Assembly: GCA_963728825.1 (NCBI GenBank)
Contig: CAVSLA010000004.1
Coordinates: 714,176 to 778,175, forward strand
Source of the DNA: an uncultured Acidobacteriota bacterium
Lineage (GTDB): Bacteria; Acidobacteriota; Vicinamibacteria; Vicinamibacterales; CAVVIG01
DNA: 64,000 nucleotides
Direction: 5' to 3'
In this document: positions 1 to 64,000 of the stretch, piece after piece
How positions within the stretch are numbered: the stretch's first letter is position 1
Layout: each line of letters opens with the position of its first letter
Translations under genes and position numbers: made by a program
Notes under the pieces: model-generated
Told to the model about the DNA's origin: nothing
Database searches by the model: none
The model's input: only the letters and a program-made list of their open reading frames with translations

Positions 1-843
1 AATCAGCCCGGGTCCGCTGGCGGTCGGATCACCCAGCCAGTCGGGCGGCGTCAGCCAGACGAAGGCGAGAATCGCCACCACCCAGAGATCGTAGGGGAGC
101 GTCGTGCGCTCGTCGGTCCAGAAGAAGGCGCGGTTGAAGAGGCCGCGCACGCCGTCGCGCTTCGGCAACGGCAGACTGTTGAGCGCCAGGTAGGTGTAAT
201 AGATCCGGTTGGCGACCGCCAGAATCGACAACACCAGAATCACCCACAGCACCGCCGCCATTCGATCGGTGAACGCGCCGATCATGAAGAGCACGATCCG
301 CTCCGGCCGTTCCATGAAGCCGACTTTGCACTTTTCGACCAGTGATTCGGCGCGGGCGCGCGCGTAGCTGGTCATGATCGAGAAGGTGAGCGTGAGTGCG
401 GCGACCAGCACGTAGTCGCTGCGGCCGATCGACGAATACAGATAGATCAGCCCGACCAGCAGCGCGAGGTCGGAGAACCGATCGAGGGTGGAATCCCAGA
501 ACGCGCCGAACCGCGACTGCAGCTGCAGGCGATAGGCAACCTTGCCATCGATGAAGTCGAAAATGTTCGCGACGATCATCACGATGCCGGCCAGGATGAA
601 CCGGTCGTGAGCAAGCGCCCAGGCCGCCGCGACGTTGATGATCACGCCGATCAGCGTCAGCGTGTTGGGGTGGATGCGGAGCGCGACGCAGGTGTTGATG
701 ATCGCCCGGAGCGGGAACATGCAGACCGTGCCGACCAGGCCCGTGAAGGTCATCCGGTGACGCGGTCGATCGATGCGTGCCGGCTTCGGGTTCGGTATCA
801 CTGCTATAATGGAGGGTTCGAAGTCATTGAAAAAACGCGACAT
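1..843 (-). CDS. CDP-alcohol phosphatidyltransferase family protein (3' end runs off the window)
   Basis: Absent from the ORF track because it has no stop codon in the window. My reverse-strand translation from ATG 843 stays open to nt 1. It contains DFIDGKVAYRLQLQSRFGAFWDSTLDRFSD (D-x2-DG-x2-AR...G-x3-D-x3-D) and several hydrophobic helices. Confidence 0.8.
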   Translation of the reverse strand, partial: MSRFFNDFEPSIIAVIPNPKPARIDRPRHRMTFTGLVGTVCMFPLRAIINTCVALRIHPNTLTLIGVIINVAAAWALAHDRFILAGIVMIVANIFDFIDGKVAYRLQLQSRFGAFWDSTLDRFSDLALLVGLIYLYSSIGRSDYVLVAALTLTFSIMTSYARARAESLVEKCKVGFMERPERIVLFMIGAFTDRMAAVLWVILVLSILAVANRIYYTYLALNSLPLPKRDGVRGLFNRAFFWTDERTTLPYDLWVVAILAFVWLTPPDWLGDPTASGPGLI

Positions 844-851
844 AGTATCGT

Positions 852-2828
852 ATGCCCATCCGTGAACTCAAGGATCAGATTGCCCGGCTGCCCGAACAGC
901 CCGGGGTGTATCTGTATTTCAACGGGGCGGGCGAGACGATTTACGTCGGCAAGGCGCGGACGCTGCGCGACCGGGTCCGCAATTACCTGGGAGCCTACGG
1001 GGTCGACGCCAAGACCGACGCGCTGCTCGACGAAATCACGCGGCTGGACGTCATCCTGACCGATTCGGTCGTCGAGGCGCTCGCGCTCGAAAACAACCTG
1101 ATCAAGCAGCGCTCGCCCAAATACAACATTCTGCTCCGTGACGACAAGAACTATCCGTATCTCCAGCTGACTGCCACCGAGGCGTTTCCGCGCGTGCTGG
1201 TGGCACGGCGGGTCGAGCGCGACGGCAACTACTATGCCGGCCCGTTCATGCCAGCCCGCTTCGCGCGGAAGACGATGGCGCTGACCCACCGGCTGTTCGG
1301 GATACGGTCGTGCAATGAGGTAATCACCGGGAAGCGCGATCGGCCGTGCCTCGAATACGACATCAAGCGCTGCATCGCCCCCTGCGTCGAGACACTGTGC
1401 TCTGCCGACGACTACGGGCGGGCGGTCGAGCTCACCCAGCTGTTTCTCGAGGGAAAGAACGATCAACTCCTGCGAACGTTGAAAGGGCGGATGATCGAGG
1501 CGGCCGAAGCCGAGCGCTTCGAGGAGGCGGCCCAGCTGCGTGATGCGATGCGCACCGTCCAGACGCTGCACGATCGCCAGCAGAAGATGGCGACCACCGA
1601 GCTCGGCCATCGCGACGTGTTCGGATTGAAGCGCGGGCCGGCTGGCGTCGTGGCGCAGGTGTTTCAGGTCCGCACCGGCCGCGTCGTCGAACGCGTCGAG
1701 CTCGGCACCGAAGCGGCCATCGTCGGCGCGAGCGAGGGCGAAGTGCTCGAAGCGGCCATTCAGCAGTTCTACGAGCTGCGCCCGGCGCCGTCAGAAGTGC
1801 ACGTGCCGGCCGAGCCCGATAACCGCGATGCGCTGGAGACCTGGCTGTCCGAGCGCAGCGGCCGGCGTGTCAGGATTGTCGTGCCGCAGCGCGGCGAGAA
1901 GCGCGGCCTGGTCGATCTGGCGAGCCGCAACGCCGCGCTGGCGTATCAGAACCGCTTCAACCAGGCGACCGCCGCCCAGTACGACGCACTGGAAACACTG
2001 CGCGCCGTCCTCGCCTTGCCGACACTCCCGCGGCGGATCGAATGCTTCGACATCTCCACCATTCAGGGCAGCGAGACAGTGGCTTCGATGGTGGTGTGCG
2101 AGGACGGACGCATGAAGCGTGCGGACTATCGCAAGTATCGGATCCGGGGCTCGGGACTCTGGGCTCGGGGTCCCGAGCGCTTCCAGCCGGACTCAGCTGA
2201 GCGACGCCCTGTTTTGGGTACGCGCGGGCAAGGGCCGGCGACGTCCGGCGAGGGCCGTCCTGTTCTGGATACGCGCGAGCAACACGGTGCGAGCGCGTCC
2301 GGCGCGGGGGTGGGGCCCCGCGCGTTAAGTAACGACTTTGCGGCGATGCACGAGGTCGTCCTCCGCCGCTATCGCAAGCTGCTCGAGGAAGGCGGGCCGT
2401 TTCCGGATCTCATCCTGATTGACGGCGGCAAGGGACAGCTCTCGGCCGCCTACGCGGCGCTCGAGGAGCTTGGCCTGGCCAACCTGATGGCGATCGGCAT
2501 CGCCAAGAAGGAAGAGCTGCTCTACACGCGGCACCGGGACGAACCGCTGGCGTTAGCCACTCACGATCCGGCGTTGCTGCTGCTGCAGCGCATCCGCGAC
2601 GAGGCGCACCGTTTTGCGGTGACGTTTCATCGCCGAGCCAGAGCGATTCGCGATCTGCATTCGGAGCTCGATCACGTCCCGGGTATCGGACCGCGCCGAC
2701 GCCGAGCGCTGCTCAGGAAATTCGGCAGCCTGGCCGGCGTTCGGCGCGCGACCCGCGAGGAGCTGGCCGCAGAAGTCGGATCGAAAGTCGCGGATGCCGT
2801 CCTTGCGTTTTTCGCGGGCCGGCCGTAA
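852..2828 (+). CDS. uvrC: Excinuclease ABC subunit C
   Basis: 658-aa ORF with an N-terminal GIY-YIG region (GVYLYFNGAGETIYVGKARTLRDRV), a UvrC-type middle and a C-terminal HhH region. It carries a roughly 60-codon low-complexity insertion at 2146-2330. Confidence 0.95.
   Translation: MPIRELKDQIARLPEQPGVYLYFNGAGETIYVGKARTLRDRVRNYLGAYGVDAKTDALLDEITRLDVILTDSVVEALALENNLIKQRSPKYNILLRDDKNYPYLQLTATEAFPRVLVARRVERDGNYYAGPFMPARFARKTMALTHRLFGIRSCNEVITGKRDRPCLEYDIKRCIAPCVETLCSADDYGRAVELTQLFLEGKNDQLLRTLKGRMIEAAEAERFEEAAQLRDAMRTVQTLHDRQQKMATTELGHRDVFGLKRGPAGVVAQVFQVRTGRVVERVELGTEAAIVGASEGEVLEAAIQQFYELRPAPSEVHVPAEPDNRDALETWLSERSGRRVRIVVPQRGEKRGLVDLASRNAALAYQNRFNQATAAQYDALETLRAVLALPTLPRRIECFDISTIQGSETVASMVVCEDGRMKRADYRKYRIRGSGLWARGPERFQPDSAERRPVLGTRGQGPATSGEGRPVLDTREQHGASASGAGVGPRALSNDFAAMHEVVLRRYRKLLEEGGPFPDLILIDGGKGQLSAAYAALEELGLANLMAIGIAKKEELLYTRHRDEPLALATHDPALLLLQRIRDEAHRFAVTFHRRARAIRDLHSELDHVPGIGPRRRRALLRKFGSLAGVRRATREELAAEVGSKVADAVLAFFAGRP
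2146..2330. repeat. Repeat-derived in-frame insertion inside uvrC, ending in a GC hairpin
   Basis: Internal direct duplication cctgttttgggtacgcgcg / cctgttctggatacgcgcg. The terminal hairpin gcgcggggg-t-ggggccccgcgc (2302-2323) matches the hairpins at 5437-5460 and 13746-13768. Confidence 0.7.
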
Positions 2829-2855
2829 CCTGTTGACCCCGTCAAGGTTGATCCG

Positions 2856-3491
2856 TTGCCCAACATCGACATCGTTCAGGTGGCCATTGCGTTCACCGTG
2901 CTGCTGTTTTCGCTCACCGTGCACGAGATGGCGCACGCCTGGTCCGCCGATCGCCTTGGCGACCCGACGGCCCGCATCCTCGGGCGGGTCACGCTGAATC
3001 CGATCGCGCACGCCGATCCGATTGGCACGGTGCTGTTCCCGCTGATTGCGATGGTCACCGGCGCGCCATTGATTGGTTGGGCCAAGCCGGTGCCAGTCGA
3101 CATCCGTCGCCTCCGGAACCACCATCGCGACTTCGTGCTCGTGGCGGCGGCGGGGCCGGCCAGCAACATCGTGATGGCCGTCGGGGCGGCCTTGATCCTG
3201 GCGGTTGCGCCGGCGACCTCGAGCGAGGGAAACGCGGCCGGAATCGTCACCGTGCTTCTCACTAGAATGGTCATCCTCAACGTGCTGCTGGCGGTCTTCA
3301 ACATGCTGCCGATTCCACCGCTGGACGGCGGCAATGTGTTGAGCGGCCTGCTGCCGCGCCATGTGGCCCAGGTCTTCGACCAGATTCGGCCGTACGGTTT
3401 TCTGATTCTCTACGCCATCATCCTGACGGACGCATTCCTGTACCTGGTGGCGCGGCCCGCGAACTATCTGGTTGATCTGCTCCTGTCCTGA
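2856..3491 (+). CDS. Site-2 protease family (peptidase M50) membrane metalloprotease
   Basis: 211-aa hydrophobic ORF with HEMAHAW (HExxH) in the first helix. TTG start. Its stop overlaps the trpS ATG by 1 nt. Confidence 0.85.
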   Translation: MPNIDIVQVAIAFTVLLFSLTVHEMAHAWSADRLGDPTARILGRVTLNPIAHADPIGTVLFPLIAMVTGAPLIGWAKPVPVDIRRLRNHHRDFVLVAAAGPASNIVMAVGAALILAVAPATSSEGNAAGIVTVLLTRMVILNVLLAVFNMLPIPPLDGGNVLSGLLPRHVAQVFDQIRPYGFLILYAIILTDAFLYLVARPANYLVDLLLS

Positions 3492-4508
3492 TGAATCCGT
3501 CCGCCAGACCTCGCGTCGTCTCGGGCATGCGGCCCACCGGCCGGCTCCATCTCGGCCACCTCGTCGGAGCGCTCAGCAACTGGGTCAGGCTCCAGGACCA
3601 GTACGACTGCTTCTACTTCGTCGCCGACTGGCATGCGCTGACGAGCGATTTTGCCGACACCCGTCAGCTGACAACTTACGCCTACGACAACGCCGCTGAC
3701 TGGATCGGCGCCGGACATCGATCCGGAAAAGAGCACGCTGTTCGTGCAGTCGCTGGTGCCTGAACACGCCGAGCTGTTCCTGATGTTGTCGATGGTCACG
3801 CCGGTGCCGTGGCTCGAACGGGTGCCGACCTACAAGGAACAACAGGAGGCGTTGAAGGAAAAGGATCTGTCCTCGGTCGGCTTTCTCAGCTACCCGCTGC
3901 TGCAGGCCGCCGATGTGACGATTTACGATGCGCGCTTCGTGCCCGTCGGTGAGGATCAGGTCGCACACCTCGAGCTGTCGCGCGAGGTGGTCCGGCGCTT
4001 CAACAACTTCTTCGGCGGCGACGGCGAGATCCTCGTCGAACCACAACCGCTCTTGACGAAGTTTGCGCGCCTGCCCGGGCTCGACGGCGACAAGAAGATG
4101 AGCAAGAGTCTGGGCAACACGATTGAGCTGGCCGACGGTCCTGATGAAGTCAAAAAGAAGGTCATGCGCATGTACACGGATCCCAAACGGGTCCGCGCCG
4201 ACATTCCGGGTACGGTCGAAGGGAATCCCGTGTTCACGTTCCACGACGCGTTCAACCCGAACCTCGCCGAGGTCGACGACCTGAAAGATCGGTATCGGAA
4301 CGGAAAAGTCGGAGATGTCGAAGTCAAGACGAAGCTTGCCGCCGCCCTCAACGCGCACCTCGAGCCGATCCGCGAGCGGCGGGCGGCGGTTTCGTCCCGG
4401 CCGGATCGGCTGAAAGAAATACTGCACGAGGGCTCGAAGCGGGCGCGCGTCATTGCCGAGCAGACGATGGAGCGGGTGCGAGCGGCGATGAAAGTTCGGT
4501 ACAGTTAA
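3491..4508 (+). CDS. trpS: Tryptophan--tRNA ligase, reading frame broken by one extra base near 3713-3716
   Basis: ORF 3491..3763 (GRLHLGHLVG, class I HIGH-like) continues as ORF 3744..4508 (KKMSKSLGN). The joined sequence reads DWIGAG|IDPEKSTLFVQSLVPEH once one nucleotide is removed. Confidence 0.85.
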
Positions 4509-4525
4509 CACAAAGGACCTCCATT

Positions 4526-5332
4526 TTGATGGACCACCCACAGGATTTTGAGTCGTCGGTTGACGCCATGCCCGTTCGGTTGGAGCAGTTCGAGGGACCG
4601 CTCGATCTGCTGCTGCATCTGATCAAGAAGAACGAAGTCAACGTCTACGACATCCCGATCTCCCTGATCACCTCGCAGTACCTCGCGACCCTCGAGCTGA
4701 TGCAGGAGCTGAATCTGGACGTCGCCGGCGAGTTTGTCGTGATGGCCGCGACGCTCATTCACATCAAGTCGAAGATGCTGCTGCCGCGCCCCGAAACCGC
4801 GGCGGGCGTCGAAGGCGACGAGGACGATCCCCGCGACGCGCTCGTCCGGCGCCTCCTCGAACATCAGAAGTTCAAGGTCGCTGCCGAACTGCTCCATGAG
4901 CGTGAACAGGTGCGGTCCGCGCAGTGGGGCCGGCCCGACCAACGCGTCGCCGAAATCGCCGGCGACGAGTACGAGCCGGAGCTCGAGGTCGATCTCTTCA
5001 GCCTCCTCAGCGCATTCCAGGCGGTCGTCGAGCGCGCGAAGCACCGGCCCAAGGTGCTGCTGCCCCCCGAACAGATTCCAGTCGAAGTCCGCATCGATCA
5101 GCTGCTGACGCGATTGTCGGAAACGGAAGCCTGCGGGTTCGAGGATCTGTTTGCTGACGTCCACGAGCGGAGCGGCCTGATCGTCACGTTCCTGGCGCTG
5201 CTCGAGATGATTCGTTTGAAGCTGGTGCGGGTGTTCCAGGCCGGCAGTTTCGGCCCGATCCGCGTCTACAAGCGCGCGCGTCCGGCCGACGCGCCCCATC
5301 CCATTGGTGATCCGGAGACACATCGTGGCTGA
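4526..5332 (+). CDS. scpA: Segregation and condensation protein A
   Basis: The N-terminus VRLEQFEGPLDLLLHLIKKNEVNVYDIPISLITSQYL is typical of ScpA. It lies directly upstream of scpB. Confidence 0.9.
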   Translation: MMDHPQDFESSVDAMPVRLEQFEGPLDLLLHLIKKNEVNVYDIPISLITSQYLATLELMQELNLDVAGEFVVMAATLIHIKSKMLLPRPETAAGVEGDEDDPRDALVRRLLEHQKFKVAAELLHEREQVRSAQWGRPDQRVAEIAGDEYEPELEVDLFSLLSAFQAVVERAKHRPKVLLPPEQIPVEVRIDQLLTRLSETEACGFEDLFADVHERSGLIVTFLALLEMIRLKLVRVFQAGSFGPIRVYKRARPADAPHPIGDPETHRG

Positions 5333-6119
5333 GCAAAAAAGGCAGGAAGGACTGGACGGGCGGGAAGGGCAGGAGCGCCTGCAGCCATCCCGAACCGAGG
5401 ACGAGCGAATCCGAGGCCAGGGATCAGCGGAAGCTCGCGCCGGGGGTGGGGCCCCGGTGCTACTGGAAAAAAGTGAGACGCCCCAAATCTCTGCGGAACT
5501 GAAGGCCATCGTCGAGGCGTTGATTTTCGCCTCACCCGATCCGCTGACGCCGAAGGCGATTTACAAGCTGCTCGACACCGAAGTAAAAGACGACATCAAG
5601 GCCGCGATCGAGGAGCTGAAGAAGGATTACGAGCGGCCGGGTGGGCTTCAGCTGGTAGAAGTCGCCGGCGGATACCAGATCGTCACGCGGCCCGACCTGC
5701 ACGAGTGGGTGCGACGGCTGTTCCACGAACGGTCCACGCAGAAGCTTTCGGTGCAGGCGCTCGAGACGCTGGCGGTCATCGCCTACAGGCAGCCGATTAC
5801 GGCGCTCGAGATCACCGAGGTCCGCGGCGTCAACACCTCTGGCGTGCTCAACACGCTGCTCGAGCGCCATCTGGTCAAGATCGTCGGACGCAAGCAGGTC
5901 GTCGGCCGGCCGTTTCTCTACGCGACCACCAAGGAGTTCCTGATCCGCTTCGGCCTCAACGACTTGAGCGATCTGCCGAAAGTCGAGGACATGGCGGAAG
6001 CGCTCGGCCTGGAAGGCAACGCGCCGCCGGTTCTCGTCGAGCGCACCCTCAGCGACGAGGAGCTGCCGCTCATGGAGAGCGACATCGAACTGACCGAAGA
6101 TCCACCCAAAGTTCATTGA
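5304..6119 (+). CDS. scpB: Segregation and condensation protein B
   Basis: The core LKAIVEALIFASPDPLTPKAIYKLL...GGYQIVTRPDL...LSVQALETLAVIAYRQPIT is ScpB-like. The first ~60 codons are low-complexity and repeat-derived, so the true start is uncertain. Confidence 0.85.
   Translation: MVIRRHIVAEQKRQEGLDGREGQERLQPSRTEDERIRGQGSAEARAGGGAPVLLEKSETPQISAELKAIVEALIFASPDPLTPKAIYKLLDTEVKDDIKAAIEELKKDYERPGGLQLVEVAGGYQIVTRPDLHEWVRRLFHERSTQKLSVQALETLAVIAYRQPITALEITEVRGVNTSGVLNTLLERHLVKIVGRKQVVGRPFLYATTKEFLIRFGLNDLSDLPKVEDMAEALGLEGNAPPVLVERTLSDEELPLMESDIELTEDPPKVH
5395..5460. repeat. Short (internally deleted) copy of the REP/MITE-like element
   Basis: ccgaggacgagcgaatccga matches 13659-13678. The hairpin gcgccgggggtggggccccggtgc (5437-5460) matches 13746-13768. 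Confidence 0.65.
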
Positions 6120-6137
6120 TTTTCCTGGAGGGGTCCG

Positions 6138-7157
6138 ATGAAGCGCCTGCTGCTTGCCATCGGTGTTCTCGCCACGACGCTTTCGTCGCCCGCTCTGTTC
6201 GCTCAGACGCCAGCCGCTCCATGGAAAGTGCCACGGATGCCGGATGGCCGTCCCGTCCTCCAGGGAACCTGGACGACGCAGACGTTCACGCCGCTGCAGC
6301 GGCCGAAGCGCTATGCCGGCCGCGAGTTCCTCACGGACGAAGAATTCAACGAGCTGATCAAACTGCTGTCTCAGGATGGGGTCGATCCACTGGCGACCAA
6401 CATCTTCGGCGCCAGCGACGAGGAGCGGCTCAAGCGGATTCAGCAGACCGACGAGACGCACTACAACAACGCCGATTGGCTGGCGACATCGCAGCCCAAG
6501 ACGCTGTCGAGCCGGCGAACCTCGCTGATCTTCGATCCGCCTGACGGGCTGATCCCGCCGATGACTCCGGCAGGGCAGAAGCGCGCCGCGGCTCGCCGGG
6601 CAATCGCCGGCTTCGACAGCCACGAAACGCGCCCAGCCCAGGAGCGCTGCATTGTCTGGACGCATGAAGGCCCGCCGATGACGCCCGCGCCCTACAACGA
6701 CATCATGCAGATCATGCAGATGCCTGGCTACGTCCTCATCTACCGCGAGCTGGCCACCGCGCCGCGGATCATCCCCCTCGACAACCGCCCGCATGTTTCG
6801 GATCCGATACGCACGTGGAGCGGGCACTCGGTCGGCCGCTGGGAGGGCGATACGCTCGTCATCGACACCACGAACTTCAACGAGAAGGTGGCCGTTCAGG
6901 GTTCCGGCCCCGACCTGCACGTGATCGAGCGATTGACGCGCGTGAGCGCCGATCGAATCGATTATCGGGTCACGCTCGAGGATCCCGGCACCTGGACAAG
7001 GCCGTGGAGCGCCGAGATCCCGATGCTGGCGACCGAGGGAAAGCTTTACGAGTACGCCTGTCACGAAGGGAACTACGGCCTGTCGAACATCCTCAGCGGC
7101 GCGCGCTTTACCGAGCGGGAGGCCGCGTCAACGCCCGGCCAGCGGCAGCAATTCTGA
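6138..7157 (+). CDS. Secreted hypothetical protein
   Basis: 339-aa ORF preceded by GGAGG. Signal peptide MKRLLLAIGVLATTLSSPALFAQ. I recognise no catalytic motif. Confidence 0.7.
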   Translation: MKRLLLAIGVLATTLSSPALFAQTPAAPWKVPRMPDGRPVLQGTWTTQTFTPLQRPKRYAGREFLTDEEFNELIKLLSQDGVDPLATNIFGASDEERLKRIQQTDETHYNNADWLATSQPKTLSSRRTSLIFDPPDGLIPPMTPAGQKRAAARRAIAGFDSHETRPAQERCIVWTHEGPPMTPAPYNDIMQIMQMPGYVLIYRELATAPRIIPLDNRPHVSDPIRTWSGHSVGRWEGDTLVIDTTNFNEKVAVQGSGPDLHVIERLTRVSADRIDYRVTLEDPGTWTRPWSAEIPMLATEGKLYEYACHEGNYGLSNILSGARFTEREAASTPGQRQQF

Positions 7158-7164
7158 ACAGTTC

Positions 7165-7186
7165 GGCGGGTCCAAAAGGACCCGCC
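7165..7186. terminator. Perfect 9-bp stem hairpin between convergent genes (candidate bidirectional terminator)
   Basis: ggcgggtcc-aaaa-ggacccgcc lies between the stop at 7157 (+) and the stop at 7187 (-). Confidence 0.6.
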
Positions 7187-8011
7187 CTACATACGATCCC
7201 GACTCGAACGGCTCCGCACAGCCTCCCGCAACCTTGCCACTTCGTCATTCGTCAGATCGCGCCACTGCCCGGGCTTCAGCCGGGCGTCACGGATCGGTCC
7301 GATGGCGATACGTCGCAGCTGATCGACCGGATGGCCGATTGCGTCACACATGTTGCGGACCTGGCGGTTTCTTCCCTCGTGCACGGCGATGCGAAGCGTG
7401 GCTTTTACCACGGCGCGCGGCGCCCCACCCCCGCGCGCAGACAGCGCTCGCCCTCGAGCGTAAACTCTCGCGCCCGCCTGGTCGGTAACCAATTCGACCT
7501 TCGCGGGCGCAGTGCGGCGGCCATCAATGACGATCCCGCGCGCGAGCCGCTGGAGGTCGTGGGCGTCGGGGACGCCGAGCACTCGCGCTTCGTAGACCCG
7601 CTCGATGCCGTGGCTGGGATGCGTCAGGCGCGCGGCCAGATCGCCGTCGTTCGTCAGGAGCAGGAGCCCCTCGGAATCGAAGTCGAGACGGCCAACCGGA
7701 TAGATGTACTCGCGCAGCCCAACCAGCTCGATCACCGTCGGCCGCTTCTGCGGATCGGAGCGGGTCGTGACGTAGCCGCGCGGTTTGTTCAGCAGCAGGT
7801 AACGGTGGCGCTCGGGCAGCTTGATACGCCGCCCGTCGACCCGGATGTCGTCGCGCGCCGCGTCGGCTTTGGTGCCCAGCTCTCGAACCGTCTCGCCGTT
7901 GACGGTGACGCGCCCTTCGAGCATCAGCTGTTCCGAGGCGCGCCGCGATGCAATGCCAGCCTGCGAGAGAATCTTCTGGAGGCGGTCCACGTCAAAAGCG
8001 TCAGCGTCCAA
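7187..8011 (-). CDS. rluB: Pseudouridine synthase, RsuA/RluB family
   Basis: S4-like N-terminus (LQKILSQAGIASRRASEQLMLEGRVTVNG) and the catalytic motif GRLDFDSEGLLLLTNDG. The start could instead be an internal GTG near 7990. Confidence 0.85.
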   Translation of the reverse strand: MDADAFDVDRLQKILSQAGIASRRASEQLMLEGRVTVNGETVRELGTKADAARDDIRVDGRRIKLPERHRYLLLNKPRGYVTTRSDPQKRPTVIELVGLREYIYPVGRLDFDSEGLLLLTNDGDLAARLTHPSHGIERVYEARVLGVPDAHDLQRLARGIVIDGRRTAPAKVELVTDQAGARVYARGRALSARGGGAPRAVVKATLRIAVHEGRNRQVRNMCDAIGHPVDQLRRIAIGPIRDARLKPGQWRDLTNDEVARLREAVRSRSSRDRM

Positions 8012-8070
8012 ACCACGAAAAGACTAGCCACGAAAACTCGAAAACACGAAACTCAGTCCGAAATCCGTCG
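8012..8070. repeat. CACGAAA-type short tandem array in a divergent intergenic region
   Basis: ccacgaaaagactagccacgaaaactcgaaaacacgaaactcagtccgaaatcc. A related array occurs at 12362-12410. Confidence 0.7.
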
Positions 8071-8077
8071 TCCACTC

Positions 8078-8744
8078 GTGAAACCACTCATCATCGCCAT
8101 CGACGGGCCCTCGGGCGCCGGTAAAGGCACCGTGGCCCGAGCTGTCGCCGCCGAGCTTGGCTATCGCCACGTCGACAGCGGCGCGATGTACCGGGCGGTC
8201 GGGTGGAAGGCGCTGCGCGAGGGCGTCGCTCTCGACGACGAGCGCGCGCTTGCGACGATGGCCGAGAGTCACGCGATCGAAGTCGGCGCGCGACCGCGTG
8301 ACGATCGACGGCGAAGACGTCACCCGCAGCCATCCGGACGCCTGAAATCGATCGCGCCGCGGCGGCGCGTCGCGCGTCTGCCGCAGGTGCGTGCGGTGCT
8401 CGTCGCGCGACAGCGCGAGATGGGGTTGGACGGCGGGATCGTGATGGAAGGCCGCGACATCGGCACGGTCGTGTTTCCCCGGGCCGACGTGAAGCTCTAT
8501 CTGGACGCGTCCGCCGAAGAGCGGGCGCGTCGGCGCGCCGCCGATCCGGCGCACTCGGGCGGACCAACCGCCGTCGCGGACGTGGCGACGCTCCTGACCG
8601 AACGCGATCGCCTCGACTCCACCCGGCCGACGTCGCCACTGTATCGTGCCGCCGACGCGATCGTCGTCGACACGACGGGAAAAGTCGGTTGATCTGGTGG
8701 TTGCCGAGGTCCTCGACGTCGTGCGAAAAGCCCTGACGCCCTGA
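8078..8744 (+). CDS. cmk: Cytidylate kinase, interrupted by about four single-base insertions
   Basis: VKPLIIAIDGPSGAGKGT (P-loop). The frame changes near 8291, 8328 and 8368, restoring ...DRVTIDGEDVTRAIRTPEIDRAAAAVARLPQV. After a further change near 8681 the C-terminus reads GKSVDLVVAEVLDVVRKALTP with a stop at 8742-8744. Confidence 0.8.
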
Positions 8745-8787
8745 GCCCTGAGCCCTAAGCCCTAACCCTCTGAGCCCTGAGCCCTAC
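8730..8787. repeat. GCCCTGA/GAGCCCT heptamer tandem array between convergent genes
   Basis: gccctga-c-gccctga-gccctga-gccctaa-gccctaa-ccctctga-gccctga-gccctac. It overlaps both flanking stop codons. Confidence 0.9.
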
Positions 8788-9377
8788 TTTCTCTCCTTGT
8801 AATCCTCCGCGGACGCCGGATCGAGCTCCCACCGATGCTTGTCGCGATCGGCCACCTTGTCGCTCGCGCGCAGCTCCTCGTTGTCCTGATACTCGATGCC
8901 GATCGCCTTGCCGATGTCGTCGACGACGTCCTGATCCGGGGTCGGGTTGTCGCCGCCTGGCGTTTCGTCGCCGCTGAAGTAGGCCTGCTCGAGATTGACG
9001 TCGACATCGCCGCCGGTGATGCCGCGCGTCATCGAGCCATGAACCTGACGGCTCTCCTCGAGCTCTGCCCGCCCGGTGCGCGCGGCCGAGCCATGGCGGT
9101 TCATGTCCAGCGACGAAGGTGGGGTCGGGATGCTGTCGCTCGAGCGTGCGGCGGGGACGGTTGAGGCGCGGCGTCTTGCCGGCGAGCGTCGGCGACTTCG
9201 CGTCGGGGAGCCGCCTTGCGGGCGGCCTTCGCGCCGCATCGCGGCTTTCGTGCCGTCTTGCAGTGGCCCTGCGACTTGGAGCCTTTTCGCGTCGTTTTTG
9301 CCGATCGCCGCGCCTTCGCGGCTTTCTTCGCGGGCCTTGGCCTTCCGCGCACCGCTCCTGGCCTTCCGTTTGGCCAT
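8784..9377 (-). CDS. Hypothetical protein with a basic N-terminus and a conserved acidic C-terminal domain (DUF6335-like by recollection)
   Basis: Start MAKRKARSGARKAKA preceded by GAAGGAG. C-terminus GITGGDVDVNLEQAYFSGDETPGGDNPTPDQDVVDDIGKAIGIEYQDNEELRASDKVADRDKHRWELDPASAEDY. Confidence 0.6.
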   Translation of the reverse strand: MAKRKARSGARKAKAREESREGAAIGKNDAKRLQVAGPLQDGTKAAMRREGRPQGGSPTRSRRRSPARRRASTVPAARSSDSIPTPPSSLDMNRHGSAARTGRAELEESRQVHGSMTRGITGGDVDVNLEQAYFSGDETPGGDNPTPDQDVVDDIGKAIGIEYQDNEELRASDKVADRDKHRWELDPASAEDYKERK

Positions 9378-9398
9378 CGTGCCACTCCTTCGGTTACC

Positions 9399-9428
9399 TT
9401 GACAGTTTAGCGATAAGTGTCGTACTCT
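9399..9428 (+). promoter_or_regulatory. Candidate sigma-70 promoter upstream of rpsA
   Basis: TTGACA (9399-9404), an 18-nt spacer, then TACTCT (9423-9428). The -10 element is weak. Confidence 0.3.
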
Positions 9429-9479
9429 CTGTTGCTTATCGGAATCCAGCAGGTCCATACAGAAGCCGCTGAAGCCGAA

Positions 9480-9650
9480 CTTGCGGGGCGTCGGCTCCCG
9501 CTCTCCACCCGCCGACAATCGATCGACCCATTCGACAAGCTCGAGGTCATTCTGAGCAACGTCGAAGGACGACACGAGGAGGACGCGCAAGGCATGGCGA
9601 AGGTCGAAGACGAGCACACTCCCGGTGCGGCCCGGGGCGGTGCAGGCACA
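9480..9650. repeat. Degenerate copy of the REP/MITE-like element
   Basis: 9521-9572 (gatcgacccattcgacaagctcgaggtcattctgagcaacgtcgaaggacga) closely matches 13674-13723 (atccgacccttcgacaagctcaaggtcgtcccgagcaacgtcgagggacga). Confidence 0.7.
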
Positions 9651-9720
9651 CTGGACCGCGAGGACCGCGCCGCCGATCGCGGCGGGTCTGAAAGCCCTGC
9701 GGCGGGACGACGACGAACAC

Positions 9721-11389
9721 ATGGACCCCACGGAGTTCGAGAGTCTCCTGAAGGCCTACAATAACAGCTTCCAAAACATCGCGGAAGGCGAGGTCGTCAA
9801 GGGACGGTCCTCAAGGTCACGCCCTCTGAAGTGATCGTCGACGTCGGCTACAAGTCGGAAGGCATCATTCCGATCGACGAATTCCTCGACGAGACCGGCC
9901 AGGTCACCGTCGAGGCCGGCGACATCGTCGACGTCCTCCTCGAGCGCACCGAAGATCGCGAAGGCTACGTCGTCCTCTCGCGCGAAAAAGCCGAGAAGAT
10001 GAAGATCTGGGACGAGGTCGAGAAGGCCTATGCCGATCGCAAGGTCGTCATCGGCCGGGTCATCGAGCGGATCAAGGGCGGCCTGGCGGTCGACATCGGC
10101 GTCCGCGCCTTTCTTCCCGGCTCGCAGATTGACGTTCGTCCGGTCCGCAACCTCGACGCCCTGCGCGGCCAGGAGCTGCGGATGCGCGTCATCAAGGTCA
10201 ACAAGAAGCGCGGCAATATCGTGCTGTCCCGCAAGGCGCTGCTCGAGGAGGAGAACGCCGAGAAGAAGAAGCACACGCTCGAGACGCTGGCCGAGGGCAA
10301 GGTGCTCAAGGGCGTCGTCAAGAACATCACCGACTACGGGGCGTTCATCGACCTCGGCGGCATCGACGGCCTGCTGCACATCACCGACATGTCGTGGGGC
10401 CGCGTCGGCCATCCGTCCGAGCTGTTCAAGGTCAACGACGAGATCGACGTCATCGTCCTCAAGTACGACCCGTCGACCGAGCGGGTCTCGCTGGGCCACA
10501 AGCAGCTCATCACCGATCCGTGGGCCAACGTGATGGACCGCTATCCGGTCGGCGCACGCGTCGGCGGCAAGGTGGTCAGCCTGACCGACTACGGCGCCTT
10601 CGTGGAGCTCGAATCGGGGGTCGAAGGCCTGATCCACGTGTCCGAGATGTCGTGGAGCAAGCGCGTCAAGCACCCGTCGAAGATCCTCAACGTCGGCGAT
10701 ACCGGTCGACGCGATGGTGCTCGGCGTCGATCCGACGGCGCGGCGCATTTCGCTCGGCTTGAAGCAGGTCGAGAGCAATCCGTGGAACGACCTGGCCGAC
10801 AAGTATCCGGTCGGCTCGCGGATCCAGGGCAAGGTGCGCAACCTCACCGAGTTCGGCGCGTTCGTCGAGGTCGAGGAAGACATCGACGGGCTGATCCACA
10901 TCTCCGACATGTCGTGGAGCAAGCGCGTCAAGCATCCGTCGGAAATCCTGAAGAAGGGCGACGTGGTCGACGCGATGGTCCTGAACATCGACGCCGACAA
11001 CCAGCGGCTGTCGCTCGGCCTGAAGCAGCTGGCGACCGACATCTGGGACGATTTCTTCTCGCGCCATCACGTCGGCGACACGATCGAGGGCAAGGTCGTG
11101 CGGATGACGAACTTCGGCGCCTTCGTCGAGCTCGACGAAGGCATCGAGGGGCTGATTCACGTGTCGGAGTTCGACGACTCGCGGCACGCCGGCAAGGACG
11201 GAGAAGATCGATCTGAAGGTCGGCGAAACCTATCCGATGAAGATCATCAAGCTCGCGCCCGAGGAGCGGAAGATCGGGCTCTCGATTCGCGCGCTGAAGT
11301 CCGATGAGTTCCGCGCCGACTGGGAGAGCTACCAGGAGAGCGCCGGCGACGGCACGGCGACGCTGGGCGATCACTTTCGAAATCGGTAG
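9721..11389 (+). CDS. rpsA: 30S ribosomal protein S1, reading frame broken three times
   Basis: Repeated S1 domains (GEVVKG.VLKVTPSEVIVDVGYKSEGIIP..., GKVLKGVVKNITDYGAFIDLGG, GGKVVSLTDYGAFVELE, GKVRNLTEFGAFVEV, GKVVRMTNFGAFVEL). Frame changes lie near 9803 (a missing base), 10704 and 11200 (extra bases). Stop at 11387-11389. Confidence 0.9.
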
Positions 11390-11395
11390 CGCTAA

Positions 11396-11454
11396 AGGGC
11401 TAATGGCTCAGGGTGGGTGCAAGGTAGCCCTGAGCCCTCAGCCCTCGAGCCCTG
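11396..11454. repeat. AGGGCT... / AGCCCTG heptamer arrays in inverted orientation downstream of rpsA
   Basis: agggcta-atggctc-agggtgg... followed by agccctg-agccctc-agccctcg-agccctg. ggctcaggg (11405-11413) can pair with ccctgagcc (11428-11436). Confidence 0.85.
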
Positions 11455-11470
11455 ACAGGGAGTCACCGCA

Positions 11471-11818
11471 ATGAATGGCGGCAGCATGACGAAGGCGGAG
11501 CTCGTGGAGGAAGTCTCACGGGTGTCCGATCTGACGAAGAAGCACTCCGAAGTGATCGTCGATACGGTGTTCAAGAGCATCATCGACGCGCTGCATCGCG
11601 GCGAGAAGATCGAGCTGCGGGGCTTCGGGAGCTTCCGGCTTCGTAAGCGCGAGCCGCGCAAGGGACGCAATCCGAAAACCGGCGACAAGGTGGACGTGCC
11701 GCCGAAGAAGGTCCCGTATTTCAAGCCCGGCAAGGAACTGAAGGAACTGATCAACCGCGAGCCCGAGCCGACCGCGTCGCCGACCGGTCAGGCGCCACCC
11801 GACGCGCTCGCCGTTTAA
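11471..11818 (+). CDS. HU/IHF family DNA-binding protein (IHF beta-like)
   Basis: MTKAELVEEV...GFGSFRLRKREPRKGRNPKTGDKVDVPPKKVPYFKPGKELK. The start may be the second ATG at 11486. Confidence 0.85.
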   Translation: MNGGSMTKAELVEEVSRVSDLTKKHSEVIVDTVFKSIIDALHRGEKIELRGFGSFRLRKREPRKGRNPKTGDKVDVPPKKVPYFKPGKELKELINREPEPTASPTGQAPPDALAV

Positions 11819-11827
11819 GCGCTCTGA

Positions 11828-11859
11828 AATTTACAATTTACCATTGTAAATTGTAAATT
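11828..11859. terminator. Perfect 14-bp hairpin built from two AATTTAC heptamers and their complement
   Basis: aatttacaatttac-catt-gtaaattgtaaatt directly downstream of the IHF-like gene. There is no T-tract, so terminator function is inferred. Confidence 0.5.
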
Positions 11860-11862
11860 CGT

Positions 11863-12396
11863 ATGGAGCGCCTCTGGTCTCCCTGGAGACTCGCCTACGT
11901 GACCGGCAAAACCGGCGACAAGGGGCGGTGCGTGTTCTGCGACGCGGCCGATCCGGCGCCCGACCCCTCCGGCCAGGACTCGCTGGTGCTGGTGCGCGGC
12001 GAGCGGTCATACGTCATCCTCAATCTGTATCCCTACAACAACGGCCATCTGATGGTCGTGCCGAACCGCCACGTCGCGTCGCTGGTCGACACGACGACTG
12101 ACGAGCTCGCCGAGATGATGGCGTTCACGCGCGACGCGGAGGTCGCGCTCAACGAAGGCTATCAGCCGCAGGGCATCAACGTCGGGATCAATCTCGGCCG
12201 GCCGGCCGGCGCCGGCATCATCGATCACATCCACATCCATCTCGTGCCGCGCTGGACTGGAGATACCAACTTCATGTCGGTCGTCGGCGGCACCCGGGTG
12301 CTGCCGGAGGACATGCAGGAAACCATCGCGCGGCTGCGACCGATTTTCGAACGGCTCAAGGAGCGCCACGAAAGCGCGAAGGCACGAAACGGCTAG
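11863..12396 (+). CDS. HIT family protein (Ap4A phosphorylase / nucleotidyltransferase-like)
   Basis: Histidine triad IIDHIHIHLVPRW and an N-terminal CVFC motif. The last codons run into a CACGAA-rich repeat. Confidence 0.8.
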   Translation: MERLWSPWRLAYVTGKTGDKGRCVFCDAADPAPDPSGQDSLVLVRGERSYVILNLYPYNNGHLMVVPNRHVASLVDTTTDELAEMMAFTRDAEVALNEGYQPQGINVGINLGRPAGAGIIDHIHIHLVPRWTGDTNFMSVVGGTRVLPEDMQETIARLRPIFERLKERHESAKARNG

Positions 12397-12412
12397 TCAC
12401 GACAACACGAGT

Positions 12413-13562
12413 ATGGTTCTCGAGCTGACATCGGAGCAGGTCGCCTTCAAGCAGTCGATCGAGCAGTTCGCGCGCGACGTGGTGGCGCCGCGGGCTGCCG
12501 CGATCGACGAGTCGGGCGAATTTCCGCTCGACGTCGTACGGGCCGCGGCCGGTCAGGGGCTGCTCGGCGCCACCATACCGAAGCGTGGGGCGGCGCCGGG
12601 CTGCGATTTCATGCGCTACGTCCTCGCCATCGAGGCGATTGCGGCGGCCAGCGCCACGGTGGCGGCGTCGCTGGTCGTTCACAATTCATTGGTCACCGAC
12701 GTGATTGCGCACGCCGGGCGCGCCCCGCACAAAGAGCAGTGGCTGCAGGAAGCTGGCGTCGCGGAGAGGTCGATCGGCGCGTTCGCGCTGTCCGAGCCCG
12801 AGGCGGGGACCGATGCCGCGAATCAGAAAACGAAGGCGGCCAGGACCTCGAAGGGCTACCGTATCACCGGCCGGAAGGTCTGGGTCGCCAACGCCGACGT
12901 CGCGGCCGTCGCGATCGTCTTTGCCTGCACGCGACCGGGTCTGCGCGGACAGGGCGTGACCGCCTTTCTCGTCCCGTTGGATACGCCGGGGATCACTCGA
13001 ACGGCGCGCGCCGACTCACTCGGCGTGCGCGGCCTGGGCTGCATGGATCTCGATCTCGACATCGAGGTGAGCGACGAGTCAGGTGCTCGGGTCGATCGAT
13101 CAGGGATTTCGACTGGCGATGTGGGCGCTTCAGGGCGGCCGCGTCGCCATCGCCGCGCAGGCGCTCGGCATCGGCGAGGCGGCCATCGGCGAGGCGATCG
13201 CGTACGCGAAGGAGCGCGAGAGCATTCGGGCAGCCGATTGCCAACTACCAGGCGATTCAGTGGATGCTCGCCGACATGGCGACCGAGCTGGAGGCCGCGC
13301 GGATGCTGACCTGGAAGGCCGCGGCCGTGCGAAGGAGCAGCAGGAGCGGATCACCGTCGAGGCGTCGATGGCCAAGCTCGCGGCCTCGGAAGCGGCGCAC
13401 AAGGCGGCCGACAAAGCGATGCAGATCCTCGCATCGGCCGGCTATCGCCGCGGTTCTGTCGCCGAACGCCTGTTCCGCGATGTCCGCGCCACCGAGATTT
13501 ATCAGGGCACGTCCGAAGCGCAGCGGATGATCATCGCAAACGGGATTCTGGCGGCCGGATAG
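12413..13562 (+). CDS. Acyl-CoA dehydrogenase, reading frame broken about three times
   Basis: ORF pieces 12413.., 12739.. and 13083.. join to give ...GAFALSEPEAGTDAANQ...AKERE|AFGQPIANYQAIQWMLADMATELEAARMLTWKAA|...EASMAKLAASEAAHKAADKAMQILASAGY...EIYQGTSEAQRMIIA. Changes lie near 13078, 13225 and 13330. Confidence 0.8.
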
Positions 13563-13603
13563 GGACAGAAGGGCTCAGGGCAGGGCTCAGGGCTCAGGGC
13601 TAA
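13561..13603. repeat. AGGGCTC heptamer tandem array
   Basis: agggaca-gaagggctc-agggc-agggctc-agggctc-agggcta, starting within the stop codon of the upstream gene. Confidence 0.9.
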
Positions 13604-13775
13604 GACGAGCGGAGGCGGAGGGCCCCCGCGCCAGAAAAGCGCCTGCGGCCATGCGAGCCCGAGGACGAGCAAATCCGACCCTTCGACAAGCTCAAGGTCG
13701 TCCCGAGCAACGTCGAGGGACGAGGGCGAGCATCATCGTAAGCACGCGCCGGGGTGGGGCCCCGGCGCGAGTGAA
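13604..13775. repeat. REP/MITE-like intergenic element, the fullest copy in the window
   Basis: The GC-rich ends gcggagggcccccgcgcc (13616-13632) and gcgccgggg-tgggg-ccccggcgc (13746-13768, 9-bp stem) are inverted relative to each other. The interior matches 9521-9572 and 5395-5414. No ORF. Confidence 0.7.
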
Positions 13776-13789
13776 TAAGGTCAATCATC

Positions 13790-14902
13790 ATGACCAAACC
13801 GATCAGCCGGCGTGATTTCGTCAAGAGCGCCAGCGTCGCATCTGCCGTCGCCGTCGCGCGGCCGGCATTCGGCCAGGCGCCAGCGGTTCGCACGTCGGGC
13901 GTGAGGCCTGTCGTCATTGCCTCCGCGAACGGTAACCGCTACCGGAACGGCGGCAGTCAAACCGCCGTTGAAAAGGCGTTCGCCGCGATGGTCGGCGGCG
14001 CTGACGTGCTCGATGCGCTCATCGCCGGCGTCAACATCGTCGAGCTCGATCCGGAAGACGCCAGCGTCGGGTATGGCGGGCGGCCCAACGCCGACGGCGT
14101 GGTGCAGTTGGACGCCTGCTGCATGCACGGCCCCCGGAAGCGGGCCGGCGGCGTCGCCTGCCTGGAAGGCGTCCGGACACCGTCGAAGGTGGCGCAGCAC
14201 GTGATGGACGTCACGGATCACCATCTGCTGGTCGGACGCGACGCCCAGGCTTTTGCCCGCAACATGGGCCACGCCATCGAGGCCGACCTCAACACCGAAC
14301 GGTCGCGCACCCTCTGGCTCGAGTGGAAGCGACGCACCGATCCCGACCGTTACCTGGATCCAGCAAAGCGCGTGCAGGCCTGGCATGATGCCGGTCTGCA
14401 GATGGTGCGCGAGGGGCTGATCGACCCCGAACACTACTGGGGCACGATCAACTGCAACGGCATCAACGCGCGCGGCGAAATCTGCGGCGTGACCAGCACG
14501 AGCGGGCTCGCGTGGAAAATTCCAGGACGGGTCGGCGATTCGCCGATTCTGGGCGCCGGGCTCTACGTCGATGGTGAAGTCGGCGCCGCCGGCTCAACGG
14601 GTCGCGGCGAAGCGAACCTCTACGCGCTCTGCTCGTTCCTGATTGTCGAAGAGATGCGCCGCGGTTCGCATCCAAAGGACGCGGCGCTCGTGGCGCTGCG
14701 CCGTGTCCAGAAGAACACCGTCGAGCAGCGCCTGCTCAATAAACGCGGGCTGCCGAACTTCGGCCTCAACTTCTACGCGCTCAACGCCAAGGGCGAATTC
14801 GCCGGTGTGTCGATGTACGCGTCGACCTTCGCCATCTGCACCGAAAACGGAGCGGAGACGCGCAACACCGAACCGCTTCTGCCGGGACAGGCGGACCAAT
14901 AA
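13790..14902 (+). CDS. Ntn-hydrolase asparaginase / glycosylasparaginase family protein with a Tat signal
   Basis: MTKPISRRDFVKSASVASAVAVARPAFG (twin-arginine signal) and GVTSTSGLAWKIPGRVGDSPILGAGLYVD. Confidence 0.8.
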   Translation: MTKPISRRDFVKSASVASAVAVARPAFGQAPAVRTSGVRPVVIASANGNRYRNGGSQTAVEKAFAAMVGGADVLDALIAGVNIVELDPEDASVGYGGRPNADGVVQLDACCMHGPRKRAGGVACLEGVRTPSKVAQHVMDVTDHHLLVGRDAQAFARNMGHAIEADLNTERSRTLWLEWKRRTDPDRYLDPAKRVQAWHDAGLQMVREGLIDPEHYWGTINCNGINARGEICGVTSTSGLAWKIPGRVGDSPILGAGLYVDGEVGAAGSTGRGEANLYALCSFLIVEEMRRGSHPKDAALVALRRVQKNTVEQRLLNKRGLPNFGLNFYALNAKGEFAGVSMYASTFAICTENGAETRNTEPLLPGQADQ

Positions 14903-14906
14903 ATCA

Positions 14907-14989
14907 GAATTGGTGAATTGGAGTGTTGGAGAGTTGGTGAATGAAGAACTCACCAACTCACCAACTCACCAGACTCACCCGCCAATTAC
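14907..14989. repeat. 8-bp tandem array TTGGTGAA/TTGGAGWG followed by the inverted array CTCACCAA
   Basis: aattggtg-aattggag-tgttggag-agttggtg-aatgaaga then actcacca-actcacca-actcacca-gactcacc, between convergent genes. The right end overlaps the corrected stop of the acyl-CoA dehydrogenase (14986). Confidence 0.9.
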
Positions 14990-16160
14990 CCTAGCATCTG
15001 CTTTGCGATTGTCTGCAGCTGCAGGTTGCTGGTCCCCTCGTAGATCTGTCCGATCTTTGCGTCGCGAAACAGCTTTTCGACAGGATAGTCCTTCACGAAC
15101 CCATAGCCTCCGAATAGATTGACGGCCAGCGAAGTGGTCGCGCTCGGCGACCTCCGACGAGAAGAGCTTGCACATGGCGGCTTCGGTCAGGAAAGGCGTG
15201 GCCGGCATCACGCAGACGAGCCGCTTCGTAGACCATCAAACGGGCGGCCTGCAGGTCGGTGGCAGCGCGAGCAATCTGATGCTGGACCGCCTGAAAGTCG
15301 GCGATCGGCTTGCCGAACTGACGACGTTCGCGAGTGTATCTGATGGTGTGATCGAGCGCGCCGTGCGCCAGACCGACCATCTGCGCACCGATGCCGATCC
15401 GTCCCTCGTTCAGCGTCTCGATCGCGACCTTGTAGCCTTTGCCGACTTCACCGAGGACATTGGCCCGCGGTACGCGGCAATCCTCGAGCAGCAGCTCGCA
15501 GGTGCTGCTGGCGCGGATGCCGAGCTTGTCTTCCTTCTTGCCGACCGAGAAGCCCGCGAAGCCGCGTTCGACCAGAAAGGCCGTGATGCCCCGGTAGCCG
15601 GCGTCCGGGTTGGCATTGGCGAAGACGATGAAGAGGTCGGCCTCCGCCGCATTGGTGATCCACAACTTCCGGCCGGTAATCGACCAATGGTCGCCCCGGT
15701 CCACGGCCCGCGTGGCCATCGCGAACGCGTCGCTGCCGGAGCCGGCCTCCGACAAGGCGTAGGCGCCGAGCGCTGCGCTCGCCAGCTTCGGCAGATAGCG
15801 CTGCTTGATTTCGTCGCTGCCGTAGCGCAGCAGCGCGTTGATGAACAGCGTGTTCTGCACGTCCACACAGACACCGACCGACGGGTCGACCCTGGAGAAC
15901 GCCTCGACCGCCAGCACCGCATGGAAGAACGTCGCGCCGCCTCCGCCGAACGACTCCGGGATCTCGATCGCCATGACGCCCAGCTCGAACAGTCGATCGA
16001 TCAGGGCGCGCGGCATCTTGGCCTGCTCGTCCATTTGACGCGCCAGCGGCCGGACTTCGCGGTCGGCGAACTGATACATTCCGTCGTAGAACAGCCGCTC
16101 GTCGTCGGACAGAACCGACAGCGGTGATCGCGCCATCTCGGTGGTCTGCATGAGCCGCAT
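14986..16160 (-). CDS. Acyl-CoA dehydrogenase, reading frame broken twice near the 3' end
   Basis: ORF 15093..16238 carries ...[15 protein letters not shown]...[39 protein letters not shown]. After changes near 15200 and 15140 the C-terminus reads [69 protein letters not shown], with a stop at 14986-14988. Confidence 0.8.
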
Positions 16161-16201
16161 TGTAGGCCCCTGCGCCAGGGTTTTGCGTCTAATATAGGAA
16201 C

Positions 16202-18251
16202 ATGGCTGGCGTTCGCACTCGTCTGGGCGTGCTGGCATTGGCGTGCGGCGTCACCGGGGCGCGTGCTCGCCGGACAGAATCAGCCGGCGCCGGCCGCTGC
16301 CGATCAGCAGCCGGCAACCGATCACGCAGCCCGACCTTCAAGGGCGGCATCAGTTTCGTGCGGGTCGACGTCATCGCCTCGAGCAAGGACGGCTCGGCGA
16401 TCGCCGATCTGCAGCAAGGCGACTTCGAAGTCACCGAGGACGGCAAGCCGCAGAAGATCGAGACCTTCCGCTTCATCGAGCTCGACGGCGGTCTGATGGA
16501 GACCGGCGGCAAGCCGGCGCGCCAGATCCGCACCGATGCCGACGAGCAGAATGAAGCCGCCCGCGACGACGTGCGGTTGTTCGCCTTTTTCCTCGACGAC
16601 TACCACGTCCGCCGCGAATCGAGCCTCGCCAGCCGCCAGGAGATCTCGCGCTTCATCGAGACGCAGCTCGGTCCGACCGACATGGTCGCGATCATGTACC
16701 CGCTGCAACCGATTGCCTCGATCCAATTCACCCGTAATCACGACAGCGATCCGTCGCGGCATCGAACAGTTCGTCGGGCGCAAGTTCGAGTACGAGCCAA
16801 AAAACGACTACGAGCAGAAGATCGCCTATTACCCGACCGAAACGGTCGAGCGCGTCCGCAACCAGATCTCGCTGTCGGCGCTCGAATCGCTCGTCTCGCA
16901 CATGGGAGGGCTGAAGGAAGGACGCAAGACGCTGGTGCTGGTCAGCGAGGGCTACAGCAACATGCTGCCGCCGCAGATGCGAAACCGCTCGGCCGCAATC
17001 GGCGATGTCGACAACCCGTCGCGTAACGATCCCAACGCCGGCCTCGACAACCCGAACGAGTTTCGCGCCCAGATGGCCGCTTCGTTCGATATGCAGGAGG
17101 ATCTGCGGCTCATCTACCAGGCGGCGAATCGCAACAACGTGTCGATGTACCCCGTGGATCCGCGCGGCCTCGCGACGAGCGAGTTCAGCATTGCCGAAAA
17201 CATCAACTCGCGGACCGATCGCGACTACCTCAATTCGACGATGGACACCCTGCGGGTGATGGCGGAGCAGACCGACGGCCGGGCGATTCTGAACCGCAAC
17301 AATCTCACGCTCGCCATGAAGCAGATCGTGCGTGACGCCAGCGCCTACTATCTGCTGGGCTACAACTCTGCGGCAGCGCCGACCGATGGCAAGTTCCACG
17401 AGATCCGCGTGCGGATCAAGCGTCCTGGCGTGCAGGTGCGTGCCCGGCGCGGGTACTGGGCCGTTTCACCCGCCGACATCGAGCGGATGACGAGGGCGGC
17501 GGCCGCGCCGGTGACGCCCAAACCGGTGGAGAACGCCCTCGCCGCGCTGGCCTATCCCACCCGCATGCGGGTGATTCGCACCTGGATTGGTGCCGAGCGC
17601 GGCGAGAACGGCAAGACGCGCGTCACGTTCGTCTGGGAGCCGAATCGGCCGCCTGGGCTGCGCGACGGTGGGCAGCCGGTCCGGGTCGCGGTCACCGCGG
17701 TCGGGACCGATGGCGCTCCGTACTTCCGTGGACGTGTGCCGGCCACGGCGCCGACGAGCACGACACCGGCAGCCCCAGCCGCCGGCGCACGCGTGACGTT
17801 CGAGGCGCCACCGGGAGCGCTGCAGCTTCGGCTGTCGGTGGAGGGCGCCGACGCGCAGGTGCTCGACGCGGAGACCCGCGAGCTGACGATTCCCGACCTC
17901 ACCGCAACCGGCGTGCTGTTCGGCACGCCGGCCATCTACCGCGGGCGGACCGTGCGCGACATCCAGCAGTTCAGAGCCAACCGCGACGCGTCACCAACCG
18001 CGATCCGCGAGTTTCAGCGAACCGATCGGCTGCTGGTCCGTGCGCCAGCGTACGACAACGCTTCGTCGGTCGCTGCCCGGGTCTTGAATCGCTCGGGTCA
18101 AACGATCACCGAGCTGCCGGTGTCGACGGAAGGCAGTGAGGTGGTCTTCGAGATGGTGCTCGCTTCACTGCCGGCCGGCGAGTACATCCTCGAACTCAGC
18201 GCCGCGGGCAGCGACACGAAAGAGCTGATCGCGTTCCGCATCACCGGTTAG
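16202..18251 (+). CDS. VWFA-related acidobacterial-type protein, paralogue 1, one frame break near 16745
   Basis: PTFKGGISFVRVDVIASSKDGSAIADLQQGDFEVTEDGKPQKIETF...RLFAFFLDDYHV... joins ORF 16536..18251 (...GRKTLVLVSEGYSN...YPVDPRGL...GKFHEIRVRIKRPGVQVRARRGYWA). Confidence 0.75.
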
Positions 18252-18253
18252 AC

Positions 18254-20098
18254 GTGCGCGCGGCGATTACCTTCGCGCTCGCTCTTGCCTCCGCCGCGCA
18301 ATCGGCGCCGCCCGTCCCCCCGGTCCGGATGGACGTGGTCGTTGCCGATCGGGCCGGCCGTCCGGTCGAAACGCTGGGTCTCACGGACTTCGAAATCGTC
18401 GAAAACGGCGCGCCACGGCCGGTGGCCACCGTCCAATTCGTCAAGGCCGACGGCCGTATCGAGCCGGGTGAGGTGCTGCCGCCGATTGAGTCGGCCGACG
18501 ACGAGCAGTTCCAGGCGGCCCGCGAGGGCACCCGGCTGTTTGCGATCTTTTTCGACGAGTACCACGTCGCGCCCGGCGAGGGGGCGGCGCGCGCGCGCAC
18601 GCTGCTGACCGAGTTCGTCGACCGCACGGTCGGCCCGCGCGACCTGGTCCTGATCGCCAAGCCACTCGATTCGCTGTTGACGCTGCGCATGACGCGCGAC
18701 CGTGACGCGGTGCGGCGCGCGATCGCCGGGTTCGAAGGACGGAAGGGCACCTTCGAGCCGCGGTCGGCGCTCGAGACCAGCATTTTCGCCGGTGACCAGG
18801 CCCGCATCGAGGCCGCGCGCGTCCAGGTGGTCATCTCGGCGCTGAACGCGATCGCCACACACCTCGGTCGATTGAGCGTGTCGCGCAAAGCGATGATCGT
18901 GGTGACCGAAGGGTTTCGCCAGGGCGCGCGGCGTCGCGGAGAGGGTGCGCTGCCGACCATTGAGACGGTCGCCCGCTCCGCGAACCGCGGCACCGTCTCG
19001 ATCTACCCAATCGACCCGCGTGTCCTGGTTGCCGCGCCAGCCGGCGAGTCACCGGTTGGCGAGGCGTCTTCCGGAAGCGGCGCAGTGGCCGATGATCGTA
19101 CCGTGCTGACGGTCCTCGCCGCCGATACCGATGGCTTCGCCACGACCACGGCAGCGTCCCTCAAGACCGGCCTGGGGCGCATCGCGCGCGACATGAGCGG
19201 CTACTACCTGCTGACCTTCGCCGCCGCCGACGTCCAGGACGGCGGCCGGTTTCATGCGGTGGACGTGCGTGTGCGAGCGCCCGGCATCTCGGTGCGCACC
19301 CGCAAAGGCTACTGGTCGCCGACGCCGGACGACCTGTTTCGCGCGAGCGCCGCCGCACGCGCGCGCGTGCCGCCGGCGCCGCCGCTCCTGCCGCGCCGCG
19401 CCAGCCCGCTCATCAGGCCCTGGTTCGGTGTGACGCGTGGTCCGGACGGCGATTCGCAGATCAACTTCGTCTGGGAGCCGACGGGCCGCGTCCCGGGCGA
19501 CCGGAGCCGCGGCACGGTTCCGGCCAAGATCGTTCTGAAGGCGCTCGCCGCCGACGGACGGACCATTTTCGAAGGGGCCGTCCGCCCGGTGGGCGTACCG
19601 CTCGGACCGCCCGATGCGCCGACGCAGCTCGTGTTTGCTGCGCCAACCGGACGGCTGCGCATCGAGATGGCGATCGAGGACGCGACGACGCGTGTGGTCG
19701 ATACTGACGTGCGCGACGTTGTCGTCCGGCCGCTCGCTGGGCCAGTCGCGCTCGCGACCCCGCAGGTGCTGCGATCGCGCACCGCTCGCGAGCATCGGAC
19801 GCTCGAAGCCAGTCCGCAGGCGGTGCCGGTGGCATCGCGTCAGTTCAGCCGGCTGGAGCGGTTGTTGATTCGTGTCGCGGCCTACGCTTCCCAAGGCGAG
19901 CCGCTGGTTTCGGCCAGGCTGCTGAGCACCATCGGTGGCGAGATGAGAGACCTCGCGGTGCAGCGCGCCTCGGACGGCGTCCATCAGGTCGACCTGCCGC
20001 TGGCCGGTCTGGTCGCCGGCGAATACTCCGTCGAGTTCATCGCGGCGGACGGCAGCCGCACCGCCCGAGAGAGCGTCACCTTCCGCGTCACACCGTAG
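18254..20098 (+). CDS. VWFA-related acidobacterial-type protein, paralogue 2
   Basis: Same architecture: VRMDVVVADRAGRPVETLGLTDFEIVENGAPRPVATVQF...RLFAIFFDEYHV...RKAMIVVTEGF...YPIDPRVL...GRFHAVDVRVRAPGISVRTRKGYWS. It starts 3 nt after paralogue 1. Confidence 0.8.
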   Translation: MRAAITFALALASAAQSAPPVPPVRMDVVVADRAGRPVETLGLTDFEIVENGAPRPVATVQFVKADGRIEPGEVLPPIESADDEQFQAAREGTRLFAIFFDEYHVAPGEGAARARTLLTEFVDRTVGPRDLVLIAKPLDSLLTLRMTRDRDAVRRAIAGFEGRKGTFEPRSALETSIFAGDQARIEAARVQVVISALNAIATHLGRLSVSRKAMIVVTEGFRQGARRRGEGALPTIETVARSANRGTVSIYPIDPRVLVAAPAGESPVGEASSGSGAVADDRTVLTVLAADTDGFATTTAASLKTGLGRIARDMSGYYLLTFAAADVQDGGRFHAVDVRVRAPGISVRTRKGYWSPTPDDLFRASAAARARVPPAPPLLPRRASPLIRPWFGVTRGPDGDSQINFVWEPTGRVPGDRSRGTVPAKIVLKALAADGRTIFEGAVRPVGVPLGPPDAPTQLVFAAPTGRLRIEMAIEDATTRVVDTDVRDVVVRPLAGPVALATPQVLRSRTAREHRTLEASPQAVPVASRQFSRLERLLIRVAAYASQGEPLVSARLLSTIGGEMRDLAVQRASDGVHQVDLPLAGLVAGEYSVEFIAADGSRTARESVTFRVTP

Positions 20099-20360
20099 AC
20101 CGTCTCATCCGAGGCGATCTTGTCCCTGCGCGCGCGTCTGTTTCCCGAGGTCGCGAAGGGCGCCTCCAGGCCAGGTCAGACAATTTCGTAGAATGAGACC
20201 ACTCAGTACCGACAAACATGTAGGTTAGCGGTTCCGCGGCGGCCGTCGCGCCGCAGCGGATCGCGAAATACCTAATGGATTGCCGGCACCGTCCGCTGCT
20301 GCGACCTGGACCCTCATTTGCTTCACCAGTCGGCCAGGAACGCGTCTCCCCGGGACCCTT

Positions 20361-21933
<1,573 letters not shown>

Positions 21934-21941
21934 AGACCTGT

Positions 21942-22125
21942 CAGGGCAAAGGGCAAAGGGCACGCAGGGCACGGTTCAGCGGCACACGGGCAGAGGGCTA
22001 CGTAGGTTCGGCCCTGCGACACGAATGTCCCGCGGCAGTCTAGGGACGACAACTTTGTCGGTTCAGCCTGAAAGCCCTCTGTTCTTAGCCTCTGCCCTCG
22101 GCTCTGCATGCCCTCAGGCCCTGCC
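21942..22125. repeat. AGGGCAA/AGGGCAC heptamer array and an inverted GCCCT-type array flanking a ~65-bp unique core
   Basis: Left: cagggca-aagggca-aagggca-cgcagggca...gagggct. Right: aagccctct...agcctctgccctcggctctgcatgccctcaggccctgcc. Located between convergent genes. Confidence 0.85.
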
Positions 22126-22133
22126 TAGGGGCT

Positions 22134-23392
22134 TTACGCGTACATCCCGCGGATACGCGTCACCGTGGCCACGCGGTTGATCGCCACGAGGTAGGCGGCG
22201 GTCCGCATGTCGACCTTGTAACGGAGCGCGGTCTGCAGCACCGCGTTGTAGGCCTCGCACATCTTGGCTTCCAGCCGCTCGTTGACTTCCTTCTCCGTCC
22301 AGAAGTAGCCGTGGCGGTCCTGGACCCACTCGAAGTAGGACGTCGTCACGCCGCCGGCGTTCGCCAGGATGTCGGGCACGACGAAGACGCCGCGCTCGTG
22401 CAGGTGGCGATGCGCGTCGGGCGTGGTCGGGCCGTTGGCGCCTTCGACGAGCATCGCGGGCGCGGATGCCGGGCGCGTTGTCCATCGTGATCTGGTTCTC
22501 GAGCGCCGCGGGGATCAGCACGTCGACTTCGAGCTTGAACAGCGTCCTCGTTGCTGATCGGCTCGCCGCCGGCGAAGCCGGCGACGGTCTTGTGCTGCCG
22601 ACGGACGTGCTCGCTCGAGCTTCGCGATATCGAGGCCCTTCGCGTTGTAGACGCCGCCTTTCCAGTCGGTGACCGCGACGACCTTGGCGCCGGCTTCGCG
22701 CGAGCAGCTGCGGCGCTGATCGAGCCGACGTTGCCGAAGCCCTGCACGGCGACGGTCGCGCCCTTGATGTCGAATCCGAGATGTTTCGCTGATTCGCGGG
22801 CGACGATCATCACGCCGCGGCCGGTCGCCTCGCGGCGGCCGAGCGATCCGCCGAGCTCGAGCGGCTTGCCGGTCACGACGCCGGTTTCGGTGTGGCCGAC
22901 GTGCATGCTGTAGGTGTCCATCACCCACGCCATGATCTGTTCGTTGGTGTTGACGTCGGGGGCGGGGACGTCCTTCTCGGGCCCGATGGCGTCGATGATC
23001 TCGGCGACATAGCGCCGGGTCAGCGCCTCGAGCTCGCGGCGCGACATGCGGGTCGGGTCGCAGATGATGCCGCCCTTGCCGCCGCCGAATGGAATGTGCG
23101 CGACCGCGCACTTCCACGTCATCCACGCCGCCAGCGCCGTGACCTCGTCGAGCGTGACGCCCGGGTGGTAGCGGATGCCGCCCTTCGCCGGCCCGAGCGT
23201 GATGTTGTACTGGACGCGGTAGCCGGTGAACACTTCGATCTCGCCGTTGTCCATCTGCACCGGACACGAGACGGTGATCTGGCGCTTGGGATGCGTGAGG
23301 ATCTTCCAGATTCCCGCCTCGAGGTTGAGCAGGCGCGCCGCTCCGTCGAACTCCTGGAGCATCGCGCTGAAGACCGATCCGTGTGTGGCCAT
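22134..23392 (-). CDS. gdhA: Glutamate dehydrogenase, reading frame broken about four times
   Basis: [11 protein letters not shown] and PFGGGKGG in ORF 22346..23392. The C-terminal half is recovered from three other frames ([22 protein letters not shown]; [19 protein letters not shown]; [45 protein letters not shown]). Changes lie near 22715, 22620, 22535 and 22455. Confidence 0.85.
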
Positions 23393-23500
23393 GTCGCTCC
23401 CCGGGGCCGCGGGCCCCGACCGGGGAGCCTAGCACATCCGCCGCGGGCGGTCGCGCATGCGACCGTCGGCAGCCGCGCTCTCTCGTGGCATGATTCGGTC

Positions 23501-23713
23501 ATGAGCTTTTGCGAGCACTGCCAGGGTCAACGGTACGATCGGGCACAGGTGCTGCGGGACGCTGCGCGCGCTGCGCCGCACGTTCGCGGAGAGCGGCGCC
23601 GGCCGGCGGCCTGCGAGGCGCTGGACGCGGCGATCCGGGCGGTGCGCCGCCTCGAGCTGCCGCACCTCGAGCGGCTCGACGACGAGGTCGCCGACGGCGA
23701 GATCGTCCACTGA
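23501..23713 (+). CDS. Possible small hypothetical protein (70 aa)
   Basis: [18 protein letters not shown]... from an ATG within a longer spurious ORF. It has only a CxxC pair and arginine-rich sequence, and I recognise no homology. Confidence 0.3.
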
Positions 23714-23745
23714 GTCCCGCACACGCGGCGCCATATAATGAAGCG

Positions 23746-25358
23746 GTGAAAACGGCCGAGAAGCCACCCACCGAGCGGGCAGGCGTCGTTCACGACCATT
23801 TCCGGCCGGACCGATCAAGCCGCTCTACACGATCGCCGATGACCTCGCCGGGATCGACACCGGCGAGCCCGGCGCGCTTTCCCTATACCCGCGGCATCCA
23901 CGCGACCGGCTACCGCGGCAAGCTGTGGACGATGCGGCAGTTTGCCGGGTTCGGGACGCCGGAGGACACCAATCGCCGCTGCAAGCAGCTCCTCGCCGCC
24001 GGCGGCACCGGCCTGAGCATCGCCTTCGATCTGCCGACGCTGATGGGCCGCGATCCCGATCACCCGCTCTCGCTCGGCGAGGTCGGCAAGTGCGGCGTCA
24101 ACGTCACGTCGCTCGCCGACATGGAGACGCTCTTCGAGGGCATCCCGCTCGGCGAGATCACGACGTCGATGACGATCAATTCGCCGGCGGCGATGATCTT
24201 CGCGATGTATCTGGTCGTCGCGGAAGGCAGGGCGCCAGCTGGCAGACGCTGTCGGGGACGATTCAGAACGACATCCTCAAGGAATTCATCGCGCAGAAGG
24301 AGTACATCTTCCCGCCGCGGCCGTCGATGCGGCTGGTCACCGACGTCTTCGGCTTCTGCGCTCGCGAAGTGCCGCGCTGGAACACCATCTCGGTGAGCGG
24401 CTACCACATCCGCGAAGCGGGCGCGACCGCGCTGCAGGAGCTCGCGTTCACATTGCGCGACGGCTTCGAGTACGTGCAGTGGGGCATCGACGCCGGGCTC
24501 GACGTCGACGATTTCGTGCCGCGGATGTCGTTTTTCTTCAATGCCCACAGCGATTTCTTCGAGGAGATCGCCAAGTACCGGGCCGCCCGCAGCCTGTGGG
24601 CGCGGGCGATGCGCGATCGCTTCGGCTCCCGCAACGAGCGTTCGTGGAAGCTGCGCTTCCACACCCAGACCGCCGGCGTCTCGCTGACGGCGCAGCAGCC
24701 GTATAACAACGTCGTCCGCACCGCGCTGCAGGCGCTGTCGGCGGTTCTCGGCGGGACCAACTCCCTCCACACCAACTCGCTCGACGAGGCGCTGGCGCTG
24801 CCGACCGCCGCAGCCGCCACCCTCGCGCTGCGCACGCAGCAGGTGCTGGCGCACGAAACCGGCGTCACCGGCGTCGATCGATCCGTTGGGCGGCTCCTAT
24901 TTCGTCGAACGGCTCACCAGGGACATGGAAGACGAGGCGCTAGACCCTCTTCGATCAGATCGATCGCATGGGCGGCATGGTCGCGGCGATCGAACAGGGC
25001 TTCCCGCAGCAGGAGATCGCCGAGAGCGCCTACCGCTTCCAGCAGGCGGTCGAGCGCCAGTGAAAAGGTCATCGTCGGCGTCAACGACTTCGTCCAGGAG
25101 GACGATCCGCCGATCGAGATCCTCTACATCGACCAGTCGGCGGCCGACACCCAGGGCGAAAAAGTCGAGGCGTTGAAGAAGACGCGCGACGACGATCGCG
25201 TGCGCCGTTCGCTCGACCAGCTCCGACATGCCGCGCAAGGGCCCGACAACCTCATGATCCCGATTCTCGAGGCGGTGCGCGCCTACGCCACGCTTGGCGA
25301 GATGTGCGACGCGCTGCGCGAGGTGTGGGGGGAATATGAGGAAGTTCCGGTCATCTGA
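23746..25358 (+). CDS. Methylmalonyl-CoA mutase family, catalytic (large) subunit, frame broken about six times
   Basis: [84 protein letters not shown], ...[13 protein letters not shown]. Changes lie near 23812, 23873, 24228, 24876, 24945 and 25062. The start (GTG 23746) is uncertain. Confidence 0.85.
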
Positions 25359-25398
25359 AATTGCAGATGGCAAATTGCAGATGGCAGATTGCGATAGA
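25359..25398. repeat. 14-bp (2 x 7) tandem array AATTGCAGATGGCA
   Basis: aattgcagatggca-aattgcagatggca-gattgcgataga, between the large and B12-binding mutase subunit genes. Confidence 0.9.
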
Positions 25399-25406
25399 GG
25401 ATCGAT

Positions 25407-25805
<399 letters not shown>

Positions 25806-25868
25806 GCTGCTCGACATTCGAGTACCTGGAATCTGAAGTCCTGATGCTCAGGATCCGATAAGAGGACC

Positions 25869-26819
25869 GTGCCGCATACCCTGCTCCTGGCCGACGACAG
25901 CGTCACGATTCAGCGGGTCATCGAGCTGACCTTTGCCGACGAAGACGTTCAGGTCGTCGCGGTGAGCGATGGCGATCTGGCGATTGCGGCGATCGAGCAG
26001 CGGCCGCCTGACATCGTGCTGGCCGACGTCGGGATGCCCGGCCGCGATGGCTACGAGGTGGCGCAGCATATCAAGAAGACCCCGCGTCTGGCGCACATTC
26101 CGGTCCTGCTGCTGACCGGCGCGTTCGAGCCGATCGATCAGGTGCGCGCCTCGGCCATCGGCTGCGACGGCGTGCTGGCGAAACCCTTCGAACCGCAATT
26201 GGTCATCGGGCGGGTCAAGGAGCTGCTCACCCGGACTTCGCCGGCCGACGCCGCGCCTGCTGTGTTCGAACGTCGAGTCGCCGAGCCAAAGGATTCCGTG
26301 GAGCTGCCCAAGCAGCCGCACCGCATGGTCGACGACCAGTACTTCGAAGAGCTCGACCAGGCGTTCGCCACGTTGAGCGCCGCACCGCAGTCCGCGCGCA
26401 TCGACCGCACTACTGAATTGCCGTCCGAGGATGGGATCGGATGGTTTTCGCAGACCGCGCCGGTCGAGCCGCCTCCGGTGGCCTCGCCGATCGCCGCGAC
26501 GGAACCACCGCCTGCACCGGCAGCGACCGCGCCGGCAGTCGCGGCTCCGGCCGCGCCGCCAGTCGCGTTCCCGCCGCTGGCCGACGCATTCGCCGCGCTG
26601 CTCGCGGCCGAGCAGACCGCTCCGTCGCCGGCTGCCGCGCCATTGTGGCCGGCCGCTCCCGCGCCGCCGACCGGCGACGTCGTCAACGAAGTGACCCGCC
26701 GCGTGCTCGACCAGATGACCGACCGGACCGTACGGGAAACCGTCTCCGAGATCGTCTCGCGGGTTGCCGAGCGACTGGTTCGCGAAGAGATCGAGCGAAT
26801 CAAGAAGAGCATCGTCTAG
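25869..26819 (+). CDS. Response regulator (receiver domain) with a Pro/Ala-rich linker and a short conserved C-terminal helical segment
   Basis: LLLADDSVTIQRVIELTF...DIVLADVGMPGRDGYEV...VLLLTGAFEP...GVLAKPFEP, followed by a PA-rich region and a C-terminal DVVNEVTRRVLDQMTDRTVRETVSEIVSRVAERLVREEIERIKKS. Confidence 0.8.
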   Translation: MPHTLLLADDSVTIQRVIELTFADEDVQVVAVSDGDLAIAAIEQRPPDIVLADVGMPGRDGYEVAQHIKKTPRLAHIPVLLLTGAFEPIDQVRASAIGCDGVLAKPFEPQLVIGRVKELLTRTSPADAAPAVFERRVAEPKDSVELPKQPHRMVDDQYFEELDQAFATLSAAPQSARIDRTTELPSEDGIGWFSQTAPVEPPPVASPIAATEPPPAPAATAPAVAAPAAPPVAFPPLADAFAALLAAEQTAPSPAAAPLWPAAPAPPTGDVVNEVTRRVLDQMTDRTVRETVSEIVSRVAERLVREEIERIKKSIV

Positions 26820-26860
26820 TCTGCTTGGACCCCTCCGCCGGGGTGTAATACGATTTCCGG

Positions 26861-29467
26861 ATGCCCCGTCCGTCGACTCCGCTGACCGGCCTCGATCCCG
26901 CTCGCCTGCAGCTTCCAGATAAACCGGCGCTCGAAGGGCTCGAGCCGAAGTGGCTGGCGCGGTGGGAAGGGGATGGTGTCTACCGGTTCGATCGTTCCCG
27001 GCCGCGGGCCGATGTCTACTCGATCGATACGCCGCCGCCAACGGTGAGCGGCTCGCTGCACGTGGGGCACGTCTTCTCGTACACCCACACCGACGTGATC
27101 GCCAGGTTTCAGCGGATGCGCGGCAAGGCGGTCTTCTATCCGATGGGATGGGACGACAATGGCCTGCCGACCGAGCGCCGGGTCCAGAACTATTTCGGCG
27201 TGCGCTGCGATCCCTCGCTGCCTTACGATCCGGCGTTCGTGCCGCCGGACACGCCGCCGAAGCCGCCGCTTTCGGTATCGCGTCCGAACTTCATCGAGCT
27301 TTGCGATCGGCTGACCGGCGAGGACGAAAAGGCGTTCGAGCGACTCTGGCAGTACCTCGGGCTGTCGGTCGACTGGTCGATGACCTACGCGACGATCGGC
27401 AAGCGGGCGCAGCGCGTCTCGCAGGTCGCATTCCTGCGCCTGCTCGATCGCGGGCTGGTCTATCAGATCGAAGCGCCGACGCTGTGGGACATCGACTTCA
27501 AGACCGCCGTCGCCCAGGCCGAGCTCGAGGACCGCGAACTGCCGGGCGCCTACCACCGCGTGAAGTTCAGGTTGGCCCCGGGCCTGCCCCCGGTCGAAAT
27601 CGAGACGACGCGTCCAGAATTGATTCCGGCCTGCGTCGCCCTGGTCGCCCATCCGGACGACGAACGTTATCGAGCGCTGTTCGACAAAGAAGTGACCACG
27701 CCGCTGTTCGGCGTCAAGGTACCGGTGCGGGCGCACCCGCTGGCCGATCCCGCCAAAGGAACCGGCATCGCGATGATCTGTACGTTCGGCGACACTACCG
27801 ACGTCACCTGGTGGCGGGAGTTGAGCCTGCCGGTCCGCGCGGTGATTCAGCCCGACGGGACGCTGCGTCGCGTCACGTGGGGTGTGGCCGGGTGGGAATC
27901 GACCGATGCGGCGCGCGCCCAGACGCACTACGATCAGCTGGCCGGCCTCTCCGCCGCCAAGGCGAGGGCAGCCATCGTCGGACAGCTTCAGGCATCCGAC
28001 GATCTGGTCGGAGAACCCAGACCGATCACCCACTCGGTCAAGTTCTACGAGAAGGGCGATCGTCCGCTCGAAATCATCACCAGTCGTCAGTGGTTCATCA
28101 AGACGATCGAGTTCCGGGACGGGCTGCTGGCGCGCGGCCGCGATCTGAGCTGGCACCCCCCGTACATGCTCGCGCGCTATGAGAACTGGACCAACGGGCT
28201 GAACGGCGATTGGTGCGTGAGCCGTCAGCGGTTTTTCGGCGTGCCGTTTCCGGTGTGGTACGGCGTGAGCGCGGAAGGTCGGGTGGATTACGGCCGGCCG
28301 ATGGTGCCGCGCGAAGAAAACCTGCCGATCGACCCGTCGACGGACATCCCGGACGGCTACCGCGCCGAGCAGCGCGGTCAGCCGGGCGGATTCGTGGGCG
28401 ATCCGGACATCATGGACACCTGGGCGACGTCTTCGCTGACGCCACAGATCGTCTGTGGCTGGCCCGACGAGCCGGCCTTGTTCGAGCAGACCTTTCCGAT
28501 GGATCTCCGGCCGCAGGCCCACGACATCATCAGGACCTGGCTGTTCGACACAGTGCTGCGCGCTCACTTCGAGCACGACTCCCTGCCCTGGACCAACACG
28601 GCGATCTCCGGCTGGGTGCTCGATCCGGATCGCAAAAAGATGTCGAAGTCGAAGGGCAACGTCGTCACGCCGATGGCGCTGCTCGAGGAGCACGGCTCCG
28701 ACGGGGTGCGGTACTGGGCGGCGAGCGGTCGGCCCGGCACGGATACCGCGTTCGATCCGAGCCAGATGCGCGTCGGCCGGCGCCTGGCCATCAAGCTTCT
28801 GAACGCGTCGCGTTTCGCGCTGGCCTCCGCCGAACCGCAGGGCCCGATTACCGCCGCGGTGGATCGCGCGATGCTCCGTCGCCTTGGCGACCTCGTCGAG
28901 GAGGCGACGCGCGACCTCGAGGGCTACGACTACGCGCGTGTGCTGCAGCGCACCGAAGAATTCTTCTGGCGGTTCTGCGACGACTATCTCGAGCTCGTCA
29001 AGGGCCGGCGCTACGGAGAACAGGGTCCCGACGCGGCCGCGTCGGCCAACTCGGCGCTGGCCGCGGCGCTGTCGGTCCTGCTGCGCCTGTTCGCACCGTT
29101 TCTGCCGTTCGTGACCGAGGAAGTGTGGTCCTGGTGGAAAGAGGGATCGATTCACACCTCGCCCTGGCCGACCCGCCAGGAGCTCGACGCGCTGGTCGCG
29201 GCAGATTCACCGCAGACCCGCGAGCGCGATCAGCAGATTTACGATCAGGCCACGGAGGTGCTGTTCGAAGTCCGCAAGCGGCGATCGGAAGACAAGAAGC
29301 CGATCAAGGTGCCGATCACCGGCGTGGTGCTGCCCGACGCGTTCCGGGCGTTGATTGCGATTCCGCAGGTCGAGGCCGACCTGAAGTCGGCGTTGCGGGT
29401 GAAGGCGTTCAGCATTGCCCCTGCCGACGTCCACGAGATCGTTGTCGAGGGATACGACGCGGCGTGA
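26861..29467 (+). CDS. valS: Valine--tRNA ligase
   Basis: 868 aa, intact. SGSLHVGHVFSYTHTDVIARF (HIGH), KMSKSKGN (KMSKS), and an editing-domain-sized insert. Confidence 0.95.
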   Translation: MPRPSTPLTGLDPARLQLPDKPALEGLEPKWLARWEGDGVYRFDRSRPRADVYSIDTPPPTVSGSLHVGHVFSYTHTDVIARFQRMRGKAVFYPMGWDDNGLPTERRVQNYFGVRCDPSLPYDPAFVPPDTPPKPPLSVSRPNFIELCDRLTGEDEKAFERLWQYLGLSVDWSMTYATIGKRAQRVSQVAFLRLLDRGLVYQIEAPTLWDIDFKTAVAQAELEDRELPGAYHRVKFRLAPGLPPVEIETTRPELIPACVALVAHPDDERYRALFDKEVTTPLFGVKVPVRAHPLADPAKGTGIAMICTFGDTTDVTWWRELSLPVRAVIQPDGTLRRVTWGVAGWESTDAARAQTHYDQLAGLSAAKARAAIVGQLQASDDLVGEPRPITHSVKFYEKGDRPLEIITSRQWFIKTIEFRDGLLARGRDLSWHPPYMLARYENWTNGLNGDWCVSRQRFFGVPFPVWYGVSAEGRVDYGRPMVPREENLPIDPSTDIPDGYRAEQRGQPGGFVGDPDIMDTWATSSLTPQIVCGWPDEPALFEQTFPMDLRPQAHDIIRTWLFDTVLRAHFEHDSLPWTNTAISGWVLDPDRKKMSKSKGNVVTPMALLEEHGSDGVRYWAASGRPGTDTAFDPSQMRVGRRLAIKLLNASRFALASAEPQGPITAAVDRAMLRRLGDLVEEATRDLEGYDYARVLQRTEEFFWRFCDDYLELVKGRRYGEQGPDAAASANSALAAALSVLLRLFAPFLPFVTEEVWSWWKEGSIHTSPWPTRQELDALVAADSPQTRERDQQIYDQATEVLFEVRKRRSEDKKPIKVPITGVVLPDAFRALIAIPQVEADLKSALRVKAFSIAPADVHEIVVEGYDAA

Positions 29468-30303
29468 AACGCCTGGACCGGGCGATCTACACCGACCTGG
29501 TGCGTCGCGCCCTTGCGGAAGACGTCGGCACCGGTGACGTGACCACGGAAGCCACCGTCGATGCGGAACAGCGTGCCCGCGGCGTGTTCGTGGCGAAGGC
29601 GCCCTGTGTGCTGGCCGGACTCGACGTCGCGGCTGAGACCTTCCGCCAGGTCGACGGGTCAGTAGGCGTATCGTGGCGCCGACTCGATGGCGAGCGGTGC
29701 GCGCCAGGCGACGAGATCGGGCAAGTGACGGGACCGGCCAGGGCTCTCCTGGTCGCCGAGCGGACGGCTCTCAATTTCCTGCAGCGTCTGTCCGGCATCG
29801 CCACCAGGACACGGCAGTTCGTCGACGCGGCCGGCGGCAGCATCACCGTTCTCGACACCCGCAAGACCACGCCGACTCTCCGCGCGCTCGAGAAGTACGC
29901 CGTCGCAGCCGGCGGCGGCACCAATCATCGCGTGGGACTCTACGACGCGATTCTCATCAAGGACAACCACGTGCGCCTGGCCGGCGGGATCAAGGAAGCC
30001 GTGCGTCGTGCGCGCCAGCATCGTCCTGACCTGCGGATCGAGGTCGAAGCGCAGACGCTCGCCGAGGTCGACGACGCCCTCGCCGCGGGCGCGGAGATCA
30101 TCCTTGTCGACAACCTGAGTGCCGCGGAGGTGCGGGAGGCGGTCGGCCGCGTCAAGGGGCGGGCGAAGGTCGAGGTGTCCGGTGGCGTGACGCTCGACCG
30201 ACTGCCGGAGCTTGCCGCCACCGGAGCCGACTACGTCTCGATCGGCGGGTTGACCCACTCGGCCCCCGCCGTGGACATCAGCTTTGAGATCGAACCGATC
30301 TGA
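29464..30303 (+). CDS. nadC: Nicotinate-nucleotide pyrophosphorylase (carboxylating)
   Basis: GTG overlaps the valS stop. LAEDVGTGDVTTEATV...ERTALNFLQRLSGIAT...DTRKTTPTLRALEKYAVAAGGGTNHRVGLYDAILIKDNH. Confidence 0.9.
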   Translation: MKRLDRAIYTDLVRRALAEDVGTGDVTTEATVDAEQRARGVFVAKAPCVLAGLDVAAETFRQVDGSVGVSWRRLDGERCAPGDEIGQVTGPARALLVAERTALNFLQRLSGIATRTRQFVDAAGGSITVLDTRKTTPTLRALEKYAVAAGGGTNHRVGLYDAILIKDNHVRLAGGIKEAVRRARQHRPDLRIEVEAQTLAEVDDALAAGAEIILVDNLSAAEVREAVGRVKGRAKVEVSGGVTLDRLPELAATGADYVSIGGLTHSAPAVDISFEIEPI

Positions 30304-31099
30304 CACGGCGCTGCCACCGGATTTCGAAGAAGCTCTGACGGGCGCGCGCGCCCGCGACAGGCTGGATCCTCTCGGTTCGCGCGTGATCTACTTCCCGACC
30401 ATCGGATCGACCAACGACGTCGCGGCGTCGCTGGCTGCCGATCCTCAGGCGGAAGGCACGGTGGTGATTGCCGATGCGCAGACCGCCGGCCGGGGCCGGC
30501 GCGGTCGCAGCTGGTTCTCTCCGCCGGGCAGCGGACTCTACGTGTCGGTGATCCTGTCCCCGGCGCGCTCGCCGGTGGATCCGGCGCGCGCGACCACGCT
30601 GCTGACGCTCGCGGCCGGCGTTGCCCTGGCCGAAGGCATCGAGCGCAGCACCGGTCTCACGCCGGGCATCAAGTGGCCCAACGATCTGCTCGTGGCACGG
30701 CGCAAGGTGGCGGGCATCCTGGCCGAGTCTTTCGCCGCCGCGGTCGTGCTCGGTTACGGCATCAACGTTGGACCGATGTCGTACCCACCGGATCTGCAGG
30801 ACCGCGCGACCTCGCTCGAAACCGAGCTCGGACGCTCAATCGATCGCCCGCTGGTGTGCGTCGAGACGCTCGCCGCGCTGGCGAGGCGCTACCGCGATCT
30901 GATCGAGGGACGGTTCGATGTTATTCTCGACGCGTGGCGGCGTCTGGCGCCGTGGCAGGTTGGTGCGCGGGTGTCATGGGAGACCGCGCAGGGCACCCAG
31001 GCGGGGATCACCGAGGGCATCGACGATGGTGGCGCGCTCCTCGTCCGCAGCGGCGATCGCATCGAGCGGATCGTCGCGGGTGAAGTGAACTGGCTGTGA
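30284..31099 (+). CDS. birA: Biotin--[acetyl-CoA-carboxylase] ligase
   Basis: GSTNDVA and the signature QTAGRGRRGRSWFSPPGSGLYVSV, plus KWPNDLLV. I do not see an N-terminal HTH domain. Confidence 0.85.
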   Translation: MRSNRSDTALPPDFEEALTGARARDRLDPLGSRVIYFPTIGSTNDVAASLAADPQAEGTVVIADAQTAGRGRRGRSWFSPPGSGLYVSVILSPARSPVDPARATTLLTLAAGVALAEGIERSTGLTPGIKWPNDLLVARRKVAGILAESFAAAVVLGYGINVGPMSYPPDLQDRATSLETELGRSIDRPLVCVETLAALARRYRDLIEGRFDVILDAWRRLAPWQVGARVSWETAQGTQAGITEGIDDGGALLVRSGDRIERIVAGEVNWL

Positions 31100-31114
31100 A
31101 CTGAAACGGCGCGT

Positions 31115-31909
31115 ATGCTCCTCGCCATTGACGTCGGCAACACGAACATCGTCCTCGGCGTGTTCGACAGCGGTCGCCTAATCCACAGCTGGCGGCTGCA
31201 GACGCTGCGCGAGCGCACCTCCGACGAGCTCGGCCTGCTGGTCGATGGGCTGTTCGCGCATCGCGGGCTGAGCCCGTCGCAGGTCACCGGTGTCATCCTC
31301 GGCTCGGTCGTCCCGCCACTGACGGATACGGTGTGGGCGATGGTGAATCGCTACTTCGATCGCCAGGCGCTGATCGTCGATCCCGCGAAAAACACCGGCA
31401 TGCCGATCCTCTACGAGACCCCGGCCGAAGTGGGCGCGGACCGGATCCTCAACGCGATCGCCGCCAACGAGCTGTTCCAGGGCGCCGTCAAACGCCCGCT
31501 GATCGTCTGCGACTTTGGCACCGCGACGACCCTCGATGCAGTCAGCGCCAAAGGGGAATATCTCGGCGGCGCGATCTGCCCGGGGGTGACCATCTCGGCT
31601 GACGCCCTGTTTCAACGGGCCGCGCGGCTGCCGCGGGTGGACGTTCGCAAGCCGGCGACGGTCATCGGCAGGACGACGGTCGGGGCGATGCAGTCGGGCC
31701 TGTTTTACGGATACGTCGGCATGGTCGAAGGCCTGATGCAGCGGATGAACCGCGAGCTGGGCGGCAACGCGCTGTGTGTGGCGACCGGCGGACTGGCGGT
31801 GACCATTGCCTCGGAGATTCCCGCCATCGAGCAGGTCGACATCGATCTGACGCTCCGCGGTCTGAGAATAGTGTGGGAACGGAACCAGTCGACTACTGCC
31901 GCCAGATAG
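31115..31909 (+). CDS. coaX: Type III pantothenate kinase
   Basis: MLLAIDVGNTNIVLGVF...VGADRILNAIAA...DFGTATTLD... Confidence 0.9.
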   Translation: MLLAIDVGNTNIVLGVFDSGRLIHSWRLQTLRERTSDELGLLVDGLFAHRGLSPSQVTGVILGSVVPPLTDTVWAMVNRYFDRQALIVDPAKNTGMPILYETPAEVGADRILNAIAANELFQGAVKRPLIVCDFGTATTLDAVSAKGEYLGGAICPGVTISADALFQRAARLPRVDVRKPATVIGRTTVGAMQSGLFYGYVGMVEGLMQRMNRELGGNALCVATGGLAVTIASEIPAIEQVDIDLTLRGLRIVWERNQSTTAAR

Positions 31910-32559
31910 AAACCTACCTCTGTCGCAAGAACGACGGGCACCTGATTCGGGTCGTCGGTCCATCGTTCGAGCTCGTCTCGCGCTGGGAGACAGACGGCGT
32001 CCCGCTCAAGGTGGCGTTTGAGGGGATCGATCGCTATTTCGAGCGTTACTATCGCAAAGGGCCGCGCCGGCGGCCGGTGCGCATCGAGTTCTGCGAAGCC
32101 GACGTGCGGGACGTGTTCGAGGAGTGGCGCCGCGCGATCGGCCTGGCGCGTCGCACTGAAGAGGAGCCGCACTCCCCATCGCTGCCGGCGCATCTCGAAC
32201 GGGCATCGATCCGGCTGACCAGCGCCCGTGCATCCGGCAAGGTGAGTGGAGCGGTGGATGACCTCCTGGATCGCGTCTCGCATGAGCTCGATGCGGCACG
32301 CAGCACGCCTCACGGCCTGCGCGGCGAGGCCCGCCGGGCGATAATCGATCGGCTCTCGAGTCTCGACGGGGAACTGCTGCAGATCGCGCGCGCGTCACTC
32401 GACCCGGAGGCACTGCGCGGGCTGGAGGGCGAGGCGAACGAGGAGCTGTCGGCATTCCGCGCGCACATGCCGGCTGACGTTTATGAGCGCGCCCGCCGGG
32501 CGGCGGTCGATCGACTCGTCCGCGTTCGTCTCGGACTGCCGACCCTTACGTATGGATGA
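31873..32559 (+). CDS. Hypothetical protein
   Basis: Likely GTG start at 31873, overlapping the coaX 3' end. VGTEPVDYCRQIETYLCRKNDGHLIRVVGPSFELVSRWETDGVPLKVAFEGIDRYFERYYRKGPRRRPVRIEFCEADV. I recognise no domain. Confidence 0.55.
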   Translation: MGTEPVDYCRQIETYLCRKNDGHLIRVVGPSFELVSRWETDGVPLKVAFEGIDRYFERYYRKGPRRRPVRIEFCEADVRDVFEEWRRAIGLARRTEEEPHSPSLPAHLERASIRLTSARASGKVSGAVDDLLDRVSHELDAARSTPHGLRGEARRAIIDRLSSLDGELLQIARASLDPEALRGLEGEANEELSAFRAHMPADVYERARRAAVDRLVRVRLGLPTLTYG

Positions 32560-33007
32560 CCCCCGAGATTCCCGCTCGGACTCGAGCCCCGACACCGAAC
32601 TGATCGGGCGAATCCGGACGTTTCTGCTGGCGGTGCTCATCGTCGGCAGCGTCGGGGCTGGTCTCGAGCTGCTGCTGCTGGGCCATTTCGAGGAGATCAC
32701 TCAGGTCGCGCCACTGGTGCTCTTGTCCGGCGGTCTGATCGTCACGACGTGGCATGCGGTGCGCCCCGGCGCCGGCAGCGTCCGGGCGCTCGCCTGGCTG
32801 ATGATGCTGTTCGTCGTCAGCGGCGCAATCGGCATCGGGCTGCACTATTGGGGTAACCTCGAGTTCGAGCGCGAGATGTACCCGTCGATGGCCGGTCTCG
32901 AGCTGGTCAGCAAAACGCTGACTGGTGCCACTCCGGTGCTGGCCCCGGCGACAATGGCGCTGCTCGGGGCGGTAGGACTGGCGGCTGTTTACGGCGTGAA
33001 GAAATAG
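32552..33007 (+). CDS. Small integral membrane protein
   Basis: The ATG overlaps the upstream stop (ATGGATGA). Four predicted hydrophobic helices. Confidence 0.6.
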   Translation: MDDPRDSRSDSSPDTELIGRIRTFLLAVLIVGSVGAGLELLLLGHFEEITQVAPLVLLSGGLIVTTWHAVRPGAGSVRALAWLMMLFVVSGAIGIGLHYWGNLEFEREMYPSMAGLELVSKTLTGATPVLAPATMALLGAVGLAAVYGVKK

Positions 33008-33022
33008 ATCGAGGAGGAACCG

Positions 33023-33667
33023 ATGCTCTGCAGAATGTCTTGCTGGACGGTTGGCGTCGTGATGGTGGCGGCCGCGTTGGTCGCGGCACCCGCCGCGGCC
33101 CAGGTTGGCAAATCGGTGACGATCGTCGATGCCAACATCGCTACCGAGAAAGAGCTCGCGGCGCTGCCGCACTTCAACGCGTCGCTCGTGAAATCAGTCG
33201 TCGATCGGCGCCCGTTCGCGAGCATCATCGATCTCGACGCACTCCTCAGTCCGTCGTTGAGCCGCCAGCAGTTGACGGAGCTGTACGGTCGGCTGTTTGT
33301 GCACCTCAACCTCAATACCGCGACGAGCGAACAGATCCTGCTCATCCCGAATGCCGGGCCGCGCATGGTGCGCGAGTTCCAGGAATACCGACCCTACAAA
33401 GCGCTCGCCCAGTTCCATCGTGAGATCGACAAGTACGTCGACGACCAGGAGCTGGCGCGGCTCGAGCAGTACGTCTTCGTACCGATTGACCTGAACACCG
33501 CCGCCGACGCCGACATTCTGACGATTCCGGGTCTCGGCAACCGGATGTTGCACGAGTTCAAGGAGTACCGGCCGTACAAGGCGATTGAACAGTTTCGCCG
33601 CGAGATCGGTAAGTACATCGACAAGCGGGAGGTCGCCCGACTCGAACGCTACGTGACGATCAATTGA
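33023..33667 (+). CDS. Secreted helix-hairpin-helix repeat protein
   Basis: GAGGAGGA Shine-Dalgarno sequence and a signal peptide. Three repeats of the type NLNTATSEQILLIPNAGPRMVREFQEYRPYKALAQFHREIDKYVD. Confidence 0.7.
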   Translation: MLCRMSCWTVGVVMVAAALVAAPAAAQVGKSVTIVDANIATEKELAALPHFNASLVKSVVDRRPFASIIDLDALLSPSLSRQQLTELYGRLFVHLNLNTATSEQILLIPNAGPRMVREFQEYRPYKALAQFHREIDKYVDDQELARLEQYVFVPIDLNTAADADILTIPGLGNRMLHEFKEYRPYKAIEQFRREIGKYIDKREVARLERYVTIN

Positions 33668-33725
33668 AGCCGGTAGCTTCGCGACTCCGGCCGGACGCGT
33701 CATGAAACGCGCCGACACGTAGGAT

Positions 33726-34985
33726 GTGACCGTGAGCCTGGCGCCTGGCAGCGAACTCCGGCTTCGCGTCGAGAAACCGGCCGCCGGCGGGTGGATGATC
33801 GCGCGCGCCAACGGTCAGGTGATCCTTGTCTCGGGCGCGATTCCAGGCGAGACGGTGGTGGCGCGCGTCGAGCGGACCAGCAAGGCGGTGGTCTACGCGC
33901 GAGTGGTCGGTGTCGACGAGGCGTCCCAGGACCGGCGGGATCCGTTCACCGATCCGCTGTGTGGTGGCTGCCTGTACGCGCACGTCGCCTATCCCCGTCA
34001 GCTCGAGATCAAGAGTCAGGTCATCGCCGACGCGTTCGGGCGGATCGCGCGCGTGCCCGTCCCGGCGCCGGTTGTCGTGGCCGCATCCCCCACTGCGGGC
34101 TACCGGATGCGCGCACGGCTGCACGTCCGTGGCCGCCGGATCGGATTCTTTCGCGAGGGCACCCACGATCTCTGCGATGCGCGCGCGACGCGTCAGCTCT
34201 TGCCGGCAACGACCGACGTCCTGGATCGCCTCGGTGCCGCGCTGCAGGCGACAGGCACCGATGTGATCCGCGAGGTCGAGGTTGCCGAAAACATCGACGC
34301 CTCGCAGCGGGTCCTGAGTCTGGAAGCCGCTGCTTACCTCGATCCCCGCACGCTTGGCGCGCTGGCTGGAGACCGCGAGGTCAGCGGTGTGACCCTGGGG
34401 CAGATGCCGGTCACCGGGGATCCCTACGTGACGGACACCCTGCCGATCGAAGGGCACCAGTTCACGCTTCGTCGTCACGTCCAATCGTTTTTTCAGGCGA
34501 ACCGCTTTGTGCTCGGTCAGCTCGTCGAACACGTTGTCGGGCGCGTTCCGCGCGGGGCGGAGGTGGTGGACCTCTACGCCGGTGTCGGGCTCTTCTCGAT
34601 TGCCGCCGCACGCGCACGCGAGGCGCGCGTCGTGGCCGTCGAGGGCGACCGCGTGGCGGCGAGAGATCTGGCCGCCAACGCGAGCCAGGTCAGCGGGGCC
34701 GTGCAGATCGTTCACCAGCCGGTCGAGTCGTTCGTCCGGGTCGGCGAGCGAATAGTCGATCTGCTTATCGTCGATCCGCCGCGGACCGGGATGTCACGTG
34801 GGGCGCTCGATCGGGCGCTCGCCCTGCGTGCGCCGAAGGTCGTCTACGTGTCGTGCGACGTTGCCACGCTGGCGCGTGATGTCCGCCGTTTCGTCGACGC
34901 CGGCTATCGCCTCACCTCGCTCGACGCGTTCGACCTGTTTCCCAACACGCCGCATGTTGAGAGTGGGGCCATTCTCGAATCCTGA
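33726..34985 (+). CDS. 23S rRNA (uracil-5)-methyltransferase RlmD/TrmA family
   Basis: VVDLYAGVGLFSIAAA (SAM binding), DPPRTGM, VYVSCDVATLARDV, plus an N-terminal TRAM-like segment and a Cys cluster. Confidence 0.85.
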   Translation: MTVSLAPGSELRLRVEKPAAGGWMIARANGQVILVSGAIPGETVVARVERTSKAVVYARVVGVDEASQDRRDPFTDPLCGGCLYAHVAYPRQLEIKSQVIADAFGRIARVPVPAPVVVAASPTAGYRMRARLHVRGRRIGFFREGTHDLCDARATRQLLPATTDVLDRLGAALQATGTDVIREVEVAENIDASQRVLSLEAAAYLDPRTLGALAGDREVSGVTLGQMPVTGDPYVTDTLPIEGHQFTLRRHVQSFFQANRFVLGQLVEHVVGRVPRGAEVVDLYAGVGLFSIAAARAREARVVAVEGDRVAARDLAANASQVSGAVQIVHQPVESFVRVGERIVDLLIVDPPRTGMSRGALDRALALRAPKVVYVSCDVATLARDVRRFVDAGYRLTSLDAFDLFPNTPHVESGAILES

Positions 34986-35030
34986 GATTTCAGGATTTGA
35001 GGATTTGAGGATTTAAGGATTTGAGGATTT
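34984..35030. repeat. 8-bp tandem array AGGATTTG (5-6 copies) between convergent genes
   Basis: gagattt-caggattt-gaggattt-gaggattt-aaggattt-gaggattt. It begins in the rlmD-like stop codon and encodes the last codons and stop of the minus-strand amidotransferase. Confidence 0.9.
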
Positions 35031-35714
35031 GCCCGACGCTTCGAGGAAGCCCTCGAAGAGGGGACGGAACTCGCCCGTGCGCCAGAAGTTTTCCGGGTGC
35101 CACTGGACGCCCAGGCAGAAGCGGGCGCCAGGGTCTTCGATTGCCTCGATCACGCCGTCGGGCGCGGTGGCCGAGGCGCGGAACCCGGGTGCGAGCAGCT
35201 TGACCGCCTGATGGTGGCGGCTGTTGGCTTCGCAGGCGTCGGTGTCGCTGAGGCGCTCGCGCATCAGGCGCGCCAGGAGTGTGTCCTTGTCGAGCCACAC
35301 TTCGTGCGCAAGGTCGTACGGCTTGTGGGGCGGCACCGTCCAGCTGTGATCGAGCGCGCCTGCCACTTCGGTCGGAATGTCCTGCACGAGCGTTCCGCCG
35401 CAGGCCACGTTCAGGATCTGGATGCCGCGACAGATCGCGAAAATCGGCAGATTCCGCCGCCGCGCCTCGTTGATCAGCCCGATCTCGAACTCGTCGCGTG
35501 CGGGATCCACGTCCACCACGGACGGATGCGGCTGTTCTCCGTATCGCATCGGTGCGACATCTTCACCCCCGCTGAGCAGCAGGCCGCCAATCGATGAAAT
35601 GATGTCGCCGGCCGGCGTCCCCGGCTCGAGTACGCGGACCTCTCCGCCCACGTGAAGGACGGCCTGACGGTAGTCCTCGATTTTCTTGCACGCCGTTAGT
35701 CCGATGAGGGGCAT
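35013..35714 (-). CDS. Gamma-glutamyl-GABA hydrolase-like class I glutamine amidotransferase (peptidase C26)
   Basis: PIFAICRGIQILNVACGGTLVQDI and GVQWHPE. Confidence 0.85.
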   Translation of the reverse strand: MPLIGLTACKKIEDYRQAVLHVGGEVRVLEPGTPAGDIISSIGGLLLSGGEDVAPMRYGEQPHPSVVDVDPARDEFEIGLINEARRRNLPIFAICRGIQILNVACGGTLVQDIPTEVAGALDHSWTVPPHKPYDLAHEVWLDKDTLLARLMRERLSDTDACEANSRHHQAVKLLAPGFRASATAPDGVIEAIEDPGARFCLGVQWHPENFWRTGEFRPLFEGFLEASGKSSNP

Positions 35715-35753
35715 CTACGTGGAAAAGGGGAAGGGGATTGACAGCTCATCCTG

Positions 35754-37709
35754 CTACATTCGCGCGGGAACTGCAATCCCCATCAGATCGAGGGCGCGCG
35801 TCAGCTGAGCCCGGAAATAGGCGACGCCGGCCGCCCGCCAGCGCTTTCGATCGCCGTCCTCCTCATTGATGATCGGGGAGCGGTGATAAAAGGCGTTGAA
35901 CAGCTGGGCCAGGCCGAAGGCGTATTTCGCCAGCACAGAGAACTCCAGTGAGCGGACGACCTGCTCGACAATTTCGTCGAGCCGCGCCGCTTCCAGAACC
36001 AGCGCCCACAGACCGTCCTCGTCGGGAGGAAAACTGCCGGCTTCGGGCATGACCTGGGCCTCGGTGAGCCCTTCCCGCTCTTTCAGCTTCGCGAAGATGT
36101 TGTTGGCCCGGACGACCGCGTACTGCAGATAGGGCCCCGTCTCGCCTTCGAAGCTGAGCGCCTCTTCCATGTCGAAGACGATGAGTTTGCCGCGCGAGAA
36201 CTTGAGCATGAAATAACGAATGGCGGCAACCGCGATCTCCGAGGCCGCCTGCCGGCGTTCTGCGTCCGAAAACTCCGGATTGCGTTTGCCGACCTCGCCC
36301 GCCGCCTTGGCGATCAGCAGGTCGAGCAGGTCGTCGATTTTGACGCCCAGACCCTTGCGGCCTGACACCTCGACGAACGGTTTGCCCGTGTCGCTGTCAG
36401 CGGCGGTCTCGTAGCCGAGCTCGCGCGCTGTGTCGTGCGACAACGCCACCATCTCGTACCAGAAGTGAATCGAGTTCTCGGCTTCCTGACTGTGACCGAG
36501 CGTTTCGAGCGCCTGCTTCAACAGCGCCTGCAGATACATCTGCCGTGAGTCGATGACGTTGAAGATTCGACCGGCGCGGCCAAAGGCCGGCGCTCCCGCC
36601 TCTCCCTCGACCGATGTCGTCGCCCACAACGTCTTGCCGTTGGCCTGTTCCACGAAGCGGCGGTAGTGGAAGTCTTTGCCGAGCAGCCCGAGCTTCCAGA
36701 ACTGATTCGCGATGTCCTTGCCGACGTAGGTGACGACGCCGTTCGAGCGGACGATGACTTTCTCGCGGGCGTCCTCGGCGTCCTCCGCGCCCTCTGCGGC
36801 CTCGTCAATCTTCATGACCCAGCAGCCCGCCAGCCGTCCTTCGCTCTGCAGAAACACCGCGCCGCTGGCCTTGAGGATCTCGAACGCATGGGCCCAGAAC
36901 TTTAACCGCAGGATGTCGCCCTCATAGGTCAGCAGGTCGTAGGCGATATTCAGCCGCGCCATCGTCCTGAGGTGTGCCCGCACGATCCTGTCGACGATCA
37001 GGGCACCCATCTCCGCCGTCTCGTTGCCGCCGTGCTCCAGATCGTGCAGCGCCGCAGCGCGAATCGTCAGGCGGGCCTGGTCCTCCTCGTACCACTCCGT
37101 GACGCGCGAGTAGAGGTCCCAGCAGTAATAGTCGAACCGACCGCCGTCCGCGAGAGCCCGCACCCCGTCGAGCGACTGGCCTTCGAGCTCGCGGAAACCG
37201 ACGATGACGTCGGCCACCTGGACCCCGGTATCGTCGATGTAGTTCTGGACCTCGACCGGCGTAGCCCGAAAGCGGAGCACGCGGACGAGCGTGTCGCCGA
37301 GCGCCGCGTTCCTGAGGTGCCCGACATGAGCGGCCTTGTTCGGGTTGATCGCCGTGTGTTCGACGATGGTTTTGGGCTCGGCGCTCCGAGCTGATCCAAG
37401 TTCTCCACGAACGCGTGACAGGAGGAACGCCGTGCGATCGAGGTAGAGATTCAAATAGCCGTTCGATGCGACGTCGACGCGCGTCACGCCGGGCAGCATG
37501 CTGATGTCGGTGGCAAGGTCCTGGGCAATCGCGCGTGGCGCCTTTTTCAGCGTGCGCGCCAACTGGAATGCGACGGTGACCGCCAGGTCGCCGAGCGCGC
37601 GATTGGGCGGCACCTCGACGGCAAAGGGCGGAACGTCGGTGAGATTGAACTTCTGGCGGACGGCCTGGGCAATCGCGTCGTGAACCTGACGTTGAACGTG
37701 GAGAATCAT
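35754..37709 (-). CDS. argS: Arginine--tRNA ligase
   Basis: 651 aa, intact. NPNKAAHVGHLRNAALGD (HIGH region) and a C-terminal anticodon-binding region ending in ...GIAVPARM. Confidence 0.95.
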   Translation of the reverse strand: MILHVQRQVHDAIAQAVRQKFNLTDVPPFAVEVPPNRALGDLAVTVAFQLARTLKKAPRAIAQDLATDISMLPGVTRVDVASNGYLNLYLDRTAFLLSRVRGELGSARSAEPKTIVEHTAINPNKAAHVGHLRNAALGDTLVRVLRFRATPVEVQNYIDDTGVQVADVIVGFRELEGQSLDGVRALADGGRFDYYCWDLYSRVTEWYEEDQARLTIRAAALHDLEHGGNETAEMGALIVDRIVRAHLRTMARLNIAYDLLTYEGDILRLKFWAHAFEILKASGAVFLQSEGRLAGCWVMKIDEAAEGAEDAEDAREKVIVRSNGVVTYVGKDIANQFWKLGLLGKDFHYRRFVEQANGKTLWATTSVEGEAGAPAFGRAGRIFNVIDSRQMYLQALLKQALETLGHSQEAENSIHFWYEMVALSHDTARELGYETAADSDTGKPFVEVSGRKGLGVKIDDLLDLLIAKAAGEVGKRNPEFSDAERRQAASEIAVAAIRYFMLKFSRGKLIVFDMEEALSFEGETGPYLQYAVVRANNIFAKLKEREGLTEAQVMPEAGSFPPDEDGLWALVLEAARLDEIVEQVVRSLEFSVLAKYAFGLAQLFNAFYHRSPIINEEDGDRKRWRAAGVAYFRAQLTRALDLMGIAVPARM

Positions 37710-37749
37710 CGGGAATCAACAGGGAAGTGTCGGTAAACTCGTGATACGA

Positions 37750-38346
37750 TTACAGTTCGTGACCAAGCTCGGCGTTGAGGGCTTCGTATTCGGCCGGCGT
37801 GTTGACGTTGGCAAGCATACGACCGCGATCGCCCAGCGCGTCGAGCTCCGATTCAGTTACAACCCGAACGCGCACCGCTCGGAGAAAATCGGTCATCCGC
37901 AATCGCCGCTCGGCCAGATGTGCGGCGATCGCAGGCTGGCAGGCGCGTGTGTACGCGGCGCACAGCGGATGATATCCGCGTTCGGTGCGCGGCACGACGG
38001 CATCCGCCTCCGAGGTGAGCGCGATCAGATGCCGCAGCAGGCGGGCATGGACAAAGGGCATGTCGCACGCCACGAGCACCAGCGCGTCGTATCGGGCCGC
38101 GGCCAGTGCGGCGTCGAGGCCGCCGAGCGGGCCACAATCAGGCACGCGATCGGTGACGACGCGGAGGTCACTGCGGGGCGTCGCATGACGGCGGTCTCCC
38201 GACAGGAGGAGCAGATCGTCCGCGACCTGGGCGAGCTCAACGAGCTGACGGTCCAGAATCGACTGGCCACCGACCACGAGGCCGCTCTTGTCGCGCCCGC
38301 CGAAGCGGGTTGCGCGTCCTCCGGCCAGGATGGCCCCGCTGAACAT
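37750..38346 (-). CDS. mobA: Molybdenum cofactor guanylyltransferase
   Basis: GAILAGGRATRFGGRDKSGL...GPLGGLDAALAAARYDALVLVACDMPFV. Confidence 0.85.
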   Translation of the reverse strand: MFSGAILAGGRATRFGGRDKSGLVVGGQSILDRQLVELAQVADDLLLLSGDRRHATPRSDLRVVTDRVPDCGPLGGLDAALAAARYDALVLVACDMPFVHARLLRHLIALTSEADAVVPRTERGYHPLCAAYTRACQPAIAAHLAERRLRMTDFLRAVRVRVVTESELDALGDRGRMLANVNTPAEYEALNAELGHEL

Positions 38347-38368
38347 TGCGACGTGATCTTATCCTGCG

Positions 38369-38977
38369 GTGCCTGACGTGCGTGAAGCCGGCATTGGTCG
38401 CGTGCTCGTCGCCAGTCTTCACCAGGGCATCGCCGACATCCTGCCCAACCGTCTGGGCTTCTACGAGAACTGGCTGAACACCGAAGGGCTGCGAGACGGT
38501 AGCATCGGCCTGGCGCCGCTGTATGCCGTTCTCAGTTTCCTCCGTCAGGAGGGCGATGCCTACCAAATCATCACCAGCCGTGCCGGCGAGTACGCAGCCG
38601 AATGGACGGTCGAATCGATGCCGCCGCTGCAGCGCGCGATGATTCGCTCCGCGCCCGCCTGGCTCCGCGGCCGGATGCTCGTTCGACTGGCGCGGCGGCT
38701 CGTCCGCAACAGCTATCAGGGAAGCCGCGCCATTGCTCGCGTGCGCGGTGGCACGGCCCGCATCGACGTGCGCGCCAGTATTTTCTGCAGCGTCCGGGAA
38801 CCGGTCGATCACCCGCTCTGCGGGTTTTATGCGGCCGCCTTCACCCGTCTGCTGACCTTGTTCAACTTGAGAACCCGGGCGGAGGTCCTGGCCTGCCGCG
38901 GTACCGGTAAACCCGCATGCGTTGTCAGCATCGCGCTGTCGAACGGGGCGTCACACGACGCGGGGGCGACGGCTTGA
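38369..38977 (+). CDS. Hypothetical protein with a C-terminal V4R-like (4-vinyl reductase type) Cys motif
   Basis: ...VDHPLCGFYAAAFTRLLTLFNLRTRAEVLACRGTGKPACVVSI resembles the V4R small-molecule-binding domain pattern. This assignment is from memory only. Confidence 0.55.
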   Translation: MPDVREAGIGRVLVASLHQGIADILPNRLGFYENWLNTEGLRDGSIGLAPLYAVLSFLRQEGDAYQIITSRAGEYAAEWTVESMPPLQRAMIRSAPAWLRGRMLVRLARRLVRNSYQGSRAIARVRGGTARIDVRASIFCSVREPVDHPLCGFYAAAFTRLLTLFNLRTRAEVLACRGTGKPACVVSIALSNGASHDAGATA

Positions 38978-40578
38978 GGCGCGGGTGGGCGGTGTGCGCG
39001 GCGTGTGTCGTGGCCCTGCTCGGCGTGCCCGCCGGCGCTGCTGCGCAGGCGCCCCAACGCATCCTGGTCATGCCGTTCGAGAACGTCACGCGCGACAGCC
39101 GGATTTTCTGGCTGACCGAGGCGGCGGCGGTGCTGCTGGCGGACAACCTCAACACACTCGGTGTCGGGGCAATCACGCGCGATGAGCGACGCGCCGCCTT
39201 CGAGCGCCTGCAGGTCCCGCCCGCGGCGGTTCTCACCGACGCCACGGTCATTCGCATCGGGCAGCTCGTGGGCGCGTCCCAGGTCGTCGTCGGCACGCTG
39301 CAGCTGCAAGGTGAAACGCTGCTGGTTCGGGCGAAGAGCATCGCCCTCGAGGTGGGCCGGATCCAGACCAATTCGACGGAGGGTGGACCGCTTCCGGAGC
39401 TCTTTTCGATTTTCGATCGGGTGGCCAGGCAGCTCGCGCCGCCGGGGGCAGCCTTCGCCAACGTCACCAGGGAGAACCCGCCAGTGCGCGCGTTCGAGAA
39501 CTACATCAAGGGGCTGCTTGCCGAAACCCCGACAACCGCAGTCAACTACCTGAACGCCGCGTTGCAGGCCTCCCCGTCTTTCGAGCGCCCTCGGTTGGCC
39601 CTGTGGGAGGTGTACACCGACCAGGGTAACCACGAGCGTGCGCTGTCATCGGTGAAAGGCGTCGCGCCCTCGTCGGCTTTCGGTCGCCGGGCATCGTTTC
39701 TTGCCGGGCTGTCACAGCTCAGCATGAATCGCTTCGACGATGCGTTCGACACGTTCACGGCGCTATTGAAAGAGGCACCGACCGCCGCGCTATACAACAA
39801 CCTCGGGGTCGTGCAACTTCGACGGGGCGGCGGCTCGGCTCAGACCGGCCGGCCGACCTTCTACTTCACTCGCGCCGCCGAATCGGCGGCGCAGGAAGCG
39901 GATTACTTTTTCAACCTGGGGTATGCGTATTGGATGGAGCGCGACGCGCAAGCCGCCATCTATTGGCTTCGCGAAGGGGTGCGGCGCGATCCGACCGACG
40001 GCGATGCCCATTTCGTTCTCGCCGCGGCCTTGTCGGCCGCCGGTCAGACGGCGGAGGCTAATCGCGAGCGCGAGCTTGCGAAGCGGCTCTCCTCCCGATA
40101 CGAAGAGTTCGACCGCCGGCCGGCCGCCGACCCCGTGCCGCGAGGTCTCGAGCGGGTCAAGAGCGATGTCGAACTGCCGAACGCGACCACGATTGAAGCG
40201 ACCCTGTTGGCGAGCGGCCAGCGCGACCAGCAGGACCTCGCGAAGTTCCATCTGGATCGCGCGCAGCGCATGTTCGAGCAGGAAAGCTACAGCGATGCCC
40301 AGCAGGAGCTCAATCGCGCGCTGTTCCTGTCACCCTACGAAGCACGCGCCCACCTGCTGGTCGGGCGCATCCTCTTGCGGAGCGGTCGAGTCGCCGAGGC
40401 GATCGACGCGCTGAAGATATCCGTGTGGAGCGAAGCGAGCGCCGATGCGCACGCCGTCCTGGCCGAGGCCTATCTCACTGCGAAAGATCTCGTCGCAGCC
40501 CGAGATGAAGCCGGCCGCGCGCTCGCGATCGACCCCACGCACGCGGCCGCGCAGCGCGTGCTCGAGCGGTCGAAATAG
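38974..40578 (+). CDS. Secreted tetratricopeptide-repeat protein
   Basis: TTG overlaps the upstream stop. Signal peptide LRRGWAVCAACVVALLGVPAGAAAQ. The N-terminal domain RILVMPFENVT... is followed by multiple TPR-like A/Y/L-rich repeats. Confidence 0.75.
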   Translation: MRRGWAVCAACVVALLGVPAGAAAQAPQRILVMPFENVTRDSRIFWLTEAAAVLLADNLNTLGVGAITRDERRAAFERLQVPPAAVLTDATVIRIGQLVGASQVVVGTLQLQGETLLVRAKSIALEVGRIQTNSTEGGPLPELFSIFDRVARQLAPPGAAFANVTRENPPVRAFENYIKGLLAETPTTAVNYLNAALQASPSFERPRLALWEVYTDQGNHERALSSVKGVAPSSAFGRRASFLAGLSQLSMNRFDDAFDTFTALLKEAPTAALYNNLGVVQLRRGGGSAQTGRPTFYFTRAAESAAQEADYFFNLGYAYWMERDAQAAIYWLREGVRRDPTDGDAHFVLAAALSAAGQTAEANRERELAKRLSSRYEEFDRRPAADPVPRGLERVKSDVELPNATTIEATLLASGQRDQQDLAKFHLDRAQRMFEQESYSDAQQELNRALFLSPYEARAHLLVGRILLRSGRVAEAIDALKISVWSEASADAHAVLAEAYLTAKDLVAARDEAGRALAIDPTHAAAQRVLERSK

Positions 40579-40607
40579 TTGCTGGCCGTGGTACAATCTC
40601 TGCCGGC

Positions 40608-41339
40608 TTGACGTCTCATACATCAGACGACGGCTTCCACGAAATCCAGCTCAACGGGAAGCAGCTTGTCTTCCTGTTCATGGCCGCAACGGTCGTTTCG
40701 GTCGTGATTTTCCTCTGCGGCGTGCTCGTCGGACGCGGTGTTCGGGCCGAGCAGGGATCGGTCGATTCGGCTGCGCTGACCGACCTGCCCATCGTCGACG
40801 GGACGGCCGCAACTGCCGGAGCGACGCCGGCCGGAACCGATCCGCGGGTCGCCGCGCCGCCTCCCGCGGTCGACGAGCTCTCCTATTTCAACCGCCTCGA
40901 GAAGAGCCAGCCGATCGTCGAGGAGTTGAAACCGGCCCCGACGCCGAAGCCAGCCGCTGAAGTCGCGCGCGTTCCACAAGCCGCGCCGCCTCCACCTGCG
41001 GTCACTCCGCCGGCCACGCCGGCGCCGGTTGCGCGACGGGAACCTGCTCCAGCAACATCGCCTCCTGCGCCTACTCGTGCCGCCACCTCGACGCCCGGTC
41101 CGGTCACCGCGGCATTCGTGGTCCAGATCGCCGCTCTCAATTCGCAGGGCGAAGCCGACGCAATGGCCAAACGGCTCAGCGCCCGGGGCTACGAAGCGTA
41201 CGTCCAGCCCCCGGCCAAGGGGGCACCCTCGATTTTCCGTGTGCGCGTTGGCAACTATCCAACCCGGCGCGATGCGGAAACAGTCGCCGCCAAGATCGAG
41301 AAGGAAGGCCAGTTCAAACCCTGGGTCGCTCCTCGCTAG
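40608..41339 (+). CDS. SPOR domain-containing protein
   Basis: One transmembrane helix, a Pro/Ala-rich linker and a C-terminal SPOR domain: FVVQIAALNSQGEADAMAKRLSARGYEAYV...FRVRVGNYPTRRDAETVAAKI. Confidence 0.8.
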   Translation: MTSHTSDDGFHEIQLNGKQLVFLFMAATVVSVVIFLCGVLVGRGVRAEQGSVDSAALTDLPIVDGTAATAGATPAGTDPRVAAPPPAVDELSYFNRLEKSQPIVEELKPAPTPKPAAEVARVPQAAPPPPAVTPPATPAPVARREPAPATSPPAPTRAATSTPGPVTAAFVVQIAALNSQGEADAMAKRLSARGYEAYVQPPAKGAPSIFRVRVGNYPTRRDAETVAAKIEKEGQFKPWVAPR

Positions 41340-41422
41340 CCGTCCGCTCCCTCGATTACGCGCTGGCCGCGGTATCCGGGGTCCTGCTGGCACTCAGTTT
41401 CCCGACATTCGGACATCCGGCC

Positions 41423-42880
41423 GTGTCATGGGTCGCGCTGGCTCCGCTGCTCGTGGCGCTGGGCCACGCGTCACTCAAGAGAGCGGTCGGCCTCGGGTTC
41501 ATCACCGGCCTGGTGTACTTCACCGGAACGCTGTACTGGATCACCCGGGTGATGTCGTTCTACGGCGGGCTGCAGCCGGCAGTGGCCGTGGCGGTGAACG
41601 CAGCACTCATTGCCTACTTGTCGCTGTTCCCCGCAATCTTTGCAGTCCTGACGCGACGGTTCACCATTGCCTATGGGCCGCTGGGCGTGCTGGCGGCGCC
41701 GCTTGCCTGGGTCACCACCGAGCTCGGACGGACGTATCTCCTGACCGGATTTCCCTGGGTTCTCCTGGGCTACAGCCAGGCATCCGTCCTTCCTGTGGCG
41801 CAAGCGGCCAGTCTGTTCGGCGTGTATGGCTTGTCCGCGCTTGTGGCCTTCGTAAACGCCGCGATCGCGTTCGCGCTGGTTCGGCGCGGTGACGCGGGCG
41901 ACAACCGTGGCACAGCACGTGTGACGCCCTCCGTCGGGCGATTCGTTCCGCTTGCGACGGCTGCGGCGATCGTGGTGGCGTTCGCTGTCTGGGGCAGCGT
42001 CCGGATGTCGCGCGGGACGTTGACGGCGGGCGAGCCGGTTCGAGTGGCGATGATCCAGGGCAATGTCGAGCAAGGCGAGAAGTGGGATCCAGCCCATGCC
42101 CCGGATATCTTCGCCAGCTACCTGCGGATGACGCGTCAGGCGATCACCGATCGAGCGGACCTCGTGATCTGGCCCGAGTCGGCCACGCCGTTTACGTTCG
42201 AAATGGATCCTGCTTCGGGGGAGGAAATCCGGAAGATCGCCCGCGAGGCGCGCGTGCCGATCCTGTTCGGGAGCGACCAGATCGAGCGGGGAGTGCCGAC
42301 CAGGTACTACAACTCGGCGTATCTCATCCGGCCCGACGGGTCGACGGGCGGCGTCTATCGAAAAATGCACCTGGTGCCGTTCGGCGAGTACGTACCGCTC
42401 AAGCGCGTGCTGTTTTTTGCCGCACCGCTGGTGGAGGCGGTGTCGGACTTTTCGGCCGGTGACTCCGCTGTGCTCCTGCCGCTCGGCGATCGCCCCGTCA
42501 GCACGGCGATTTGTTACGAAATCGTCTACCCGGATCTCGTCCGCCGGTTCGTAGCGGCCGGCAGCCAGCTGCTGACGACCATCACCAACGACGCATGGTT
42601 TGGAGAGACGTCGGCGCCGTATCAGCATTTCGCCCAGGCGTCGATGCGGGCGATCGAGAACGGCCGCTATCTGGTCAGGGCGGCCAACACCGGAATCAGC
42701 GGCGTCGTCGATCCGTACGGCCGCGTCGTCGTCCAGAGCGGGCTGTTCGAGCCGGCCGTGCTGGTCGCCCCGGTGGTCTTTCAGACCGCCACGACGCTCT
42801 ATACGCGGACGGGCGATCTGTTTGCGTACCTGTCGACGCTTGTGACGCTGGCGCTGCTGGTCGTGAAATGGAAGATTTGA
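41423..42880 (+). CDS. lnt: Apolipoprotein N-acyltransferase
   Basis: Multi-helix N-terminus plus a CN-hydrolase domain (VIWPESA, YRKMHLVPFGEYVP, ICYEIVYPDL). The frame stays open and Lnt-like upstream to about 41321 with no ATG, GTG or TTG, so the true N-terminus is unresolved. Confidence 0.85.
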   Translation: MSWVALAPLLVALGHASLKRAVGLGFITGLVYFTGTLYWITRVMSFYGGLQPAVAVAVNAALIAYLSLFPAIFAVLTRRFTIAYGPLGVLAAPLAWVTTELGRTYLLTGFPWVLLGYSQASVLPVAQAASLFGVYGLSALVAFVNAAIAFALVRRGDAGDNRGTARVTPSVGRFVPLATAAAIVVAFAVWGSVRMSRGTLTAGEPVRVAMIQGNVEQGEKWDPAHAPDIFASYLRMTRQAITDRADLVIWPESATPFTFEMDPASGEEIRKIAREARVPILFGSDQIERGVPTRYYNSAYLIRPDGSTGGVYRKMHLVPFGEYVPLKRVLFFAAPLVEAVSDFSAGDSAVLLPLGDRPVSTAICYEIVYPDLVRRFVAAGSQLLTTITNDAWFGETSAPYQHFAQASMRAIENGRYLVRAANTGISGVVDPYGRVVVQSGLFEPAVLVAPVVFQTATTLYTRTGDLFAYLSTLVTLALLVVKWKI

Positions 42881-42896
42881 GATAATTCAAGCCTCC

Positions 42897-44040
42897 ATGC
42901 CCACTGTCGACGATCTGAGACGCCGCTACGAGGATCTCCATAAACGCGCTGCCGACCTGCGGAGCTATCTTTGAGGCCGCACGTCCACAGGAAGAACTGA
43001 CCAGGCTGGAAGCGCGCGCCGCCTCGCCGGATTTCTGGAAAGATCAGGCCGAAGCTCAAAAGATTCTGCAGCGCCGTCGCCGCCTCGAGCAGGACCGCGA
43101 TCTGATGGTGTCGCTCCGGAAAAAGAGCGATGACCTGGCGGTGCTGGTCGAGTGGGCTGACGCCGGAGAAGCCGTCGATGCCGAGTTCAACGTCGCCCTG
43201 GATGCGCTCGATCAGGAAGTGCAGGCGGGCGAGGTCAAGAAGATGCTCGGCGGCGAGCACGACCGCAAGAACGCCATTATCACCATTCATCCGGGCGCCG
43301 GCGGCACCGAGTCACAGGATTGGGCCGAGATGCTGCTGCGGATGTACCTGCGATGGGCGGAGCGCCGCAACTTCAAGCGGGAGCTGATCGACTATCAGCC
43401 GGGCGACGAGGCCGGCCTGAAGAGCGCGACCGTTACCGTGACCGGCGACTACGCCTACGGCTTGCTGTCGGCCGAAGCCGGAGTCCACCGGCTCGTGCGG
43501 ATCTCGCCGTTCGATCAGGCGGCGCGCCGGCATACCTCGTTTGCCTCGCTGCATGTCTGGCCGGAGCTGCCCGAAGACGTCGACGTCGCCATCGAGGAGA
43601 AGGACCTCCGCATCGACACGTACCGATCGAGCGGCGCCGGCGGCCAGCATGTCAACGTCACCGACTCGGCGGTGCGCCTCACCCACCTGCCGAGCGGCAT
43701 CGTCGTGTCGTGTCAGAACGAGCGGTCGCAGCATCGCAACCGCGATTCGGCGATGAAGGTCCTCAAGGCCAGACTGTACGACCTGAAGCTGAAAGAAAAT
43801 CAGGCGAAGCTCGAGCAGATCAGCGGCGTCAAGAAGGAGATCGCCTTCGGCAGCCAGATTCGCAGCTACGTCCTTCACCCGTACCAGCTGGTCAAAGATC
43901 ACCGGACCAAGGAGCAGGTCGGCGACATCAACCGTGTGCTCGACGGCGATCTCGAGACCTTCATCAAGTCGTTTCTGATGAAACGCTCGAGCGGAATGCT
44001 CGGTGCGGCGGATTCTGGTGACGACGAAGACGTCGACTGA
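42897..44040 (+). CDS. prfB: Peptide chain release factor 2, requires a programmed +1 frameshift: join(42897..42971,42973..44040)
   Basis: ORF0 MPTVDDLRRRYEDLHKRAADLRSYL stops at TGA 42972-42974. The +1 frame continues as EAARPQEELTRLEARAASPDFWKDQ...SPF...GGQHVNVTDSAVRLTH (GGQ). Confidence 0.9.
42960..42975 (+). promoter_or_regulatory. RF2 autoregulatory +1 frameshift site
   Basis: cGGAGc-TAT-CTT-TGA-g: the slippery CUU followed by UGA, with a Shine-Dalgarno-like GGAG three nucleotides upstream of the codon preceding it. This is the classic prfB arrangement. Confidence 0.85.
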
Positions 44041-45586
44041 CCGTTCAGGCGCTGTCTTCGTCGCCGCCGGCATCCTGCTGAGCCGAATCGCCGGCCTGGT
44101 CAGACTGCGCGCGTTCGCCCACTATTTCGGTCTGCAGTCCGACGCCGCCGACGCCTTCAACGCGGCGTTCCGCATCCCCAATCTGCTGCAGAACCTGTTT
44201 GGCGAAGGCGCGCTGTCGGCGTCGTTCATTCCGGTCTACGCCGCGCTGCTGGGCCGCGGCGATCGGCGTGAGGCCGATCGCGTTGCTGGAGCGGTCGGCG
44301 CGTCGCTGGCGCTGACCACGGCGGTGGTCGTGGCGCTGGGCGTGCTTGCCGCACCAATCCTGACCGCAGCGATCGCGCCGGGCTTTACCGGTGAAAAACG
44401 CGTGCTGACCGTCCTGCTGGTGCGAGTGCTGTTTCCAGGTGCCGGCCTGCTGGTGGTGTCGGCGTGGTGCCTGGGAATACTGAACAGTCACCGGCGATTC
44501 CTGCTCTCCTACGCGGCGCCGGTCGTGTGGAACGCCGCGATGATCTTCACGCTGGTGGCCTTCGGTGGCGCGACCCTGCCGCGTCTCGCGGTGGCGCTGG
44601 CCTGGGGATCGGTGGCGGGCAGCGCGCTCCAGGTCGCGGTTCAACTGCCGGCGGTGTGGCGGGCCGCCCCGGACCTGCGGTTTGCCGTCGATCGCGCCTC
44701 GCCGCATGTACGCGAGGTGACGCGCAATTTCGTCCCGGTGTTCTTCGGCCGCGGCGTCGTACAGATCAGCGCCTTTGTCGACACGCTCATCGCCAGCCTG
44801 CTGCCGACGGGGGCGGTGACGGGCCTGGCCAACGCCCAGTTGCTGTATACGCTACCGGTCAGCCTGTTCGGCATGTCGGTCGCTGCCGCCGAACTGCCGG
44901 CGATGGCGATGGTGGGCGGAGTCGACGACGTCGCGCGCGACACGCTCCGTTCGCGTCTTCAAGACGGGCTGCGCCGCATTGCGTTCTTCGTGGTGCCGTC
45001 AGCGATTGCTTTCCTGGCGTTCGGCGACGTGATTGCCGCCGCCTTGCTGCAGACCGGCCGATTCCGCAACGAGGACGCCGTTTATGTCTGGGGCATTCTT
45101 GCCGGGTCGGCCGTCGGCCTGCTCGCGTCGACACTCGGGCGGCTCTACTCGTCTGCTTACTACGCGCTGCACGACACACGCACCCCGCTGAAGTTCGCGA
45201 TCGTTCGGATCGTGGTTGCCACCGCGCTCGGCTACCTGCTCGCCGTCCACGCGCCGGCCTGGCTCGAGATCTCCGCCATCTGGGGAGCCGCCGGACTCAC
45301 CGTGTCGGCAAGCGTCGCCGCATGGCTCGAGCTGCTGTTGCTGCGCCGCGCTTTGAACAGACGGATTGGTGTCACGAGTCTGGCGCCCGCGTATCTCATC
45401 ACCCTGTGGAGCCTGGGCCTGGCCGCCGCGGCGGCGGCGTGGGGCGTGCGAATCGTTCTGCCTCCTCTCCACCCCGCGCTCGCCGCCATGGCGATTCTCG
45501 GCCCGTACGGGTTGCTGTTCCTCGGCGGGGCCGTACTCGTGAGAGTCCCGGAAGCCGATGCGTTCGTGCGTCGGTTGACCAGGTGA
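44003..45586 (+). CDS. murJ: Lipid II flippase MurJ
   Basis: LSRIAGLVRLRAFAHYFGLQSDAADAFNAAFRIPNLLQNLFGEGALSASFIPVYA and about 14 hydrophobic helices. The start may be a GTG a few codons downstream. Confidence 0.9.
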   Translation: MRRILVTTKTSTDRSGAVFVAAGILLSRIAGLVRLRAFAHYFGLQSDAADAFNAAFRIPNLLQNLFGEGALSASFIPVYAALLGRGDRREADRVAGAVGASLALTTAVVVALGVLAAPILTAAIAPGFTGEKRVLTVLLVRVLFPGAGLLVVSAWCLGILNSHRRFLLSYAAPVVWNAAMIFTLVAFGGATLPRLAVALAWGSVAGSALQVAVQLPAVWRAAPDLRFAVDRASPHVREVTRNFVPVFFGRGVVQISAFVDTLIASLLPTGAVTGLANAQLLYTLPVSLFGMSVAAAELPAMAMVGGVDDVARDTLRSRLQDGLRRIAFFVVPSAIAFLAFGDVIAAALLQTGRFRNEDAVYVWGILAGSAVGLLASTLGRLYSSAYYALHDTRTPLKFAIVRIVVATALGYLLAVHAPAWLEISAIWGAAGLTVSASVAAWLELLLLRRALNRRIGVTSLAPAYLITLWSLGLAAAAAAWGVRIVLPPLHPALAAMAILGPYGLLFLGGAVLVRVPEADAFVRRLTR

Positions 45587-45599
45587 GACGTAAATGTAG

Positions 45600-45621
45600 G
45601 CCGGGTCCTTTCGGACCCGGC
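45600..45621. terminator. 9-bp stem hairpin between convergent genes, same sequence family as 7165-7186
   Basis: gccgggtcc-tttc-ggacccggc, between the murJ stop (45586) and the response-regulator stop (45639). Confidence 0.6.
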
Positions 45622-45638
45622 GCACGCTTGCCACAGTC

Positions 45639-46268
45639 CTACGACTCCAGAAGCCCGTTCTCGATCGCGTAGCGCATCAGCTCGGCGTTGGTTCGCATCC
45701 CGAGCTTGTCGAGGACCCGCATCCGATACGTGCTGACCGTTTTCACGCTCAAGCTCAGATCTCTCGCGATGTCGGACACCGTGTGGCCCGATCCGAGGAG
45801 CCGCAGGACCTGGTACTCGCGGTCGGACAGAGAATCGTGCGGCGTTCCCGCAGCGCGCTCGGACCATCGGACCAACACCTGACCGGCGTCGCGTCCGATA
45901 TAGCGGCGGCCGCGCCGCGCTTCCTCAATCGCCGCAATGAATTCCTCCGGCGGACTGTCTTTCGTCAGATACCCGGCAGCGCCGGCGGCGAGCGCGCGGC
46001 GCGCGAACTGTGATGCCGGGTGCATGCTCACAACCAACGTCGGCAGCGAGGGCTGCAATCGTCGCAGCTGTTTGATGAGGTCGAGGCCGCTCGTCCCGGG
46101 CAGCGAGATATCGGCTACCACGATGTCCCACTCGGCGGAGCGGACCTGCAGCAGCGCGCTGACGGCGTCCCCCGCCTCGCCGACCACAGCCCCCTTGAGC
46201 CGCTCGGTGAGGATGGTCCGGATACCCTGACGCACGACCGGATGGTCGTCGACCAGCAGGATGCGCAT
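45639..46268 (-). CDS. NarL/FixJ-family response regulator (REC + LuxR-type HTH)
   Basis: MRILLVDDHPVVRQG...VVADISLPGTSGLD...LSDREYQVLRLLGSGHTVSDIARDLSLSVKTVSTYRMRVLDKLG. The ATG overlaps the kinase stop. Confidence 0.9.
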   Translation of the reverse strand: MRILLVDDHPVVRQGIRTILTERLKGAVVGEAGDAVSALLQVRSAEWDIVVADISLPGTSGLDLIKQLRRLQPSLPTLVVSMHPASQFARRALAAGAAGYLTKDSPPEEFIAAIEEARRGRRYIGRDAGQVLVRWSERAAGTPHDSLSDREYQVLRLLGSGHTVSDIARDLSLSVKTVSTYRMRVLDKLGMRTNAELMRYAIENGLLES

Positions 46269-47362
46269 CAGCGCGTCCTGCGATCCTGGCCGGAGCGAAG
46301 CCGAGGACTGGTGGTGGTTGGGACGCGCACCGTGATCGCCGTTCCTTTGGCGGGCCGGCCCGTGATGTTGAAGGCGCCGCCGATGATCGCGGCCCGCTCC
46401 CGCATGCCGAGCAGACCGATCGCCCCCGGATGTGTCATCTCCGCTTCCTTGATCCCTCGCCCGTTGTCGCGGATGCGCAATTCGAATACCCCTTTGCCTT
46501 CGGCGAGCGTGACGTGGACCGCGCTGGCCCGTGCGTGCCGGACGACGTTGGTGAGAGCTTCCTGGAAGATGCGGAAGACGACTGTCTGCTGATCCGCGGT
46601 CAGATGGGTCGTCTCGCGCGGCGCCCGGATGTAGCAGCGCACGCCGGTCGTCGCCTGGAACGCCGACGCTTCCCAGCGAATCGCCGCGGCGAGGCCCAGA
46701 TGGTCGAGCGTTGCCGGCCGGAGATTCGTCGCGATCCGTTTCACCGTCGAGATGCCGATTTCGACGAGCCCGGTGAGCGACTGAATGCGATCGATCGTCT
46801 GCCGGTCGACCTGGTCGTTGCGCAACGCACCGGTCGTCCGGGCGAGCTCGAGCTTGATGGCGGTCAGCGTCTGGCCCAGCTCGTCGTGCAGTTCGCGGGC
46901 AATGTTCGCGCGTTCCTCTTCTCGAGCGGTCTGGACGCGGGCGGCGAGCTGACGAAGCTGCTCTTCCGATTCGCGCAGACGTTGTTTGGCGTCGGTGATG
47001 TCGGCACACGAACCAACATATCCACTGAGGTCGCCAGCGGCGCTCAGACGCGGCGAACCGTGACCGAGCACCCAGCGATACTGGCCGTCGGCGCGGCGCA
47101 GGCGGTATTCGATGCTGAACGGCTCTCGATGGGCTGCGGCGTGGCGTGCCTGTTCCGCGAAGCCGGCGCGATCGTCCTGATGGACGCCCTTGAGCCAGCC
47201 GAACCCCAACTCCTCCTGGAGCGAGCGGCCCGTGAATGCCAGCCACTCGCGGTTGAAGAAGGTGCAGCGCCCATCCGGCGACGAAATCCACAGCATCACC
47301 GGTACATCGTCAGCGACCGTCCGGAACAGCGCGTCGGCGTCGAGTAATGCGGACTCGCCCAC
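46268..47362 (-). CDS. PAS-domain sensor histidine kinase (HisKA_3 / NarX-DesK type)
   Basis: PAS-like N-terminus (VPVMLWISSPDGRCTFFNREWLAFTG...YRLRRADGQYRWVL), H-box ARELHDELGQTLTAIK, and an ATPase region (EALTNVVRHA...DNGRGI...GLLGMRERA). GTG start. Confidence 0.85.
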   Translation of the reverse strand: MGESALLDADALFRTVADDVPVMLWISSPDGRCTFFNREWLAFTGRSLQEELGFGWLKGVHQDDRAGFAEQARHAAAHREPFSIEYRLRRADGQYRWVLGHGSPRLSAAGDLSGYVGSCADITDAKQRLRESEEQLRQLAARVQTAREEERANIARELHDELGQTLTAIKLELARTTGALRNDQVDRQTIDRIQSLTGLVEIGISTVKRIATNLRPATLDHLGLAAAIRWEASAFQATTGVRCYIRAPRETTHLTADQQTVVFRIFQEALTNVVRHARASAVHVTLAEGKGVFELRIRDNGRGIKEAEMTHPGAIGLLGMRERAAIIGGAFNITGRPAKGTAITVRVPTTTSPRLRSGQDRRTR

Positions 47363-47412
47363 ACCTTGCTTGGTACACGAGATCAGGCCCGAATGTCTAT
47401 GCTCGCGACACT

Positions 47413-47435
47413 CTTGTCAGACGAACACTGACAAG
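47413..47435. promoter_or_regulatory. Perfect 8-bp inverted repeat in the divergent intergenic region (candidate operator)
   Basis: CTTGTCAG-acgaaca-CTGACAAG. A further TGTCAGAC copy lies at 47472-47479 and CTGACA at about 47510. Confidence 0.35.
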
Positions 47436-47524
47436 ATGACGAATTCTGTTACAGCCAGCCCCGACGGGTCCTGTCAGACAACCTCCGACATACTCTCCGT
47501 GCAGAAGTACTGACACTAAGGGGT

Positions 47525-48601
47525 GTGAATTGTGCGCAAACCGGGGGTGAACCGCTGCTGGCTGGCATGAATTCGATCGGAAGCGGCGATGACGTTCGTC
47601 GCGGACTGTACAGCTCGACCCTGACGCCGGCGACGATCCTGGTCGTCGACGATCTCGAGGCGAACGTCCGACTGCTCGAGCGTCTGCTCGTGCGCGACGG
47701 CTACCGGGTCCTCGTCGCCCGCGACGGAGAGGAGGCACTGGCGCAGGTCGAGCGGCATCCGCCCGACGTGATCCTGATGGATGTCGTCATGCCGACGCTG
47801 GACGGATTCGAAACGTGTCGCCGCCTCAAAGAGAATCCCGCGACGAGACTCGTGCCGATCGTGTTGCTCACCGCGATGCAGGAGAGCGGCGGCCGCATCC
47901 GCGGGCTCGAGGCCGGCGCCGACGATTTTCTACGCAAGCCGGTCGAGGCCGCGGAGTTGAGCGCGCGCGTCCGCTCGCTGGTCCGGCTCAAGCGCTACAC
48001 CGACGAACTCGACACCGCGGAATCGGTCATCTTGAGCCTCGGCCTGACGATCGAGGCGCGGGATGCTACGACCGACGGCCACTGTCAGCGGCTGGCGCGT
48101 TATGCGGTCGAACTGGGGACCGAATTGGGGCTCACCGACGACGAGCTCGCCGCGCTCGCAAAGGGCGGAATCCTGCACGACATCGGCAAAGTCGGTATTC
48201 CCGATGCCATCCTGCTGAAGCCGGCGCGGCTGACCGCCGACGAGTTCGCGATCATGAAGCGCCACACCGAGATTGGCGATCGCCTCTGCGGCCAGCTGCG
48301 CTCCTTGCGCCGGGTCAGGCCGATCGTCCGCCATCACCACGAGCTGCTCGACGGCAGCGGCTATCCGGACGGACTCCGCAGCAGCAGTGTGCCGCTGCTC
48401 GCGCAGATGATGGGCGTGGTCGACGTGTTCGACGCCCTGACCTCGTCGCGTCCCTACAAGTCGCCGGTGTCGGCGGACCGCGCCTATGCGGAACTGATTC
48501 TCGACGCCCGGCGTGGACGCCGCGATCGCGATCTGGTTCGAGCGTTCGAACGCATTGCCGCGCGCGTCGCGACCGCCGAGCAGCGGCTGCGCAGGGAATG
48601 A
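47525..48601 (+). CDS. Response regulator with an HD-GYP phosphodiesterase output domain
   Basis: ILVVDDLEANVRLLERLL...VILMDVVMPTLDGFE...LLTAM...ADDFLRKP, then HCQRLARYA...GGILHDIGKVGIPD...VRHHHELLDGSGYPDGL. The start may be ATG 47567. Confidence 0.85.
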   Translation: MNCAQTGGEPLLAGMNSIGSGDDVRRGLYSSTLTPATILVVDDLEANVRLLERLLVRDGYRVLVARDGEEALAQVERHPPDVILMDVVMPTLDGFETCRRLKENPATRLVPIVLLTAMQESGGRIRGLEAGADDFLRKPVEAAELSARVRSLVRLKRYTDELDTAESVILSLGLTIEARDATTDGHCQRLARYAVELGTELGLTDDELAALAKGGILHDIGKVGIPDAILLKPARLTADEFAIMKRHTEIGDRLCGQLRSLRRVRPIVRHHHELLDGSGYPDGLRSSSVPLLAQMMGVVDVFDALTSSRPYKSPVSADRAYAELILDARRGRRDRDLVRAFERIAARVATAEQRLRRE

Positions 48602-48794
48602 AGTCGTTGACCTCATCACGCTGGCGACACGACATCACCAACCAGATCGGGATCGTTCTCGGCTTCGCGGAGCTGTTGCTCGACGAGATGGATCCCGCCG
48701 ATCCACGCCGGGCGGACATCCAGGAGATCGCGGCGGCCGCGCAGAAGGCGCTCGATCTGATCCGTCAGGCGAAGGACGAGGGCGAGGAGCCGCT

Positions 48795-48798
<4 letters not shown>
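48598..48798 (+). CDS. 66-aa stand-alone histidine-kinase DHp/H-box protein with no ATPase domain
   Basis: MKSLTSSRWRHDITNQIGIVLGFAELLLDEMDPADPRRADIQEIAAAAQKALDLIRQAKDEGEEPL. The H-box pattern is HD-x2-N-x3-I-x-G-x-AELL. Its ATG overlaps the upstream stop (AATGA) and its stop overlaps the downstream GTG (GTGA). Confidence 0.55.
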
Positions 48799-50195
<1,397 letters not shown>

Positions 50196-50202
50196 TCGTT
50201 GG

Positions 50203-52521
50203 TCAGCGGTCGTTGTCGAGCCCGCCTGGCTGGGTGCCGGCGATGAACGTTTCGGTCAGCGCCCCTGGCGTCTGGCTGGTCGTCAAACTGCCCGTGGCGC
50301 GATCGATGGGCACGAAGACGATGTTTTCGGGCGCCACGAACTCCGGTTTGTCGGTGCGCGTGCCGATGTGGGCCTTCATGAAGTCGATCCAGATTGGCAG
50401 CGCTGCGAACGCTCCGGTTTCGTTCGCGCCAATCGTCTTCTTGGCATCGAGCCCGGTCCAGACGCCGACGGTGATGTCGGGATCGAACCCGACGAACCAC
50501 GCGTCGGTGTTGTCGTCGACCGTGCCGGTCTTGCCGGCGAGCGGCCAATCGAGGCTGGCGGCGGACTCCGCGGTGCCGTGCTGCACCACTCCACGCAGCA
50601 GGCTCGTCATCATGTAGGCGGTATCGGCGCGGATGACATTGACCGGTTCGACGCGGCCCTCTTCGAGCAGATTGCCTTCGCGATCGGTGACCGTCTGGAT
50701 AAAGTACGGCTTCGGACGGACGCCGCGATTCGGAAATGCGGTGTAGGCGCTGGTCACTTCGAGGAGTGTGCCTTCGCCGGCGCCGAGCGCGATCGACAGG
50801 TAGGGCGGAAACTCGCGTGAGAAGCCGAACCGTTTTCCGTACGACACGACGCTCGGCGGGCCGACCGCTTCCATCATCTTGATGGCCGGGATGTTGCGCG
50901 ACTGCTCCAGGGCGCGCCGGAGCGTGATCGGCCCCTCGAACTTGTGATCGTAGTTCTGCGGCTCGTACACCTCACCGGTCGCTGACGGGTAGCTGACCGG
51001 CTGATCGACGATCAGCGTCGCCGGTGTCAGGCCGCGATCGATGGCGGCCGTGTAGACGATCGGCTTGAACGTCGAGCCCAGCTGCCGGAACGCCTGCAGC
51101 GAGCGGTTGAATTTGCTCCGATTGAAATTCCATCCGCCGACCATCGCCAGAATCTGGCCGGTGCGGTTGTCGAGCGCGACCAGGGCCCCTTCGACCAGCG
51201 GGGTCTGTTCGAGGGTCACAACTGCCTGCTGACCCGCCTCGTTGATCGAGGTGATGCCGACCTCGATCACGTCGCCGACCGCGAACGCGGTCGCCGACGG
51301 CTGACGCGGCCACGCGACAAAGCTTTCGCGGGTCAGGTCCGCCTGGTAGCGGCCGACTCTGATGCGGACGACGCCGGCCGGCGCGGGGCGGCCGACGGCA
51401 GTGACGACTGCCGGCACGACGTCCCCTTCGGCCATCGGTCGGTTCCACCGCTCGTGGGTGAAGCCCTCGACGGTCTGCTTCTCGACCAGCACGTTGCGTG
51501 TCGTCCGCCGGTAGCCGCGTCGCTTGTCGATGCGGCGCAAGCCGTTCGCCACTGCCCGATTGGCCGCATCCTGAAGCATCGGGTTGAGGGTGGTTTTGAC
51601 GGAGAGGCCGCTTTCGTAGAGGCGCTTGGCGCCGTATCGGGCCTCGAGGTGTTTACGGACCTCCTCGAGGAAGTACGGGGCAATCGACGGCGGCTGCCGT
51701 GGCTCGCCGCGGACGATGATCGGCCTGGCCTTCGCTTCCTCGGCCCGTTCGGCCGGGATGAAGCCTTCGTTCGCCATCCGGTCGAGCGTGTAGTTGCGCC
51801 GCCGCACGGCAGCGTCCATGTTCACGTACGGGCTTTGCCGCACGTTCCCCTGGATGATGCCGGCGAGCATCGCGGCTTCTTCGAGCGTCACGTCCTTCGC
51901 CGACTTTGCAAAATAGAGACGGGAGGCCGCCTCGACACCGTAGGCGTTGTGGCCCCAGTACATCTGGTTGCAGTACAGCGTGAGAATCTCGCGCTTGGTG
52001 TAGCGCTTTTCAATCTGAATCGCGATCAGCGCCTCGCGGACCTTGCGTTCGAGGCTGATGTCGCCCTCCTGGAAGCCGACGGCTTCTGGCATCAGCTTGC
52101 GGGCGAGCTGCTGTGTCAGGGTGCTGGCGCCGGCGGGCCGCGACGTCCGTCCACGCATCAGATCGCCGACCCACTCGATGACGTCGCGGACCAGCGTCAC
52201 CGCGATGCGGGAGATGCTGAGCCCGAAATGGGAATTGAAGTCGCCATCTTCGGCGGCGATGATCGCCATCCGCAGATCTGGTGCGATGTCGTCATAGCCG
52301 ATGACGAGACGACGCTCGACGGCGAAATCGCCGATGCCCCGGCCGTCCACGCCGTAGACGCGTGTGATGGTGCTCGGGTTGTAGTTGTCGAGTGCGGAGA
52401 TCTGAGGGAGGTCGCCGGCGTAGGCGAACAGCACGCCGGTCAGCACACCACCGGCCGCCGCGGTCACGAACAGCGCGGCGATACCGGCATTTCGAGCGAA
52501 GCGGATGACGTAATGAGCCAC
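50203..52521 (-). CDS. Class A penicillin-binding protein (transglycosylase + transpeptidase)
   Basis: EDGDFNSHFG, GASTLTQQLA, STFKP (SxxK), SRN, KTGT. GTG start. Confidence 0.9.
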   Translation of the reverse strand: MAHYVIRFARNAGIAALFVTAAAGGVLTGVLFAYAGDLPQISALDNYNPSTITRVYGVDGRGIGDFAVERRLVIGYDDIAPDLRMAIIAAEDGDFNSHFGLSISRIAVTLVRDVIEWVGDLMRGRTSRPAGASTLTQQLARKLMPEAVGFQEGDISLERKVREALIAIQIEKRYTKREILTLYCNQMYWGHNAYGVEAASRLYFAKSAKDVTLEEAAMLAGIIQGNVRQSPYVNMDAAVRRRNYTLDRMANEGFIPAERAEEAKARPIIVRGEPRQPPSIAPYFLEEVRKHLEARYGAKRLYESGLSVKTTLNPMLQDAANRAVANGLRRIDKRRGYRRTTRNVLVEKQTVEGFTHERWNRPMAEGDVVPAVVTAVGRPAPAGVVRIRVGRYQADLTRESFVAWPRQPSATAFAVGDVIEVGITSINEAGQQAVVTLEQTPLVEGALVALDNRTGQILAMVGGWNFNRSKFNRSLQAFRQLGSTFKPIVYTAAIDRGLTPATLIVDQPVSYPSATGEVYEPQNYDHKFEGPITLRRALEQSRNIPAIKMMEAVGPPSVVSYGKRFGFSREFPPYLSIALGAGEGTLLEVTSAYTAFPNRGVRPKPYFIQTVTDREGNLLEEGRVEPVNVIRADTAYMMTSLLRGVVQHGTAESAASLDWPLAGKTGTVDDNTDAWFVGFDPDITVGVWTGLDAKKTIGANETGAFAALPIWIDFMKAHIGTRTDKPEFVAPENIVFVPIDRATGSLTTSQTPGALTETFIAGTQPGGLDNDR

Positions 52522-52522
52522 A

Positions 52523-52714
52523 GATAGTCAGTAGTCGACAGACGACAGTCAACAGTCGACAGTACAGTTGCCCGGCGTTCGTGCCTAGTGTACCAGCCTC
52601 GCACCAGCCGTCTCACGACTTATCGACTGCTGCCGGCGTCCAATTACTCCCGACTACTGACTGTCGACAACCGACTGTCGACTGCTGACTGATGACTGAC
52701 GACTGTCCGACTAC
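52523..52714. repeat. GACAGTC-type heptamer array (52523-52567) and inverted CGACTGT/TGACTGA array (52616-52714) around a unique core
   Basis: Left: gatagtc-agtagtc-gacagac-gacagtc-aacagtc-gacagta. Right: cgactac-tgactgt-cgacaac-cgactgt-cgactgc-tgactga-tgactga-cgactgt-ccgactac. It fills the whole gap between two minus-strand genes. Confidence 0.9.
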
Positions 52715-54654
52715 CGGCTCCTTGGGCTTCTGGCGCCCGCGGGAGCCGAGCGACCGCCAGACGGTTGAGCTGGAGCGGCTTGCTGCGAGCCCTCTTGCTG
52801 TTGCTGCGGCGCAGCACGTGGCGCAGCCATCGGCGCTCGTGGCGGCGGCGCAGCGCGCGGAGGCTCCGACGTTTGCCGCTGCTGCGGAGCGGTTGCTCGA
52901 GGAGGCGCGACCTGAGGCTGAGGCGCCATCGTGGGTGGCGGTGCGCCCACTGGCCTTCTCGGTTGCGCGCTCCAGGGAGCTGCGCCGGGTACGCGGCCGG
53001 CACCCGACAGCTCAGGCTGATTCGGCTGAATCGTCGCCGGTGGTGCGACCAATCTGGGTTGCCGCGTCCCGGGTGTGGTCCACGGAGAAGCGGCCGGCGA
53101 ACGGTCAACGTCCGCGGGTGCCGTTTCCGCAGCACGCGGCCTCGTCATGTTGACTGGTGGATACCATCGCGGCGATGCCGTGGTCGGCGCCGGCACCGTG
53201 TCGCGAGCTGTGGGCTCGCTCGAGGGCTGCCGAGGCACGGCGGCAGCGGCGCGACGTCCGCCCAGCGTCGTCGTTTCTGGTATGTATCGGTTGGCATCCG
53301 CTGGCGCGTTCGGTGCGGTGGTCGCACCCCTCGGTACCGCAACGCGCGTGCGACCGTTGGCTGGTGCCACTTGTGTGTTGGCCGCCGCCGGCTGCGCTGC
53401 GGCCGCGACCGCCGCTTGTCCGCCGCGGGAGATCGCCTGATTGCCAGCACGCTGGGTTGGCGCCACGGCTGTTGGCCTCGGGATCGCGCGCGGACGCCCG
53501 ACGGCTGCTGGAATCGCGAGTGGCGCTTTTTGCTGCACGATGAACGGCGTCCTTGCCGGAATCGCTGCCGGTGCAAGCGCGTACTGATGCACCGCGTAGC
53601 GGTGTCCGAAGTGCTGTCTGGGGACGACCACCCAGCCGTTCCACGGGTTGCCGACCGAAACGCTCAAGCCAAACACGGGTCGTCCGTCGAACCCGAGCGG
53701 GCACCACCCGAGGAATCCGGGAGCCGACGCCCACGACACCCAGGCAGGACCCCAGGTGCGACCGGGAATCCAGAACCAGCGACTGCGGGCGAAGCCCCAA
53801 CGGCCATAGTGATGCGTGGGCCAGCCCCAGACGTCATGGCCGATCCACGTCCAGCCGTATCTCCGGATCGGAGACCAGTAACCGTGGTGATAGGGCCGCC
53901 ATCCGGGGGCCACTGTCGGATACCACACGTTGCCGTACGGTCCTTCGTAGCCCCACGATCCGTACTGATCGAATGTTCCGCTGTACGAGTAGAGATCGCG
54001 CGGCAGATAGCGGGTCGATGCCGTGCCGAGACGGGCGTTGCGGCGCGCTGAGGCCCAGACTTCGAAGGCATCGAAGCGCGCAGAGTTGAAGGGCAGCGGG
54101 TGGCTCGGCGCCAGCAGATCGCGCGCCAGGGTGCGTTCCCCGGCGCGTACTGCCGTCGATCCGACGTCCGTCGCCAGCGTCCCGTAGCCGCGAAACACCG
54201 CGAGCTCGGTCTCGAGCGCGCCACGGCCGTTCATGATCGCGATCCGGTATTCTCCTGGTCCGTCGGTCGTTGCCGATGCCGCGGGCGTGTCGATCTGGTA
54301 ACGCACGGCGTTCGATGGATCGTTCACGCCGGCGACGGTGAGGAGGAGCCGCCCTGCGGTCATGCGTAGGATCGAAGCGTCCTGCAGCTCGATTGCGGTG
54401 AATTCGTCGATGGCCAGCGCCGTCCCGTCTGCAAACATCACCTCGACCCGGCCGCGCGTCGTCTGGAGACGATCGCCGGGCACAAACGGCATCCCTGTGA
54501 CCGCGGTTTCTGCCTGACCTTCACGTTCCAACGTTGCGGCACCGTCGACGACTGCAACGTGCGCAGGCGAGGTCGTGGGTTGGTCGACGTCCTGGCCGGA
54601 CGCAACGGATGTGGTCAGGAACAGCAGAGTCAGAGCGAAAACAGATAGACGCAT
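52711..54654 (-). CDS. Secreted FecR-like / Trp-Gly-rich / Pro-Ala-rich protein
   Basis: The start is taken at MRLSVFALTLLFLTTSVASGQ (signal peptide). FecR-like region VAVVDGAATLEREGQ...GDRLQTTRGRVEVMFADGTALAIDEFT. Central region YGSWGYEGPYGNVWYPTVAPGWRPYHHGYWSPIRRYGWTWIGHDVWGWPTHHYGRWGF. The C-terminal ~250 aa are P/A-rich. Confidence 0.7.
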   Translation of the reverse strand: MRLSVFALTLLFLTTSVASGQDVDQPTTSPAHVAVVDGAATLEREGQAETAVTGMPFVPGDRLQTTRGRVEVMFADGTALAIDEFTAIELQDASILRMTAGRLLLTVAGVNDPSNAVRYQIDTPAASATTDGPGEYRIAIMNGRGALETELAVFRGYGTLATDVGSTAVRAGERTLARDLLAPSHPLPFNSARFDAFEVWASARRNARLGTASTRYLPRDLYSYSGTFDQYGSWGYEGPYGNVWYPTVAPGWRPYHHGYWSPIRRYGWTWIGHDVWGWPTHHYGRWGFARSRWFWIPGRTWGPAWVSWASAPGFLGWCPLGFDGRPVFGLSVSVGNPWNGWVVVPRQHFGHRYAVHQYALAPAAIPARTPFIVQQKAPLAIPAAVGRPRAIPRPTAVAPTQRAGNQAISRGGQAAVAAAAQPAAANTQVAPANGRTRVAVPRGATTAPNAPADANRYIPETTTLGGRRAAAAVPRQPSSEPTARDTVPAPTTASPRWYPPVNMTRPRAAETAPADVDRSPAASPWTTPGTRQPRLVAPPATIQPNQPELSGAGRVPGAAPWSAQPRRPVGAPPPTMAPQPQVAPPRATAPQQRQTSEPPRAAPPPRAPMAAPRAAPQQQQEGSQQAAPAQPSGGRSAPAGARSPRSR

Positions 54655-54749
54655 GGCTGGCAAGGGGAGCGACACGAAACCCATAACAACCGCCTCGTGC
54701 GACGAGGGGCAGGACTGGCTGGCATTCGAATTATAGCCTCCTTTGACCC

Positions 54750-54815
54750 GTCTCCGACACGTCTCCGACACAGCTCCGACACGTCTCCGACACAGCTCCG
54801 ATCTCCCTCCGATCG
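54750..54815. repeat. 11-bp tandem array GTCTCCGACAC (about 6 copies) in a divergent promoter region
   Basis: gtctccgacac-gtctccgacac-agctccgacac-gtctccgacac-agctccgatct-ccctccgatcg. Confidence 0.9.
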
Positions 54816-54875
54816 AGGTCTGATGCTTGTCTGAGCCAGCTCGGAACCGCTTCTGACACCGGGCCACGGCAAAGA

Positions 54876-54904
54876 TTGACAATAACGCACTCAGCTTTTA
54901 TCCT
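54876..54904 (+). promoter_or_regulatory. Candidate sigma-70 promoter of dnaK
   Basis: TTGACA (54876-54881), a 17-nt spacer, then TATCCT (54899-54904), about 49 nt upstream of the dnaK ATG. Confidence 0.45.
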
Positions 54905-54952
54905 CAGATCAGTATCAGCAATGACTGCCCGATACGACCTCGCGAGGACTTC

Positions 54953-56890
<1,938 letters not shown>

Positions 56891-56910
56891 TCCGCAACTG
56901 AGTGTCGAGG

Positions 56911-57999
56911 ATGGATTTCTACATCTTGCTCGGGCTCGAGCGGGGCGCCACGCTGAACGACATCAAGCGGGCCTACAAGCGTCTTGCCCGCCGCTACCAC
57001 CCGGATATCAATCCGGGCGATCGGCTGGCGGAAGCGCAGTTCCGGCAGATCGCCGAAGCCTACGAAACGTTGAGCGACCCCGACCGGCGGCGGCGCTACG
57101 ACATCGGTGGCGCGCCGCTCCGCGCGCAGGACGATCCGACGTTCGGCTTCGAAGGGTTCGACTTCTCGGTGAGCGTTAGCGGTAGTTCGGCGTCGACCTT
57201 CGGCGATCTTTTCGCGGACGTCCTGAGACAGCGGGAAGCACAGCGTTACGACGGCACCCCCGAACGGGGCATCGATCTGCACCAGACGGTGTCGCTGAAG
57301 TTCGAAGATGCGATGCGGGGCGGCCAGCGTCAAGTCACGATCACGCGACAGGATCACTGCCGCGCCTGTCAGGGAACAGGGCGGCTGCAGGCCGCAGAGA
57401 GCCGCTGCCTGCACTGCCACGGCTCGGGCATCGTCAAGTCGGCCCGTGGCCACATGGTGTTCTCGAAACCGTGCGCCCATTGTCGGGGGACGGGCTGGCA
57501 CGCGCAGACGCGGTGTCTGGTCTGCGGCGGCGCGCAGGTGGCGATGCGCACCGAGGCGCTGACCGTGCAGGTGCCACCAGGACTGCCGGACGGAGCCCGG
57601 GTTCGCGTCCCTGCCAAAGGGCACGCCGGCCGGAACGGCGGCGAGCCGGGTGACCTGTACGTGACGGTGAGGGTCGAGCCACATCCGGTGTTCCGCCGTG
57701 AGGGTGACGACCTGCACATCGTCGTGCCGATTGCCGTCCACGAAGCCGCGCTGGGCGCAAAAGTGGACGTGCCGTCGCTCGAGGGACACGCACGGTTGCG
57801 CGTTCCGCCGGGCACTCAGTCGGGCCAGCGGTTTCGATTGCGTGAGCGCGGCGTGCCGTCGGCGCGCGACCGCCGCGGCGATCTCGTCGTCGAAGTGCGG
57901 CTCGTCCTGCCCCGCGTCCTGGACGAGCGATCGAAGGAACTGCTGCGCGAGTTCGGGCGGATCAACAGCGATGACGTCCGGAACGAGATCAACCGCTGA
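56911..57999 (+). CDS. dnaJ: Molecular chaperone DnaJ
   Basis: J domain MDFYILLGLERGATLNDIKRAYKRLARRYHPDINPGD. Four Cys pairs (CRACQGTG, CLHCHGSG, CAHCRGTG, CLVCGG). The ORF track starts at GTG 56902. Confidence 0.9.
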   Translation: MDFYILLGLERGATLNDIKRAYKRLARRYHPDINPGDRLAEAQFRQIAEAYETLSDPDRRRRYDIGGAPLRAQDDPTFGFEGFDFSVSVSGSSASTFGDLFADVLRQREAQRYDGTPERGIDLHQTVSLKFEDAMRGGQRQVTITRQDHCRACQGTGRLQAAESRCLHCHGSGIVKSARGHMVFSKPCAHCRGTGWHAQTRCLVCGGAQVAMRTEALTVQVPPGLPDGARVRVPAKGHAGRNGGEPGDLYVTVRVEPHPVFRREGDDLHIVVPIAVHEAALGAKVDVPSLEGHARLRVPPGTQSGQRFRLRERGVPSARDRRGDLVVEVRLVLPRVLDERSKELLREFGRINSDDVRNEINR

Positions 58000-58011
58000 C
58001 CGACGGATGCT

Positions 58012-58434
58012 ATGAAGAAGTCCGGCAAAGCCTACTTCATGATCAGCGCGGTGGCGCAGAAGTACAACATCCACCCGCAGACGCTTCGCCTCTACGAACG
58101 CGAAGGTCTGCTCAAGCCGTCGCGCACCGAAGGGAACACGCGCCTCTACTCGGAAGAGGATCTCGAGCAGCTCGAAACGATTCTGTCACTGACCCGAGAT
58201 CTCGGCGTCAACCTCGCCGGCGTGGAGATCATTCTCAACATGCGGCAGAAGATCGAGCGCATGCAGGGCGAGGTCAACGAGTTCATGGAGTACGTCAAGC
58301 GAGAGCTGGCCCGCGGCATCGACGACTGGGAACAGCGCTTGTCGACGGCGCTCGTGAAATCCAGCCCGACCGATCTGGTCCGCATGACGCCGCCGCCGGA
58401 AGCTGATCAAGCGAAGCAGAAAGCGAAAAGTTAG
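58012..58434 (+). CDS. hspR: MerR-family heat-shock repressor HspR-like
   Basis: YFMISAVAQKYNIHPQTLRLYEREGLLKPSRTEGNTRLYSEEDLEQLETILSLTRDLGVNLAGVEIIL, directly downstream of dnaK-dnaJ. Confidence 0.85.
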   Translation: MKKSGKAYFMISAVAQKYNIHPQTLRLYEREGLLKPSRTEGNTRLYSEEDLEQLETILSLTRDLGVNLAGVEIILNMRQKIERMQGEVNEFMEYVKRELARGIDDWEQRLSTALVKSSPTDLVRMTPPPEADQAKQKAKS

Positions 58435-58478
58435 CCGTCGACGCGAAAGTAAAAAGCACAAGCGGAAGTTCCGCGTGT

Positions 58479-59363
58479 ATGCTGTGTGTCTCGCGCAGCA
58501 TCATGGTCTGCCCTCTTTGCGACGATACCGGCTGGAAGACGATCGACGAACCAGCGACCGGGACCGCGGCCGGCGTGCGCCGCGTGACGCGCTGCGACTG
58601 CTGGCGCGAGAACATCGGACAGCGGCGTCTGGCTGATGCCAACATCCCGAAGCGCTATCAGCACTGCACGATCGGCAATTTCACTGCGTACAACGACTCG
58701 CTGGTGCGTGCGGCGGACAAGGCACATCAGCTTGCCGACGCGTTTCCAGTGGTCGGCAAAGGTCTCTTTCTGGAAGGTCAGCCGGGCGTCGGCAAGACCC
58801 ACCTCGCGGTAGCGGTTTTGAAGCAGGTGATTCAGACGACCGGGGCGCGCGGTCTGTTCTATGACACTCGCGACCTGCTGCGCATCATCCGCAGTACCTA
58901 CGACCCCTCCATCCGCACGACCGAGCTCGAAATCCTTCGTCCGGTGATGACGGCCGACCTGCTGGTCCTCGACGACCTCGGCGCCGAGAAGACGTCTGAG
59001 TGGGTCGAAGAGACGATGAATCTCATCGTCAACACGCGCTACAACGAGCGACGCGTGACGATTTTCACGTCGAACTACGAGGACATTCCCGACGACACCG
59101 ATCCCAACGCCCTGGTGTTCCGCATCGGGCACCGGATGCGGTCCAGGCTGCACGAGATGTGCGACTTCGAAATTCTCGACGGCGCCGATTACCGTCAGAT
59201 GCCCCTCAATGGCGGGCTCGATGACTTGATCACGCTCTGGAAGACGCGCAAGAAGTCGCTGCCGGTTCGGACCGGCCGTCAGGTTCGGGCGCAGCTGAAA
59301 GAGCCCGCCGTCCGCGACGGACGGGCCGACCTCAAGTGGCCGGGGGGACGGGCGGGGTCTTGA
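58479..59363 (+). CDS. DnaC/DnaI/IstB-like AAA+ ATPase with an N-terminal Cys cluster
   Basis: CPLCDDTGW...CDCW, Walker A LEGQPGVGKTHLAVA, Walker B LLVLDDLGAE, and sensor TIFTSN. There is no adjacent IstA-type transposase. The start may be ATG 58503. Confidence 0.75.
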   Translation: MLCVSRSIMVCPLCDDTGWKTIDEPATGTAAGVRRVTRCDCWRENIGQRRLADANIPKRYQHCTIGNFTAYNDSLVRAADKAHQLADAFPVVGKGLFLEGQPGVGKTHLAVAVLKQVIQTTGARGLFYDTRDLLRIIRSTYDPSIRTTELEILRPVMTADLLVLDDLGAEKTSEWVEETMNLIVNTRYNERRVTIFTSNYEDIPDDTDPNALVFRIGHRMRSRLHEMCDFEILDGADYRQMPLNGGLDDLITLWKTRKKSLPVRTGRQVRAQLKEPAVRDGRADLKWPGGRAGS

Positions 59364-59365
59364 AG

Positions 59366-59448
59366 GATTGCAAATTGCAAATTACAAATTGCAAACGGTA
59401 ATCTGAATCGACCGTCAATCTGCAATCTGCAATCTGCGATTTGCAATT
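59366..59448. repeat. Two adjacent heptamer arrays (ATTGCAA type, then AATCTGC type)
   Basis: gattgca-aattgca-aattaca-aattgca-aacggta-atctgaa...aatctgc-aatctgc-aatctgc-gatttgc-aattaat. It ends at the hemW ATG. Confidence 0.9.
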
Positions 59449-59449
59449 A

Positions 59450-60578
59450 ATGTTAGGTCTGTATCTCCACATTCCTTTCTGCTCGGCGATCTGCAACTAC
59501 TGCAACTTCAACCGCGGCCTCTTCGACGCCGACCTGAAAGCGCGCTACGTTGACGCTCTGCTCCGCGAGATTGGCTCGTCCTCGGCCCGGCATGACCGCC
59601 CGTGCGCCGACACGATCTACTTTGGCGGAGGAACGCCATCGCTGCTCGAACCAGAAGAGATTTCGCGGATTATCCGCGCGTGCGAGGACGCGTTCGACCT
59701 TCCGCCACACCGCGAGGTGACGCTCGAGGCCAACCCGGAGACTGTCACGGTCGACCGGCTGGCGCGGTACCGGGCCGCCGGGGTCAATCGCCTCAGTTTC
59801 GGTGTCCAATCGTTCAGGAACGAGGAGTTACAGAGGCTCTCACGTCTGCACGGGGCTGAGCGGGCGCGCCAGGCGGTCGCCGAGGCCAGGGCCGCCGGGT
59901 TCGATAACGTCAGCCTGGACTTGATGATGTGGCTGCCGGGTCAGAAGGTCGCTGAATGGCTGCAATCGGTTGACGAGGCCGCTGCCCTCGAGCCGGAGCA
60001 CCTTTCCCTGTATCTGCTCGAGGTGTATCCGAACGCGCCGCTCAAGGACGAAATGGCGCGCCAACGCTGGTCGCAGGCGCCCGACGAAGATGCCGCCACG
60101 ATGTATGTCGCGGGGCTGGAACGGCTCGAGGCCGCGGGTTTCGAGCAGTACCGAGATCTCGAACGTGGCCATGCCCGGACGCCAGTCGCGTCACAATCTC
60201 AAATATTGGAGCGACGGCGAGTGGCTCGGGTTTGGCTGCGGCGCGCACTCGACATATGGCGCCACCAGGTGGAAGAACGTCTCCTCAACCGAGGATTACG
60301 TGCATCGAATCGTGCACCGCGAGCCGACCGCCGTCGACGTTCACCGGCGTAGCCGCGCCGACCAGCTCGGGGACGCCCTCTTCACCGGTCTCCGGTTGAG
60401 TGCCGGTATCGACGAGGCCGGCATCGAAGCGCGCTACGGTGTCGACGTCTGGCACCGGTACGGCTCGGATCTTGAACGGTATGTTGAATGCGGCCTGCTG
60501 ATGCGTCAGGATAGACGGATGTGGCTGACCCGCCGGGGCATGCTGCTCGCCAACGAAGTGATGGCGGTGTTCATATAG
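59450..60578 (+). CDS. hemW: Radical SAM heme chaperone HemW / oxygen-independent coproporphyrinogen oxidase-like, one frame break near 60151
   Basis: LYLHIPFCSAICNYCNF (CxxxCxxC) and GGGTPS. After one extra base is removed at tac-c-gag, the sequence reads EQYEISNVAMPGRQSRHNLKYW... Confidence 0.85.
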
Positions 60579-60635
60579 GTTTCGAAAGTACGTTAAAGTA
60601 ACACCCTTTTGACACTTACCTCGAAGGAGGCCGTG

Positions 60636-61145
60636 ATGTTTCGATGGATTGCACCCGCGCTGGTGATTGGGCTTCTGGCTGTCGCGCCCGTCCACGCGCA
60701 GACGCCGGCCGCGCAGCCCGCCACTCCTGCGCAGCCCGCCCCTGCGCAGCCCGCCCAGCAGGCCCAGGCGCAGAAGAGCCCGTTCGTGTTCGAGAGCGAC
60801 GGCGGGGTAATCCTGCACTTCATCAAGGCGGACAAGACCGCCGACTTCGAGATGCTCGTCGGCAAGCTGAAGGAAGCGCTGGCGAAGAGCGAGAAGCCCG
60901 AGCGCAAGGCCCAGGCCGCGTCGTGGAAACTTTTCAAGGCCGCGGAACCCGGCGCCGGCGGAGCGGTCATGTACGTCTCGGTGATTCATCCCGCCGTCAA
61001 GGACGCCGACTACTACATCCCGATCCTCATCAACGAGTCGTTTCCGGCCGAAGGGCAGGCGCTCTACAAGCAGTACCTCGACGTCAGCAGCAATCCGAGC
61101 GCAAACAAGCTGACGCTGACACTCCTGTCCGACCTGAGCAAGTAG
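60636..61145 (+). CDS. Secreted hypothetical protein
   Basis: GAAGGAGG lies 5 nt upstream of the ATG. Signal peptide MFRWIAPALVIGLLAVAPVHAQ, followed by a PAQ-rich stretch. Confidence 0.6.
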   Translation: MFRWIAPALVIGLLAVAPVHAQTPAAQPATPAQPAPAQPAQQAQAQKSPFVFESDGGVILHFIKADKTADFEMLVGKLKEALAKSEKPERKAQAASWKLFKAAEPGAGGAVMYVSVIHPAVKDADYYIPILINESFPAEGQALYKQYLDVSSNPSANKLTLTLLSDLSK

Positions 61146-61157
61146 CCGCGCGCGCGG

Positions 61158-61640
61158 TCAGAACTTCAGATTCAGTCCTGCGTAGAAGCGGTGCGCTGGC
61201 GAGTGCAGCGCATCGCTTCCCAATCGAAACACGCGATAGTCGGCCCGCAGCCTCAGCGGCCCAATCAGATTCACCTTCACGCCCGCGCCGGTATTGCTGG
61301 TGAAACCGGTGTCGGTCAGCTCGTCGAGCGCTTCGCGGTAGACACCGGCGCCGATCGTCGCGTACGGCTGGATGCCAAGGATCGCAAACGGCGTCTGCAG
61401 CAGGACGTTGCCGCTGTAGGTCTTGAGCGACGGCACCCCCGACTCGAGATCGTCCGACGTGTTGGCGTACTCGAACTCGAAGCCAAGCAGGAGCAGGCCC
61501 GCTCCTATCGAAAAGCCCCGGGTCATCCGGCTTTCGGGCGTCGTGTTGACGCCGATGAATCCGGTGACGTCGGCGGCGACCGGCGCCGCACACAACATCA
61601 GAACCGTCCATGCCATGGCGACCGCGCGCACGCTGTGCAT
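61158..61640 (-). CDS. Small outer-membrane beta-barrel protein
   Basis: Signal peptide [23 protein letters not shown], alternating beta-strand pattern, and the C-terminal AGLNLKF with a terminal Phe. The choice of start is uncertain. Confidence 0.6.
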
Positions 61641-61680
61641 GAAGCCTCCGACTGCCATGATGGTCCAATCGCCGCGGACC

Positions 61681-62826
61681 ATGGACTTTCGTCTCAGCGC
61701 GGATCAGCTGCTGCTGCGGAGAAGCGTCCGCGAGTTCGCCGAAACGGAAATCCGGCCGCACGTTCGTGAATGGGACGAGGCGCAGCACTTCCCGAGCGAG
61801 CTGGTGCCGCGGCTCGCCGAGCTCGGCCTGCTCGGCATCCAGATTCCCGAGGCCTACGGCGGTGCGGGGATGTCGGCGGTTGATTACTGTATCTGCATCG
61901 AGGAGCTGGCGCGCATCGACCCCGGAGTCGCGCTATCGGTTGCCGCGCACAACGGTCTGTGCTCGGCGCATATTCTGCTCTTCGGCAGCGATCCGCAGAA
62001 ACAGCAGTATCTGTCCCCGCTGGCGCGCGGCGAGAAGATCGGCGCCTGGGGCCTGACCGAATCGACATCGGGTAGTGACGCGGCCGGCATGCGCACGACG
62101 GCGACGCGCGCCGGGGCCTGCTGGGTGCTGAACGGCTCGAAGACGTTCACCACCCACGGGCGCGTCGGTCACGTCATGGTGACGATGGCCGTGACCGATC
62201 GGACGGCCGGGACCAAGGGCATCTCCGCGTTCATCGTCGAGCACGGCACGCCGGGCATGACGCCGGGCAAGAAGGAAGACAAGCTCGGCATGCGCGCCAG
62301 CGATACCAGCGAGGTGCTCTTCGACAACTGCCGGATCCCGGCCGATCATCTGCTCGGCGAGGAGGGGCAGGGGTTCGTCGGCGCCATGCAGGTGCTCGAT
62401 GCCGGCCGCATCGGCATCGCCGCGCTGTCGGTCGGCCTCGCGCAGGGGGCGTACGAGGCGGCGCTGCGCTACGCGCAGGAGCGCAAGGCCTTCGGCCGTA
62501 CGATCAGCGCCTTTCAGGCGATTCAGTGGAAGCTGGCCGACAACGCCACGCGAATCGAAGCGGCACGTCTGCTCACCTATCGGGCCGCCTACCTGAAAGA
62601 TCGTGGTGCCGCCCGGACCACCATCGAATCCTCGATCGCCAAGCTGTACGCGAGTGAGATTGCCGTGCGCGCCGCGGACGACTGCGTGCAGATTCACGGC
62701 GGCTACGGCTTCGTCAAGGATTACCCGGCCGAGAAGTTCTTCCGCGACGTGAAGCTCACGACGATCGGCGAAGGCACGAGCGAGATACAGCGGCTCGTCA
62801 TCGCGCGGCAGCTGCTGGCGCGATGA
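61681..62826 (+). CDS. Acyl-CoA dehydrogenase (intact)
   Basis: [86 protein letters not shown]. Confidence 0.9.
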
Positions 62827-63785
62827 GCTCCGCGCGCACTCTTGCCGAGCGCGTGCTCGCCGGCGACGCGCGCGCCATCGCCCGTGCCATTTCCCTCATC
62901 GAGGACGAGGATCCGTCGGCGGCCGAACTCATCCGCGGAATCTTCGGACGGACGGGCCGCGCCTACCTAATCGGGGTGACCGGGCCGCCCGGGGCGGGCA
63001 AGAGCACGCTGGTCGACCGGCTGACCGCCCAGCTGCGGGCGCGGCGTGCCACGATCGGCGTCATTGCCGTCGATCCGACCAGTCCGTTCACCGGCGGCGC
63101 GCTGCTCGGTGATCGGCTGCGGATGCAGTCGCACGCCGCCGACGAAGATGTGTTCATTCGCAGCATGGCCACCCGCGGCCATCTCGGCGGGCTCGCCCGC
63201 GCCACCGGCGACGCCGCGCTCGTGCTCGATGCGGCCGGCAAGGAATTCGTGATTATCGAGACGGTCGGCGTCGGACAGGACGAGGTCGAGATCGTGCGCA
63301 TGGCCGACATCTCGATTGTGACCCTCGTGCCAGGCGCCGGCGACGATGTCCAGGCGCTCAAGGCAGGCATCATGGAAATCGCCGACATCTTCGTCGTCAA
63401 CAAGGCAGACCGGGAAGGTGCGGATCGGCTGATGACCGCCGTCGAGGCGAACCTCGGGCTGCAGACTTACGACGCTGATGAGTGGCGCCCGCCGATCATC
63501 AAGACGGTGGCGACCAGCGGCCGCGGCGTGCCGGAGCTCGTCGAGACGATCGAGAAGTTCCGCGAGCACGCCAGCCGGACCCCCGCCGGCGGCAGGGCCG
63601 GCGACCGGCGGCTCGCCCGCGCCGAGCATCGGCTGCGCGAGCTCGTCGCCCACGGTTTCATGGATCGGCTCGAACGGAGCGTGCTGAAGCCAGGCGAGCT
63701 GCTCGCGCTCGCGAAACGCATCGAGGCACGGGAAGTCGATCCTTATTCGGCGGCGGCCGAGCTGCTGTCGAGAGGGCACGCTTGA
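62823..63785 (+). CDS. meaB: Methylmalonyl-CoA mutase-associated GTPase MeaB/ArgK
   Basis: [28 protein letters not shown]. The ATG overlaps the upstream stop. Confidence 0.9.
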
Positions 63786-64000
63786 AAGCAGTTCTCGATC
63801 ACATTGGTATAGCCGTCCGCGATCTCGACGCGGCGCTCGCGTTCTATCGCGATGCGCTCGGCCTCGAAGTCGACGCGTCCGAGGAGGTGTCAACCCAGAA
63901 GGTGCGCGCGCACTTCCTTCCGGTCGGCGCAGCGAGCCTCGAGCTGCTCGAAGCGACCGCTGCCGACTCGACGATTGCCAAGTATGTGGAGAAGCGAGGT
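63782..64000 (+). CDS. Methylmalonyl-CoA epimerase (VOC/glyoxalase fold), 5' part only
   Basis: TTG overlaps the meaB stop. [30 protein letters not shown]...LELLEATAADSTIAKYVEKRG. It runs off the window and is not in the ORF track. Confidence 0.8.
   Translation, partial: MKAVLDHIGIAVRDLDAALAFYRDALGLEVDASEEVSTQKVRAHFLPVGAASLELLEATAADSTIAKYVEKRG

Follow-up and report, generated by a model that had tools for sequence, protein, structure and literature searches.

Intergenic short-unit tandem arrays as a genome- and lineage-wide feature of Acidobacteriota

The 13 array sites in the 64,000-nt stretch of DNA analyzed here (the window) are a sample of a larger population of intergenic tandem arrays with short units that is found genome-wide and lineage-wide in Acidobacteriota; most of these arrays are built of 7-nt units. 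The structural description, that is, the existence of the arrays, their excess over chance, the peak at period 7, the exclusion from coding sequence, the inverted partners, the hairpins, the proximity to stop codons, the scarcity in divergent spacers, the polarity of the arms and the turnover of the units at conserved positions, can be given with high confidence. To account for these features, we infer replication slippage, template switching and a role in termination or RNA stability. In this account, which we put forward as a whole and including the function with about as much doubt as conviction, the arrays would be born by slippage, their inverted partners would be copied from them, and the products would be retained as stem-loops that lack a U-tract at the 3' ends of transcripts.

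The arrays are real and exceed chance

Each of the 13 arrays of the preliminary description was recovered by Tandem Repeats Finder (Table 1), two of them weakly (8029-8051 and 12367-12389). Counting arrays with a period of at least 5 nt that is not a multiple of 3 and with at least 2.5 copies, we found 14 in the window, while dinucleotide shuffles contained 1.23 on average and 4 at most; the non-coding part of the window (~4.4 kb) held 11 against 0.06 in shuffles. This comparison with a shuffled background had been proposed as a check, as had the reproduction of the arrays in independent assemblies, and both came out in their favor: the same architecture is present at ~150 Acidobacteriota loci, which include Illumina k141/NODE contigs as well as long-read MAGs. 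Since it recurs in so many independent loci, an assembly artefact is ruled out. Period 7 accounts for nine of the 14 window arrays, and units of 8, 11 and 14 nt are also found. An Rfam scan of the whole window at gathering thresholds gave no match.

All window arrays lie in or at intergenic spacers, four of the 13 sites being convergent, eight co-directional and one divergent. The association with gene 3' ends that had been claimed is real, although on our own gene map 12 of the 13 sites, rather than 11, adjoin a stop codon, to within ~10 nt. The array in the divergent spacer, where a promoter-like site was found, is probably a different kind of element from the others. On this gene map, a minus-strand gene at 9756-11042 was replaced by a frameshifted rpsA on the plus strand. 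The ORF at 13600-13917, which delimits the spacer of the 13563 array according to the mechanical ORF list, has no Pfam family match and was not chosen by a GC3-based gene call.

The claim that each site has its own unit did not survive: AGGGCTN/AGCCCTG is shared by the sites at 8729, 11388 and 13563, its variant AGGGCAA is found at 21942, and the CACGAAA unit and an ATTGCA core are each present at two sites. At least eight unit classes nevertheless occur in the 64 kb of genome covered.

Table 1. Tandem-array sites of the window and the genes flanking the element at 14906, with repeats as called by Tandem Repeats Finder and predicted folds
Feature	Position	Strand	Repeats	Fold	Setting
CACGAAA(A), degenerate single-arm array	8012..8070		8029-8051, period 8, 2.9 copies, score 39	z +0.5, not significant	3' end of a hypothetical minus-strand gene, upstream of a pseudouridine synthase gene
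AGCCCTG single-arm array	8729..8786		period 7, 7.9 copies, score 75-97	z -2.6	overlaps stop of DUF6335 gene (8784-9731, minus strand, Pfam)
AGGGCTN arms then AGCCCTN arms, periodic hairpin	11388..11455		11426-11455, period 7, 4.1 copies	-37.5 kcal/mol, z -2.1	6 nt after rpsA stop (TAG 11387-11389), upstream of HU gene
AATTTAC x2 then GTAAATT x2	11828..11859		11843-11859, period 7, 2.4 copies	z -5.4	9 nt after HU stop codon, before HIT gene
CACGAAA-type, weak degenerate single-arm array	12362..12410		12367-12389, period 8, 2.9 copies, 73% matches, score 32	z +1.0	overlaps HIT gene stop codon 12394-12396
AGGGCTC single-arm array, G3N4 type	13563..13601		13570-13601, period 7, 4.9 copies	z -1.3 and +0.9	fills 37-nt spacer from acyl-CoA dehydrogenase stop 13560-13562 to stop of ORF 13600-13917 (minus strand)
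Asparaginase-family gene	13790..14902	+			Pfam Asparaginase_2, E 1e-52
Focal element	14906..14989		see text	+ strand -33.7 kcal/mol, z -5.4; - strand -40.0 kcal/mol, z -4.9	fills 83-nt spacer between convergent stop codons
Acyl-CoA dehydrogenase gene	14986..16238	-			Pfam; convergent with asparaginase gene
AGGGCAA-type arms, long degenerate hairpin	21942..22125		21943-21962 and 22093-22124; central region ~100 nt	-96.3 kcal/mol, z -3.7	between convergent NtrC-like and glutamate dehydrogenase genes
AATTGCAGATGGCA single-arm array	25358..25398		25358-25392, 14-nt unit x2.5 or 7-nt unit x3.9	z -1.8	inside operon, immediately 3' of methylmalonyl-CoA mutase stop codon, before B12-binding subunit gene (Pfam)
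AGGATTTG single-arm array	34984..35031		34986-35031, period 8, 5.8 copies, score 78	z ~0 and -1.3	between convergent genes; stop of minus-strand peptidase C26 gene (TTA 35013-35015) within a variant unit
GACAGTC-type arms, long hairpin	52523..52716		52533-52563 and 52650-52716, period 7, 4.4 + 7.6 copies; central region ~85 nt	-97.3 kcal/mol, z -6.6	overlaps stop of DUF6600/FecR-like gene, upstream of PBP1A gene, both on minus strand
11-nt unit GTCTCCGACAC array	54745..54815		54745-54801, 5.2 copies, score 79-100		divergent spacer between DUF6600 gene and dnaK
ATTGCAA x4 then CAATCTG x4.6, periodic hairpin	59366..59448		59367-59395 and 59416-59447, period 7	z -5.3 (+ strand), -7.1 (- strand)	3 nt after stop of IstB/DnaC-like ATPase gene, before radical SAM gene (Pfam)

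The element at 14906

The left arm of this element (14906-14942) consists of 4.6 copies of an 8-nt unit (AATTGGTG/AATTGGAG/TGTTGGAG/AGTTGGTG), the loop is AATGAAGA, and the right arm (14947-14979), likewise of period 8, comprises 4.0 copies of ACTCACCA followed by a degenerate unit that includes the minus-strand gene's stop codon. Upstream, the TAA stop of the asparaginase gene (14900-14902) is located 4 nt from the array; an exact-sequence look-up of the asparaginase protein returned no record. Correcting an earlier account, we place the stop of the convergent acyl-CoA dehydrogenase gene at TTA 14986-14988 (plus-strand letters), inside the last degenerate unit. The 10 C-terminal residues of this protein were matched to the orthologue in one of the syntenic relatives described below (L001), while its reading frame is broken near 15093-15122 and the Pfam C-terminal domain is truncated at 84/150.

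Period 7 is shared by many unrelated units

In the pooled set of ~150 related loci, 258 arrays have a period of 7 nt, compared with 14 of period 6, 54 of period 8, 34 of period 10 and five of period 11. Among the period-7 arrays, 251 have a 7-nt consensus, and these represent 124 unit classes, most of them without runs of G (e.g., ACCACTG, AATCGTG, AATTACG, AATTTAC), and the GC content of the units is 0.44 vs 0.58 for the genome. Period-7 arrays are excluded from coding sequence (174 non-coding vs 30 coding), whereas periods that are a multiple of 3 are found mainly within it (225 vs 50). The arrays occupy ~20% of intergenic spacers and reach a density of ~200 per Mb, at which a ~5-Mb genome would hold some 1,000 of them. 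Our search found no literature on heptamer, tandem-repeat or hairpin repeats in Acidobacteria.

A sharp peak at period 7 regardless of unit sequence could point to a periodic scaffold for a protein with a footprint of ~7 nt, either a cold-shock, S1 or KH-type protein on single-stranded RNA or DNA or a nucleoid protein on duplex DNA, to which the hairpin would be secondary. As reviewed in PMC4679880, in heptamer direct repeats bound by CspB each heptamer accommodates one protein, and a scaffold would also cover the single-arm arrays that do not fold and equally require an explanation. The 124 unit classes, at least eight of them within 64 kb, argue against sequence-specific recognition, however; there is no candidate protein, and the strong excess of inverted partners (see below) is not predicted. 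We therefore regard a scaffold as improbable.

A G-quadruplex, in DNA or RNA, might be active in the G3N4 subset, namely the AGGGCTN arrays at 8729, 11388, 13563 and 21942. This subset has at least four G3 tracts with 4-nt loops, a design for which G-quadruplex formation by oligonucleotides has been shown in vitro (PMC4692102), and at 8729 the G-rich strand is the minus (sense) strand. Across the lineage, however, most units lack G runs, and because architecture and polarity hold without them, a G-quadruplex is not the general explanation; for the subset itself we give it little credence. More generally, with more than 100 unrelated units the architecture (period 7, pairing, polarity and stop proximity) can be separated from the sequence, which argues against both a G-quadruplex and a sequence-specific binder as the general explanation. 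The earlier proposal that the architecture is shared independently of the unit sequence is borne out.

Arrays are paired in inverted orientation with one polarity

Within 250 nt, 137 of 289 arrays have a partner that matches their reverse complement at 12 or more of 14 bases, while the reversed, complemented and direct controls gave two, five and seven, respectively. Of 96 adjacent array pairs of the same period, 70 are inverted and none is direct, and the median gap between paired arms is 30 nt. Six sites of the window are of this paired type. Within the window, the layout of direct plus inverted arrays that had been described was confirmed, for instance at 14911-14935/14947-14971 (25 nt, 84% complementary) and 11388-11413/11428-11453 (26 nt, 81% complementary), and so was the perfect 14-bp stem at 11828-11859, which encloses a 4-nt loop.

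The arms are not arranged at random. The G-rich arm comes first in 44 pairs and second in nine; with the units de-duplicated, the ratio is 37:7 (p = 5e-6). This holds in every spacer class and on both strands. Plain hairpins of the same genomes did not show G-first polarity (37:32), which is therefore not a general property of terminators. With the G-rich arm placed 5' whichever strand is read, and with a median gap of 30 nt, a long imperfect hairpin that starts a few nucleotides after a stop codon can form from either strand or from a transcript in either direction. The lengths of the two arms showed no correlation (rho 0.13).

Inverted arms around a center of 20-100 nt resemble the geometry of REPINs and MITEs, and the arrays might thus be the terminal inverted repeats of mobile elements. 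Yet BLAST searches of the window and of 160 loci revealed no dispersed copies of whole elements or of central regions (those at 21942, 52523 and 59366), and the reading was rejected on this ground. The units moreover vary between sites and no array-linked transposase gene was seen, making mobility very unlikely.

Arrays lie next to stop codons, and about half of them fold

The median distance from a stop codon to the array is 9 nt (lower quartile -0.5), and that from the array to the next start is 29 nt; 60 arrays are nearer to a stop and 36 nearer to a start. Hairpin-type arrays occupy 19 of 134 convergent spacers (14%), 55 of 538 co-directional spacers (10%) and seven of 155 divergent spacers (4.5%). 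Convergent and divergent occupancy differ significantly (p = 0.006), the depletion of divergent spacers being only 2- to 3-fold and based on crude gene calls.

The long imperfect hairpins that had been proposed for the window are predicted at six of the 13 sites, where a significantly stable hairpin (z -2.1 to -7.1) lies directly 3' of a gene as in a terminator. The proposal fails for the other seven sites, where the arrays have one arm and folds that do not surpass those of shuffled sequences. Single-armed arrays make up about half of the population overall and, given their folds, are not explicable by a hairpin role. A U-tract immediately 3' of the stem is also missing: a scan for hairpins followed by a T-run called none of the arrays, and the 35 candidates in the window, compared with ~33 expected from shuffles, include none at gene ends. 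Other convergent spacers carry plain GC hairpins. In co-directional spacers, no asymmetry between sense and antisense folding was observed (24:23, p = 0.65), and thus there is no pointer to selection on G-U pairs in RNA.

Units are replaced while positions remain occupied

Three loci (L001, L002 and L003) are syntenic with the window at 76-83% nucleotide identity. In the rpsA-hup and hup-HIT spacers periodic hairpins are kept while the units differ. The former carries AATTAGG arms in L001 and L002 and GGCTCGA-type arms in L003; in the latter, the AATTTAC unit is shared with L001 and L002 and replaced by a GTCATCG x4 hairpin in L003. The weak array at 12362 corresponds to two-armed hairpins in all three relatives. 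At the position of the 8012 array, L001 likewise has a CGAAAA-type array and L002 an ATTTAAG/AATCTTA hairpin, and the 21942 hairpin has as its counterparts GTCAGTA/GACTAC arms in L001 and a short plain hairpin in L003. The spacer at 14906, with two arms in the window, has one arm in L002 and the plain hairpin GCGGGCCtttaGGCCCGC in L001. Orthologous spacers that hold either a periodic hairpin of another unit or a plain GC hairpin fit the earlier suggestion of a structural role or a common generating mechanism.

The fate of the unit depends on flank identity: the same unit is found at 93% or more, and a different one or none in most cases at ~80%. Positional persistence is modest, at an estimated ~57% against a base rate of ~20% from few mapped sites, and could reflect insertion-tolerant spacers. 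Arrays in pairs that are 93-96% identical retain their exact length (one hairpin, compared by eye, has 4 differences in 164 positions), and therefore the arrays are not hypermutable. Likewise, between contigs of 93-99.7% identity, the small number of heptamer arrays that were mappable showed no difference in copy number. One unrelated 22-nt array did differ in copy number between such close contigs. A metagenome scan for conspecific contigs found none, the best match having 83% amino-acid identity.

Phase variation classically acts on simple sequence repeats (PMC12721329, PMC11868660), and the arrays could in principle be contingency loci that switch neighboring genes on or off through changes in copy number. 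Their constant copy number in the few arrays mapped speaks against this, as does their location after the stops of housekeeping genes (rpsA, hup, acyl-CoA dehydrogenases) rather than in promoters or 5' coding regions, and we consider switching hardly credible.

A more serious alternative is that the arrays are neutral or slightly deleterious by-products: heptamer slippage and, now and then, inverted duplication would occur everywhere, their products would be removed from coding sequence and promoters, and a functionless residue would be left after stops. For the 7-nt preference, slippage related to the footprint of the polymerase has been proposed (Mrazek et al. 2007, as cited in PMC4679880). 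The turnover of units at roughly the pace of neutral divergence would fit, as would the non-folding single-armed half of the arrays, the symmetry of sense and antisense folding and the uncorrelated arm lengths; protection of promoters explains the depletion of divergent spacers equally well. However, neutrality predicts an arm polarity of 50:50, against the 37:7 observed. It is also at odds with the exact lengths kept in the 93-96% identical pairs and with orthologous spacers that are still occupied after unit replacement, in one lineage by a plain hairpin instead. We judge the neutral alternative possible but doubtful.

A proposed origin and function

Under the account that we prefer, replication slippage would generate the arrays, with a preference for 7 nt as in other bacteria, and the inverted partner would be copied from the array by intrastrand template switching or fold-back synthesis. 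Coding sequence would be purged of arrays, and spacers that contain only promoters would be depleted of them. Just 3' of stop codons, the arrays may be retained because the stem-loop forms a transcript 3'-end structure without a U-tract, acting as a terminator or as a barrier to 3'-exonucleases, and between convergent genes it would act in both directions. By ~15-20% nucleotide divergence the units would have been exchanged at positions that continue to be occupied.

Should the hairpins mark transcript ends, they would aid the annotation of operons and terminators in a major soil phylum without canonical terminators. The arrays also matter for gene calling and assembly, as they overlap stop codons, can shift gene ends and are difficult for assemblers and long-read polishing.

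Comparison with known repeats

Heptanucleotide repeats between genes have been on record in cyanobacteria since 1990 and, from 2007 on, in prokaryotes at large; to our knowledge, no function has yet been accepted for them. The REP, BIME and REPIN sequences of enterobacteria and pseudomonads are also intergenic, often lie at 3' ends and form inverted doublets that fold into hairpins; REPs act as 3'-exonuclease barriers that stabilize the upstream mRNA and as weak terminators. REPs are conserved sequences of 20-40 nt, of which a genome has one or a few; they are spread by RAYT transposases and are not tandem heptamers. The acidobacterial arrays resemble them in being intergenic, at 3' ends and able to form inverted hairpins, and differ in that they share no common sequence.

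The preliminary description did not recognize a described feature class, but heptanucleotide intergenic repeats, cyanobacterial STRRs and paired Xanthomonas GGGAATC arrays had already been reported. The class is thus described although functionally unexplained, and the acidobacterial arrays are its version in this phylum. They are an unusually informative one, being dense, with more than 100 unrelated units and with unit replacements and plain-hairpin swaps at fixed positions.

The closest counterpart is found in Xanthomonas campestris and X. axonopodis, whose GGGAATC heptamer arrays form 70-75 opposite-strand pairs per genome that lie 'in convergent orientation' and are capable of forming stem-loops (Rehm et al. 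2015, PMC4692102). Between 89% and 93% of these arrays are intergenic. They are much nearer to the upstream ORF, at a mean distance of 28 nt and with some overlapping stops, than to the ORF that follows, and they are commoner between convergent (16%) than between divergent genes (7-8%); related species have them at the same intergenic positions with varying length and sequence, and most of the repeats are transcribed (PMC4692102). The acidobacterial arrays are similar in their 7-nt units, intergenic location, proximity to the upstream stop, preference for convergent over divergent spacers and inverted pairing, and the 'convergent orientation' may be read as the same G-first polarity. Xanthomonas belongs to another phylum. 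Unlike its essentially single G3N4 family, which is capable of forming G-quadruplexes, the acidobacterial loci contain 124 unit classes, and only AGGGCTN is of the G3N4 type in the window. Their density is ~5-fold higher (~200 per Mb vs 186 arrays in Xcc, or ~37 per Mb assuming ~5 Mb). A G-quadruplex has been proposed for GGGAATC of Xanthomonas and GGGGATT of Nostoc.

These parallels raise the idea that G-arm-first paired heptamer arrays are a dedicated, sequence-independent signal, that is, a bidirectional terminator or RNA-processing element without a U-tract, whose function would require either the 7-nt register and a given order of arm transcription or recognition by a periodic nucleic-acid-binding factor, and that the same logic applies to the heptamers of Xanthomonas and cyanobacteria. 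If true, it would explain period 7 and one polarity across phyla despite unrelated units; we think it unlikely.

Long simple sequence repeats with 5-11-nt units have been described as most commonly heptanucleotides, with units that are not a multiple of 3 confined to non-coding sequence and with a patchy phylogenetic distribution (Mrazek et al. 2007, as cited in PMC4679880 and PMC4692102). On the traits reported in these citing papers, the acidobacterial arrays match, being longer than chance, most commonly of period 7 and, where the unit is not a multiple of 3, kept out of coding sequence. In cyanobacteria, STRRs belong to few genome-wide families and are rarely paired in Nostoc PCC 7120 (PMC4692102). 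Both hairpin arms of P6b in the Nostoc tRNA-Leu(UAA) (trnL) intron are made of 7-nt repeats, and their unrelated motifs TDNGATT and NNTGAGT form the same secondary structure and have been swapped repeatedly (PMC4476775). Unit replacement in the rpsA-hup and hup-HIT spacers follows the same pattern, although P6b is a single locus in a group I intron, whereas the acidobacterial pattern extends over hundreds of 3'-UTR-like sites with many units.

Finally, the TAACTGA direct repeats of marine Beggiatoaceae, cyanobacteria and Bacteroidetes are intergenic heptamers present in high numbers (PMC4679880). They differ from the arrays described here in having a single unit, in lying mostly immediately upstream of start codons and in including only one inverted case among 170 sets (PMC4679880).

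Array occurrence and excess over chance

All 13 intergenic array sites listed in the preliminary description were recovered by Tandem Repeats Finder (TRF), those at 8012-8070 and 12362-12410 as weak, degenerate arrays (TRF scores of 39 and 32, respectively). The inverted arms claimed at the 14906, 11388 and 11828 sites were confirmed by an inverted-repeat finder, as 25-nt arms of 84% complementarity (14911-14935 and 14947-14971) at the focal site, paired arms at 11388-11413/11428-11453, and a perfect 14-bp stem at 11828-11859. An excess over shuffled background had been set as a test and was found: the window contains 14 arrays with a period of at least 5 that is not a multiple of 3 and at least 2.5 copies, compared with a mean of 1.23 (maximum 4) in dinucleotide shuffles, and its non-coding sequence (∼4.4 kb) contains 11 compared with 0.06 expected. 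The period is 7 at most sites, and also 8, 11 or 14. The suggestion that each site has its own unit did not hold, since AGGGCTN/AGCCCTG is shared by 8729, 11388 and 13563 (variant AGGGCAA at 21942), and CACGAAA and an ATTGCA core each occur at two window sites.

A pooled sample of 160 related loci was drawn from collections of genomes and metagenomes. Acidobacteriota MAGs are the nearest genomes (asparaginase identity of 87% for locus L002 and 83% for L001), and asparaginase identity is near 70% in many Pyrinomonadaceae, Blastocatellia and Vicinamibacterales. Window genes split by frameshifts suggest a long-read assembly; the arrays are reproduced independently in many short-read assemblies and are therefore not artefacts. 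The split genes encode ribosomal protein S1, two acyl-CoA dehydrogenases, an NtrC-like sigma-54 activator and glutamate dehydrogenase. These splits most likely reflect long-read indel errors, the closest MAGs being long-read bins, with pseudogenes as the alternative.

Lineage statistics covered about 150 non-redundant loci (1.9 Mb). Array periods peak sharply at 7 (258, compared with 14, 54, 34 and 5 at periods of 6, 8, 10 and 11), and 124 canonical unit classes are represented among the 251 period-7 arrays with a 7-nt consensus unit. Units are relatively AT-rich (GC of 0.44 vs. 0.58 for the genome); density is about 135 per Mb for period-7 and about 200 for non-triplet arrays, and falls in loci with a GC of at least 0.68. 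Period-7 arrays are mainly non-coding (174 vs. 30 coding), and triplet-multiple periods mainly coding (225 vs. 50 non-coding). The arrays are a real, statistically strong, lineage-wide feature.

They had been thought not to belong to a described feature class, but heptanucleotide repeats are already known (PMC4679880, PMC4692102, PMC4476775). According to Mrazek et al. (2007), as cited in PMC4679880 and PMC4692102, among long simple sequence repeats, heptanucleotides are the commonest class in many prokaryotes, are restricted to non-coding DNA, and were proposed to originate by polymerase-footprint slippage. In Xanthomonas, each genome has about 186 GGGAATC arrays, 89-93% of them intergenic, at an average of 28 nt from the upstream ORF; some overlap stop codons, and the arrays lie in convergent spacers twice as often as in divergent ones. 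In addition, 70-75 pairs per genome are "in convergent orientation" and stem-loop-capable, and most are transcribed (PMC4692102). The P6b stem-loop of the Nostoc trnL intron consists of 7-nt repeats, in which two unrelated motifs with one structure have repeatedly replaced each other (PMC4476775). A literature search found no publication on such arrays in Acidobacteria, and Rfam gave no match. The arrays represent a known but functionally unexplained class, to which they add a new phylum and an unusual diversity of units.

Gene context

Genes were mapped using GC3-based calls and Pfam. Of the 13 sites, four are flanked by convergent genes (13563, 14906, 21942, 34984), eight by co-directional genes and one by divergent genes (54745). 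The proposed association with gene ends was borne out with a revised count: a stop codon lies within about 10 nt of the array start or end at 12 sites rather than 11, and several arrays contain one. The focal array is adjoined by the asparaginase stop (TAA, 14900-14902), and its last degenerate unit includes that of the acyl-CoA dehydrogenase gene (TTA, 14986-14988), so that the element occupies the whole 83-nt spacer. In the pooled loci, the median distance from the upstream stop codon to the array start is 9 nt (lower quartile -0.5), and that from the array end to the following start codon is 29 nt.

Two arrays extend into coding sequence, indicating that array growth can reshape protein C-termini. 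At 34984-35031 a variant unit makes the stop codon of a peptidase C26 gene, and at 8024-8051 array units form the final codons of a minus-strand ORF (8024-8554).

Folding and arm polarity

Reverse-complement partners (at least 12 of 14 bases, within 250 nt) were found for 137 of 289 arrays, compared with 2, 5 and 7 in reversed, complemented and direct controls. Among 96 adjacent same-period pairs, 70 are inverted and none direct, with a median inter-arm gap of 30 nt. The share of spacers occupied by hairpin-type arrays is 14.2% between convergent, 10.2% between co-directional and 4.5% between divergent genes; the corresponding values for single-arm arrays are 9.0, 10.6 and 4.5%. The structural reading offered earlier was largely right, and its hairpin potential applied to part of the sites: six of the 13 fold far beyond shuffles, while the other seven are single-arm and fold no better than chance.

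Coordinates of folded sites, G-first pairs, the 11-nt array and frame-split genes (splits recognized by Pfam domains truncated or resumed in another frame). Positions refer to the window unless a related locus is named.
Feature	Position	Fold z vs. shuffles	Remark
Folded site	11385-11460	-2.1	G-first (11388)
Folded site	11822-11865	-5.4
Focal site	14903-14992	-5.4 (+ strand), -4.9 (- strand)	G-first (14906)
Folded site	21934-22133	-3.7	G-first (21942)
Folded site	52522-52716	-6.6
Folded site	59360-59452	-5.3 and -7.1
Inverted pair	L080 9856-9998		G-first
Inverted pair	L022 13886-14003		G-first
Inverted pair	L001 7609-7699		G-first
11-nt array	54745-54815		GTCTCCGACAC x5; divergent spacer, DUF6600/FecR-like gene and dnaK
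Frame-split gene	9831-11389
Frame-split gene	12413-13562
Frame-split gene	14986-16238
Frame-split gene	20275-21933
Frame-split gene	22134-23392

In the pooled inverted pairs the G-rich arm leads (G-first; 44 vs. 9 C-first), also when each unit class is counted once (37:7, p = 5e-6) and in every spacer class. Since the arms are complementary, this order holds on both strands simultaneously. No A/T arm bias was observed in these pairs (27:26), no polarity in plain, non-periodic perfect hairpins of array-free spacers (37:32), and no G/C bias on the sense strand of single-arm arrays (27:24).

The best-supported account, to which we give about even odds when its functional part is included, is that slippage would give rise to arrays, which would often be copied into an inverted partner and retained directly after stop codons as bidirectional 3' stem-loops lacking a U-tract. 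The main rival, which is less likely, is that the arrays are a functionless mutational by-product, tolerated except in coding sequence and promoters; the symmetry of sense and antisense folding (24:23), the uncorrelated arm lengths and the many single-arm arrays favour it. However, the G-first rule is not predicted by a purely neutral slippage-and-copy process. This polarity and the unit-independent period-7 peak are most worth pursuing.

Evolution of orthologous spacers

The stretch of the window between 3 and 24 kb aligns collinearly with loci L001, L002 and L003, at a nucleotide identity of about 76-83%. Between rpsA and hup, the window and all three loci carry a periodic hairpin, whose arms consist of AGGGCTN in the window, of AATTAGG in both L001 and L002, and of a GGCTCGA type in L003. 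Between hup and HIT, the AATTTAC hairpin is shared by three of the four genomes, and L003 has a hairpin of GTCATCG x4. Of the two arms that the focal spacer has in the window, L002 shows only ACTCACCA/ACTCTCCA; the corresponding spacer is occupied by a plain GC hairpin (GCGGGCCtttaGGCCCGC) in L001 and by about 650 nt of other sequence in L003. Between the NtrC and GDH genes, the arms consist of AGGGCAA in the window and of GTCAGTA/GACTAC in L001, with a short plain hairpin at this position in L003. This continued occupation of spacers after unit replacement argues against a mere by-product.

Between pairs of loci, the unit is usually kept at a flank identity of at least 93%, retention is mixed at 87-92%, and units are mostly different or absent near 80%. 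Array lengths are exactly preserved in pairs of 93-96% identity, with few substitutions; the arrays are thus not hypervariable, and such conservation at 4-7% divergence likewise speaks against the by-product reading. No further copies of inter-arm central regions were found in the window or in the 160 loci.

Distinct in type from the heptamer arrays is a 22-23-nt tandem unit with the palindrome GGTGTCTGACACC, at L079 16768-16950 and in the corresponding part of L160. Its array measures 213 vs. 303 nt between these 99.9%-identical contigs, the only copy-number difference among mappable array sites in close pairs.

Terminators, plain hairpins and the 11-nt array

A hairpin-plus-T-run scan of window positions 1-60000 gave 35 sites compared with about 33 in shuffles, i.e., no excess; none coincided with arrays or plain 3' hairpins, and their coordinates place nearly all inside genes. 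Two other convergent spacers contain plain GC hairpins (7168-7183 and 45603-45618), so that periodic and plain hairpins hold equivalent positions. Both share the core GGGTCC-N4-GGACCC, which has two matches in the window (0.23 expected) and is absent from all 160 related loci. The two hairpins could form a small family of palindromes or just reflect a convergent terminator design. At 11828-11859, between the HU and HIT genes, the AT-rich hairpin of AATTTAC units fits a sigma-70-like TTTACA-18-TAAATT on both strands, which could be a double role as promoter or an AT-rich palindrome coincidence.

Promoter-like sequences flank the 11-nt array: a perfect, adjacent TATAAT on the minus strand (54733-54738) and TTGACA-17-TATCCT before dnaK (54876-54904). 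With its divergent spacer, these neighbours and a period of about one helical turn, this array probably differs in kind from the others, the period suggesting putative phased regulator sites rather than a 3' hairpin.
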